From contig CM030335.1 of the NCBI GenBank assembly GCA_017654855.1, positions 992,001 to 1,056,000 of the forward strand: 64,000 nucleotides of DNA, written 5' to 3'. The notes beneath the pieces are model-generated. The model ran no database searches and had not been told where the DNA came from. It saw nothing but the letters and a program-made list of their open reading frames with translations. Position numbers and translations under genes: made by a program. Source of the stretch: Podospora anserina (Eukaryota). Shown in pieces: positions 1-64,000 of the stretch; position 1 is the stretch's first letter; the number at the start of each line of letters is the position of its first letter.

Positions 1-672
1 CTCCAGGCCTACGACAAGGTTATCAGTGGCTCGGTCAACTGGCGGCACGTCAACAAGCTCCCAGCGCACGGCGGTGAGATGTCGAGATTCAAGGCTGTGG
101 AAAACACCAACTACGCCATTGAGCTCGGCAAGCAAAACGGCTTCTCGCTTGTTGGCATCCAGGGTGCGGATATCACTGACGGGCAGCGCACTCTGACGCT
201 TGGTCTGGTCTGGCAGCTCATGCGCAAGGATATCACTGTTACCCTGAAGGGCCTGGCGCAGCGGTTGGGCAAGCGCGAGATCACCGATTCGGAGATGGTC
301 CGGTGGGCCAACGACATGGTGGGCAAGGGCGGTCGCAAAGGGACCATCCGATCGTTCAAGGACCCTGTCATTGGGTCGGGTGTGTTCTTGCTGGATGTGC
401 TGAATGGTATGAAGAGCAGCTATGTCGACTACGATCTTGTCACGCCTGGGCGGAACGACGAGGAGGCGTATCTCAATGCCAAGCTCAGTATCAGTATTGC
501 GAGAAAGATGGGGGCGACGATTTGGCTGGTGCCCGAGGATATTTGCCAGGTTCGCAGCCGTTTGGTGACGACGTTTATTGGTATGTGTTTCGGTTCCTGA
601 TGAACACGATGAAGAAGCTAATGTGGTAAAACTATAGGTTCTCTGATGGCGACTCACGAAAAGATGCAGTAG
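1..672 (+). CDS. SAC6: Fimbrin (actin-bundling protein), 3' part, truncated by the window start; intron 581-637
   Basis: CH3/CH4 motifs RFKAVENTNYA..LVGIQGADITDG..LTLGLVWQLMR and NAKLSISIARKMGATIWLVPEDI; GTATGT..CTAAT..TAG intron; last exon GSLMATHEKMQ*. Confidence 0.95.
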
Positions 673-1484
673 AATGGAGCATCTTTTCGCTTGTTATAAG
701 TTGGAACTCGACAAAAGGTGGGGAGGCGGGGACAGGCAAGGTTCTTGGGAAAAGTTGCGACTACGAAAACAAGTCTGTTTTACGGATTCTCAGTCATTTT
801 CCTTTTCTTCATGCCCCGAATTGTTCTGTTTAGGTAGCACTTTTTGTTGATGGCTTGGGCGTGTGGTTTTATTTACTTTTTCTGCAGAGTAACCGAGTCA
901 TGCGGCGTCTTGAATTCTATCTAGTTGAATCCTTGAATTGGGGAATGTTCCTGGTCTCATCCGATGTGTTGAGGGGACGGGTCTGAGATGATGAGTTGGT
1001 TCGGCGCCACTGGTGATGGGGAGCTGAAGGGGTCAAGCGCTAACTTTGCATGCATGACCCAAGGCTAAGTATCGACGGTATAACGACTGGATAGGTAAGG
1101 TTATTGGTGAGAACAACAGCCACTCTGGTTTCGAGTACCCCCCTTCGTAGACGCTGAGGCAGTGAGTTGAGGGTCAATTCAGGGGTTCTGGGTGGAGTCA
1201 CTCCCGATAAGCGGTGACAGGCGGCAGATTGAACCCTTGCTCCCCCAAAAGTGCAAAAGGAACAAGGGACCCCGCGACAAGAGAGGGGCACTGGACATTG
1301 CATGCGCGACCAGCCGAGACGGTCTTCTTTTGCCCCACCAAAACTTGAGTCAACGGTGGTTCTCGATCTCTGGAACACACTTTCCCTTGGACACCTTTTC
1401 AACCCATTGACTTTTTTTTTCCTTTCTGCGCATACTCGAGGACAGGGACGGGACGAAGGAAGGAACCGAAAACTAGTAGTGACA

Positions 1485-2816
1485 ATGGCGGCCGACAACA
1501 GCAACGCGGAACAGAGGTTCGCTCTCATCAAGGAGAACCTGGCCGAGTTCCTCAATGAGGAGATCATCAAGAAGGTTGTTGATGAGGGGGGCCATCCCAA
1601 GATTTACTGGGGTTTGTATTCACCTTTCACTTGCATAGTATAGGGGGAACAAGATGGGTTATTGACAGAAAGAAACCAAAATCAGGCACGGCAACCACGG
1701 GCCGCCCTCACTGCGGCTACCTCGTCCCCGCCATCAAGATGGCCCAGTTCCTCGCCGCCGGCTGCGAGCTGACGGTCCTCCTCGCCGACATCCACGGCTT
1801 CCTCGACAACCTCAAGGCCCCCCTCGAGCTGGTAATGCACCGCGCCGAGTTTTACCGCTACACCATCTCCACCCTCCTCGGCGCCGTCGGCGTCTCGACC
1901 GAGAAGCTCAAGATTGTGCTCGGGTCGTCGTACCAAAAGTCGGCCGAGTACGTCATGGATGTGTACAAGATGGCCTCGATCATTTCGGAGCATGACGCGA
2001 AAAAGGCGGGCGCGGAGATTGTCAAGCAGACGGATAACGCGCCGCTGAGTGGGCTGCTGTACCCGATTTTGCAGGTGTTGGATGAGCAGTATCTTGATGT
2101 GGATGCGCAGTTTGGTGGGGTCGATCAGAGAAAGTTGTTTATTGCTGCGAAGGAGTGGTTGCCCAAGTTGGGTTACAAGGAGAGGGCGCATTTGATGAAC
2201 CCGATGGTGCCTGGGTTGCATGGGGGGAAGATGAGCTCGAGTGATCCGGATAGCAAGATTGACTTGTTGGACTCGCCGGAGACGGTGGCTAAGAAGATCA
2301 AGAAGGCGCATGCGGCGCCGCAGGTGACGGAGGATAATGGGTTGTTGGCTTTTATTGAGTATGTGCTGCTGCCGGCGAGCGGGTTGAGGGGGAAGAAGGA
2401 GTTCAAGGTGGAGAGGGAGAGGGATGGGTTGGAGACGTTGGTTTATGAGGATATTGAGAAGATCAGGGAGGATTACAAGAATGATATCGTGAGTGTTTTC
2501 CGCTGTGATGAGTGAGATAGGAATGGGGGGGGGTGCTAACATTTGGTGACAGTTGACGCCACAATTGATCAAGCCTGCGATCACAAGAGACTTGAACGCT
2601 CTTTTGGCACCTATCCAGGAGGCGTTCAAGAACAACAAGGAGTGGCAGGAGATTGCCGAGAAGGCCTACCCTCCTCCACCAAAGAAGGAGAAGAAGGTCA
2701 AGAACAAGGGGACACGCTACCCCGGCGGTGGCAAGCCTGAGGAGAAGGCGTTGCCAATGAGGACAAACGGTGATGCGCCTGCCGAAGCTACGGAGGCTGC
2801 TCCATCTGCTCAATAG
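1485..2816 (+). CDS. TYS1: Cytosolic tyrosyl-tRNA synthetase; introns 1612-1685 and 2489-2552
   Basis: IYWGTATTGRPHCGY (HIGH-like), DAQFGGVDQRK and KMSSS motifs; canonical splice sites join the ORFs in frame. Confidence 0.96.
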
Positions 2817-3731
2817 CTTACCTTTTGAGGTATTTGGTTGGTGCTTGGGTCAGCGTAGGAAAAGGCGTTGTGTGCAGTCGGAATGGGTAGAAAGCGTTTA
2901 GATACATGCTCTTCTAACATTGTCTGCGGGGTGTTTGCTGTTTGCTCATGAATGGTATGAAAAGGGCAATGGAAACAATTCTGATCTCACAAAGAATACT
3001 TCGAGAAATGTCTCAACCGAGGATACCACATCCATGGTTCCGGGGTGGGACGAAGGTCGAGGTTGAGGGAGTGAAGGGAACAGCACCCTAACCCTTGTTG
3101 GTTGCTATGTGCTCTTTGACCTGTTGCCGGCATTCCGACGGTGGACGTTACACCTGGGCCCGGCCCCACGCCACCCGGGCGTTGGGCATTCCTCCACCTC
3201 CGTATCCGTCTCTTTTCCCTCTTTTGCCTTTGAGACCATGTCTCTTAGCCACGCTCACATGGTTCCGCCCGATCCGGGGCGGACTGTTGCATGTTTTTGG
3301 CACCGGTGAATCCGTGAAACAATAGGTATAGGAACACAAGACAGAAATAGAATGAAATGTGTTGTTGCATCGCATCATACAGATCACGAGAGGTGTTTAT
3401 ATAATATGAACCGAAGGATGTAGAAATGTGCTTATATGTCGGGTTGCCTGCGACGTCTTCCGGGCTGGCCGCTGCCTTGCCTTATACGCTGATATATACA
3501 TATACATGCAGGCCTTTTTTTTTCTTGCTTGCGCAAGCAGAGCAGATCAAATCCCAGATGCAACTCTACCATGTCATGGTGGGCATCGCCCTGCTGATCA
3601 CGTCGCCTCATCATTCTCACATCATTTATTTCTGGAATGAGTTTCGGGGGATTTGGGGTGAGTTTTTAGATGCGTTGTATGCGCAGCAGGTGACTTTTTA
3701 AGAAATCAAGTTTGCTGTTTATCAGATTGCA

Positions 3732-5602
3732 ATGGCGGTGCTAGCCAACGGTGAGGATAACGGTGCGATGGATTCGACGGTGGCATTCAACGGCTTTCAC
3801 CATGGCCGCAACTCCGGGTCGGAGGCGGCTCGGCCGGGGATATCGTCGATTGAGAGCTCGACTACTACAAGTGAGGAGGAGTCTGGGGCGGATTTATCGC
3901 TTTCTAGGCAGAAGACGGTTGCTGCGCAGTCTTGTCGCGATGACTACCAGCCGTCGACACCACCATCGTCGTTTTCTCAACCAACACCATCGACGCCACC
4001 CCTCACACCTAAGTCTACTACCCCTGTTGTCAAATCAGAGCAAAATGAGAGGAAACACCATCACCTTCACCACCACAAACAATTCACCACCCCGATCTTC
4101 ACCCCCTCGTTGACAACATTTGACCGGCACAATCCCCTCGCCAACTCGTCCCCGTTCTTCGGATTTTACACCCTGTTTTGGATGTCTGTTTTTTTGTTCG
4201 TGGTCAAGATTGGGGCGGATAACTGGAGGGAATATGGCAATGTGCTTGGGACGCATGAGATCCTGTCGACGATGTTTGCTCCTGGGAAGGAGGTGGTGGT
4301 GTTGGGTCTGGCGGACGGGGTGATGTGTGGGTTGACTGGGGTTGGGTTGGTTATACAACGGGGGGTGGTGTTGAGGAGGGGGGTGAATTGGGATGGGTCC
4401 GGGTGGGTGGTTCAGCATGTTTGGCAGACGGGGTTTATGGCTGGGGTGGTGGGTTTTACTCTTTGGAGGGGGTGGCCGTGGACGCATACGGTTTTTTTTG
4501 TTATGCATGGGGTTGTGATGGTGATGAAGATGCATAGTTTTGGGTTTTATAATGGGTATTTGTCTGGGTTGTGGAAGAGGAGGGAGGGGTTGAAGGGGAG
4601 GGTGGAGAGGTTGGAAAAGGGGGTGATAACTGAGGGAGTTGCCAGCTCTGTTGAGAAGGCGGATAACACCGCAACAACAACAACTCGAAGACGGCATGGG
4701 GAAGGGGAAGAAACTGATACGCTCAAGGAAGTCAACATGCTCAAAAGTGAAATCGAGGCTCTTACTGAGGAGCTCAAGGGCAAGGCAACAGATCCGTCGA
4801 GGGCATACCCGAATAACCTCACCGTTTGGAACCACTACGAGTACATTGTCTTCCCGACGGTGGTCTACGAACTCGAATACCCCCGCTCCAACAAAATCAA
4901 CGTCTACTACGCCCTCGAGAAACTGGTCGCCTGCTTCGGCATCATCTTTGTCATGATCATGATCTCCCAGGCCTTTATCTACCCGGTCGTGATGCAGACT
5001 GTGGAGATGAAGGCACAGAACATGCCCTTGGCCGAACGGTTCAAGCAGTTTCCCTGGATGCTGCTGGACCTGATCTTCCCGTTCATGATGGAGTACCTGC
5101 TGGTGTGGTATCTGATCTGGGAGACCATCTTGAACCTTTTGGCCGAGATCACGTACTTTGCCGACAGGAGCTTCTATGATGCGTGGTGGAACTGTGTGAG
5201 CTGGGATCAGTTTGCGAGGGACTGGAACAGGCCGGTGCATAATTTCTTGCTGAGGCATGTTTATCATAGCTCCATCTCGGCGTTCAAGGTCAACAGGCAT
5301 ACGGCGACGCTGATTACGTTTGGGCTGTCGGCTTGTGTGCATGAGCTGGTGATGTGGTGTATTTTTAAGAAGTTGAGGGGGTACTTGTTGGTGTTGCAGA
5401 TGTGCCAGTTGCCGGTGAGTCTTTTCTGTTTATTACCCCTTACTTGGATTATGGGCTTGGTGCTGATGAGATGTGTGTATAGTTGGTGAGGTTGAGTAGG
5501 ACCAGATGGCTCAAGAATAGAGCAACGCTTGGGAATATGATCTTCTGGCTGGGGATATTCACTGGGCCGAGTGTGCTGTGTAGTCTGTATCTAATTCTGT
5601 AA
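3732..5602 (+). CDS. ARE2: Sterol O-acyltransferase (ACAT, MBOAT family); intron 5415-5482
   Basis: PTVVYELEYPR, FADRSFYDAWWN, WNRPVHNFLLRHVY, SACVHE (catalytic His); last exon ends GNMIFWLGIFTGPSVLCSLYLIL*. Confidence 0.93.
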
Positions 5603-6176
5603 ATTTGTTTATGTCAGCAGCAATGGAATCATTAGTAGAGAGAGTTGTTTGCGGTTGTTCCTTTGTCCATGTCTCCATGTCTGTCCTCGACTCGATCTGC
5701 TTCGAGTGTCGGTGCAGGGAAGTTGAGAATAAAAAGGCTTGGCTGACACAGCTTCACAGTGTGCCCCACCCAATCACGAGCGTGGGAGTAGTGGGCCCTT
5801 TCTAGCTTTCAAGTCCGCATCGGGGGCCTTGCCTTTCCACTTTCAACGTTGCCATTCTCCGACACCTCGTCACCGCCAAACATCAACCTTCATCAACACC
5901 CCAGAGCAGAGCAATTTCACCTGTCAGAGGTGCCCATACCACACATTCAAAAGCCGGTCACTGGATATCTTTCCAAGACCACACGGACCACCCCGACGTC
6001 ACTGATACTCTGGGAGAGCTGAAGCTAGCCAGCCGTTGCGCTGTCCCGTTACCCACCTGTCTAAATTTTTCTCAGGCTCCTTCTCGCTCCAAATAAAACC
6101 ATCAGCACCACCACCTGTGTGGCAGCTATTTCCATCGCGTCTCCCCTCTCCCACCGAGTCGCCATCAACCGCCATC

Positions 6177-7498
6177 ATGTCTCGCAACGGCACTACCCTC
6201 TACGTGACCGGTTTCAGCCACGGAACTCGCGCGCGCGACCTCGCGTACGAATTCGAGCGGTACGTCTAACTCAACTCAGCACCCAACCACCACCACCAGA
6301 ACGCGGCGATGGCTCGATCACCAGCTTCGAGCTCGGTCCTCGAATCCTACCTACCTCCCTCCCCCTATCGTCATCGTTCCTCGTTCCTCGTCCCCCTTTA
6401 TCCGCCCTCCTCCTCCTCCTCCTCCTGCAATGCCTTCCGTCGTCGGGCTAGCCTCCCCCCTTTCGCCCTCGCTGCGTACCCTTTCCACCCACCTAGCTAC
6501 CTCCCGTCGTCGGCATGCTCGCTGCCCTCAGTCGCGCTCTTCTCGCTCTCGCACCTCCGCGCCCTCGTACTTCCTCCCTTCGATCGAGCGGTCGGCGATG
6601 ACTTCAATATGAACATCTCTCTCCTTTGTCATTTTTGGGCGAGTCTTCCTGCTAGGTTGCAGATATCCTCAGAGCTTGAATTGCGCGCAGCCAGCGAATT
6701 CCTTTGATGCTTTTGTCTCACAATCCGCTGGTGGTAACCAAATGCTGACACGAATCAACATGTAGATATGGCCGTCTTGTCCGTTGTGACATTCCGGCTC
6801 CTCGCTCTGCCTCCAGCAGACTGTACGTATGATTCTCTCGTTCGAACGACGTGTCTGTTGCTAACACTTTCTCAGCTTCGCTTTCGTCGAGTACGAGGAC
6901 CGCCGTGACGCGGACGACGCGTATCATGATATGCACAACAAGCGCATTGGCCGTGATGACATCTTGAAGATTGAGGTATGTTCTCCTACCATGTATCGGC
7001 AAGAATACAGGAGGCTAATATGGTTCACAGTGGGCTCGCACTCCCCCCTCTGCTTCGTGGAGATTCGACCGCAACGAGCGTGATGGCCGCCCTCGCCGTT
7101 CTTCTCCCCGCCGCCGCTCTCCCAGTCCTAGACGCAGCACCCGTGACTACTCTCCCAGAAAGGATGACCGCCGGGAGCGTGATCGCGATAGAGACTACGA
7201 CCGCGACCGCCGTGACACCCGTGATCGTTCTCGCAGCCCTGATCGGTGAGCTCCCATATCCTTGTGTCAAAAGTTCTGTTTAGTATGCTGACCTGGAACC
7301 TTGCAGTGAGCGGGATCGTGATGTCAAGGAAGACCGCGACCGTGAGGACCGTGACCGCCGCGAGAATGGCACTAACGGTGATGACAGAAAAGGTACGTCT
7401 AGTTGTTGGTTTTATATGGCAACCCTTTATCTAACAATTCAGCAGCCCTGGACAGCCCTGAACGTGCCGCCCACGACGATCTCGATATTGCCGAGTAA
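6177..7498 (+). CDS. srp1: SR-family pre-mRNA splicing factor (one RRM plus RS/RD tail), Srp1 type; multi-exon, 506-nt first intron 6260-6765
   Basis: Spliced product [83 protein letters not shown] followed by RS/RD repeats; resembles S. pombe Srp1. Confidence 0.9.
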
Positions 7499-9511
7499 AG
7501 GCGTCGATTTTAGATTGCAGTTGATGTGACGGTCACTATCTCTCTTACCACCCTCTAGGGTTCTGGCAGTAAGACTGTTAATTTGCATCGCTTTCTTTTT
7601 CTTTGCCATTTTCGGTGGACAACTGATGCCAAGCACGTCAAAGTGCTTGCCTTGACAAAAACGGCGTTTCTTTTAGTTTTCGAGTCGGGGACAGAGGCCG
7701 GAAGTCCATCATATAATAAACAAACTCCCAGTCGGGGAAGCGAACAGATACGGTATTCTAAGAACGATCCGGTAGACGTCTGCCTTACCATGTCTTTTTT
7801 GTTTTCTGTCTCAATGTGTTTCAGGAGGGGGCTTGAGGAAAAGTAAATAGATAGTAGTAGTAGCGGTAGCAATAACAGGACAATTGCTTGGTTCAGAATA
7901 CCTCGTCTAGCAGAAGCCCCCACAATTTCACGTCATGCTTGAGCCCCTGGCAATGCACACACTCAACTCCGCCACTCTAGAGCCTCACCAGATCACTAGA
8001 CACTTCGCCTTATGAGCACCTGATCACAAGACAAACAACACAACCTCTCGCTAAGAACACCGCTCTGATTGAAACTGAAAACGCCTCATGATTGCAATGC
8101 AGATAACACTCAGCTCGGGGTCAGGGAATGCAACCTGCAGCGGGTCCCTGACACTATCTGTAATATCTATCATCTTATGTCTGGACGCAGTAGATCTGTG
8201 CCTGGGTCTACCGAATTCCCCGATGTTCTCCGTGTCAACCCGACAGCAATGCCGCCATTGGTATAACCATTGGCACCACAAATGACCTGCGTTAGTTGGA
8301 GAAGCAAGTGGGGGGTTTAGCTACAATTTCCAGACTATCAGATCAACAAACGTTGAAGCTTGGGGCCAACGGTTACCAACGGACAGGTACCAAGAGAGCT
8401 GTTTTGATGTTTTTCCTAGTGGAGGGGGTTTCGTTGGAACGATACATAGTTTGAAAGCAGCTCCTATTTGAGACTAGGTGATCTGTCTAAAGGAGACATC
8501 ACATGTCCTAATAGACAGATGGGCTTATGACGGGAAGGGTCACCTAGTGAGGGGAGGCGGTCAGCAAGGTACCCGGCGGTAAACGCCCACCGTAGCACTG
8601 GGGTCGTTAGAGGGCTATCGAGATCCGATGGAGGGGCACAGGTCTCAGGATGACCATCTGCGCAGCGCTGATGATGCCTGTCCCTCAGCCCTATTTGATG
8701 GCTGTGGAAGAGGACTGACTGTGTACGGAGTATGGTCACAGGACAGTGCTCAGCTCAGCTGTGTCCAGCAGTGAAACATGTGAGCATAGGTATCAAGATG
8801 CTGAAGAAGTCAAAAGCGTAGGTCTTGGCAGCTTTGCCCTGTTTGAAATTTTCGTCATCCGGGCGCGATGCCGAGCGCAACAAGCAACCACAGCAAGCCA
8901 CTCAACTGCCAATCTGCCCGTCTCCACACACCGGGAGCCACGGTCCCTTCCTCTAAAAGCTTCCATCTCCTTTCCTGGGACCTGGAACAAATGCACAACT
9001 TCAAAAGCGCATCTCTTGCACACACTGCACGCACCCCTCGACCTCGAATCCACAAGCTAACCGTTGCCGCCGAATTCCTATCAGTCTCAGCCCAACAAAG
9101 GCGCCCCCCTATGCGACAAGGGAACCGCACGAGCGACCGTTCTCTTCGACATGTCTATCTCTCTCGCATCTGAACCCTAGCTTGTTTTCTTTTTCCCCTA
9201 CCTTTCCTTGCTGGCTGAATATCGACGAGATTGTTTCAATTGCGGGGACATTGCAGTCCTTTGGCGAACATTGATTGCCCTTTTGTGACACTGTCTTACA
9301 CCTGGAATGCGCGCAGGAACAGCCTCCTGGAAACGCAACACTTCACGAATTCACTTTCTGCCTCTTTTTGCGACGACGACGACGAAGAAGAAGGTTCACC
9401 ACACACACACACAATAGACTTTTGTGGGGCAACCATCATTGAGAGCAACCTACCGGGATAGAGATTTCCTTTTTGCTCTGGAGCTTGTCTCCGTTGAGAT
9501 TTCCTTTCAAA

Positions 9512-10779
9512 ATGTCGGCGCAACAGTCTCACACACCCCAAAACGCGACAGCAGAAACACAAACCGAGACCAACACCCCCACCAGGTCAACAACTGTTGC
9601 TACGATGGCGCCACCACCACCAGATCAGCTCGGCCCGACGACCTACGTTCGTTCGTTCATCTCACAACCAGTAACGGCTGCTTTCATGGCTGGCGGAGTG
9701 GCGGGTGCTGTGTCGAGAACGGTGGTGTCACCTCTCGAGCGCCTCAAGATTCTGTTCCAGGTCCAGAGCGCGGGGAGGGACGCATACAAGCTCAGTGTGG
9801 GCAAAGCGTTGATGAAGATGTGGAAGGAGGAGGGCTGGCGCGGGTTTATGAGAGGCAATGGCACGAACTGCATCCGCATCGTGCCTTACTCGGCCGTCCA
9901 GTTTGGGAGTTATAATTTCTATAAGAGGGTATGTTTGCATTGCGTGGAGGGTCTTGCTGCTTGTGGGAGCTCGGTTGCTGACCGGATGGTGTATTGCAGA
10001 GGTTCTTCGAGAGACATCCCGACGACAGCCTGACGCCCCTGTCCCGCCTGACGTGCGGTGGCATTGCTGGTATTACCTCTGTTACTGTTACCTACCCGCT
10101 CGACATCGTGCGAACAAGACTCTCGATTCAGTCCGCGTCCTTTGCCGAGTTGGGTGAAAGACCAAAAAAGCTTCCGGGCATGTGGCAGACCATGGCGGTT
10201 ATGTACAAGACTGAGGGTGGATTTCCTGCCTTGTACAGGGGTATCGTTCCGACGGTGGCTGGTGTTGCGCCATACGTATGTGGTTTTTTCCGTTGGAAGC
10301 TGAGAAGGGGACGAAGTGTGAATGCTAACCATTTTGGCAGGTCGGTCTGAACTTCATGGTCTACGAATATGTCCGGCAATACTTGACACTGGAAGGCGAG
10401 CAGAACCCCAGCCATGTTAGGAAACTGGCCGCTGGTGCGATCTCTGGCGCGGTTGCGCAGACATGCACATACCCATTGTAAGTTTGAGTGGCAAGCGTGT
10501 GTGTGTTAAGGTTGAAGACGAAAACTGACCACAGCCAGCGATGTATTGCGGCGCCGCTTCCAAATCAACACCATGTCCGGGATGGGCTACCAGTACAAGT
10601 CCATCACAGACGCCGTTCGCGTCATTGTTACCGAGGAAGGTCTGAGAGGCCTCTACAAGGGGATCGTTCCAAATCTCCTCAAGGTTGCCCCGAGTATGGC
10701 GTCCAGCTGGCTCAGTTTCGAGATTTGCCGTGACTTTTTTGTCAGCCTGAAACCGGAAGAGGAGCCATTGCTGAGGTGA
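9512..10779 (+). CDS. Mitochondrial carrier family protein (YPR011C/SLC25A42-like); introns at about 9929-9999, 10275-10340 and 10477-10538
   Basis: Three PX[DE]XX[KR] repeats (PLERLK, PLDIVR, PFDVLR), GFMRGNGTNCIRIVPYSAVQF, LYKGIVPNLLKVAPS. Confidence 0.92.
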
Positions 10780-11613
10780 TCTATCGCCAAAGTCGGCGCC
10801 CAGGATGCCCTTGAAGGCGGGGGTTTGATGGGCTCGACATATTGAAAGGGTCTACGACACCATCTGCTGGAGGAGGACGGGCTGGTCACGACGCACATAC
10901 CTTTACCTACTTATACACCTACATACATCCACCGTCTGTTGAGAGGAAGGCAGCGGTTTAATACGAGTCCTACGATACCACAAACAACCAGCTCCGTTTC
11001 TGATAGAGGTTCTCCGTGGGGAATGATGGCGTGCTTGTTCATTGTGATTTGGCCCCTGGTGAAATGGTTGGGACAGGGCAGAGGGGAGGATGGTAGATAC
11101 AGGGAGAGTGATACGGTGATCCACGCGGTATTTTTTCCGGGTTATGCATACGGTGGTGGGTTTCTTGCGATGTACACCTTAATATCATAGGAGGCGACGG
11201 TTGTCTTGGGAAACATAAAAAGCATGGGTGGTCAGATAGACGGCGGGGAATAAGCATAAGGTTACAATCTAGAGGATTTATGTTTAATGATACAGCATCT
11301 CTCTAGCAGGGCCAAAGGCCAAGTGAATGAAAGTTGATGATCCCTGGATGGCGGGGAGCAAGCAAGGTGAAGAATAAAGTGGGCCTTGACCCGGGAGCAC
11401 TGACCACTGGCCCGCCCTGTGCCCAGCCTCGATCCTGCCAATGGAATTAGTTGCCCTCTCCCACCGCCCGCGCACACAAATCCTGACCCACTGTGGGCAC
11501 GCAAAAATCACCTCGAAATTTTGGCAGCTCCCGCTTCCCTTCAAAACTCTCCATCGCCCAACGAACCTCCCATTGACCCGGATTTTGTCGCCAATCCACG
11601 AGTCACCGTCAAG

Positions 11614-12634
11614 ATGGGTACGTAACCGACGACATTCCGATCTTCCAGCCTTCGTATGCAAGTGGACGAGAGAGTCTGAAATACTGTCTCTCTTGTCTGC
11701 GAACCATTCGGCAGCAAAACTCCGTTTTTGCGCTCCCGGTGTGCGTCGAGAGAGGCCTCTGTCGATATCATCACAGCCGACTTGTTGTCGCTCCGCGCTG
11801 CCCTCCTTGCGATCTGCTTGGAAGAGGAACAGCCTGCTAGCAAACACGGCGCTGTCGATTGATTGAGGAGCCCTCGGTGTCACGAACCAGCCGGTCGAAG
11901 CAAGCCACTTTCAGAGCATACTGGAACCAAAGAGGCTGACTGGCAGTCTGCGAATAGGTATCGATCTCCGCAAGCACCACGAGCGGTCCACGCACCGCAA
12001 GGCCCCCAAGAGCGACAATGTCTACCTCAAGCTCTTGGTGAAGCTCTACCGCTTCTTGGCTCGTAAGTTCTTTACCCCTCCCTCCACGGAAATGGGATGG
12101 GATCGCTAACCAGAAACACCAACCACCGACAGGCCGCACTGATGCCCCCTTCAACAAGGTCGTCCTCCGCCGCCTGTTCATGTCCCGCATCAACCGCCCC
12201 CCCGTCTCCCTCTCGCGCATTGCGGCCAACCTTAAGAACGGCAACGACAAGAAGACCATCGTTGTTGTTGGTACCGTCACTGACGACAACCGTCTCTTGA
12301 CCGTCCCCAAGACCACCATTGCCGCTCTCCGCTTCACCGCCACCGCCCGTGCCCGCATCACTGCTGCCGGCGGCCAGGCCATTACCCTTGACCAGCTGGC
12401 TCTGGAGAAGCCCACCGGTGCCAACACCCTCCTCCTCCGTGGCCCCAAGAACTCCCGTGAGGCCTTCAAGCACTTCGGCTTCGGTCCCCACAAGCACAAG
12501 GTGCGTTTTTCTCTCGGAAAACCTTTGGATGAAGGCAGCACTAACCCCCATTACAGAAGCCCTACGTCGCTTCCAAGGGCCGCAAGTTCGAGCGTGCCCG
12601 TGGTCGCAGAAGATCTCGTGGCTTCAAGGTCTAA
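11614..12634 (+). CDS. RPL18: 60S ribosomal protein L18 (eL18); introns 11618-11957, about 12063-12132 and about 12501-12556
   Basis: Spliced [66 protein letters not shown]...[16 protein letters not shown]. Confidence 0.97.
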
Positions 12635-12887
12635 GCGTCTTTTTTCCGGAAAGAAAAAGCAGACGACAAACGACCTGGAGTTTATACCCGTGGGAGAATC
12701 AAAAAAGGGAAAAGAGTCGGAGCAATACGGCGTTTCTGGCAAATGGCATTGGCGGCAATGGTTATGGAATTTGGTCATCTCTTGTCTTCATGGGCGAACA
12801 AGATTCTGCTTTACTGTTACGAATCAACTGGCAGCACTCTGCTGGCCATGGAATGACAATGACGCCGTTGGGGCCTGCTCCGAACTT

Positions 12888-12896
12888 TGTGTGTGT

Positions 12897-12946
<50 letters not shown>
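12888..12946. repeat. (GT)n microsatellite downstream of RPL18
   Basis: Direct reading, about 29 units with one interruption. Confidence 0.95.
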
Positions 12947-12947
<1 letters not shown>

Positions 12948-13079
12948 TGCCTGTCTATGATGGGAAGAAATGCGATGAATGTGAATTTGAATGGATGTCA
13001 TTTGCCCTCCTAGGATGGAGTGTTTTGAGTAGTCTGTGACGTATGTTGGCAATATTTCCACGCTGCTGTTACATGTGTT

Positions 13080-15380
13080 TTAGCCCAAACAATAACCAGC
13101 ACATGCCTCAGACCTAGTACGGCGGGACATCAGGAAACTGATGGATTGGGTCCCTTCCACGTCCGTCCCCGCGATCAAAGTCTGCTCGATTGATACATTT
13201 TGGTCTCCAGAAGTCGAGCATCTCGTCTTCTGAAAGCTTTGGCGGATGGGCAGAGTAAATTCCGCCCTGCGGCAAACCCGGAGCACCGACAACCGGCCGG
13301 GTCGGGATTGCACAGATCTCCTGTTTTGAGAGAGAAACACAAAGTCAGCATGCTTCTTGGAGATAAACTTGTTAGTAAAAATATTGAATCTTACATCAAA
13401 CTTGCACTGTCTGTCACACTTTGCCCACAGATCCCACCCAATCCATGACAGAGTGTCTTTGCTGAGCTGTCTGTATCGTGCTACTTCCTGATCGTTGAGC
13501 CGAGCCTGATCACCCCAGTAGTTTGTAGTATGTTTCTCACTCAAACCAAAGAGGTCCCATTCCCATGTGCAAAGCCTTTCCGTGATGACGCTGAGGGAGT
13601 GATATAGAAGGACCTCTGGCCGGCCGAAGGTTGTTAAGTCCATGCCTGCTGTATAGGTATACTGTTGAACACCGGGTTATAGTCTGCTCTTTGGCGTTGG
13701 GGACCTCTCTGATGAATCGGAGATTATGTGGTACTCGAGATACGGGCTAGGATTGTACGTGTAAGTTCGTGGATTTTGGTAATGATCGCTTTAGTTCCTG
13801 ATTTCCACTCCTCGAAACACTGCGCCAATCTCACGGGCTCGGGTGCTGTGTTGGGAGAGGGTGGTGGTGAATATAGCTTGCTGGTTTGTACCCGAATATA
13901 GGCTGTTCTTTCCAGGTCGAAGATGTAATGGTTTGTAACTATGAGTGTATTGGTTTATATTATCTGGTTGTATATCAAAAGTTGGTGTCCTTTTTTGAAT
14001 CCCCATCCGTTGATAAGGCTGTCGTTGTTGCCGACAAGCTTCCCGGCGTGGTGCGATTTGGCAAGACTGGTGAGTTCTGGGTTGCAAAAGGAGATTATGC
14101 GGTAGATGTCCAGGTGGAGTCGGGTTTCTGCTAAAACCCCCCCCTCTTCAACTCGATCGTAATGCCACGATGTGCTACGGAGCCACTCGTATGAGCCCTG
14201 CTCTGAGAATATGTTGCTGAAACCGTTGGGTGGTTGGCGGTTGGGGTCGCGTGGGAGGTTTTCTGGATTATCCTGTTCCAGTTGCCGGGTACGGTAATAT
14301 TAGTGATAAAGAGCTGTTGGAGTTGAGAGGTATAGTAATCGCATGATAAGAACTCAAAACCGGCGTTCATTCCCGTCAATTCCCAGCTTTTTTTACTCGA
14401 GAAAACCTTTACGAAGCCCCTTATTTATCTTATCAGCACCCCCACCCTACCTATTGACTTACATATCCTATAATATAGTAAAAAGCCTTAAAAACCAATA
14501 ATAAGCGTTTAATTAATCTTTAAGGGCCTTTATATTGATTTCAGTAGCCTTTAACTATCTTTTAAGCCCTTTTAACTATCTTTTAACGTCTTTTAATTAT
14601 CTTTTAACGTTTTTCAACTATCTTTTAGAGCCTATTAAATACCTTTTAACCCTTAATAATTATACTTTGTAATATAGTTAAATTCTATATTGAGGGGGCG
14701 TGCTGGTTAGATAAATAGGAGGCACCGTATAGGTTCTCTCTTTTACTAACTTGCAGAGGTCAAGAGTGCGTTGGTCTTTGTCATAGATGAGGTTGTAGTC
14801 TGGATGAAGCGGGACGTGGCCTTGGAGGATTGATATCTAAGAGTCTAATGTGCCGAGGGCGGTCAGGGTGGCGGATTGACCGTCGAAGTAGATGATGTTG
14901 AGGGGTCGAGTTGTCTGGTAGAGATGCAAGTTTGAACGGCCGAAACCACCGTAGATGCCTATTGATATTTTTCTGTATATATGTACAGGTTAGAATATCT
15001 CCAACCTATTCTTACATGGAGACATAAGAGATGATAGAGATCTGAGTTTAAAGTAAATAGGCATTCGCGTCAAAAGCAAAGAAGGTCGGCTTTTTGGGTG
15101 GACCGGGAATATGTTTGGCATGGTACACAAGAGTTGCCGGCGCGATGCTCCCGGCAACTATGAAATGCCCATTTGTGGGGTACAAGTTCGGCCGTTGTTG
15201 GAGGAGACCTTGGACCGAATCGAAGATGAAAGGTACGACAGTCTGGTAGTACTCGGAGGCGAGAGTGGGAGGTGGTTCCTGGATTGCACCCTCAAAGAGA
15301 TGCAAGGAGGACCAAATGTCCAATACAATATATGGCGCAGCTAAAGGCTAAAGAATCCCAGAAATGCCATGGCATACATG
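13080..15380 (-). pseudogene. Pseudogene of an uncharacterised fungal protein family, disrupted by a TIR element, stop codons and frameshifts; boundaries approximate
   Basis: Collinear fragments NGHFIVAGSIAPATLVYH..FFAFD / LHLYQTTRPLNIIYFDGQSATLTALGTLDS* / DLCKLVK-[insertion]-KLGIDG / MNAGFEFLSCD / SWIGWDLWAKCDRQCKFD in different frames; family recognised from memory. Confidence 0.75.
14399..14740. mobile_element. 342-bp non-autonomous DNA transposon (MITE) with about 45-bp imperfect TIRs, a 7-8-bp TSD and an AT-rich, RIP-like interior
   Basis: Left end GAGAAAACCTTTACGAAGCCCCTTATTTATCTTATCAGCACCCCC versus reverse complement of right end GAGAGAACCTATACGGTGCCTCCTATTTATCTAACCAGCACGCCC (36/45 identical); flanks TTTTACTC (14391-14398) and TTTTACTA (14741-14748). 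Confidence 0.88.
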
Positions 15381-16502
15381 CCACGGTTGCGCGTGCAAAT
15401 TGTTATCCTCTTTTCGAAAACACTAGGGTAAAGGAAGATTGGATTTAGAGCTTCGAGTCGAAGGCGGCTTAGGTAACGATATCATAATAAGTCTGTCTTA
15501 TCTCATCAAAGGGGACAATTTCAATCGATATACAGTGCAAGGCTCTACTGTGTTATTGTTGGATCTCGGTGCGTGGGATGAATCAGTCAGGAAACCTCTC
15601 TCAGGTGGTATTAAGGAAATGTCAGGATGAATATGTTTATGCTACATGTGGCCGGACAATGAGGAAGACACTTATCGGGGCGGTCAGCGGCATCAGCGGC
15701 TGTCGGCTATGAGTGTAACAAGTGGTCCGCAAACTCGGCTGTGTTTGCCAGTTGCCTGACGAGAATGTACACCTTTCCTGCACATGCCGCCATGCAACAG
15801 CATGTAGGAGAATGGCGTTAACAACCACAGTGTTGGTGATGTCTTCTATGGTTCATAAACTCATGAAATGGTAGGGTAAGCCAAAATGACATCGAGAGGC
15901 CTAACTAAACTCAAAGTTTCGACTGGCCTAGTAAGGGTGAATTAAGAGGGCAGTTTGGGCCCAAGTTTTTCACAGTATTAGGTAGTCCTAGCTAAGGTGA
16001 CGTGATCACCGTAAAGAGCTTGCTATTTATGGTGCCATTCCCTAGTTGACATCATTCCAAGATTACTGCGTTATAACCGCGAAAGTATTCCACCCCGACC
16101 CGTGAAAGTGATGTGCAAAATTTGAGGCCTATGCCAAAGCATTGTCTCTCAATCATCAATCAATCCTCATCTTCGTCTTCCAAGTCACCAAGGAAATCCC
16201 ACCACTCCAACGATAGCTGCGCATTGACAGAGTCAACGAATATGTCTTCGGGGCTGGTGGAGAGTTTGGCGTCAGCATGTCTATGTGATAGCTCACAAAC
16301 GGAAAGAAGCCCATTCTCCAAAGCTCGTACAGGCCTTTCAAAACTATTGTTTGAGCCTTGGAAAGATATACAACAAATGGTCTTGAAGGCTGATCTGGGG
16401 ACATGGTGGTCCTCTTTCAGCGCCATGTCTTTCCGAAACGTTGGCGGCCACCCAACTTGCAGGCCTCACGTCATCAAAAAGAAAGAAAAACTCACCCATG
16501 AA

Positions 16503-18788
16503 TCATGCTCCCGCAAAGCTGACCATTACACTCTTGCAAAAGATCCGGATACCAGCTATTTACTTCTGCGGTTTTACCTTCTGTCAACCACACACAATCC
16601 CATATTCCTTTGCCAAAGCCCAGGTGGGGGACAACTCACCATCATTCTCCTTCATAAAAGCCCAGAGATTCTTCTTCACCATCTCGACGTTATTCAAAAA
16701 GTCCCTCAAGATACCCACCGCCTCCTCACGCTCCATAACAGACAGCCTCTTCACTCCACTCGGCAAAGGCTGCTGTCGTGGAATAGCCGCCTTCTCCTCT
16801 AACTCTTTCAGTCTCACATCCACAAGACCTAGGTCGGTTTCTGGAGATGTGATGCTCAGAAATTCCCTCAAGCCGACCACCTCGATCTCGTCAAGAGCAG
16901 GCAGCTGCACCGGCGGTCGGGCCACCTCGACGCGCGGTTTCATCCGGGCAAACGCGTACCTCGCCCAGTTGGTAGCGTGGTGAGCACGCGTCGTCCAGCT
17001 CTCCAGATCTCTCGTGATGCGGTTGTGGTGTAGCGAGACCAAAACAATCCAACTGTTGGGCTCGAGGGTGCGCACAAGTGGCCAGCAGTCACCGACGTGT
17101 TCGCCTCTCCGGCTAGTTCCGGGACGGAGCGGCACTGCGGAGCTCTCCAGCGGGATTTGGCTGATTTGGTAGTCGTTGTTCATGCCGTTCAGTGCTGGGG
17201 GTGCGGAGCAGAAATCAAAGAGCTTTTCAGAGGCCTCGACCCCGGTGGAACCGGGTTGGACTGATCTCAGAATGTACTGGATGAAGCCGGCTGCGAACCG
17301 CTCTGGTTGAAGCATCAAGTTGCCCATGGGGAAGTAGTTTGGCCAAAAGCGTTCCCGGCCTAGTCCGTACGTCTGGTGTCTGACAAACATGTGCTGGACT
17401 GGGAATATGTCGACAGGAATCTGGTAGCTAGGTATGGGAATGGGTCCGTAGTGTCGTGCCGATCGCAATGGTGTTGACAGAAAGTCTGCGACTAGGATAT
17501 GCTTTTTGGTCATAGAAGACGGCATTTTAAGCATCTCGACGAAAAGCTCGGTGCTGCGCAGTTGGTCCCCTTGGCGTGGGTGTTTGGCAAAATACAGGTT
17601 CTGTATGGTTGGAAAGCGCGCCAGGACCTCAAGAACTTCCGATGGGCTGCTTTTGAGTGTATCGGCACAAAGGCTGATGGCTCTAATGGGGGTGTCTGAC
17701 AACCGATTGCCCAGTACAATTGAGATAGAGTGGGCCGAGAGATTGTTGAAAGGTGTTAGGTCGAGTTGCTCCTGTCCTTCTACTGTCAGGGCAATGAGTT
17801 GCGCGATGGGTTGATGGTCGCCCAAATTCGCAGAATGTTTGATCAAGTAGCGTCGTAGTTCATTCTGAAAGTTGGGGATAGCCCGAACGTGTTCAAAAAC
17901 AGAGATATCCACATCCTCCATCTCGGCAGCACCACGAACCAATGTTCTGAATACTTGGTCACGGAGAGATGGTGGCGGAAGGGGTTTCTGGGACGACTTA
18001 AAAGGCCACCCAACTGTGGTAGCATATTAGTGACAGTCTCTAATCTCCCCATTCTGCGTCGAGCAACTCAACTTACAATGCAACGTTGGCACATCCATTA
18101 CTTTCCATCGAGAGGTGATTGCTGATGCCTTTTTAAACTCATCGGTAAACTCATCAACGGAGCCTCCATACAAACGTTCGTTCACGAAAGCGCACGCAGT
18201 GATAAAATCGACAACTGATAGCGGTCTTGACGAGGGAGAGCCATCTGGCCAGAGAGCTTGACGGTTTAGGCGGGACGGATGAAGATAAACGCCGTATCGA
18301 ACCTTGGCCGGGTCCGACACATCGATCACAAGCATGTGACGATGGAGGGCGCGCTCAAAGTGGTGGTAGACGCTTGCCAGAGGCCAATGCCCAATGTTTT
18401 GGTTGGTGGCCGTTTGTTCACGGGTGACAGCGATAGCAAGACAAGTCGCAATGAAGGGGAACTCTGGGTGACCAGCCCGTGACGATCCTTCGTTCGGCCA
18501 TGGCGGTCCAGGCTGGTTGTAGAAGTCGTAGGCAAGAGAAAGCTCTGCCCGAGTTCCAAGATAATTCAAAGGATCTGAAAAATAGCGGAGAGCTTTGGCA
18601 CAGCTTGTCAAGAAGGTGCCTGAGGTGCAGTCAGCAGTGAAGGCAGCCAGAGGATAGTGTGGGGCTTGTTGGTCTGGGCCAAGTCTGGCCACAGCAAGCA
18701 TGAGCCAGGGTTTATCTGGAACATCTCGATCAGGCTCATAAAATCTGGACTGGCGCCAGCCGTTCTCAGAGGCTTTTTGGTACGGCAT
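16503..18788 (-). CDS. Uncharacterised fungal protein of about 700 aa, probably 3 exons (introns at about 18013-18075 and 16566-16638)
   Basis: 253-aa and 452-aa ORFs separated by a GTAAGT..CTAAT..CAG intron; predicted last exon EVNSWYPDLLQECNGQLAGA*; no recognisable catalytic motif. Confidence 0.65.
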
Positions 18789-19225
18789 GTTCGAAAGTGT
18801 AGGGATGTATCAGGACAAGTGGAAGTAAGTAGGTAGTAGAAGAACAGAATCAGATGTATATTACGACATTACATCAACCAAAAAATCAACGAAATCCCAC
18901 AAGACATGGAAAGAGACACAGATGAGAGTTGAGGATGCCGAGAGCGGTGAAAGTGCAAGTTGCTTTTTGTCATTGATAGTGAGGTAGGTTAGTTTAAGGT
19001 TGGGTACCGAGGCTTGGGAGCGGTTACCTAACAACTGTAAGTAATACGGTTATGGCGCCAGCTGAAATCGGCCGGCATATTACGGATACCTATCGCTTAC
19101 GGCTAGTGACAGCCGGACATTTCCGCCCACAGCGGGCAAGCAGTCCTCAACAAATCCACCATATCACATGGCCAAAAAACATCCGGATAAGCACAAATCA
19201 CCGAAGTACACGCCTCACCCTCATC

Positions 19226-20575
19226 ATGCCCGATCCTGATGATGGCAGCCCCTCAGTGGACAGCCCATCACCGGCACCCGTCCCAAATGACAACGCGACA
19301 ACAACAACCACATCAACCCCCAGGGTCGCGTCGCCAAAGGGCCCGAGGAGACGTGCTCCAAACCGAACAGTTGACGGTGGTCCACCCGCCTGTGTCAAGT
19401 GTCATGGATTCAAGATGCGCTGCATCCGCCAACCAGATCAAAAAGATTGCAACCGATGTATCAATGCCAAAATTGAGTGTGTTCCCCGCGAGCCTGGCTC
19501 GGTAGGAAGGCCACGACTGCCTCGGCCGCCCGGGTGGACGAGGAGTCACTACAAAAAAGGCCGGCGACTTGGCGATCAACTTGTGCAATCAACCTCACAA
19601 GCGGCTGAAGACCTTGATCCAGAATCATCCTCACCTTCAAATTCAACCGAGGCCACACCCCCAGAACCAACAAGCCCAGCCAAGAGCTCAGCACCAGCTC
19701 GATATGGTGGTCCCATCATCGGACTAGCAGGCTACAACGCTCTCTTGCCCAGCTTTGACGACCTCCCCCATGACAGCCCGGCCGCTACCGCCAACGCTCG
19801 TGGGAGTATCTACACAGAAAGCACCTTCAGAGCCCCTCAACAACCACAACCGCCGCTTCACCCATTGTTCCGTTCAACTCAGACCCCTCCTGAACCCCAA
19901 CCCTCACCTCAACCTCGACAACAACAACCTACCGCTTACGCACCAGCAGACCAAGACCCAATAGAACAACTCGCCCGCCTCCAGCTACAAATCTACCAAC
20001 ACCACACCCTAGCCAAGAAGAACGAGCCCTCCATAAGAAAAGACGGCAACAAACCAACCGGCACTGAACCACTCGACACATCCTGGATCAACCCCCTCTT
20101 TCAATCAGCCTCCCTTTTCCACACCATCCTCTCTTCCTTTGCCGCATCTCCGCCTGATACAGCAACCTTTTTGATGATAATCTCAATCTACACCCGCTTC
20201 TTGCAAACGTTTGACCTTTTGGCGGATTGTATACAACGCTACATATGGTGGCACGGCATCTGTGGCTCGCCTATGGTGCAAGATGACAAGTATTTTATCA
20301 GCGGGCTGAGCGATTCGGTGGTTGTTACGATAGGGGGGGTGGAGGTGCCGCGGAGTGTGAAGGGGAGTAAGGTGGCGCTTATAGACACGACGAGGGCGGC
20401 ACATTACTTGACTTTTGGACTGATGGAGAAAATTAGGGGGGTGTTAGATGGGTGGGTGGGAGGGGAGGATATGGTCGTGAAGAAGGGGGCGATGGAGGGG
20501 GTGGGGAGGTTGGAGGAGAAGGTGAGGGAGAATTTTGTGCGGACTAGATGGAGGAAGATGCCGGAGCGAGGGTGA
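19226..20575 (+). CDS. Zn(II)2Cys6 transcription factor, intronless
   Basis: ACVKCHGFKMRCIRQPDQKDCNRCINAKIEC binuclear cluster followed by GRPR and a P/Q-rich linker; start at MPDPDD is inferred. Confidence 0.85.
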   Translation: MPDPDDGSPSVDSPSPAPVPNDNATTTTTSTPRVASPKGPRRRAPNRTVDGGPPACVKCHGFKMRCIRQPDQKDCNRCINAKIECVPREPGSVGRPRLPRPPGWTRSHYKKGRRLGDQLVQSTSQAAEDLDPESSSPSNSTEATPPEPTSPAKSSAPARYGGPIIGLAGYNALLPSFDDLPHDSPAATANARGSIYTESTFRAPQQPQPPLHPLFRSTQTPPEPQPSPQPRQQQPTAYAPADQDPIEQLARLQLQIYQHHTLAKKNEPSIRKDGNKPTGTEPLDTSWINPLFQSASLFHTILSSFAASPPDTATFLMIISIYTRFLQTFDLLADCIQRYIWWHGICGSPMVQDDKYFISGLSDSVVVTIGGVEVPRSVKGSKVALIDTTRAAHYLTFGLMEKIRGVLDGWVGGEDMVVKKGAMEGVGRLEEKVRENFVRTRWRKMPERG

Positions 20576-21027
20576 GAGGGAGGCGGATTATGTTCTTGGA
20601 CAACTCGTGACGGAGGGTGATCTAACCAAGCCAGCGTTACCTCCAAAGTCTTGGTGAGCGGATTTCTATGATTTCTATCATGGGAATGTGTTGGCTTGGC
20701 TGGCTTGCTTACTCCTCCTTAGTTCGCCGCCCGTCTTGGACATCTTATCACAGAAGACTTGTCACTACAGTTTTGCTCAGTTTCAAGTCCTTCATCACCA
20801 AGCAAAGGTCACCATTATTCCACAAACACAAATGGTAAAGAAATACAAATGCATTGTATGTATGTACACTCCCAACAACCAAACAAAACCTAGCAAACGA
20901 TCTTTTATATGCACAGGATGGCGCGCCCCCTTAGAGAAGACCAAGAAAAGCTAACCAACTGACCGCCCTAGGTTCTGCTCCATTTTTCACCCCCGCCCAT
21001 TTTCCCGCTCTCCCAAGCATCAACCAC

Positions 21028-22285
21028 TTAGAGAAGGGAAGGGTTAGAGTTGCGAAGCAACATCTCAAAGTACTCCTGGTGCCAGGCACCGGCCTCGGGC
21101 GAAGGCTGGAAGGCATCGGGCTTGCCGCAGAAGCTGTCATAACGAACAGCCGAGCTGTCGGAAGTACCATCCGACTCACCGCCGGGCTTGACCCAGACGA
21201 AGGCATCAGCCAGCTCGAGGCCGGTGTCGGCCGAGGGGGGACGGCCGAAGCCGGCACCGTCGACGTTGCACCAGTTACCCCACTCCTCGCGGAGACCCTG
21301 GACACCGTTGCGGCCAGTGTCGACGATGGCGTGGTTGGGCATGCCGGCGGCCTTGAGGCGCTGGCCAAAGGTGTTGACGTAAGTGCGCTCGTTCTGGCAC
21401 GAGTTGTACTTGGCGTCGGAGGCGGAGGAGAACTCGCCGGGGGACAGGTCCCAGGCGTTCCAGCCGGCCACGTTGGTGGCGATGCCACGGAACTGCTTGG
21501 GGCTGCCGGCGGCCTTGTAGGCCTTGGCGAGCTCCTCGGCGCCGGGCTTGAGGTTGGCGTCCCAGCCGAGCCAGCCGCCGTGGCCGGCGTCGATGTACTG
21601 GACGACGTTGGGAAGGTTGAGCGTCTTGAGCGCGTAGGCGACACCGTCGCGGTAGCCGGCGGCCGAGTTGCGGCAGGCCTGAACGTCGGAGTTGGTGACC
21701 AGGTTGGGGAGCGAATCGGGCTCAATGACGAGCGCGACGGCGGTGTTGGGGTGGGCCTTGAGGATGGAGGCGATGCCTTGACACAGCTGTCAGTCGTCTT
21801 TTTTCCTTGGTAAAGATGTCATTGAGGATTTACTTACGGTCAATGAACTCAGTCTTGTACCTGTTGAGCTCGCCAACCTTCAGCTCACCGTTGGAGGCCT
21901 TGGCAGCGCAATCACGGCCGGGAAGATCGTAGACGACGACACCGAGGATCTCGTTGCAAGGAACCTCGGCGAGAGCGGGCTCGAGCCTGTCAACATTGGC
22001 GATGGTGTCGAGCCAGACGAAGGAACCGGTGTCGGCAACCTTACGGGCGGCAGCCTCGAGGGAGGGGTCGGAAAGGTTGGGGATGGCGAGCTCCTCAATC
22101 TCCTTGCGGTAGAAGTTGTTGGCGTGGAGGGTGTATTGCTTGAAGACGTTGGTCTGGGCGTTGAGGGAGACGGCCGAGGCGCAACCAGCTTGTCTCTTGG
22201 TGGGCTTGTCCTGGGTGGTCGGGGAAGGGGCGGCAACGGCTGAGGCGACGAGCGCCAGAGCGGCGGCGGAGCTGGTGATCTTCAT
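21028..22285 (-). CDS. cel6: Secreted GH6 cellulase (cellobiohydrolase II/endoglucanase) without CBM1; intron at about 21779-21837
   Basis: Signal peptide MKITSSAAALALVASAVA, KR propeptide site, YDLPGRDCAAKASNGE, IEPDSLPNLVTN, DAGHGGWLGW, WGNWCN, WVKPGGESDG. Confidence 0.95.
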
Positions 22286-24772
22286 GTTGAACGACGGGGC
22301 GAGTACACTTGCTGCAGAAAGTATGAAGGCCTGAGGGAGGAAGATCTTGTTTCTGCCGAGGGGGGGAGGGTGGTCTGTCTTTATACCAGGGGACCTCTCC
22401 GCGGACTTGGCGTTGCCGTGTTACCCCCCTGAGAGTTCTTCAAGTCAACACAACAACCTCGACGAGGACTGCCCAACACACGGTTCGCCTCCCTGGCTCA
22501 CATGGTTCACGCGGCTCGAAGGCACACAGGAGATCTCTCTGCAATCAGGAAGACAGGCCCGTGGTCTCGGCCAGGAACCTCCGAGGAAGGCTTGAGCCGC
22601 GCCGAGCAGTCGCCGCTGGAATATAGGGTGCGGGGCTGGTGTTGAGTGCCGAGCAAGGCGACTGGACAGGTCCAAGATCCCCATCTGGCATTTCATATAC
22701 AGCTTCATTTACGCTCAGGCGACGACGGCCGGCCCTACTCTGGATTGGTGGGAGGCCAACGGGCAGCTACCACTACGATTTGCGAGGGAAATTGTGGGGA
22801 AGAGGGAACTTGCTCTCTATTGGGGTTGCCATGTGCAATCTGGGGTATTCGACCATCTCATGCACGGCCGTTCGATCTTGCCCCTTTGGTCACACTGGGA
22901 TCCTAGGAGGGAGAGGGTGGCGCCGCCCAACCCCTTGCAGCCACCATCATCAGCTGCTGTGGAGAAGCACCGGGGGGGATGGCGATCGTTGCTCAATGGC
23001 AGTGGGGGCTCCGAGCCGTCAGCCGTGTTGGAGAAATCGCGACTACCGCCAAGATAATATGCGGATGCGGAACTGAGGGCGGTCGCCAGATTGTCTGCGG
23101 TTGGATGAATACTGTGAGAGGTATGGTGCCATCAGAAACCTGTGTTCATATGATCAGGTTCGAAAGGGGGTGTGAGGACCCTGAAGGGTTCCGTCCGAAG
23201 TGTGGCAACAGGACCAGAATACAATGGTGAGCATTGCTTTGGTCACGTTTGTTTCATCTCTAGAAGTGCCGACATGTCCAGTATCGACAGTCCCCCTCAC
23301 TACTCAGGCACTGACCTTTGACTGGAAGGAGCGGGACAATGTCTGAGAGGCAAATGCACGATTCCCCCCTCCCCCCAAGGGATCGGATTTGGTCCAGCTG
23401 CAAAATGCGGGGTCTCCACAAAATGTCAGGCTGTTTGAGTGTTCAGGTTGCGTGGTGCGCTCTCACAGGGGCGGCAAAGTGTGTATGTGTGAAAGAGAGG
23501 GAGAGAGGGACCAACCATGTCAGTAGCTTTTTGCTGGGAACAAGGGGTGGTGGTGGTCCGGGTACTACTTTGTTTTTTTGGTTGGAACCAAGCGGCAGTT
23601 TAGATGGCTAAAATACGCCATCATCTGAAACAGAGCGTTGTTATTTGCTGGCTGCCTTATAAACGGTTATAGTGCCGCGCCCATTAAGCCGCAAAGCCCA
23701 TGTATTAGCCGGCACATCCACCTTGGACGCTGCATATCTTTTTGTCTTGACAATCCCAACGAGAAGGGTCACACACACACACAGCCGAAGAAAAACTCTC
23801 CGGGCTGGCTGGGGGGGGATGCCAGGCTTTAGCCGAAGCGGCGTCAAAAGCCCGATGGAAAAGGCTTGTATTATTTGGGCGGCAAGGAATAACAATGATC
23901 ACTGGGTACACACGAACAAGCATTGAGAGAGATTGTGCCTTGTTCGGCACACGGAGCCAACAAACCGGTGGCCTACCTAGGCGGGATGGGGGAGGATAAT
24001 ACACTTGATGATGTGCTATCTACCAGGCATGTGCTCTCCGCGCAGCGTGGAATCAATCATTGGGTCCCTTCGTTTCCTGTAAGAGATCATGCACCTCATT
24101 ATTGCTTGCCCGGAACAGCAACAGCTGGAATCCGAGGAGGTGCACGCCACCACCTCGCCACATCGTCACACAGTTACACATACCCAAGATGGAGCAAGTG
24201 CTGGAAAAGCTGGGGAAGGGTAGGCAGGGGAGATCTCGGGCTATGGTACCGACTGAGGAGAGAGCAGGTATTTACCTCAACTTGACTCCCGAGTTTTCCG
24301 GTTTGAAAATGTCACCTGGATCACCACTCGCCCCGGTCTCCCAATTTCAGCAGTCTTGTTGTTTTGTTTCCGTTGAGGACGATGATTGATCCCCGGGAAG
24401 GGCTCACGGCAATTAGGACGGTAAGCAGGCCCGAGGTGACATTGTGGCTGAGGAGAGTGTGAGCCTTTTAGAGTGTGAAGTTGTAGACCGGGAATAAACT
24501 TGGTCTAATATTGATTGAGACGATCAGTTGGAGCATGCCACTCTTCGTCCACCAGTCTAGCGTTTGTATTTGGATAACCAATGGTCAGAGTAGTGTATTC
24601 AGAACCCTACAATGTCATATTTTGGTCCTTGTAGTCATGCGTGCTAACTCATGCCAAATCATCTCGAACCAAACATTGAATTAGAAGTAGACTCGAGTGA
24701 GAAACTGGGCCCATTGCAGCCTCAGCTTTTGATGCCACCAAAGGCCTGTCCCAACTATGCACAACAGATATA

Positions 24773-25382
24773 CTACACAATGCCACAGACCACCTCACCA
24801 TCTTGAAGAATCTTATACATCCCGTCCACATGCTCAAACGTAACATCTTCCCTCCTTCTCAGCGCCACATAGAAGGCCTCTCTCGATTCCTATGATATAT
24901 GTCAGGTAAACCAATGTTTCCATCAAATTCCACCAAAAAATGAACAAGAGCCACAACTCACCTTCCTCGACGACATTGGCTTCTCCCTATGCACCTTTGC
25001 AAACATCTTCTTCAGCACCATCTTCAACTCATCGTCGCCACTCCCTTCGTAATACTTGCACACGAAGTGCCCGTCCGGTTTCAGTGTTTCGCTGGCAAAC
25101 GTCAACGCCGCTTTGCAGAGTTCCTAATTTTCCCCCAAACATGTATCGTCATCATCACCACTTCTGAAGAGATGTCAAAAGAAAATAACCTACCATGCTC
25201 CCCGCGTGGTCCCTGAGAGAAATTCCGCTCGTGTTCATCAACCTGTGTAGAGACAAATACGGGTTACTTATGCTGTTGATTTTGAATCCTTGAGTTTGGG
25301 GCCAGGGTTCGGACATGTCGCTTAACACCACCTATTGTTTTGTTATGTTTTCCTCGTCAGCATTTCTACTCCCCCCTTTTTC

Positions 25383-25421
<39 letters not shown>

Positions 25422-26090
25422 TACATCAACCACCCTCATATTCATGCCCTTCTCCTGTTCCAACTCCTCCTCCTGCTGCGCCGACCGCCTCTCCAAATCG
25501 ATATAACTCCCCCTCTCCTCCACCTCTCCCTCATCTATCTCAATGCTCTTTTTTGCCGCCCACTCCCGCCTCCTCTCCATTTTCCTCCGTTTCAAATCCG
25601 CCTCCAACACAAAATTTTTGCACATCTCCTGCACCGCCTTGCTGAGAAAGTTTCCCTGGATGGTGCTCACCCCCTTTGGCGGCTGCGCAGGCAACAAGTC
25701 GATGCCAATCACCTTCCCGTCCGGGGCCGTCGCGTCAAGTGCCACCTGCGACCACGACCCAGGGGCGTACCCCAAATCAACGACAATCTGGTTCCTGCGG
25801 GGCCGGAAGAGGGAGTATTTTTCTTGCATCTCTAGGAGCTTGAAGGCGGCGCGGGAGCGGAGGCCTTGGACTCTGGCCGCGAGGGCGAAGCGGTCTCGGG
25901 ATTGGCGTTGTTTCCACTGGGAGCTGGAGGAGGAGGGGCGAGATTGGGGGTTGTTGTTTGGTGATGGCGTTGTAAAGGTGGGTCTAAAAAAGCATGATGA
26001 TGGTAATGGCGAGAGCGAGAGGAGGGTGCGATTAACGGGTCGGACTGCTGCTGCCAGCCGGAGAGGCGCCCGGAGGCAGGATAAGCTCAT
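24773..26090 (-). CDS. MRM2: Mitochondrial rRNA 2'-O-methyltransferase (FtsJ/RrmJ family), multi-exon
   Basis: Arg/Ser-rich N-terminal presequence, RSRAAFKLLE, VVDLGYAPGSWSQVA, GIDLLP, VVLSDM, FVCK, SRKESRE. Confidence 0.9.
25386..25418. repeat. Poly(A) run of about 33 nt (poly-T on the transcribed strand) inside MRM2 intron 1
   Basis: Direct reading; on the minus strand it follows the GTAAGC donor. Confidence 0.9.
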
Positions 26091-26552
26091 TGTGAGGAGT
26101 GCGATTGTGAGGGTCCCTTAAATTTGTGTAAGAACGAAGAACCGGAACTAAGTTTGGAACAAAAGAAAAAAAGAAAATTGACAATGTAAAAGATGTTGTC
26201 GTATTTGGCGAGTGTTGATGAGATGAGCACGAGAGCTTGCAGAATTGATGCTTGTAAATGCAGCTACCCGAACTTTTACATCTTGGCATGGGCTAATCCA
26301 TTATGATTATCGAGTTATCGGGTATCAAAGCTCGCTTATCGACATGTCTTGAACGACAAAGCACTCTCAACATCACCAGCGACATCAAATCACCCACAAC
26401 CAGACCAATTGAAGTTGAACAATGTATGCATTCGAATAACTGATACAACCAGTCATCCCAAAAGTCCCACATGTATGTAGTGTAATGTACCCAAACTCCA
26501 TTCCCATGCCCACAAACTCCTATGCCATCATGAATAAATCACACACAAAATC

Positions 26553-28760
26553 TCAAGCCAGAAAGCTCGCTCCCACACCCCTCTTATCCCTCTTCAACGG
26601 CGAAAAGGCCTTCCCTGACCCACCAATCCCAATCACCTTGCCCACCGGCCCCTTGTTCATCCTAGAAACAGGCGGTCTCTTCCTCACACCACCAACAGCC
26701 GCCACCGGCTTCGCTGTCTCAACTACCTTCTCGTCCTCGTCCTCCTCAAAGATAGTCGGAGGCGCTGCACCGCCCAACTTCCTCTTCTTCTTCTTCTCCG
26801 GCTCCACGCTCACAGAACGTTGCCTTCCAGGCGCGGCATCTGCGGCCGCTGGCTTGGAAACAACAGCCTCCCCCTCCACGTCCGCCTCCTCCAAAGAAGG
26901 CAAAATAGCAGTCATCTTCTTGACACGACCCACAGGCGCATCCTCATTTGCCTTCCCAGGCGAGGAAGGCTCCAACGGCTTAGGCGCATTCGTCGACCCC
27001 TTCGGCCTACCCCGAGTCTTCTTCTCCACCATCTTCTTCCCCTTCGCCACAACAGGCGCGGCCTCCTCCACCTCACCCTCTGGCTCACCCGCCTCCTCAG
27101 CAACAGGATGCTGCTCCTCCTCCTCATCCACCTCCATCGTTTCAGCCGGCGCAGCAACAGCGGCGGTCTTAACCCCCACCGTAGCAACAGTAGGCGTCCC
27201 CTCCACCTCCCCAATCGAACCCACCGTCTTGTTCAAAAACGGCGTGATCGAAAACGTCGACTTCTCCACCAAAACCGACGTGTCAAACCCCCTCTTCTTA
27301 AGAGGACGCTTCGGCCTGTCGTCCATTCCCCCCGGCGTCATCAGCACCTTTTCATCCACCATCAGCTCATCCACCGTCCTCTTCTTCTTCGCGTTCGCCT
27401 TGGCTGCGCCAGGCTTCTTCAGAGGGACAGTAGTCGTGCTGCCAAGCCCAGCAGGGATAGCAGGGACCTTAGCCGTTGCCTTCTCCGCCCGCTCGTTCGC
27501 CCTTTCCAGCTCAGTTCTGCACTTCTTCAGCTCCTCAACCGTGTCCTTGTACTTGTTTTTCAGCTTCTCAACCCTGTTCAGCAGGGCATTCTTTTGCTCT
27601 TCGGCGTCTTCCACCGCTTGCTCGTTTTCTTTCCTTAGAGCTTCAGTCTCCTTTTGCTCTTGCGCCAGGGCTTTCTTGAGGCTTGTGAGCTCCTCCTTTA
27701 GCTGCTCAACCTCCTCCCCATCCGCCGCACCGTCAGTAGTCTTCTCCGCCTTGGCCGCCTTCTTCAAAGCAGCCTTCTTCTCCTTTTCCAACTCCTGAAC
27801 ATTCAACCTCAACTGCTCCAACTCCTCCTGTACCTCTGCCATCGCATTCTCCTTTTGCGCAGCCTGTTTCTTTTCCGTAGCAAGAGTCTTCTCCAACGCA
27901 GCCAATTGCCCCCTCAACCCCTGGATTTCCTCCTCCACCTCGGCGCTCTTCTGTGATGTCTTCTTTTCCTTGGCCAGCTGCTTCTCCAGTTCCCGGATTT
28001 GTGCTCTGAGCGTTTCCTCCTCCTCCTGGTTCTGGTTCTCGTTTTGCTGCTTCTGGAGCAGGGCAGCCTTTTGCGCGGCGCGCTTCTCGTTGGCGAGTTC
28101 GACTTCTAGCGTGTTAAGCTGTCTTTCGAGGGCCAGCTTCTCGGCGAGGACGTCCTTTTGGTGGGCGAGCTGGGACTTGAGGTGTTCGACTTCTGGCTTG
28201 AGGAGGGAGAGCTCGCGGGAGAGGGCGAGCTTTTCGGTGAGGATTTTGGAGGAGTCGACCGAGAGGTGGGAGAAGGCTGTTATTTCTTCCTATAGAAATG
28301 AAATTAATATTTGAAGGAGTGTGCAAGGGAACTGGGTGAGGGGGGATGTTACCTTTAGATTAGAAATCTCGCGATTCTGAGTCTGCATCACCTTCTCCTG
28401 TCTCCTGCACCGTTCGTGCAGACTGTCGAGTTGCTGGCGCACATCGTCGGCTTGGTCGGCAAGATCTTTGATGCGCGCATCTCGCTGAGTGATTTGGTCC
28501 TTGAGGGTGGAGGCTTCGTCTTGGAGGAGGAGTTGCCGAACTTTGGCTCGTCGCGCGTCCTCTTCTCGGATGACTAGTTCTAGCTGGTGGGCGGATTGAT
28601 GGTATTGGAGGTCAAGTTCGTGGAGTTTTTGGGTTCTCTGAATCGCATAAAACATGTTAGCGTTGTCGTGTAGGCGGTTGGTTGGCATCAATGGGACATT
28701 TTTCGCAACCTTTTCAGAGTCCATGATTACATGGTGCGACGACGCGTTTTTCGACGGCAT
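26553..28760 (-). CDS. Long coiled-coil protein with an AT-hook-like RGRPK motif and a basic C-terminus; introns 28638-28730 and 28290-28352
   Basis: E/K/Q heptad-rich ORFs joined by canonical introns; KTRGRPKG, KKKKRK NLS-like motif, FSPLKR CDK-type site. Confidence 0.8.
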
Positions 28761-29305
28761 TGATCACGTAATGATGCGCGCAAGAGCGCGAGAAGAATAA
28801 CAAAAGACTGTTGGGTTAGTAAAACTGGATTGACGTCCACGAGGGAGTCTTGAAGATTCAGGGGGTGTGCGTTGCAGTGAGGTTTGGGCGACGGTGAGGT
28901 GTGATGACGGAGAGAAAGTGGTTGCGCCAGTGCTGGCCAGGGGACCAAAGCGTTGCGAACTCCAGGTTTGAGAGTAAACAATCTGCCCGAAACAGCCTAG
29001 CTGGATCCGCCCCCACCATTTCCCCACTGCTCAGCTTCTACTGCCAAGATATGACAGCCGCTGACAGTGCAGTCGCCGGGCCGGCTCGCAGCCTTGTCAG
29101 ACACTGCCAAGCTACGGGAAGCTGCAGGGGTGCAGCTGGCAGAGAGCTCCAGGTCCACTGCAACGGTGTTCGCTGACGTTGAGGACACAGTTGGAATTGG
29201 ATTGGATTTGGAAGAAGAAGCTATCGAGAGACGTCGTCGCTGTCGTCGTCGTCAATACCGCCCACAACCACCTTCATTTCTTCATACACCCTCCGAAATC
29301 ACACA

Positions 29306-30483
29306 ATGCGCTGGCTGCCCGCTTTCCTGACGGCCTCGCTGGCCTTTGCCGGCGGGTCGCTGGCAGCAAAGAAGACGACCGAGGAGCGCTTCAACTCCTT
29401 CCACGCCAAATCCATTGCTTCCTCATCCGCCGCCCCGATCAAGCTCAGCGATGCTTCCTACCGAGAACTCACCGGTCAACCCCGCGATTACACCGCCGCC
29501 GTGGTCCTGACCGCCATGGACTCCCGCTTCAACTGCCAGCTCTGCCGCGAGTTCCAGCCTGAGTGGGATCTACTTGCGCGCAGCTGGGTCAAGGGTGACA
29601 AGGCTGGTGAATCGAGGGTTCTGTTTGGTACTCTGGACTTTGCCGACGGGAGAGAGATTTTCATGAGTGTAGGAGCTCCCTGAACATGCAACAAGGAAAA
29701 ACATATCTAACATGGGATATATAGCTCGGCCTCCAAACCGCCCCCGTCCTCCTCCTCTTCCCACCCACCGTCGGTCCCCACGCCGTCGCCAACAGCGAGC
29801 CCCTCCGTTATGACTTTTCCAACGGGTAAGCCGCCTATTTCCTCCTTCCTCTACCCCAACCTCAAGCTAACCTCTCCCCTCAGCCCTCAAATCGCCGAAG
29901 TAGTCCACACCTGGATCGCCCGCCACCTCCCCGACCGCCCACACCCCCCCGTCAAAAGACCAATCAACTGGATGCGCTGGATTTCCACCACGGTCCTCAC
30001 CCTCGGCAGCCTGACAGCCTCGTACGTCGCCTGGCCTTACATTGTGCCCGTGCTCCAATCCCGCAACATCTGGGCCGCCGTCACGCTCATCTCTATTCTT
30101 CTGTTCACCTCGGGCCACATGTACAACCACATCCGCAAGGTCCCGTACGTTGCTTCGGATGGCAAGGGGGGTATCAGCTACTTTGCCTCTGGGTTCCAGA
30201 GCCAGTACGGGTTGGAGACGCAGATTGTTGCCGCTCTTTGTAAGTTTTTTTATCAAGTCAACTGAGAAGAGGGAGCATGTGCTAATAATTGGAAATAGAT
30301 GGTTTGTTGTCTCTGGCGGGCATCTCCCTTGCGATCAAGGTGCCGAGAATTGGGGACTCCAAGACGCAGGGGGTTGCGGTGCTGGCGTGGGGTGGGGTGT
30401 TCTTTTTCACGTATGCGTTTTTGCTGAGCGTGTTTCGGGGGAAGAACCCGGGGTATCCTTTTAGGCTGCCTCCTTTTGTTTAA
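29306..30483 (+). CDS. OST3: Oligosaccharyltransferase subunit OST3/OST6 (thioredoxin-like, MAGT1 family), 3 introns
   Basis: Signal peptide, CQLC motif, LDFADGREIF, LFTSGHMYNHIR, QYGLETQIVA, KNPGYPF. Confidence 0.93.
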
Positions 30484-30861
30484 GGGAGTGATCTGGGGCG
30501 AGGGGTGGAAGTGGGGAGAGGTGCCTGGTGAAACAAGCACGAGAGAAGAAAAGCAAGGTTGTGGTGGTTCTTGAAGAAGAGATATAAAACGACATTTGTG
30601 TATAACAGTACCCTTTGCTCAGCTCAGGGGGTTGCTTCTTTTTCTCTGGGTTTTGATATGGTATTTAGCATGTAAAACGGCGTAAAAGATTTTGGAACTG
30701 GAAAATGATGAGAATCTTGAAAGCACAAGATAGCGAAATACTTTATGAAGAAGGGTAAAATAGGGGTTACCCAAGGGGCAGTGCCATGCCGATTGTGGTC
30801 TGGTGAAGAGAGTGATATTATCTTGTGACTATCCGACTGCTGTAAACATCTCCCATCCAAA

Positions 30862-30978
30862 GCCCGATTAGCTCAGCTGGTTAGAGCGTCGTACTAATAT
30901 AACAGTCTTCACTAGGATATCCTTGTGTGTTATATGTAGTCAATGCGAAGGTCAACAGTTCAATCCTGTTATTGGGCA
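30862..30978 (+). tRNA. tRNA-Ile (AAT) with a 43-nt intron at 30900-30942
   Basis: Acceptor stem GCCCGAT/ATTGGGC, D arm GCTC-AGCTGGTTA-GAGC, anticodon stem TCGTA/TGCGA with loop CT-AAT-A, T loop TTCAATC, downstream T runs. Confidence 0.92.
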
Positions 30979-31400
30979 TCCTATCTTTTGTTTTTCCAAG
31001 TCCTCTGCTGACTCTTGAAAGACCTTTTTACTCTTGCTCGTGAGGCTTTTGTGGTCGCCATCTTACGTTGAGTTTTAAATCGGTGCAGGGTCAAGCTTCG
31101 AATGGTCCTTATCAGCGCTGTCTTGACAGTTCCCCATGACAGGTTGTTTCTGTCCTCGCCTTGGTGTTTTCTCTTCTCGCCTCAGTCAACTTGGTGCTGA
31201 GTTTTGGATACCTAGATGGCATCAAAAAAAGTTTTCATCGCACAGTTTCAACTCTGTACATACATACGTATCATGCTGTTGCATGCATTCATTCCCAGCC
31301 AACTTTGCCACGCCCACTCTCTAACGGCCAAGAGTACGAAGACCAAAATGATGACACTGCAATCAGGAAAGATATGGGAGGCAAAAGCAAAATGTATCAT

Positions 31401-31481
31401 CTCTCCCGCCGGGAATTGAACCCGGGTCTCGAGCGTTGCTGGAGTGACAAGCTCACATACTGACCACTATACTACGGAAGA
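31401..31481 (-). tRNA. tRNA-Asp (GTC) with a 9-nt intron at 31436-31444
   Basis: Reverse complement TCTTCCG TA GTAT AGTGGTCA GTAT G TGAGC TT GTC A [CTCCAGCAA] C GCTCG AGAC CCGGG TTCAATT CCCGG CGGGAGA G. Confidence 0.93.
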
Positions 31482-31999
31482 CTTTTCTCTGGTGTGGACA
31501 CCTGGTGTAGTGTTGTGGGACTGTTGGAAAGGCGAGAGGGGGTTGGGTATATATGTGGAGGTAGGGGAGGGAAGGTTGGCAAGGTTGGGTTGAGTTGGGG
31601 GGAAGGAAGGAGGGAGGGAAAGGGGGTGCTGGGGGGTGGAGTGGGTAGGGGTGGGTTGGCTAGGGAGATTGTTGAAGGTGCTTCAACGCGAGTTGTAAGT
31701 TCTGACAGCTAGTACCTGCTGCTGTGTTAGGATACTGCTTTACCCCCATTAGTCTGGGTCAATGAGGTGTATGTAAGGGGCATAAGTGATGGGAACGCGG
31801 GAGCAAGAGAGCAACACAACACACGAATTGTTTCAACTAGAGTCGCAAAGCAACTACAACTTCTAAATTTCCCATCCCGATAGGTGGACTCAGCTTCAAG
31901 CTAGACTTCCAAAACTTGTAATAAATCCCCATGGCTCGATCTTTACGTCCAGCATAAAGCATCATTCAAGTCCATCCCTTCGTACCTTCCTCCCCAGCT

Positions 32000-33360
32000 C
32001 TATCCAACCAAGTGCTTAAGCACGTTGCGCCGAGCCGGACATTCTTTAAATTCTTCCCACTCTCCCGATACAGGCGGCATGAATCCCGTTGCTCCTGGTG
32101 GTGTCATAGGAGGTGTTCCTGGCAATTGTCCCGGGAATTGAACTTCCGGAGGCATTCCCATGTCCATCGGTTGTCCTGACAAGGCCTCCAAACTGTGGTC
32201 CACCCATTGGCCCTGTCATTCCCGGTGACGGCGGTGGCAGTGGCGGTGGCGGTGGTGGTGGCATAGACCCAGGCATGAACTGTGAAGCTGCCATTCCCAT
32301 AGGCGGTGATCCCATAGGCGATTGTCCCATCGGTTGTCCCATCGGTTGTCTAATCCCCGGTCCCGCTCCCGGTTGCATCGGCGGTCCCATCGGCGGCGGC
32401 CGTGCCTGTGACTGCGGGGGGAAAACAAACTGCCCGTTAGAAGAAGGCTGTTGCGAGTAATGCTGAGGAGGGTGACCAGCATGGATCCCAGGTGGTGGCG
32501 GAGGAAAATCCGGGGCAGGACCTTGAGGAGGGGTATGAGGTGCGTGTGGGTATTCTTCATGCGCATCACCATCGTCGTCATAGTAGCTGCCGTCATGGCC
32601 CTCGTAGTCCTCGTCAGAGAGATGGATGCTGGACAGGACGCTGGCCAGGTCACTGGCAGACTCAGCGTGGTGTCTTGTTCTGTACCGGCCCCTATCAGCG
32701 TCTCTACCCGAAGATTTGTGAGGACGATCAGGAGGGTGTTGTTTCCAGGCGGCGTGCTCTGAAGGGCGGCTATGAGAGCTATGGTGATGGTGACTTGAGT
32801 GTGATTTGGACTTGGACTTGGACCTGGACTTTTCTCTTTCCCTTGCATTAACATTTGCATGGGCCTGCTGACGGGGTCTAAATGGATACAGTTGAAGCTT
32901 GAATTGTCCCTTCTTGGTACTCAATTTCTTCTCCACAATCCGGCCCATTTCCGCTTGCACTGGTCGCCTACGTATCTCTTTCTCTATCTCCTTTTCGGCC
33001 TTCTCATGCTTACGCCTTGCCTGTTCACGTGAGAATGTCTTGTGGTCTCCTGCCATGAAGGCGAGAATCCCGAGAGACTTTGACATAGGGGTTTTAAGCA
33101 GACATGAGGCAGCCCGTACATGAGAGAGCATCACTTCGAGCCAGATGAACAAGTCTTCAAAGATATCAGCAAACATGTCACTGAGGATGATTAGAACGAT
33201 AGGCCTCTGATGATACCTTGGGGTGGGTAATTGACAGACCTTCTAAGATACCAGGTACCTTAGTTAATAGGCCTTCAAAAATAGTAACAGGCCATCGAAG
33301 CTAGTCAACAGTCTTCGAAGATGGCCGATCTGCCCACCTGACATCGTGATATCTACCTAA
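32000..33360 (-). pseudogene. Probable pseudogene of a His/Pro/Met-rich hypothetical protein
   Basis: 376-aa ORF 32046-33176 whose PMG-rich tail appears to continue in another frame (32000-32203); the putative upstream exon beyond intron 33181-33239 has in-frame TAA/TGA. Confidence 0.5.
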
Positions 33361-34332
33361 TTCTTTCACTGTGAACAAACTTCCATGATTGCACGCTGCT
33401 GTTTCAGATATTGCGAACTGATAAAAGTTTAGCACATTCCCTCGAGCATAGAGACAATCAACAACTCAGCTTGAGAACCGAGATAAACCTCACGGCAAAG
33501 TTCTCATCCATCCCAATCAGTGTTGAGGGCTGCTGACGTGGTCATGGCACGCGGCCCGCTCCTGGGTAAGGTCAAGTGTTTACAAAGACATATCAAGGGG
33601 TTTGAGGGACCTGAGATGGCGGGATATTAGAGAAAAGTAGGGATAAGAATGTAGTATGAGGTATCGGCGTGGCTATGAGGTTTGAAACGGTGAAGAGTTC
33701 GGTTACGCTGAGTGCGGAGAATCAGAGAATAGAGATAAGAGGTATCATATGGATGGCATTCATATCGAGGGGAAGTATATATATCAGATTATCTCAACAG
33801 AATTTTGATCCCATCTTTGCCATTGAAAGTAAGAGACTGTGTAAAGGCCAGAAGCACTGGTACAGTGGCCTTCAAAACTGAGATTGATGGATATAAAAAC
33901 AAGACTAAGGCAATGGATATCTATTGATGTAGTTATTGATATTGCTGAAAAGATAGTCTCATCAGGGTTACTAAAATGCTTTCAAAATAATCAGTCGGTG
34001 TGTTTCAGTTGTCTTTCTAGACTTATGAACCCCTTGGCTAGGTAAGGCTTCAAACATAGTCTATCTGCGTTTTAAGATAGTTCCAAGGCCTGAACAGGTA
34101 ACGGACAGTCTTTTAGATACAGCTTGAACACTTTCTAGCCCGTGTTATATGTCTTGAATGGACTGCGTGCGTCATTAGATTTTATTTCCATGGCTCTAAG
34201 AACGTCATCTGTTCCCGAAGCTGAAGGAAGTAAAAGTCCAATTTATACAAGCAGGAGACGACTCACAGGTACTGACATGCCTCTCAGTAAAGTATCAAAT
34301 TCCAAAGCCCATCAGCTTATACATCATATCTA

Positions 34333-35321
34333 TTAACATCCTTCTAACGCGACAGCAGCAGGTAACTCAATATCAACAACCCATGGAAACTGTGTCCCAT
34401 CCTTCGCCCCTTGAATAGCCGCGTTAACAAATAAAGTACTCTTTCCCACCCCAATCGGCTGCTCATCCCCGGCACAATGACTTGTCCTCTTGTAACCCCT
34501 CCTCCGCAAATCTTCCAGCCGGCTCTCCTTCTCTCGAACCACATCCTCCGTATCCCATTTCCCCGGAAGAATACTCCCAAGATTTTCCACCAAAACAGAC
34601 CCCTCGTTGTTGATGTCACTAAAGTGACTTGGCTTCTCGCTGGGTACTTCCCGCCATGCCACAAATCTGGCCCCCCAACCATTGTGAACATGCCCATAGA
34701 AGTGCATCTTTGGGCGCGCTCTGGCAACAGCAGCAAAGAGATGTTCGCATCCGAGTCTCTGCTTGGACGCTGCACGGTCGAGGATCCCATTCGGTGGGCC
34801 GTGGGTGATGACAATGTCGACATCACTCGGTATGTTGAATTCGTGGTTCTCTCCTCGTTTGTACTGAAACCCCCAGTCGTCTGCTTCGAGTGATGGCGTG
34901 AATGGGCTGGCGTAGACCGTCAATTTCGCTCCGTTTCGGAGGGCAAAACTGTGGATGCCCTTTCCTAGAAAGACGACATCTTCCGAGTTGAACAAGCATC
35001 TGGCCTCTCCGACATCTCCATATTCGGTTTTGTTGAGATCTGTATCCGAGCCAGGTAAAGCTGCTGAAATTCTGCCACTTTTTTCTCAAAAGCCATTTTG
35101 TCAAGTGTAAAACCGTGATTTCCCGCGATGATCAGTTTCAGAGGGGCATCGATGCGGTGGAGGAGGTCCAGAGATGTTTGGAACTCGTGGATTTTGAATT
35201 CCTCGGTCAAGTCGCCACAGTGAATCGCTACGTCGACTGGTACATTGGGGATCGCCAGCCCCTTCTCGGCGTGTGAATCCGAAAGAATAAAAAAGCTGGT
35301 TTTGATGGCGTTTTTCTGCAT
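34333..35321 (-). pseudogene. Calcineurin-like metallophosphoesterase (MPPED/239FB-like) with a frameshift near 35050
   Basis: SDSH, HCGDL and AGNH motifs in ORF 34965-35321; THGPP and GHVH motifs in ORF 34333-34995; no splice signals seen bridging the frames; GNHD reads GNHG. Confidence 0.75.
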
Positions 35322-35646
35322 TTTGGTTGTAAGGTGGTGGATTTTGTAGGGAATCGTGGAAATTGTGGAAAGTCGTGATGATTTTGTAGACCTACGGGCG
35401 CTACGCTAGACAGTCAACAAAGAGAACACAGAAGGTGGAAAGAGCCAGCCAGGAGATTATCTTAACAAACCTTAATCAAGCCTGTAATTCTTAGAGTTAG
35501 ACTTCTTAAATTGCCATATCGACCGGTACACGAGGGATTGCCAACCCCTTGGCGTGTGTATGAGAGAGAATAAAGGAGCTGGTCTTGATAGTGTGCTGCA
35601 TCTTGACTGTAATATACCTAGGTAGAGGGAAAAGGAAGAATTGTTG

Positions 35647-35718
35647 ATGTAAAGAAGAGAAAAGAGAGAGGATTATAAACGAATGTAAAGAAGAGACAAG
35701 AGAGTGGGTTATAAACGA
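35647..35718. repeat. Tandem duplication of a 36-bp unit
   Basis: ATGTAAAGAAGAGAAAAGAGAGAGGATTATAAACGA / ATGTAAAGAAGAGACAAGAGAGTGGGTTATAAACGA. Confidence 0.85.
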
Positions 35719-36074
35719 ATTGATCTCTGAATTATATACTTGATTGAAAGCGATTTACTTTTTTTAAAAAATTTTTTTAAAAAAAAGAAATATTAAAAAA
35801 GAATCATCCGAGCTTCTAGTAGCCACACCGCCCACAGGCGGTGCTGAAATTTGAAGCTTTGTGACCAAACGTAATCCGCAAGCAAACAAGAAACGTCGCG
35901 ACTAAACGCATACATATACTGCAAGCAAGCGGTGGTTACCACGAGCAAGGAGCGCCATCGCTTCCCTTATGAAGATCCTCGAAGGCAGCCAGGGTGCTTT
36001 CCAGGACAGAAATCTCTGTCAAGCTATATAAAAACTTGGCTCTCAGTTGCTAAGTTTTACACGGAACCATGTGC

Positions 36075-38012
36075 TTAGGTCGTGTGGCGTTCGCCCTCCT
36101 TCAAGCTTTGAACTCTATGCCTCTCCAGGCCAGCAGTCTCATCCAACTCTACAGGCTCACCCATGGTAATCTCGCTCTTGGGTGAGTTAATAAGGGGTGA
36201 AGGCATAGGCTTCGATACCTCTTTGCCTTCCCAGTGCCTAGCCTCCCTCGCCAAAGGGCGCCACCAATCCCCTTCCCGAGCATGCCACTGCCCGCTGCAT
36301 AGCTCCCAAAGTCTACTCGTGGCTCTCTTGTACGCGAATCTTTCGTCTTCACCGGTGAAACCCCCGGTTTTGGTAAAGTCAATCTTGCTCTCCTGTTCCT
36401 TGCCAAAATCCGAGTCCTGATCCGGATCATATTTGGCATTTCTGGAGTCGGCATAAGTAGAGATGTTGGGCCGGAAGGGGGACATTTGATCTTGGAAAAC
36501 CTCTGCAATGGTCTCGGAATAGGTAGCATCATCGACAACCTCAACTTGGGCCGGAGTGGTCCCAGTTCCGTCCGTTGTTCTACCCGACGCCCTCATCTCC
36601 GGGAAGAACAAGTCATCAGGGCCGACCTCAGCACGAACAATGAGCTTGCAGCGTGACTCGTACAGGGCGTCCAAAAAGGTGATGAAGCTTCTGGCCTCGT
36701 TCTTCATGGAAAAGTCCAAACCAGGAATCTTATCAATGATGAAGGTGTGGTAGTTGGACGCCAGACTGATGTAATCTGCGGGACCTAGAGATCTCACGAG
36801 TTCATCAAAACTCCAGCACGCCACTCCGTGTCGCTGTCTGGGAGCAGTTACCTTCCTCCCATACACTATGTGAGAGTATGGCTCCCAATCCCCAGTGTCT
36901 GAGTAAATGGTTTGCCATGTTTCCTGATTTTGAGATGGTAGGAAATACATCGCTGGTGCCTGTGCCGAAGAGTTGCTTTCGACCTCTTCATGGCCATGCT
37001 CAGCAGTACTGACGGCTGTTCTTGCTGGCCAACTCTCGGCATGCAAAGTACCAGATGACTCCGCAACAGGGAGAGTAGCACTGCCATGGCTTTCCCTTCT
37101 CCGCCAGTCCCGCGTGCCCTCCATGTGCCAGAAGTCACATCGAGCCTTCAGAACTTCCAGAAAGCTGGCAAAATCACTCGTCTTCCCAAACAGCTCGCCA
37201 TACTGACTCTTGCCATACCCTAGTACCCTTTCCACAAGTCCACCGGTGGTTGGTGGCGAGTAGTAACCACCCGTGGCTTTCTCAAGCTCCTCGGGCATTC
37301 TGTTGGACGAAGCAATGAGAACACCACCCAACTGGAAAAAGGCAATGAAAAGATTGTTCATGATCTTGCTGGCGGCTCGATCAGGGAGCTGAAACTCATC
37401 AAGAAAGAGAATGGGAGACTGCTCAACCATTTCCTTTGCTATCCACAGCAGCGAGTACTCTGCGCCGTGTGTTGACAAGACCTTGGAGTGCGACTTTCGG
37501 AATTCTTCCAGCCGTGAAAAGGCGTGAAGCATGAATGTGTTATAATGCCACCTCTTCTTCCCTTGTGTAGGAAGACCCTCGGCCAAGAGATCGAGCAACA
37601 TCGATTTGCCTGTGCCCACCTCGCCCGACAGAAAAAGCCCTTTGGGAGAGTTTACATGGAGAGCGGCTTGCTGGTCAGTGAGTGTTCTTGTCAGGGCAAG
37701 ACTGTCTTTGCTGTCGTCTCGCTGAAAAAGTTTGGAAAAGAGAGGATTCCGACGAATGGGATGGGTGGGAGACGCTATATCGTCTCCTCCATGTGCACTC
37801 GTGGTGACAGGATCAATGGCTCTGGCAATCTGGCCCAGCCTGCTTCGATACTCGTGGGTGGGTTTGTAGTCTTTGAGTCTTGTGTATATCTTTTGGAGGT
37901 GGTGTGCGAGACGGTACTGTGCCGCATCAGGGCTGTAAGCACCTGTAGCTATCAGGGACGTGTACTTGACAAAGGGGTCAGTGATGGTGATGGATGTGGC
38001 CGCTCGGTTCAT
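36075..38012 (-). CDS. AFG1: AFG1/ZapE-like P-loop ATPase, intronless
   Basis: PKGLFLSGEVGTGKSMLLD (Walker A), ILFLDEFQLPD (Walker B), SSNRMPEEL, FITFLDALYE, GEDERFAYKRATSRL. Confidence 0.9.
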   Translation of the reverse strand: MNRAATSITITDPFVKYTSLIATGAYSPDAAQYRLAHHLQKIYTRLKDYKPTHEYRSRLGQIARAIDPVTTSAHGGDDIASPTHPIRRNPLFSKLFQRDDSKDSLALTRTLTDQQAALHVNSPKGLFLSGEVGTGKSMLLDLLAEGLPTQGKKRWHYNTFMLHAFSRLEEFRKSHSKVLSTHGAEYSLLWIAKEMVEQSPILFLDEFQLPDRAASKIMNNLFIAFFQLGGVLIASSNRMPEELEKATGGYYSPPTTGGLVERVLGYGKSQYGELFGKTSDFASFLEVLKARCDFWHMEGTRDWRRRESHGSATLPVAESSGTLHAESWPARTAVSTAEHGHEEVESNSSAQAPAMYFLPSQNQETWQTIYSDTGDWEPYSHIVYGRKVTAPRQRHGVACWSFDELVRSLGPADYISLASNYHTFIIDKIPGLDFSMKNEARSFITFLDALYESRCKLIVRAEVGPDDLFFPEMRASGRTTDGTGTTPAQVEVVDDATYSETIAEVFQDQMSPFRPNISTYADSRNAKYDPDQDSDFGKEQESKIDFTKTGGFTGEDERFAYKRATSRLWELCSGQWHAREGDWWRPLAREARHWEGKEVSKPMPSPLINSPKSEITMGEPVELDETAGLERHRVQSLKEGERHTT

Positions 38013-39107
38013 GGCTGTTGATTCTCAGTCTCTCTATTGCCAGAAAACATATCGAAATGGAGAGATATTGGCCAGATTGCTATCTTGGTTATTCCACGCC
38101 GACAAGGTTGGATAGTGAGTGTGTCGTTGGTGGTGGGTGGTCGTTGCGACGGAATATACCGCGACGGAGCCCCAATCCGCGATGATGTCACTCACTGTCC
38201 GTGGTCCCCTAAAAGTCCAGAATTTGCTGACTGCAACGGTGGACTAACCCATTGCGCGGCCTTTCCTCCTGATGGCGAGAAAATGGAATGAGAAGAGGGA
38301 GCTATGGCCAAAAAAGAAAACAATGAGGTGAAAGGTAAAGAGGGATCACAACTACCAAGTGTAAAGGAAGTGAAAAGGTAGTGGTCGAGAGGAAAGTTCC
38401 CAAAGGCTTTTCCGAAAACATGGGGATTGTTAGGGGGAGACTTCGATATCAAACGATGGCCTTCGGTTATACCGCCATGCCATACCTTTGCATTGGATAC
38501 AAAGCATCAAAATAACTGGCTACAAAGCTCTAAAAATTCCCCTTCAAAGACATACAGCTTTGTTTAAGGGTTCACAAAGGCATTGTTAGACCTTAGCTGC
38601 GCTCACTACATCCTGAAATCACCTGGAGATGCTGCTCTCCCAACGTCTCGATTTAACACTATTTTTGCGGTGGAGATCACAGTCTTGGCCGTGCTCCCCA
38701 ATCGGGTGCTAGCGCGAAGAAAGCACTGGCAGCTTGGTCTCCACGTTTTGCGGCTCGGAGCCAATCAGGTATCAATATCTTTTCGACCAAAGTCAACACA
38801 GGCCAATCGCTGAAGGCTTCGTCACTCGTGCCTGTGGAAAGGTCAAACCGAAAAGAAGCGTCGCCCTTCAATTCCATCCTCTTCCGCCCTCTCCAGAACC
38901 CGACAGCAGCCTGTATTTACCTTTTATCAGCGATTTCGAGCATCCTACCCATTCCACCAGAGACATGCTGAGATAGAGCATCGACTACCCGATTTCCACG
39001 AACCCCAGTGGCGTCTCTCTCAATCGGCGGTCCCGTCGCCAGGTCGCGCATCATCAGCACCTGAAGAAAAAAAAACATCACCACATCAAGTCGCGACCGC
39101 GAACTCG

Positions 39108-42100
39108 ATGTTTGCGCCCACTCTCCAAGAAGGCGGGCCCGCGAAGGGAACCCGCAGCAGTCGCCGTCGTCAGCGACCTTTGAGCGGCGAGAATTCAGCA
39201 CAACAACCCAAAGCGAAACGGCAAAGACTGCCATTGTCGGAAACGACTTTTGCGAATCCCGATGCCGCTGCCACTGCCGCGCCCGAGAACTTTGAGGTGA
39301 AGTCGGACCAGCTCGACCTGCTTGGCGCGAAGAGCGACGGCATTGAGAATGTCGGCGTGCCGCGACGGGAGCTCAGTGTCCGTTTCAAGAAGCCAAAGGC
39401 CGGCGAGAGACCAAACAAGGGCGATGGGAGTGTTGTTCTGGTATGTCTCCCATGCGCCATGGATGATCTCGATGTATGCTGACTAGTTACTCTTTACAGA
39501 CACAGAACAATGCGTACACAGTGAGCAAGCTGCCAGCGTTGCCGGATAAGCTCCGCGCCGACGCGCAGAGTAAGACCTACCTGCCTGTACCCTTGGGCGA
39601 GGGAACTCCACGTGGACTTGTGATGCTAACTCCTCTAAAAGACCAACAGCAGGGTGCCATCTTTTCTTCAAGCGGCTATGCCCTGACCCTCACCCATACG
39701 CACGCCTTCGTCTGGCCATATGCATCGACCGTCTCGTCTCCCGAAACATTCGTCTTCACACTCCCCTATCCCTCGAAGCACGTCAACGACCCTCTACCGC
39801 TCGGCTCCCTAGTACCACCATCCGCCGCCTCCGATGAACCGGGTCTGGTGGTTGTCATGCCCGTCAGCGGCAAAATCGCCTACTGGGAATCTATTGCGAG
39901 CGCCGCTACTCTCGACTTCATCCGCCAGCAACGGAACGGGGTCGAGGACACCATCCCGGGTATGTTCTCCGGAGAGCATGTCCTTCAGATTGTAAACGCG
40001 GAAACTTCTGCCTTCGTCCTTGTTCTGAGCAGTGGTCGCCTTGCCTACATGAGCGTCAGGGATACCCACGGCCGACCTGGAATCTCCGTCCAATTCCTCC
40101 GCGACGGCTTGTCCAACAATCTGGTGGGCTTCCTTGGCAACATCCGCAACGCCTTTTCTGGCTCCTCATCTCGGACCGACATTGCAGCCGCACGGGCAAC
40201 ACATGGGTCGAACGTCGGAGAGCGCATCATTGCCGCCGCTTCCACCAAAGGGAGATTATGCTTTTGGAAGATCCATCGTGGCGGTCAGCACGAGTTGCTT
40301 ATCGACTTTCCTCTGCGAGATGCCTTGAGCGAAGCAGTCCGCGCAACCGACAAGAAAGCTCAGGAGTTCACACCGGATTCTTTTGAGGTATTGGACTTTA
40401 CCTTTGTACCACGAGGCGTTGAAGACAAATACATTAGTGCCAGTCGACTCAACAAGTATGACCTTGAACAAGGGATCGACACGGTACAGCATGGATTGTT
40501 GCTAGTATCACACTCGGACAGGCGCCAGTCTCGATATGCCATTGTGGAGGTGACGATCGAGGAGGGTGACTATCGACTTGGTATTGTTCGCCCGATAAAT
40601 TCATACACCACCCCCGTCAGACCTGTTGCTGCCGAGAAACCCCGACTCCACCTACCACGTCCAGCACTTGTTGCTTTCGTCGTATTTGACCGGGCCGTAG
40701 TTGTTGCCTCCATGGGCTTGCTCCCCGAGTCTCCTGACGTGCAACTGCTGGACGACGCTCATGTCTTACCGCCAACGTTTGAGGACGTGATCGACTTTCG
40801 AGATGAGGATTCATTACACGTGGTTGGCTCCGGCAGCGAAGAGCCCAGCAGCAATGATCCGGGTCAAGATGGGCAGCGTATCCACCGATTTAGAACCAAA
40901 AATCCAGCCGTCGTGCTCTTGTTGCAGGGTGTTGGGACTGTCAGGGTTGCCGTGACGGATGTGGACCGATTCACTACTAACCAGCCGCCACAAATCACAG
41001 CAAAGAGCAAGCTCGAGCAGGCCGTCTTCTTTGGGGTCAAGGGGGACAACCCGCTCGTCTTTCGGGGCAAGAGGCAACTTCCTTTTTCCGCGCAGGATAT
41101 TGGAACAGCCGCTATCCTGCTCAGCAGCGAGATCCTGGGCTCCAAGACACCTTTCATTTCCAACATCTCAGCCTCCCTCGAAAACAACCTTCGGCTACGG
41201 ATCAGCTATCTGGATGGCCTAATCTCCTACCTTGGCGAGCTCGCGATTGAGCTGGATGCCCAAACCCGCTGGAAGTTGCTCTACAACGCCGAAAAACTGG
41301 CGGTTGCAACATATGTGTGGCAGAAGCATGAGGACTTCCTCGCACAGCGACCACAAGGAGAGAGAACAGTGGTCACGGAAATCGTTGCCTGGATTCATGA
41401 AAGCCAAAAAACGGACCTCAACATGGCGGTCGGAGAGGTTGATCCTGTCCGGCATTGGTTTATTCATGACGTCTGGAGATTCGACATCTTCCTTGCTTGG
41501 ACTTATCAGGTCATCAAGTACATCTACACAAAGGGAGTTGTCAACTCTGATGATGAAATCACGCGACTGGCATGGGAAGCCGCTACTGTCGAGAACGGAG
41601 CGCTTGCCGAGGCCCGGAAGTTCCGTCTCTCCAGGGCTAATGACTATGGAGTGAGCGGCACTGAGGTCCCGGGCGGCACCGGATTCCCAGAGCCCTGGTC
41701 TGCTACTCATCTCATTATTCACAACCACAAGCGACTTGTTGAGTTCTGTTTCAAGTGGCTCGACTCTCATCAACCAGCACAAGAGAGCAACCCCGCCAAC
41801 AAAATTCTCCTCGAGTCAACCCGAGGTCTGCTGCCACCTTTGATCAGCCAATACCTGCAATCATTGATCGACCAGGCCTCGTGGGCTACGGAAAGTGAAG
41901 TCTCGGAAATTCAGGAACGCGGAAAACTCTATCTGAAGGCGTACGCGGAGGAGGTTTATGACAAGGTAACCCGTCTGAAGGACTTTGAACTCTGGGAGGA
42001 GGCTATCCAGCTTGCCAAAGAGTACAAGGGCTTTGACGCCCTTGCCGAAGTCGTTGTGCAGCAGATTCTGTTGATGGAGCAGAAGGCCGCCAGCGCCGTC

Positions 42101-43450
42101 CCCCAAAACGCCGAGAACATGCAGTTCCAGGTTGAAGAGAAGAAGAAGCGTATGGGCAGGCTATTTGACGACTATGGAGCGAACTTTGCCTTCCGTGCTT
42201 ATGAGGTCCTGCTCGAGAACAGTGGAGTCCAGGCCGTTCTCGACTTTCCATACGACAGACATGGCTTTGCTACGCTATTCCTCCGGGCCAAGCCTGAGCT
42301 GGCCAAGATTTCATGGATCAACGATGTCCAACGAGAACACGATATTGACCATGCTGCCGAAACTCTTCTCAATCTGGGTCTGAGCTGCAAGCAGCAGATC
42401 TGGAATAAGAAGATTGAGCTCAGCCTGGGCAAGCTGGCCTTTATGGCTGAGGAAGCTGAACAGTCCACGAATGGAGACCACGCCAGCAGCGCATTCACTG
42501 ATCTTCTGGCCAAGACCAGCATCAACCTGGAAAAGATTGAACAAGAGCTGGAGATTATCAAGATCCAGGACACTCTCTACAAGACCATCCTGCCCATCAT
42601 CAAGGAGGGGGTTGACGAGTCGGCGGAGCTGGAGCTTCTTCTCAAGGAGCAAGCCGTGCTGATTCCCAAGAGGCAAAAGGCGCTCCACCGGATTTTTGAG
42701 GACGGCATGTCTCGCTTGCTCAAGCACGAGGCGTTGCATCCTGCCACCTTGATCGACCTGCTCACGCTGGGCGACCTGGGCGAGCAGTACGAGCACGTGA
42801 TCCCGGACCCGTTCTGTCTGGCCCTCAAGGTTGCTAAGTACGGCCTCAAGGGCGAGGAACGTGCCAAGGCGGTGCGGCTGATATGGCGTCGCTGTTTTGT
42901 TCGCGACGATTGGAAGGCTGTCAACCAGACTAAGAACAAGGGTGACGAGGCGCAGCTGACGTTGTTGGGCAACACGGCTACCTATCATGCCCTCTTTGCT
43001 GTTTACGAGCAGAGTAAGTTGTTCATTTGTCAGGGACTGGATCACATGCTAACTGCCCACCACGCAACAACAGGACTCTCAGACGACAAGTTCAGCCCGT
43101 TTGTCAAGCCTTCGGAGTGTTTGGGGGTGTACACGGAGGAGGTGGACCGACGGTTTGGGAACTTGGACGAGCAGGCGCAGCAGAAGATATTGGAGAATAT
43201 GAAGTGGGAGGATGATGAGCTGAGGGGGTATGTTGAGAAGGCGAGGGCGGATGCGTGGTTTCTCACGACGAGCGAGTATGCTGAGAAGACGGTGACGGCG
43301 GCGTTTAGCGAGCTGACGGCGGCTGGGAGGTCGAGTGTTAATGGGGATGGTGGGAGCGAGGAGGCGGCGATTCTGAAGAAGTTTGCGGAGAAGGCGGCGG
43401 CGGGTAAGGATGGGGGAAAGAATGGGGGTGGGGGCTTGTTTGCGGTTTGA
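39108..43450 (+). CDS. NUP133: Nucleoporin Nup133; introns at about 39441-39499, 39570-39641 and 43014-43073
   Basis: About 1400 aa; N-terminal beta-propeller motif EPGLVVVMPVSGKIAYWESI; KSKLEQAVFFG; C-terminal KISWINDV..KKIELSLGKLA and WRRCFVRDDW. Confidence 0.88.
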
Positions 43451-45455
43451 GGGGTAGGAGAGGAGAGGATTGTTTGTGGGGTTTTTGTCATGATGATTTT
43501 TTTGCTGTTATTGCTGAAGGGAAGGGAGTGAGCGAGAAAGTACCTAGGGAACGAAAATGAATGTGGGCGTCGGGGGGTGGGGGGGTTGGACTGTCTTTTT
43601 TTTTCATTTTTTTTTCATGTTGATGTTATTAATGGGATGGGGACACACACACACACACAACACACACCAGATGAATGTGACTTCTTTTTTCTCTCTTCTG
43701 TCTGTTTTGTTCTCATAACTATCATGATGTTGGATTTGGAAGGGATGGTGGTGGTGGTGGTGGTGGGTGGGTCGGTGGTTTAAGGCGATGTGTTTTGGGC
43801 GGGGGGGAAGGATGGGAAATACAACAACATTGTTGAGACATAGGCAATGACCAAACTGAAAGTGTAGAAGTAATTCGTCATATAGGCTTGCTACTTTTGC
43901 TGCTTGGGAGTTTTGACTTTTTTTTTCTCTCTCGTTCTGATGGAGTGGGGTGAAAAAGGGGGTGAGAAGCAGCGTATGGAGGTAGTTGAGCATGAGAATT
44001 TCTTGAGTGACATACAAGCTAGCTAGGTGGCTTGAAAAAAGATGTGTGAATGAAGTGAATAATGTGTTTTGATCCGAGGACTGCTGGGAGATGGGAAAGG
44101 AATACTTAATAGGATGGGGGGAGGGTTGCACAACATGGATTGTGAACTTCTTAAAGGAGCAATGATTGCTGTGGAGGGCTGAGAGTTTGAGGGGGGACTG
44201 TGTTCCGGTGGCGTTTCGGTGGTGGTCAGAGGAGGTGAGTTTCTTTCAGGTTTTTATTATCTCGAGTCGTCCAACACCAGCGGGAAGGGGGCAAACAGGT
44301 GCTGGTTATTAGTTGGAGGATGTGAGACAGCCACCTGGGTAGGCAAGCGAACTGAAGATGCATGTCATCGGAAGGTGCACCCGTTGACAACCCTCGAGGA
44401 TGTGTGTGTGGTCTTTGTCGCGAGAATCAGCGTTGATCAGAGCACACAGGTACCCTGGAAGAAATATGATAAAGATCACGAGACCATGAAGCTGTGTTCG
44501 AGGATATAGATGTATAGGATATCATTGGCCACAGTCTGATGATGCCCCCAAAGTTTGACATTTTGTCAAACACATCTGATTCGCCGAATGCAAGCCTCCG
44601 GTTTCTATTTCCGAGGAGAATAATAATTTCCCATCCTTTTCTCCCCAGCAAGAGACGCGACAACCGCCGCCGCCGAGGCGAGAAAGTTTTGAATGAAATG
44701 GTTGGGCTATCCTTAAATTTACAACGGAAAAAATCACTTTCGGTTGTGGTCGTCGTCGGAAATAAATTCAACACTGGCGAGATTTTGGCGTATTGGCACC
44801 AACGGGCATGCCGTCGTCCCTGCATTTTTTTATTTTACTGTACTGCCGGGGACCGAGAGCGAGACAAGCGCTTAGAAAGATGGAATCTAGAACTTTTCGG
44901 GCGGTTATATCAAGGAATGCCACGTTGTTAACCGCGCTGGAAAAGGAAGATGGAAAATGTTTGTCTTTTTGTTACCATACCCCAGGATGAGGAATTATGG
45001 GTGGTGGGACGATGCCCAGAGATGCTTGGTGAGTTGGCCTTGCAGGCTGCTGTTGCAGCTGAATGCTGTGGGGGGTTTCCAGGTTAGAGAGAAAAGGCAG
45101 GTCTCCGAGACAGGATGTCCAAATGAGGAAGGATGGTATGGATGGATAGAGTGTTGTGCTGCAGCAGGATCATGATGGTGATGCTTTCGTGGTGGGTTCA
45201 TCAATGTTCCCCAGCCTCGTCCATCGGGATCGTGTTGCATTTGTGAGCTACACTATTCCTACCTAGAGCCGCCAAGACTTCAACGTTTTTGGCTCAAGGG
45301 GGCAGTGAGAAAAGAAAGAAAACCCTGGTGGTGATGGAGCTTGTGATCATCAACTTGTGGTAACAAAAGCTTGGGTTCCCTTCGGCTTGACCCGGTGGCC
45401 TCACCTTGAGGCTAGGCTGGTGGGCTGCTTGACAGGCGTGTTCATCAGAAGGAAA

Positions 45456-45482
45456 TCAATCAATCAATCAATCAATCAATCA
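45456..45482. repeat. (ATCA)n microsatellite
   Basis: Direct reading, about 6.5 units. Confidence 0.9.
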
Positions 45483-46808
45483 TCTCGACATTGGATCTTC
45501 AAGGAAGGAAGTGGTGTCTGATCTGACGTCGTTTGGATGATGGCCTCTGGCAATGATGAGATGAAAAGCGGGACGGAAAACAGACCCAGCCTCGCAGAAA
45601 AAAAATATGCTCCCCAGACTTTTGTTTGAACAGGGGTTACCCTTCAAGCAGCACCAGGGCTGTTCACCGTCACCGCCTCCTCCTCCGTCCCGCAACTGCA
45701 TCTCGCCTACCCGTTTTACTCTACCGCGTGTTCTCCCGTACCGCACCACCGTCACCGAGACCCGGAGCGAGGACCGAAAGCCTTGTGCCTTTGTGGCAGA
45801 TGAGAAGCGTATGACGGATGGATGGACCAAGATGGGGAACGGTTTGTCCTACCTTCCTCTTTGCTTGTTTGCATACTGTAGCCAGGAGCAGTAGTGTCAT
45901 GCGCCTCAGCCCATTGGCCCCCTTTTTTTATGATGCCGCCGCTGGACGAGATGCCGTTCCGGGAAAGCTTCTAGCGGTGGAGATTTGGGGGTTGGGAAAT
46001 GGATCTCAAAGAGGGTCGTTGGCCTCGGCCATGGATTCTTGATCTCTCTCCTCTCCTTTCCTTTCCTTTCCTTTCGGCATCAACTGCTGGCCCAAGTCTC
46101 TTTTATATGACGACGGCGCCTGGATTTCAATGCATTGGCCAGTGACAAGATTGCAAAGTTGTATCTCTGCTCCACCGTAAATGGAAGCTTGATCGGGAGC
46201 GAGTTTTCTTTTCGGGCGTGAACCGTGGGTGGGCACATGGGAAAAAAGCACGGGGCACATCAACCTGGAAATCCTGGTCTGAATGGAAGCGACGGGCAGC
46301 TAGTTTCGAGTTTGGGTTGGAGGAGCAGCAGCCTCATGTCCTTGATCAGTATCAGAAGCATGGCGATATCAAGGTAACAAAGTTTGAGAGGCAAAGCTCT
46401 GCAGCCGTTTGGCACAAGCATCCATTGGATGACAGTTCAGGTCATGTTGAAAGCCCAGAGGTCGTGACTGGATACGAAGAAGAAGACTGGGGCGCTTTGC
46501 CTCTGTGGGATTTTGACCGTGCACGGCTAGCCCCCTGTCGCGGCCCTCGACTCCGCTGGCCTGCTGCTGCGCTGCCCTGGCACTGGCCGTCCCCTTCTGT
46601 TTCGTTCGTCCTCCTTTAGCTCTCCCTTTGCATTTGCCTTTTCCTCCTTCTCCCATTCCACCTCTCCGCCACACCGCACGACCATCGCCCATCCATCACA
46701 AACCTGTGTGCCTGAGCAAGGGCCGCAGACGACAAGTCGTGTTGGGGCCGATTCGGATAATCGCGACACCCAAGTCAATTCGCTTTGTCTGGTGTTTTGG
46801 TGCCTGGA

Positions 46809-46909
<101 letters not shown>

Positions 46910-47194
46910 ACGGGAGAGAGAGACCCGTCGACTCGGTCAAGAAACGGAATCGTCAATTCAATCCTCCCGCCCTCGCGCCCACCGCCACGTCCACTATCCA
47001 CCCACCCAGCTCGAACACGAACCGCGACCGCTATCCCGACGATCACCGACCGACAGGACAAGACAGAAACCTTACGCCCGCAATTGCTTCGCCTCGCCCG
47101 ACAGCTGAGAGAGAGCTCCGCCCGCCCACCGCCTGGCCCAGGGGTTCTTTCCGCTCACTCCATCCACCTTGACGTCTTGTCCAGAGAACATCGG

Positions 47195-47417
47195 GTGAGT
47201 CTCTCCATACGCCACCCCAATTGTTTATCATTCGCACCGCATGTGCACATTTGTTTCCGCTTCGGCATATTGGTCCAGCCAGTCTTGCCCACTGCCACAC
47301 ACCAAGCCGCCAACTAGGCTGCCCTGTTCACGATCTGGACCGGCAACGCACACGACGCCAAATCATTTGGCCGATGGACCACAAGCAACTCGCGACTGAC
47401 ATCTAAGTCTGCTATAG
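47195..47417 (+). other. Predicted 5'UTR intron of the CK1 gene
   Basis: GTGAGT donor at 47195, CTGAC branch point at about 47396, TAG acceptor at 47417, 76 nt before the ATG. Confidence 0.55.
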
Positions 47418-47493
47418 ATTTACTCCGAGACTGTGCCTATACATACAATTACTGTCGCGTTGCTCCTGATCGCTGACGATCGATTCGCCCGAA

Positions 47494-48952
47494 ATGGCGT
47501 CGTCATCCTCCAACGTTGTTGGTGTACACTATAGAGTGGGAAAGAAAATCGGAGAGGGTTCGTTCGGTGTAATTTTCGAGGGCACAAACCTCCTGAACAA
47601 CCAACAGGTTGCCATCAAGTTTGTACGTGAATCCGACATCTCGTCAAGGGTAGAAGCAAATGCTGACGCGACGTGATTGCAGGAACCAAGAAAGAGCGAT
47701 GCCCCCCAACTGAGAGATGAGTACAGGACATACAAGATCCTTGTCGGGTGCCGTAAGTAGACATGTGCCCACCCATGATGGGCGGGAATGACCTCAGGCT
47801 AACCTTGTCGCAGCTGGCATCCCAAATGTCTACTACTTCGGCCAAGAAGGTCTGCACAACATCCTGGTGATCGATCTTCTCGGTCCATCACTCGAGGATC
47901 TTTTCGACCACTGCAACCGGAGATTCTCCCTCAAGACGGTTGTCATGGTCGCCAAGCAGATGCTGTCCCGCGTCCAAACCATCCACGAGAAGAACCTGAT
48001 CTACCGTGATATCAAGCCCGATAACTTCCTCATCGGCAGGCCAAACTCCAAGACTTCCAATGTCATCCACGTGGTCGATTTCGGTATGGCCAAGCAATAC
48101 CGTGACCCCAAGACGAAGCAACACATTCCCTACCGCGAACGCAAGTCGCTTTCTGGCACTGCTCGTTACATGAGTATCAACACCCATCTTGGTCGCGAGC
48201 AGTCGAGAAGAGACGATCTCGAGGCCCTTGGCCACGTATTCATGTACTTTTTGCGCGGTGGTCTTCCCTGGCAGGGTCTCAAGGCTGCTACTAATAAGCA
48301 GAAGTACGAGAAGATTGGTGAGAAGAAGCAGACGACGCCCATCAAGGAGCTGTGCGAGGGTTTCCCCGAGCAGCTAGTGACGTATCTGACATATGTGCGC
48401 AACCTCGGCTTCGAGGACACGCCCGACTATGACTACCTCCGTGAGCTTTTCACCACGGCGCTCAAGGAGGCTGGCATTCCCGAAGATGGAGAGTATGATT
48501 GGATGAAGGTTGGCAAGCCCGACAGGAAGGGGGACTGGGATCGCCCGGGCGCTTTGCACAACCCAAACGCCCGCCCCGGGGCTTCGGCCATGGAGATCCA
48601 CGGCAACTCGAGGGGGCCGACGACACACCACCAAAGCGACCCGCGAGCCCCTCAATTGAGCATGTCGCATTTAAACGCCGGGAAACCCCTACCGCCCCAG
48701 CCGAACCAGAGGCAGTCGAAGCAAGGACGGCCAAACGCGCCCGCCTTGGGAGCCCAAAGGCCCGCGGTCGGGGGTTACAACATGCCAGCAGCGACACCTA
48801 CGGGATCAACCCAAGCCCAGTTCCAGACCAGCACCCAGAACCTGCCGCAACGACCGATGGCACACTCGCCCGCCATACCTGCTCCCCAGAATAACGCTCA
48901 ACCACAGCCAACAGGCTTCCAGAAGTTCATGAAGACTCTTTGCTGCGGTTAA
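47494..48952 (+). CDS. YCK1: Casein kinase I, membrane-anchored Yck1/2-Cki type (CK1 gamma-like); introns at about 47623-47682 and 47752-47813
   Basis: [62 protein letters not shown]-terminal LCCG palmitoylation motif. Confidence 0.95.
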
Positions 48953-50033
48953 TGGGTTTTGGTTGTTTTTTACGCGTTGATCTGGCGTCTTGCTGAGTAA
49001 GCTTTGCCTTTTTGTTTTGCCTCGAGAGTGTTGACAAGCAAGTCGGCTAACTTGTTGGATCAGCGTTGTAAGCGGCAGCCGGCGGCACGTTCTATATAGA
49101 GGCTTTCGAAGATAGGAGTCCTTTATGATTTGTCTGCGACATGCGTTGTTAGTTTTTTTGCATGGGACATTAGAAGGACGCCTTTCTTACACGGGGGCGC
49201 ATTCCAGCACATTTGGCGCCTTTCCTGGACATCATTACGATTACGATAATCCCGGTCTCTCCCTTTTTTTTCTGTCTTTGTCTTGTCTTTCTGGCCTTTG
49301 ACCTGCTTGCAGCTCTCGCGGAGGATGTTGGTAGGGCTAATAACTACTTCTTGGGCTGGCCTGGCAGGGGAAAATATCAGTCTTGACTTGTTTGGCGCCT
49401 TGGGGGAACGTTTTCACTCTCACTCTCACACTCTCACTCTCACTCTCACTCTCACACATTACACACACACCACCACACATACTCACAGATAAACTCACTC
49501 TAATAATCAGCATCCCTTTTGAGAACATACAGAAAAAGAACGGCATTGTAACAGGGCATGGTTTCATCACTTTTTTTTTCTTTTTTTTTCTTTTGACTCG
49601 TGTGGTTTTTTTCTGGCTGGCTGGACAGGGTGGTGTTTTCCTTTTTTTTTTGGTTTTCTTTTTTCCATCATCGTCTTGTTGTTTTTGCTCGTCCAGAAAT
49701 AATGAAAGAATCTCTCTCTGTCTCCAAAAGAAAAACACAAGCACGAAGAGAAAGAGCCCCCTTGCTATGTTCAGCAGTCAGTCAGTCAGTATACACTCGA
49801 GTTATTGAAAAAGAAAAATTGATTCCGAACCCAACCTGCCCTGTTTTTTGCCTGGTGTATGTTTTCTTTGTTTTATCTGTCTGTATAAGCGTGTGTGTAT
49901 GTGTGGGTGAGTGGGTATATCATTTCTTTTCTTTTTTTGTACAAGACTCTGGGCGTTGTAAAATGGGACAAACATTGTCGTTTTTGTTGTAATTGTTGTT
50001 GTTGTTGTTGTTGTTGTAATGTCTTTTTGTTGT

Positions 50034-50093
50034 TCGGCTTTTTGGATATAGTTTAGTTCGTTGTCGGCTTTTTGGATATAGTTTAGCTCGTTG
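50034..50093. repeat. Tandem duplication of a 30-bp unit, preceded by (TTG)n at 49993-50016
   Basis: TCGGCTTTTTGGATATAGTTTAG(T/C)TCGTTG, two copies. Confidence 0.9.
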
Positions 50094-50750
50094 TTGTGTG
50101 TTTTTCCTTGACAAGAGCTGTCTGTTTTCCTATGTTGGTGTATAGGCCTTTGGTGCGTGTGGTAATAATGCTGGTTGTGAGGAGGAAAGTCAAGGGGAGG
50201 AGGGAGTCAAGTCGAAGAGGGTAGAGAGCGGACGGTGTTGGGATAAGAGCGGAAGGTGCTGGAGAGGAGGGTTGATTTAGACGGAATGTTGAAAAGATAA
50301 CTTGAGGGTGTGAAGGGTTGGAATCTCTGGGATAGATATAGTTGATATAAATCTGTGGTGTGTATAACGAAAGGATTTGGTAATATTTTTCTGGTCTCAT
50401 CACCTCCAGTGAGCAAGCACATCATACAATATCCATCCAGGCACCACATTGTATCTGAAGAATTTTGGGTTTCCACTGACACCAGCAATGTTTATAGGAC
50501 CATTTTCCACCTCCAGCCTTGAAACGCAATCCCTGGTCTTTATGGTTTCATAACTCCCACGACAGACATACATACATTATAGACAGAAAGACAGACCATT
50601 TTCCCATTGGAAAGTCTCCTTTCTAAATTTTATAACCACAACCACCAACCACGGCAACAACCAACAAACAAACATTTCTTATTTCGACATATATAAAACG
50701 CACACACACCCCTCATCTCCTTCTTTTTGTCATGCCCCAAAATTGTTCTC

Positions 50751-51528
50751 TCACGTTAGCTTCTGCTTAATAAAAAAGCTCCTAAGATGGCTCAGCTGCC
50801 AAGCACAGGTACCAGCAAGGACAAACAATTGAATCAAGATCCAGCGGACGACGCGAGCGTTGGTGGACTCGGATTGATCGCGGAATTCGGCTTCTCTCTC
50901 CTATTGTTCCCCTCATATCAGCACCACCCCATCTCCCTGAATGAGAGCAACTTACACGTTGAAACACCTGCTCCCTCCTGATGTCATTCAGCCTCGCGTT
51001 CAGGTCCTTGACCCGGGTGGCCAGGTCGGCAATCTTGGACTTGTCGCTGCTGTCGATGGCCGAGGTCTCGCCGATGGCCATGTCGAGGGTGAGGCGGATG
51101 CCACCGTTGGGCTGGGCCATGCTCAACCAGGAGGAGCGGCCGCTGGAGGAGGAGGGGGTGAAGCAGATTTTGTGGTCGCCGGCTTCGGCGGCGGTGAAGG
51201 TGAATTTGCCCGAGGGGCCGCCGCGCTGGGAGACGACGCGGTGGTCGTTGTCGAAGATTTCCTGGGGGGCACAAAGTTAGGAAGGAAAGAGGAAGGACGT
51301 GGGGGGGGGGAGAGGAGGTTATACGTCAACGGAAATGTAAATCGAGATGCCCTCGTGCTTGGCCCAGTGGTGGCGCTGGTCGTCCCATTCTTCGGCTACG
51401 TAGTGGCCTACTACGAGGGTGTCTTTGGGGAGCTCTTCGAAGAAGCAGCGGGGGGTTGTTACGTCGATGTAGAAGTAGAGGGCCTGGGCCATGGAGGCGA
51501 GGGAGAGGAGGGGGAGGATAGCCCTCAT
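50751..51528 (-). CDS. ERP1: p24 family cargo receptor (emp24/gp25L GOLD domain, alpha/Erp1-TMED9 type), 2 introns
   Basis: Signal peptide, [67 protein letters not shown]. Confidence 0.92.
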
Positions 51529-52299
51529 TTTGGCGGTTGTTTTTTTACGTGTTGTCCGTGACCGATTGTGGTAGTTGATGGGGGAGATATTGGAGCCGTC
51601 GGTGTATCGTCTGAATTGGTCGTGGTATGGTCGTCGCTCGTCAACGGTTTATCGTCGTTTGCGACGGGTTTGTTCACAAGTTCACCAGCAACAGCAGCAG
51701 CACAGCACAGGCGCGACCCCGGTCAAGCTTGGAAGCTGCCACGCTTCCACAGTAAAAAGTTGGGGCCACTCTCAGTGGAGCGGCCCAGCCAATCTCAGGG
51801 GTTGAGCTGAAGGGAGAGTCACGTGCGAGATCAATAACCAGAAAGCTTGACCCTTGGGCACTGTGTGCGTTTTTGGGTGACAACTGTGAGAGCGCACTGT
51901 GCCCTCTGGAAAATTTGGGCGGTGTTGCTTGACAGAATTTCGCGTTCTCACAGTGAATGCCATCATTCAATCATGTCGCTCATTTTCCGACAAACTTTGC
52001 CATCAAAACGTTGATTTTTCGTTGCGCAGTCCATCAAAATTTCAAGAGCGACAATTCAGTTTGATTGCTTTTTTAATAGACTTCCGTTTGATAGATACCC
52101 CCACCCTGGGTTTTTTTTCAGGTCGAGTTTTGCCAGATGCCCGATTGAAGTTTGGGACAAAACTGCGACCGACGAAACTCGCAGCTCTCTCGCTACCTTA
52201 TTAAGATATCCCCACAGTGCACGGGGTTGACCTGTCGACCCGACCAACCCCACCACCACCACCACCACCGACCTACCCGGCACAACACCACCACAAACC

Positions 52300-54180
52300 A
52301 TGACCTCGCGCGACGTTCACGATGTTCTCAATCTCCCTTCCGATCACTCGGGCGCGCCCCGACCATCCAAGAAGCAAAAGACCAGCGCGCCACGACCAAA
52401 CCTGAAGGGATTAGCTCGCGAAGTCCAAAACCTGGGTGGCGACAACCCAATAGCCATCGTTCCTGAAGTTAACTTCTTCAAGAAGCGCCGCTTTGCGACA
52501 CGGAAGCCGGTTGCGAAATGGGAGCTCAAGGCGTTCACCAACTCGGCGAGGGGAGACGACGGCGCATTGGTGCTGAGGCATTGGAAGAGGAGGACGGATG
52601 ATGGCGCGCCGCCGGTAGAAGGTGCGCAGGATGGAGATGGGCAACAACAGCGGGGAGGGGGGGAGGGGACGCCAGCTTCGGAAAGGAGGGAGGAGAAGCC
52701 TGAGGACTCGGCGTTTGCTAAGTACAATGTCAAGGTCGTTGTGCCTCACTACACCGAGGATCAGTATCACTCCAACCTCCAGAACAACGACTGGACAAAG
52801 GAGGAGACGGATTACTTGTTGGAGCTGGCAAAGGATTTTGATCTGAGGTGGACGTTGATATGGGATCGGTATGACTTTACTCCAAAACCACCCGGTGGTG
52901 GTGGTGATGCGGCAAATGGGGAGGATACCAGCACGGCGGTGGTGCCGGCCCCAAAACAGCGGAGCATGGAGGATCTCAAAGCGCGATACTACGAGGTGGC
53001 AGCCAAAATGATGGCTGTTCAGAAACCGGCGCAGTACATGACCCGGCCAGAGTTTGAGCTCTACGAGATGATGCAAAACTTTGACCCGGAGCAGGAAAGA
53101 AAACGAAAGCAGTTTGCGCTCAACACTCTGTCGCGCTCCAAGGACGAGGCCCGGGAGGAGGAGTCGTTGCTGCTAGAGGTCAAGCGCATCCTCGCGCGCA
53201 CGGAGAGGTTCAACGAGGAGCGCCGCGAGCTCTACAACCGGCTTGACTACCCGGCCACGGACTCGGACATCAACTCGTTCAAGACGTCGGCCGGGTTGCA
53301 GAACCTGCTTCAGACGCTGATGTCGACGGATAAGAACAAGAAGAGGAAGAGCATCATGCCTGGGGAGGGCGTCAGTCCCAGCAACAACTCGGGCGTGCCG
53401 AACAGTGCGGTTTCGGAGACGAACCCTGCCAATCGGAGGGAGAGCATCGCCGCTTCTGCGACGTCGAATAATCATCACCATCATGCTCGTCGTGATTCGG
53501 ATGCGAGGACACCGGCTACGCCGGCTGATCCGACGCCTACGTCGGCGGCGGCGGCGGCGGCGAATAAGAAGAAGGGCGGGGGTGCGCAGCAGCAGCCGGA
53601 GAGGAGGAAGTTGACGCAGCAGGAGGAGCAGGTTTATGGCGTGTCGTATCATGACAGGCTGGGGAGCGGCCCGACGTTTCGGTATGAGAAGATTAACAAG
53701 CTTTACAGCCACAAGAGCGGGCAGCAGCAGCTGCGGATTACGAATGCGCTTAGCGAGCTTGACTTGCCGCCTAGGCTGGTGATGCCGACGGCTGCGGTGA
53801 CGGCGCAGTTTGAGGTGCTTTGGGGGGCGGTGACGGCGTTGGTGGATTTGAGGAAGATGAGTGATCGGTTGGATGGGGAGATTAAGATTGAGGAGGCGAA
53901 GAAGGCGGAACGGGATCGGGCCAAGGGTATCGCGGCCGAGAAGGAGGGGGGGAAGGAGAAGGGTGAGGGTGGTGGTGGTGGTGGTGGTGATGGTGCTGCT
54001 GCTGCTGCTGGGGAGGGGGAGAAGGCCGGAGAGAAGACTGGGGAGGGGGGGCAGACAAAGGAGGATGGGGAGAAGAAGAGGCCCGGGAGTAGTGGGAGTT
54101 TGACTGCTGCTGGGCATAAGAGGAGCGCGAGCGTGTTGAGCGCGGCGAGTGATAAGAGCTCGAAGCGGCAAAAGAAGTGA
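52300..54180 (+). CDS. SWC4: SWR1/NuA4 complex subunit Swc4/Eaf2 (DMAP1), intronless
   Basis: MTSRDVHDVLNL, FTNSAR..LVLRHW, FAKYN, SANT motif WTKEETDYLLELAKDFDLRW..IWDRY, RSMEDLKARYY. Confidence 0.94.
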   Translation: MTSRDVHDVLNLPSDHSGAPRPSKKQKTSAPRPNLKGLAREVQNLGGDNPIAIVPEVNFFKKRRFATRKPVAKWELKAFTNSARGDDGALVLRHWKRRTDDGAPPVEGAQDGDGQQQRGGGEGTPASERREEKPEDSAFAKYNVKVVVPHYTEDQYHSNLQNNDWTKEETDYLLELAKDFDLRWTLIWDRYDFTPKPPGGGGDAANGEDTSTAVVPAPKQRSMEDLKARYYEVAAKMMAVQKPAQYMTRPEFELYEMMQNFDPEQERKRKQFALNTLSRSKDEAREEESLLLEVKRILARTERFNEERRELYNRLDYPATDSDINSFKTSAGLQNLLQTLMSTDKNKKRKSIMPGEGVSPSNNSGVPNSAVSETNPANRRESIAASATSNNHHHHARRDSDARTPATPADPTPTSAAAAAANKKKGGGAQQQPERRKLTQQEEQVYGVSYHDRLGSGPTFRYEKINKLYSHKSGQQQLRITNALSELDLPPRLVMPTAAVTAQFEVLWGAVTALVDLRKMSDRLDGEIKIEEAKKAERDRAKGIAAEKEGGKEKGEGGGGGGGDGAAAAAGEGEKAGEKTGEGGQTKEDGEKKRPGSSGSLTAAGHKRSASVLSAASDKSSKRQKK

Positions 54181-57100
54181 TTTGGCCCAGGTCTTGGACT
54201 ATCGGAAATGGGAGTCTGGAGGACGGTGGAGGAGTTGTACAGATAGTAATGATATCTTTGGGAGTCACCACGCTCTGTGTACAGTACAATATCTCTGCCT
54301 GATCCATCAGGACGTCCAGTGCATTGCTCGAAGCGATGGATGTGTTCACTTCCCAGTGCCAAATGCTATCTGGTACATGATTTTGGTGTAGTCAAGTTGA
54401 CGTGTTCTATCTCCAAAGTTGAAATTTATATGATCTGCTAAATAGCTGATCTGATGATTGCAAAATGTAGAGTGCTACCTTGCCCAAGTAGGTGGCAACC
54501 GGATTTATTGTCACCTTGATTCGAGTGTGTCAGTGAAAGTTATGGTTGAGGAATACACAAGGTTGAAGATGAATAAAATGAACCTGAGATGAAGGTAAGT
54601 GGACCAAGAAAAAAAAGATGACAAAGAAGGATGGAACTGCATCTGAAGGGCTTTGGTAGCCGCAAGGTGCAAGTATGGATATATTAGGTAAAGTCAAAAC
54701 AAACGAAGTACAGTATGTGAGTGCGTGGTGAGTGGTCGATGGAGCGAATGCGGATGTGCGATCATGCTCCCGTGGTAACATAGGTAGGGATCGTTGTCAA
54801 GGGATGGCGAACCGGATACTTGGGGCTCGAGCTACGAAACCCGATGTTGTGATGGTTAGCTGGAAGATAGAAAACTGGGCAGGGCATGCTTGGATTGCAA
54901 CAAACACCTACTTTCGACCTCCGGTTCAAGGTGCAGTTGCCAAAGCATTACCTATCTCTGAATTCCTTCAACTGTGTTACGCGGAATGCCATCACTGCTG
55001 GACATAAAGATGGTGATTGAACTGGACAGCTTCTATGGTACTAAATTGACAACAACTAGACTTGTGCAAGACCTCCATTTCTTGCTGTGGAGAATGCTTT
55101 GTGACTTGGTGTCATGTGACGATAATACAATGTGAGTATCTTGAGAGACAACCTGCTGTTCAGAAAAGTCCGAGACGAATCGATCATGACAGACAATTTG
55201 CGATGCTTGGGCGGCTAGCCGGTGCATGCGTTTCAAGAGATATCTCGTCATGTTCAACTCCTGAAATGTGTGGTACATTGATTTACAAAGTTCAACAAAG
55301 AGACAGATTGCTTCCTAACGGCAGCGGCATCTATAAAAAGCTCAGCAAGCCCCCAAGCGACGGGAACAATACCCGCCGACGTCTTGGCTTGCATTTCCTC
55401 GAGGAAGAAAGGGGTTCTAGGACCAAGCCTATATGCAGGTACATGTCTTTCGTCACGACCCGGGGAGAGCGAGGCTGCTCAACCGTGAGGCACGTACTCG
55501 AGGTTGATCATGCACCAGTACCAGTGGTCAGTACCTTCGGAGATTTACTGACATCTACGACACCAGACTTGCGAGGCTGTCGTCAGTGTCTGCATCTTGA
55601 GATTTGTGATGAGGATGTTGAAGGCTGCAGGCGCCAATCGTGAGACGACCTACCAGCTGGCGGGTAGACATGTGACGGTATAAGTGATTAGTAGATGGTG
55701 TTAGCGATGGTGGGGGACCGTTGGAATAACATGGGGTTATGGCACGATGTGGATATGCCTAGATCTGTAGTCAAAAGATATATATAATCTGCCCTGTTGA
55801 TCTGTCCCAATAGCTCTTGACCTTGAACCGCTGGTAGCTGCACCCCGTCAGATGGTTGGACGCCACCAAGGCTTGCTGATAAGAGGTGTGGTGATCGAGT
55901 TTCGAAACAGACATGTTTGACCCCGGATCTCTGCACGCCTTACATCAGAAGGGTATCCGGGGAAAGAGGTGTCGTTCAGTCTGACGAACCTTGGGCACAA
56001 GAGCGGGAGATGTTCGGCGGGTCGAAGAATGATGGGCCAATGAGAGGGCCGTAATGAGATCTGAGATGCTATTCTAGGTAAAGGTAAGCGCCATGCGGCG
56101 TTAAGCAATGCAGAGCCTCACCACACACCACAGTACATATGGGTTAGCCCTACCCACTTTGCAGTCAGTTCAACGTCCCGTTGTTGTGGGCGCCAAGGGG
56201 AGTTGAGGTTGCGCAATGGATGCATCATCTGCGGCCGACCGGAAGGCCACACACAGCGGACACGGCCGAGAAGAGAATTGAGGTGTGCGGGGGAGAGCCT
56301 CACGGCAGGCAGGTAGGCGAGACGCCGCGACTTAGACGCCGTCGACTCTTCCCGTGTGTGCTTCTGCTGCTGCTGCTGCACGACATGAATTCTCCAAGAA
56401 TGGTGATGGTACCTGCATTTACCTAGGCTGGAACTAGAAACCGGGCCTGTGGTGTTTTGGAATGCTTCTAGAAAAGATAGACGCCCAAGAAAGCATGTGG
56501 TGTTGGACCAGGCTGAGGTAAATCACCTGTTTCATTGGAGGTTCAATGATGCCGTCAGGTGCAAGGCTGACACCATGACTGGAAGGCAGGAACGACTTGC
56601 ACGGCACAAACAGGCCACAACCCACAAACCCTGGCTGATGATTGCAGCCTAATCACTATAGAATGATAGCCACACAGGCATCAACCACGCCTTCTCGGTT
56701 TCGGCCTTCGACGTCACCGGAGCGGACTTGGCTCCGAACCCGAATGGACGAGTCGCGATGTGAAAGAGAGACATTAGCACCGAAAGAGCAAACTCGTCCG
56801 GTCGAGTTGTTCTGGCGGTCAGGAGAGTGTCGTCGACGGCCCCGCATCGGCCCGGTCTGACGAGGTGACCGTTCCGATACTATTGTGGGGCCAAGAAATA
56901 CAAACCTCTTACATGAGTCGACACGCCGAATACAGCATCCACTTTGCTGACGACACCACCGAACATTACGTGCGTCTGCGCCTGCTGCCGTCCGTCGCAC
57001 CACACACCGCTCAAACGTCCTCCTCCCAGACCTCCCTGCCTGTTCGGTGAGAATTTGCTCCGTCATCGATAGGGGTCTTGAGTTGCGAGTCGCGATAGCC

Positions 57101-60100
57101 GCAGCCTCAAAAGGTTCCAACTGCATGCTTCATCACGGGACGAACACTGCTGCGGCGGGGCCACCTACCGGCTCATTCGCACGCCTCCCATTCGATGGCA
57201 ACCTGTTTCTAAGAATACCTTGCTCGATTATTCAAAATCCCGACTTCTCATAGGTCCTGCCAGATCTGATTTCCAACCAATCACAGCCAAGACCTTTCCA
57301 TGGCCCAGGAACGAGGAGTTGGCGATGGCGGTAAAGCAGCAGCTGCTGCTGCTGCCGCGGTAGTTGGGCTTCCTGTTCCTCCGGCACCTGGTTCCCCCTT
57401 CGCCTCGAGCCTACTCAGCAGCGCAGAAAAGACAAAAAGCGCGCGTCGCAGAGCCTGATATTAAAGGTCGCAATTTTGTGCATGAGGTGCGAGATGGTGT
57501 TCTATAATTATCACCCCATGGCTGATCCCTGCTGCTGCCCGGACCACCGCTTCTCGGAAGATTAGCGACTGTGGGTTTCATCCTCGACGTCGATGCTGCA
57601 GAAGCTGGGTTCATCAGAGTGTGGGGAGGGCCGTCTCTCTCATCACAGAGGAGTGACAGTCCAGGAGCGCCGCAGAGGCACAGGGTTTAACACGCTGAGT
57701 TATCACCGTCAGAGGGGACGCCATGTCCTCCACAGGGTCGCTCTGGTCACGACGTGGTGGTGGTATTCCGGCGTCGTCTTCCACAAAAACCGCACGTTGC
57801 AAGGCCGGCGCTTGGCCTGATTTGGTCCAAAAGGCCCTGACGGTGCAGCATTGGCGACCGTTTTCGTACGAGCTGGACTTCAGCCGAGGCATTCTTCTCT
57901 TGGTCAGATGAATCTGCTAGAGAGAGGATGAGGTTGAAGGGATAGGAAAAGATATCGTCACCAGATCGAAATACAACTTGGTACAATACAAATCGAATCT
58001 TTCAGGTACCAACACCAGTCGTCGCAAAACGATAGCAGAATGGGGATTAACGCACCGCGTCAAATTGCATGAGCACCGACCCCTGTCACGGCCCATCATT
58101 GGCCCTCGTTGTGAGACTCGAGCTCGCTTCACACGCTCCCATCACCACATCACCGGCTGGCAAATCCTGCTCGACTCCTCAGGCCCCTTCTGGCCCCTCT
58201 GGCGGCATTCGTTGGCCCCGGGAGCGGGTGTCGTCTTATCTCTTTCTCGAGTGTAAAGAAACAAACAAGGTCCGATTCGGGGCGAGCAACGGCGGGGGTG
58301 AGGTGTCCTCGACGGCCGCCGGACGGCACACACACACACGGGCACACACACACACATGGGCACACACACACGGGCACACACGGGGCGGTGGGGTAGAGAT
58401 GCTCAAAGCTCAAGCTACGTGACGACACCGCTTCCTCGCTTCTGCTCACTCTGCTGCAGGGGACGGTCCTCCGCTCCAACGCACCTGCAGCCCAATATTG
58501 ACGGCTCATTCAGGAGTTTGGAACACGTCTGCAGAAAAGCTGTATTGCCAACTGGCAAATCAGGTCAAGCATCCTGATTGCATCGCTTTCGGGTGACGGA
58601 TGGGGGCCATCTGACCCGCAGCTCCGTTCATCTTTTGTCAACCGTTTCCTTGTATCTCGCACGCACCAAGCGCCTCCAGATCTAACTGCCAGGGGTTTGC
58701 CCTGGAGCGATGTGCGCGCCAAGACACCTGCTCGAACTCTCTCTGAATAGACGGCGACGAGCAACACAGTTGTGGTAAAGGTACAGTGTTGCACCACCAG
58801 GTCAGATACAGACGACGACAGCCGCAACCCTCTCGGCTGCGCATACTCGTCGGTGAAGGCAAGCGATTCGTCAGTGAGGAACCACTCCGACACTGTCGAC
58901 TCGTGCAAGTGAGATGTCGCACAGCTTTTATATTGGCTCCCTCCTTTCCAGCCGCGGTGAAGCCAGGACTCGGTAGGTGGACTCGCCTGAGTGGCGGCTC
59001 TGATCGCTTGATCGCTTGTTCGCGCGGAAGCCGCTCTTACAGATCGCATAACACCAGGCAACTCTACACACTTCCACCACACCCGACTGACTTGGCGAGC
59101 CCGGCTGGCGTGGGCGGGACCTACTTTGGGGGACCAGCAGTAGTAGTTAATGCTAGGCCGCAGCTTATCCGCCTAGTCCGGCCCGGTCTGGGAATTAACT
59201 TACAATTGGTGTAAGGACAATTGAAGATATCCGCACCCGCCATGTGATGTGATCCTGATGTTCCCTACGGAGTAACATGTCAGTTCTCACAGTCTCACTT
59301 TGGAGAAGGAGAAGGTCTCAACAACCCCTGTCGTGAGTGTGCCGACAAGAATATGGCTTGGCAATGCCTTCTGCAAGTGCCCTGGCCCGGCCGGTCATGA
59401 TGGACGGGAGGGACAGTTCTTTCCGCACTTATTCCCAAGAAGGCAATCCAACCCTGGCCTCAGCACGCTGCAGCAACACGCACACCACCTCACGGCACGC
59501 ACACCACGCAGAATCAGCAACCAAGGTTTCCGTCACAAGGTACCGGTACATACATGTCTCCCTGGTTAGGCGCCATGCCACAATGAAAACACAGAAAGCA
59601 AGGGAACAGCACCCTTCCTCATTCCAGCTCCCTGCCCGCGGGCGTCTGTGCGACTCGTGGCAACCCCCCCCCCCAGCACCAGCCGCCCTTGCATTTTTGA
59701 CGCTCGTCTGCTGCGAACGGTTGACGAAAGCGAGTTTCTTCCTTCTTCTTTAGCTTTACCACATCTGCAGCAAAGCAAACCTGGAAGCCCCGGGCTGTCC
59801 GCGATCTCAACAATACCCGTAGATCCGACCGGTCTATAGCTAAGCCTAGCTTTGAGGACTACCCTTAGTCCGCCGGGGGGAGTATAAGCAACCGCCAACC
59901 TCCAAGCACCAAGCACTGTACAGATACAAGATACGGAGTACAGATACAGAAATACCGTATTACCAGAACCCCGGCTCCTGCTGGGTACGAGTACGGTACG
60001 GTACCAACCTCCCCACCCCATCCCACCCCAATCCACTCCGTCCATCCACCCACCCAATCCATCCCCGTCGTCCCCATCACTCCCTTCCCGACAGGCGCAG

Positions 60101-60871
60101 CGGTGTCCGTAATCGCGCGTTAAAAGGGACCAAGCGCCCACACCCCAAACTCCTGTTGAAGAAGGCTGGGGTTTTGGCTCAAATTTCCTGGCAGCACACG
60201 TTACGTTGCACGCCCCGTCGACAGCGCGCAACTCTCTGGCTTTGAACCACCGAGACGAAGGACGGGACTGGATAGCTGGACAAGAGGACGGGACCAGGAC
60301 AAGGACAGGACAGGGAAGGACAGGACAGGACAAGACAGGAGAGGACCGACAGGGCGACGGCGGCGGCGGCGACCCGGCACAGCAGCTACAACAACACATC
60401 GAGAGCTCCGGACACTCTTTCGCCCAAACGCACCTCGCATTTTGTTCTGCAGCAGTTTGCAGCTTGCGCAAATCAACACTCACCAGTCGGCTCTGGAAGC
60501 ACCGTTCATGACCCTCTGACGTGTCATTTCATCTCACCATCTCATCAACAACAGCAACACACAGTCTTGCTGAGAGCTCAGAGAAGCTTGTGGGAGCTAC
60601 CTTAGCTATTGTCAGGGTAGGGAGCTCTCGAGCAGCAGCAGTTCCAGTCCGCGCAAGCAGTGTCACCGGCCCCAGGTCCGGCGACAGTATAACCTATTTC
60701 CATCCGGGCGAACCCAACGCTGGGTAACGGACGCACGAGACACCGACCGGTCCCCCCCCGCCTTCCATCACTGGCGCATCGCATCCGGGAAATCCTGCAG
60801 GCTGATCACACTTTTTTTTTATTTTTTAAACGCTGATTCATCAGTGAATTTCACGATCCCCAGACCAGCGC

Positions 60872-61027
60872 ATGGTCTCTTTGAGCCGTCTCATCTATCT
60901 GCCACACCACTCACCCCCATCGCCCACTAGTTACGACCTCAGGCACAACCATCAACACTCATACTCACCATCACCCAAGCGCCGTCAATCAGCTGGCTGT
61001 TTCACTAGTCCACCCACCGGCTCATAG
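60872..61027 (+). promoter_or_regulatory. Candidate 51-codon uORF ending 14 nt before the AUG of the transcription factor
   Basis: Open ATG-to-TAG frame MVSLSRLIYLPHHSPPSPTSYDLRHNHQHSYSPSPKRRQSAGCFTSPPTGS*, downstream of a putative 5'UTR intron acceptor at 60844. Confidence 0.4.
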
Positions 61028-61041
61028 CTTTGTGAACAGCA

Positions 61042-63387
61042 ATGTCGACATTTACAGCCCTCAATGGGGGCTCACCAAGGCCTGCCGAGGCCGTGAACGG
61101 GACGGCCGACGCGGAACGAGGACCCGGCCAATCGGCACCCGCAGATCCCAGGCCTGCCGCCGCTGAGAGCTCCACCACCAGCCAAAGACACGACAGGCTC
61201 CCTTTTCCAGGGCAATCGTCTCTCTCGTCGGCATCCGGACAGGAGGGATCGCACAAGAGGAAGCGCTCAAACTCGGAGTCTCCAACCAGGGAACGCCAGC
61301 CGTCTCCTGCCTCGAGAAGGGAGAGGTCCGAACGGACAGACCAGGCAGAAGCCACCGAGCGGGCCGGCAGATCAGAACGGGGAGATCGTCCTGAGCTGTA
61401 TGGCGCTCAACGGGTCCGTTCGGAAACTCGCGACGGTTATAGCACCCCGCGGAGGGAGAGCTACCGGGGTTACGGCGACGAGAGAAGGGACGAGAGACGG
61501 GAGGATGCCGATCACTGGCATTCACGAGAGGCGAGAGAAGAGCGCAACTCCAGCTACGAGGGCCCTTACTCGGCAGGACCGGTATCGGCCGTCTCTGACG
61601 ACCAACCCGGCGATAGGCACCGGAGAGCCACGAGCCAGGGAGACAGCGCCGACTATGGGGATCAGAGCCCGGACGGGGACGACCGAGGTATGTACTCAGG
61701 CCAGTACACGCCGGAGCAGCGCAGAGATGGGGTCATCCAGTCAGATCCCAAGAAGCGGAAGCGCAATTTCAGCAACCGCACCAAAACAGGCTGTCTGACC
61801 TGCAGGAAGCGCAAAAAGAAATGCGACGAGACCAAACCAGAATGTAAGTATTGTTGTTGTTGTTGTTGTTTTTTATATGGGCCTCGATATGTGGTCGCGT
61901 TGGGCCCGACCTGTTTTGCTGAGGGTTAACAATCCTGCCAGGTAACAACTGTATCCGCGGCGGGTTTGTTTGTGCGGGATATCCCCCGCAGAGGGGAACA
62001 TGGCAGAAGCCCGAGGCCAAACCGGCCCAAGTCACCATTGAATCGAAGGACCCCAACTACGTCCCACCAGGTGCCTACGGGATGCCTCAGCAACCACCAT
62101 ACCCCCGGGAGCCGCTTCCGGGTCCGCCGTCCAAACGCGACTCGATTGCTTATAACCGCGTCCAGCCCACGCTCCGGATCACCCCCCCTCAGGGTCGCCC
62201 ATTACAGTCTGACGACGATAGACTGACCGCATCGACACTTCCGAGCTCCGTGCTGAGCCCTGACAACAAGCTGTCTGCTCTTTCTTCTGCCTACACTTCA
62301 TCAGCCTCAGCCATGTTTCCCACGCCCATCAGCGCCGTCACCAACTCGGCCCTGTCTGACCGGGCACCCAAGGAATACCAGAGGGTGCCGCCCCTGCATG
62401 ACCTCACTAGGACCGACCCCGAGCAGCAGCAGCAGCAACAGCAGCAGCAACAGTCTCAGCAGTCGCAGCCTCCGCCATCTGCATCAGCACCTCCTCCGCC
62501 GCCTCCCCCTCCTCCGCAAAGCACCACTGTTGCTCACCCTCCTTATAGTTTCCACACAGGCAGAACGGCCACCCCGCCCACAGCCCAGGCCGCCCCTCCA
62601 GCCCCGCCGCCATCGTCGTCTGTGGGTGGCAGCAGCGGCGGGCCACAAGCCACCGCTCAGCTGGCCCTATCCCACACGCAATTTCCCTCTGACCGTCCCC
62701 GTCGCGAAAAGGAAGAGATGCTCAACGGCCGACAATACTACCCTTTTGACAAGGAGCTCGTCCTCGAGCGCGAGCGCTGCAACGCGGCCTGCTGGCGCTT
62801 CAACAACTCGACCAACCCCAACATTGGCGTCTCCCCAGCCGAGCGCGCCCGCCTGTTCAGAGACATTCTCCATCCTCGCGAAGGCGTGCACCTCTCGCCC
62901 ACTCTCATGTCCCCCGTCACGCACACGGGTCGGGTGGGCGACAACACGGCTGTCGAGGCGCCCTTCAACTGCGACTATGGGTACAACATTCAGATTGGGA
63001 ACAATGTCTCGATTGGCAGAAACTGTCTGATCAACGACGTCTGCGAGGTCCGGATCGGGAGCAATGTCATTATCAGCCCGAATGTGTGTATTTACACGGG
63101 GACGTGCAGCACCGATCCGCGGAGGCGGGCGGGCAACAGCGGGACGCAGTATGGGAAGCCGGTGGTGATTGAGGATGACGTGTGGATTGCGGCGAATGTG
63201 GTTATTTTGCCTGGGGTGAGGATTGGGAGGGGGAGCACGGTGGGGGCGGGGAGTGTGGTTACTAGGGTGAGTTTTGTTTTCCAACATGAAAGACTGGGAT
63301 ATACTGACAGACGGACAGGACGTGGCGACGTATAGCATTTACATGGGGTTGAAGGCTGGGCATAGGAGGGGGATTGCTTTTGTCTGA
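61042..63387 (+). CDS. Zn(II)2Cys6 transcription factor fused to a C-terminal maltose/galactoside O-acetyltransferase-like (Mac plus left-handed beta-helix) domain; introns 61844-61941 and 63267-63318
   Basis: KRKRNFSNRTKTGCLTCRKRKKKCDETKPECNNCIRGGFVCAGY; C-terminal EKEEMLNGRQYYPFDKELVLER, VEAPFNCDYGYNIQIG and hexapeptide repeats [39 protein letters not shown]. Confidence 0.92.
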
Positions 63388-63664
63388 TTGAGCTGACCAT
63401 CCATCTCTTGTTTTTCTTTTTCTTTCTTTGACGCTCGCATCAACAACATCATTATTCATTGGAACAACAACTAACTGGGTGTTATCCTGTCTTTTTTTTC
63501 TTCTGTTTCTTTAAGCTTGTTGTAATCACCATGTCTTTTCATGATACCCAATATTTGATGTATTTTTTTTTCTGCCAATCATCTTGTAATGTATGCTAGG
63601 AGCCGAAAGTGTATCATGTTTCTTGTTGTTTCATGGGAGGAAAAGGGAGGGGAAGGAAGAGGGG

Positions 63665-63666
<2 letters not shown>

Positions 63667-63699
<33 letters not shown>
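63667..63699. repeat. (GT)n microsatellite
   Basis: Direct reading, about 16 units. Confidence 0.93.
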
Positions 63700-63702
<3 letters not shown>

Positions 63703-64000
63703 ATAGCATCGGCTGGGCTGGTGGCTGTGTACGGGTATGATATGACAGGGGAAGGGGGTATCAGAAAGGGGGAGGGGCAGGGGAGAGGTTGAGGAAATAT
63801 AAGTTTATTGCTTAACGTCTGTGTATTTTGTTTGATGGTCCAATGTCTGTTGAATGCTCAAGTGTTTACCGTATGACATGCATGACTGACTGTATTGTAT
63901 TTTACAGCTGTAATCAACCATAGTATGCAGAGAAGAGGCACGGTTTGAGTCGAGGTCGTAATTTTAGATACCTTGCATGGTCTATCACGGGCTGATAGGG

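What the first reader, a model, noticed from the sequence alone, without database searches (positions are those of the whole stretch)
61042..63387. Zn2Cys6 regulator fused to an O-acetyltransferase-like domain lacking the catalytic His: candidate acyl-CoA/sugar-sensing pseudoenzyme transcription factor
Seen: one spliced ORF joins an R/D/E-rich disordered N-terminus, an internal Zn2Cys6 cluster, a Q/P-rich linker and a complete Mac plus left-handed beta-helix domain. Established: in the LacA/Maa family the catalytic base is the His of the Y-T-A-T-H-P motif, and these enzymes trimerise and bind acetyl-CoA. Seen: the motif here reads IYTGTCSTDP (Cys codon TGC at 63105-63107), the acceptor-site Trp (VWI) is kept, and the C-terminal GNPA motif has become GLKA. 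Inference: the domain may be catalytically dead or altered, acting as a trimerisation or ligand-sensing module that couples acetyl-CoA or sugar status to transcription, which is unusual for normally dimeric Zn2Cys6 factors. I recall similar fusions in other Pezizomycotina, so the architecture is probably not unique, but I know of no described role for the domain.
Basis: partly seen in the sequence, partly recalled or inferred. Interest (0 to 1): 0.7.

Follow-up and report, generated by a model that had tools for sequence, protein, structure and literature searches.

The report
Fungal FF-7 regulator with dead acetyltransferase
This is the Podospora copy of a known fungal developmental regulator (FF-7); its enzyme-like domain has lost its catalytic residues in most filamentous ascomycetes but keeps them in the earliest-branching ones, so it probably now acts as a structural three-way clamp rather than the acetylating enzyme it was proposed to be.

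Summary
In detail: one spliced 731-aa gene joins a Zn2Cys6 cluster to a maltose-acetyltransferase-like domain with Cys at the catalytic His position. The gene is not new. It is the Podospora orthologue of Neurospora FF-7 and Botrytis Bcin04g03490, a known transcription factor for sexual development, light responses and virulence. Botrytis missense alleles already show the domain is essential, and those authors proposed that it acetylates chromatin proteins.

What I did not find in print is the state of the active site. Among 122 named Leotiomyceta orthologues, His is kept in 1, the oxyanion Asn in 1 and an acceptor-site Glu in none. All three are kept in 7 of 9 Orbiliomycetes, and His in 8 of 11 Pezizomycetes. 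The tree places the main loss on the Leotiomyceta stem. The fold and a predicted homotrimer remain.

Best reading: a catalytically dead trimerisation/scaffold domain (0.6). CoA sensing stays possible (0.25). Sugar sensing is unsupported. The Cys and the GLKA change are lineage-specific.

The parts
61042..61843 (+). Exon 1: disordered R/S/E/D-rich N-terminus and first four Cys of the Zn2Cys6 cluster
61051..61065 (+). Conserved short linear motif F-T-A-(V/L)-N (aa 4-8), role unknown
   Evidence: 114 of 123 full-length named orthologues; coordinates
61255..61266 (+). KRKR (aa 72-75), putative nuclear localisation signal (inferred)
   Evidence: at least 90% conserved in alignment A1
61750..61973 (+). 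Basic region and Zn2Cys6 binuclear cluster (C251-C278), interrupted by intron 1
   Evidence: most columns invariant in 99 orthologues
61844..61941 (+). Intron 1 (98 nt, GT..AG)
   Evidence: absent from contigs of X1, X3, X5, present in X15
61942..63266 (+). Exon 2: last two Cys, P/S/Q-rich disordered linker of about 240 aa, Mac cap and most of the left-handed beta-helix
62643..62672 (+). Short helix (aa 502-511, A-Q-x-A-L motif) just before the Mac cap; found only in the lineage that lost His
   Evidence: helix in model; 97 of 111 full-length Leotiomyceta, 0 of 12 Orbiliomycetes/Pezizomycetes
62706..62879 (+). Mac helical cap (aa 523-580) with family-conserved N559, P560, G563, S565, E568, R571
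   Evidence: 552-560 lie in the predicted trimer interface
63015..63017 (+). Gly626, in place of the oxyanion-stabilising Asn (Maa Asn83, LacA Asn85)
   Evidence: role of Asn85 from PMC12775004
63105..63107 (+). Cys656, in place of the catalytic His (Maa His113, LacA His115)
   Evidence: role of His115 from PMC12775004
63147..63149 (+). Gln670, in place of Maa Glu125 (acceptor-site role recalled, not from a call)
63183..63185 (+). Trp682 (Maa Trp137, LacA Trp139), kept; touches Cys656 of the next subunit in the trimer model
63243..63266 (+). G702-A703-G704 turn and T708-R709, CoA-side residues, kept; G702 is the site of the Botrytis null allele G722R
   Evidence: PMC8079791
63267..63318 (+). 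Intron 2 (52 nt); spliced in one run, retained in another; read-through gives a different 22-aa end of the same length
63319..63387 (+). Exon 3: C-terminal strands, GLKA (63346-63357), R726 (63367-63369), stop
   Evidence: same end in P0001 and P0305
54178..61041 (.). Long upstream region with 9 copies of the published FF7 motif (t/c AAGCG c/a); possible autoregulation
   Evidence: about 2.9 expected; reached by 0-1 of 500 simulated sequences in each of three Markov models

Best explanation
The gene is the Podospora FF-7 orthologue, a sequence-specific transcription factor of sexual development that works with the GATA factor SUB-1/PRO44 (shown in Neurospora; inferred here by orthology). Its C-terminal domain came from a maltose-O-acetyltransferase fused to the Zn cluster at the base of Pezizomycotina. 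The active site is intact in Orbiliomycetes, partly changed in Pezizomycetes, and was lost on the Leotiomyceta stem (shown at sequence level). In Podospora, Neurospora, Botrytis and Aspergillus the domain is therefore most likely a pseudoenzyme, kept because its folded beta-helix trimer is needed as structure (inferred). It would hold three Zn clusters on long flexible linkers, so that a factor with no coiled-coil dimerisation helix gains avidity for short single sites, and it may offer a surface for partners. No regulating ligand is required in this reading.
For: Orthology: 61% identity over the full length and 79% over the domain to N. crassa FF-7 (P0285), 63% over the domain to B. cinerea BCIN_04g03490 (P0419); the domain tree follows the fungal classes; the only other match in the own genome is a stand-alone enzyme. 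Catalytic loss: of 122 named Leotiomyceta, 120 have none of Asn/His/Glu and 2 have one; 7 of 9 Orbiliomycetes have all three; 7 of 11 Pezizomycetes have two. The His column ranks 191 of 208 in conservation within Leotiomyceta. Over all 235 fetched proteins with a full Zn cluster and that column filled (cluster members included, so redundant): His in 1 of 213 Leotiomyceta, 10 of 13 Pezizomycetes, 8 of 9 Orbiliomycetes. Leotiomyceta form one clade, 99/96 (4 long-branch rows left out). The one His (Icmadophila) sits among Tyr-bearing Lecanoromycetes, and moving it to the basal group is rejected, p-AU 0.010. H115A cuts LacA conversion by 90% (PMC12775004). Fold kept: pLDDT 87-98 over aa 521-720; Foldseek to Maa 2p2o E 9.6e-18, target TM 0.94, rmsd 1.6 A. 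Trimer model: score 0.95, best control 0.00, runs agree in at least 67% of contacts, pLDDT at least 82; the mark was reached by 21 of 30 proteins solved as pairs of one chain and 0 of 23 single chains (eukaryotes 17 of 29; only 1 of 7 without an older solved relative). Domain needed: Botrytis Y633D and G722R are null (PMC8079791) and map to Y613 and G702. The model shows no helix between the Zn cluster and aa 502. CoA-side residues decay in Eurotiomycetes (G-A-G becomes A-P-G, no R726 equivalent) and Lecanoromycetes (T/K becomes H/Q) while the domain is kept.
Against: No assay of activity, oligomer state or binding exists in my results. The trimer pass may be from memory of solved Maa trimers. 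Predicted interface residues are no more conserved than the rest of the domain (0.64 against 0.67, p 0.39). All four CoA-side residues are kept in 77 of 102 Leotiomyceta with those columns filled, which a purely structural role does not require. QdtC, an LbH N-acetyltransferase, works without a protein base (PMC2943079), so loss of His alone does not prove death. The Botrytis alleles may act by misfolding or by blocking a ligand; they do not separate the readings. Basal sampling is small (9 and 11 named proteins).
Confidence: 0.6

Rival explanations
1. Dead enzyme, live sensor: the trimer still binds CoA or an acyl-CoA at the subunit interface, and occupancy tunes FF-7 activity, linking carbon status to fruiting-body and light programmes.
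For: A703, T/S708, K/R709 and R/K726 are all kept in 77 of 102 Leotiomyceta, while the acceptor side is lost. R726 ranks 26 and G704 25 of 208 in conservation. The Botrytis null G722R hits the first Gly of the G-x-G turn; the like turn contacts pantothenate in VioB (PMC9271549; correspondence inferred) and a Thr-Lys pair contacts CoA in QdtC (PMC2943079). ff-7 expression is under metabolic control (PMC8495738).
Against: Eurotiomycetes have lost the G-A-G turn and the basic tail, and Lecanoromycetes the T/K pair. Sordariales, including this gene, lost the R180-equivalent and GNPA. An intron-retaining form lacks G719 and R726. CoA was not scored in the complex model. The list of LacA CoA contacts is recalled, not from a call.
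Confidence: 0.25
2. Active acetyltransferase without His: the domain N-acetylates an amine (a lysine of chromatin or partner proteins, as proposed for Botrytis) by a base-free mechanism, or in Sordariales uses Cys656 as an acyl acceptor.
For: Proposed in PMC8079791. Base-free catalysis is described for QdtC. CoA-side residues are largely kept. Cys656 is invariant in 18 of 18 named Sordariales.
Against: The Asn is lost together with the His, and QdtC's mechanism uses an Asn. Cys is absent from most lineages: Leu in all 23 named Leotiomycetes including Botrytis. FF7 is not needed for light-induced nucleosome eviction (PMC4378982). No activity is reported in the passages read.
Confidence: 0.12
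3. The domain is a decaying relic with no role, and the factor works through its Zn cluster alone.
For: Stepwise decay of active-site and CoA-side residues, strongest in Eurotiomycetes and Dothideomycetes (mean within-class identity 59% and 50%).
Against: Two missense changes in the domain are null in Botrytis. 58 of 208 positions are at least 85% conserved across Leotiomyceta classes. Within-class identity is 87% in Leotiomycetes and 85% in Sordariales.
Confidence: 0.03

Closest known systems
Neurospora crassa FF-7 (female fertility-7, NCU04001, Q1K622)
   Same: Orthologue: same architecture, 61% identity overall, 79% in the domain, Gly and Cys at the Asn and His sites. Published: 2756 ChIP sites, motif t/c AAGCG c/a, weak SUB1 partner, needed for transactivation, domain called a putative acetyl transferase (PMC4378982).
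   Different: Nothing of kind. The passages read do not note the missing catalytic residues or trimer formation.
Botrytis cinerea Bcin04g03490 and Fusarium graminearum FGSG_10069
   Same: Orthologues with the same architecture; 63% domain identity to the Botrytis protein; His and Asn also absent (Leu, Gly).
   Different: Botrytis keeps GNPA and both C-terminal arginines. The authors proposed regulation by acetylation, which the residue pattern argues against.
Maltose/galactoside O-acetyltransferases (E. coli Maa and LacA; LbH_MAT_GAT)
   Same: Mac cap plus left-handed beta-helix, 30-38% identity, target TM up to 0.95; predicted trimer with the His site and Trp facing across subunits.
   Different: Fused to a DNA-binding domain; His, Asn and Glu of the active site replaced; GNPA changed in this lineage.
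Orbiliomycete FF-7 proteins (e.g. Orbilia brochopaga P0175)
   Same: Same fusion, same Zn-cluster signature.
   Different: Asn, His, Glu, Trp and GNPA intact, 97-99% identical over the beta-helix part among six relatives: probably still an enzyme. They lack the A-Q-x-A-L helix.
Enzyme-derived sensors in fungal transcription (Gal3, Gal80, NmrA; recalled, no call)
   Same: Works like: an enzyme fold reused for regulation.
   Different: Those are separate proteins with other folds and shown ligands; here the fold is fused to the DNA-binding domain and no ligand is shown.

Membership tests
FF-7 / Bcin04g03490 orthologous group | Internal Zn2Cys6 cluster, disordered linker and C-terminal Mac/LbH domain in one spliced protein | tested here: met
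FF-7 / Bcin04g03490 orthologous group | Orthology to named members (identity, tree position, single copy) | tested here: met
FF-7 / Bcin04g03490 orthologous group | Binds the FF7 motif, partners SUB-1/PRO44, needed for female fertility | not testable with these tools
   shown for Neurospora only (PMC4378982); the Zn-cluster signature is shared
Zn2Cys6 binuclear cluster proteins | Six Cys in C-x2-C-x6-C-x6-C-x2-C-x6-C spacing | tested here: met
   C251-C278 after splicing
Zn2Cys6 binuclear cluster proteins (Gal4 type) | Coiled-coil dimerisation helix directly after the cluster | tested here: not met
   no helix between aa 275 and 501 in the model, region of low confidence
Maa/LacA O-acetyltransferases | Mac cap and left-handed beta-helix fold | tested here: met
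Maa/LacA O-acetyltransferases | Catalytic His (Maa 113, LacA 115) | tested here: not met
   Cys656
Maa/LacA O-acetyltransferases | Oxyanion-stabilising Asn (Maa 83, LacA 85) | tested here: not met
   Gly626
Maa/LacA O-acetyltransferases | Active-site Trp (Maa 137, LacA 139) | tested here: met
   Trp682; Phe/Tyr in 18 of 112 Leotiomyceta
Maa/LacA O-acetyltransferases | Homotrimer | tested here: inconclusive
   model 0.95 against best control 0.00, but likeness to solved trimers may explain the pass
Maa/LacA O-acetyltransferases | CoA-binding residues and binding of acetyl-CoA | tested here: inconclusive
   A703, T708, R709, R726 kept; R180-equivalent and GNPA changed; contact list recalled; binding not scored
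Maa/LacA O-acetyltransferases | Acetyl transfer activity | not testable with these tools
   needs an assay

The most novel reading that the evidence does not exclude
FF-7 began as a bifunctional enzyme-transcription factor, still catalytically complete in nematode-trapping fungi, and on the Leotiomyceta stem became a trimeric pseudoenzyme that kept the CoA half of its site. It would then be a Zn2Cys6 factor that reads acetyl-CoA or CoA directly and gates fruiting, light responses and virulence on carbon status.
Probability: 0.2. Interest if true: 0.8.

Novelty: new member of a known kind. Interest (0 to 1): 0.5.

Why it matters
FF-7 orthologues control sexual development across filamentous ascomycetes and virulence in Botrytis and Fusarium, and the role of their acetyltransferase-like domain is an open question raised in two papers. 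The residue pattern argues against the published acetylation idea and makes the question directly testable. Nature supplies the controls: a catalytically complete version in Orbiliomycetes, a half-changed one in Pezizomycetes, and a stand-alone enzyme in the same genome. If the trimer is real, this is a Zn2Cys6 factor that is neither monomer nor dimer, and a datable enzyme-to-pseudoenzyme change inside a transcription factor. The gene and its architecture are already known, which limits the score.

Tried and rejected
Cys656 as a family-wide new nucleophile: rejected, Cys in 19 of 122 named Leotiomyceta. GLKA as a mark of the family: rejected, GNP in 75 of 107; Eurotiomycetes show GLKP/GYKP separately. 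Sugar sensing: rejected for lack of acceptor residues. Two genes or a false fusion: rejected, because the join lies inside the Zn cluster, is spliced in three studies, and the fusion is annotated across classes. A single loss in all fungi: not so; the tree needs 5 changes, with separate losses in Arthrobotrys musiformis, Terfezia/Kalaharituber and Ascobolus and one probable regain. Higher conservation of interface residues: not found. The A-Q-x-A-L helix was included in the trimer job but is not among the confident contacts. Fusions outside Pezizomycotina: none among the named rows of the 120 listed in each; these searches list only the best hits, so absence is not shown. Run search: no RNA holder listed on record; contig depth was not used. 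Neighbourhood: housekeeping genes only, no linked sugar or acyl pathway (29 of the long ORFs scanned). Earlier findings of the scan: none. No paper naming the Podospora gene. The search for domain accession names returned mostly unrelated papers.

Full report
1. The observation. The window encodes a three-exon gene (61042-61843, 61942-63266, 63319-63387) of 731 codons with canonical introns; intron 1 splits the Zn2Cys6 cluster C251-C278. Pfam finds Zn_clus, Mac and Hexapep. In alignments to solved maltose O-acetyltransferases, IYTGTCSTDP lies over IYTATHP(I/L)DP, so Cys656 replaces the His. Counting along the E. coli Maa alignment, Gly626 replaces Asn83, Gln670 replaces Glu125 and Trp682 matches Trp137. 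Contigs of three runs from three studies join across intron 1, while a fourth run is continuous. Intron 2 is skipped in X3 and retained in X1 (4 of 24 listed runs laid; the RNA label is the tool's guess).

2. What the gene is. The best named hits are 731-aa proteins of the Podospora anserina complex; P. anserina PODANS_4_2530 differs by one residue apart from being annotated with intron 2 read through. The protein is 61% identical to Neurospora crassa female fertility-7 over its length and 79% in the domain; Botrytis cinerea BCIN_04g03490 is 63% identical in the domain. The genome holds one other match, a stand-alone 237-aa enzyme with Asn, His, Trp and GNPA intact. FF7 is a studied factor: it binds 2756 sites with the motif t/c AAGCG c/a, co-purifies weakly with SUB1, and is needed for transactivation but not for nucleosome eviction (PMC4378982; abstract, passages, section 12 in full). 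Its loss lengthens the clock period by 0.87 h (PMC8495738, passages). In Botrytis, loss abolishes sporulation, sclerotia and pathogenicity; Y633D and G722R in this domain are null, and the authors speculate that it acetylates chromatin proteins (PMC8079791; abstract, passages, first part of the Discussion). These two sites are Y613 and G702 here. So the architecture is known, and the domain is known to be needed.

3. The active site across the family. None of the 120 closest homologues has His (Cys 47, Leu 40, Met 15, Val 12, Ala 3, Thr 3). Wider searches reached all main classes. I assigned classes to named proteins from my own knowledge of the taxonomy. Among 122 named Leotiomyceta proteins, His is present in 1, Asn in 1 and Glu in none; none has two of the three. 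Among 9 Orbiliomycetes, 7 have all three. Among 11 Pezizomycetes, 8 have His and 10 Glu, but none Asn (mostly Glu there). A domain tree built without the His and Asn columns gives Orbiliomycetes, Pezizomycetes and Leotiomyceta as clades (100/98, 100/97, 99/96; 79 rows, after leaving out 4 long-branch rows of 83). The His trait needs 5 changes: the Leotiomyceta stem, three smaller basal losses, and one probable regain in Icmadophila, whose placement with the basal group is rejected (p-AU 0.010). In LacA, H115A removes 90% of conversion and Asn85 is held to stabilise the tetrahedral intermediate (PMC12775004, passages). The replacing residue is fixed by lineage (Leu in Leotiomycetes, Tyr in Lecanoromycetes, Cys in Sordariales, Ala in Eurotiomycetes) and nearly always hydrophobic, which suits packing rather than chemistry (inference).

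4. What is kept. The domain folds with pLDDT 87-98 while most of the rest is disordered, with no helix after the Zn cluster until residue 502. It matches Maa structures at rmsd 1.6 A. A three-copy model of residues 495-731 scored 0.95 against a best control of 0.00, with at least 67% contact agreement and pLDDT of at least 82. The mark was reached by 21 of 30 solved self-pairs and 0 of 23 single chains, but by only 1 of 7 eukaryotic pairs without an older solved relative, so the pass may reflect likeness to Maa; the alignment was not used and CoA was not scored. In the model Cys656 touches Trp682 of the next subunit, and the family-conserved 552-560 stretch lies in the interface. Against a special role for the interface, its 54 residues are no more conserved than the other 154. 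On the CoA side, A703, T/S708, K/R709 and R/K726 are all kept in 77 of 102 Leotiomyceta. The LacA contact list behind this choice is recalled; like contacts are described for QdtC and VioB (PMC2943079, PMC9271549, passages). These residues decay in Eurotiomycetes and Lecanoromycetes. GLKA is a Sordariales trait; GNP is intact in 75 of 107 Leotiomyceta.

5. How it most likely works. Shown: fusion, fold, loss of catalytic residues, their retention in basal classes, and (in Botrytis) need for the domain. Inferred: the domain is a catalytically dead trimer that tethers three Zn clusters on linkers of about 150-250 residues, giving avidity for short single sites and perhaps a surface for partners (0.6). 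A short helix before the domain appears only in the lineage that lost His (97 of 111 against 0 of 12) and may be part of the new role. Rivals: a dead enzyme that still senses CoA esters (0.25); a His-free N-acetyltransferase, for which QdtC is precedent but which also lacks the Asn here (0.12); a relic (0.03). Sugar sensing is unsupported.

6. Membership and novelty. It is a member of the FF-7 group. It is a fold-level relative of Maa/LacA but fails two defining catalytic features, so it should not be filed as a maltose O-acetyltransferase, although databases name it so. I found no statement of the catalytic loss, its timing or a trimer in paper searches. In PMC8079791 'trimer' and 'catalytic histidine' occur 0 times. 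The library holds only open-licence PMC papers and bioRxiv, I did not read either key paper whole, and one of 13 supplements of PMC4378982 was not searched; theses and subscription papers could hold the point. PMC12027217, PMC6293562 and PMC3197617 were seen as passages only and add nothing on the domain.

7. Side result. The published FF7 motif occurs 9 times in the 6.9 kb upstream of the gene against about 2.9 expected, and ranks 3 of 718 like-shaped words of similar frequency. The Neurospora ChIP table lists three peaks at NCU04001 itself; at least the broad one could come from the tagged locus. Autoregulation is plausible and untested.

8. Verdict. A known regulator, with a new and testable correction to the proposed function of its enzyme-like domain. 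Interest 0.5.

Noticed in passing
window 54178-61041: Nine copies of the Neurospora FF7 motif upstream of the gene, about three times expectation; Neurospora FF7 has ChIP peaks at its own locus. Possible autoregulation.
   Followed up: partly
window 63267-63318: Intron 2 is retained in the contig of run X1 and skipped in X3. The retained form is also 731 aa but lacks G719 and R726, and equals the older P. anserina annotation but for one residue.
   Followed up: partly
window 61051-61065: N-terminal motif F-T-A-(V/L)-N in 114 of 123 full-length orthologues inside otherwise unalignable disorder; a likely partner-binding motif.
   Followed up: partly
window 62643-62672: A-Q-x-A-L helix present only in Leotiomyceta orthologues, the lineage that lost the catalytic His.
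   Followed up: partly
L002 1162-1926 (G000:C6): Stand-alone 237-aa Maa-like gene with one intron and an intact active site; a natural positive control.
   Followed up: partly
P0175, P0322, P0324, P0327, P0330, P0333, P0339: Orbiliomycete FF-7 proteins keep a complete active site and are 97-99% identical over the beta-helix part: candidate active enzyme-transcription factor fusions.
   Followed up: partly
P0196, P0190, P0217: Eurotiomycete orthologues end in GLKP or GYKP where others have GNPA, resembling the Sordariales GLKA, and have lost the G-A-G turn.
   Followed up: no
window 52231-54177: Nearest upstream gene with a family hit is a DAMP1/Swc4-type SANT protein; other neighbours are housekeeping genes such as a Nup133/170-type nucleoporin at 39467-43447, AFG1 ATPase, a kinase, MBOAT and RPL18.
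   Followed up: no
window 16587-22420, 26440-28289, 32049-35085: Several long ORFs of 250-580 aa have no Pfam match above the cut-off.
   Followed up: no
window 60930 and 61612: Single-base differences between the window and the laid runs (60930 in all four, 61612 in three); the second changes residue 191.
   Followed up: no
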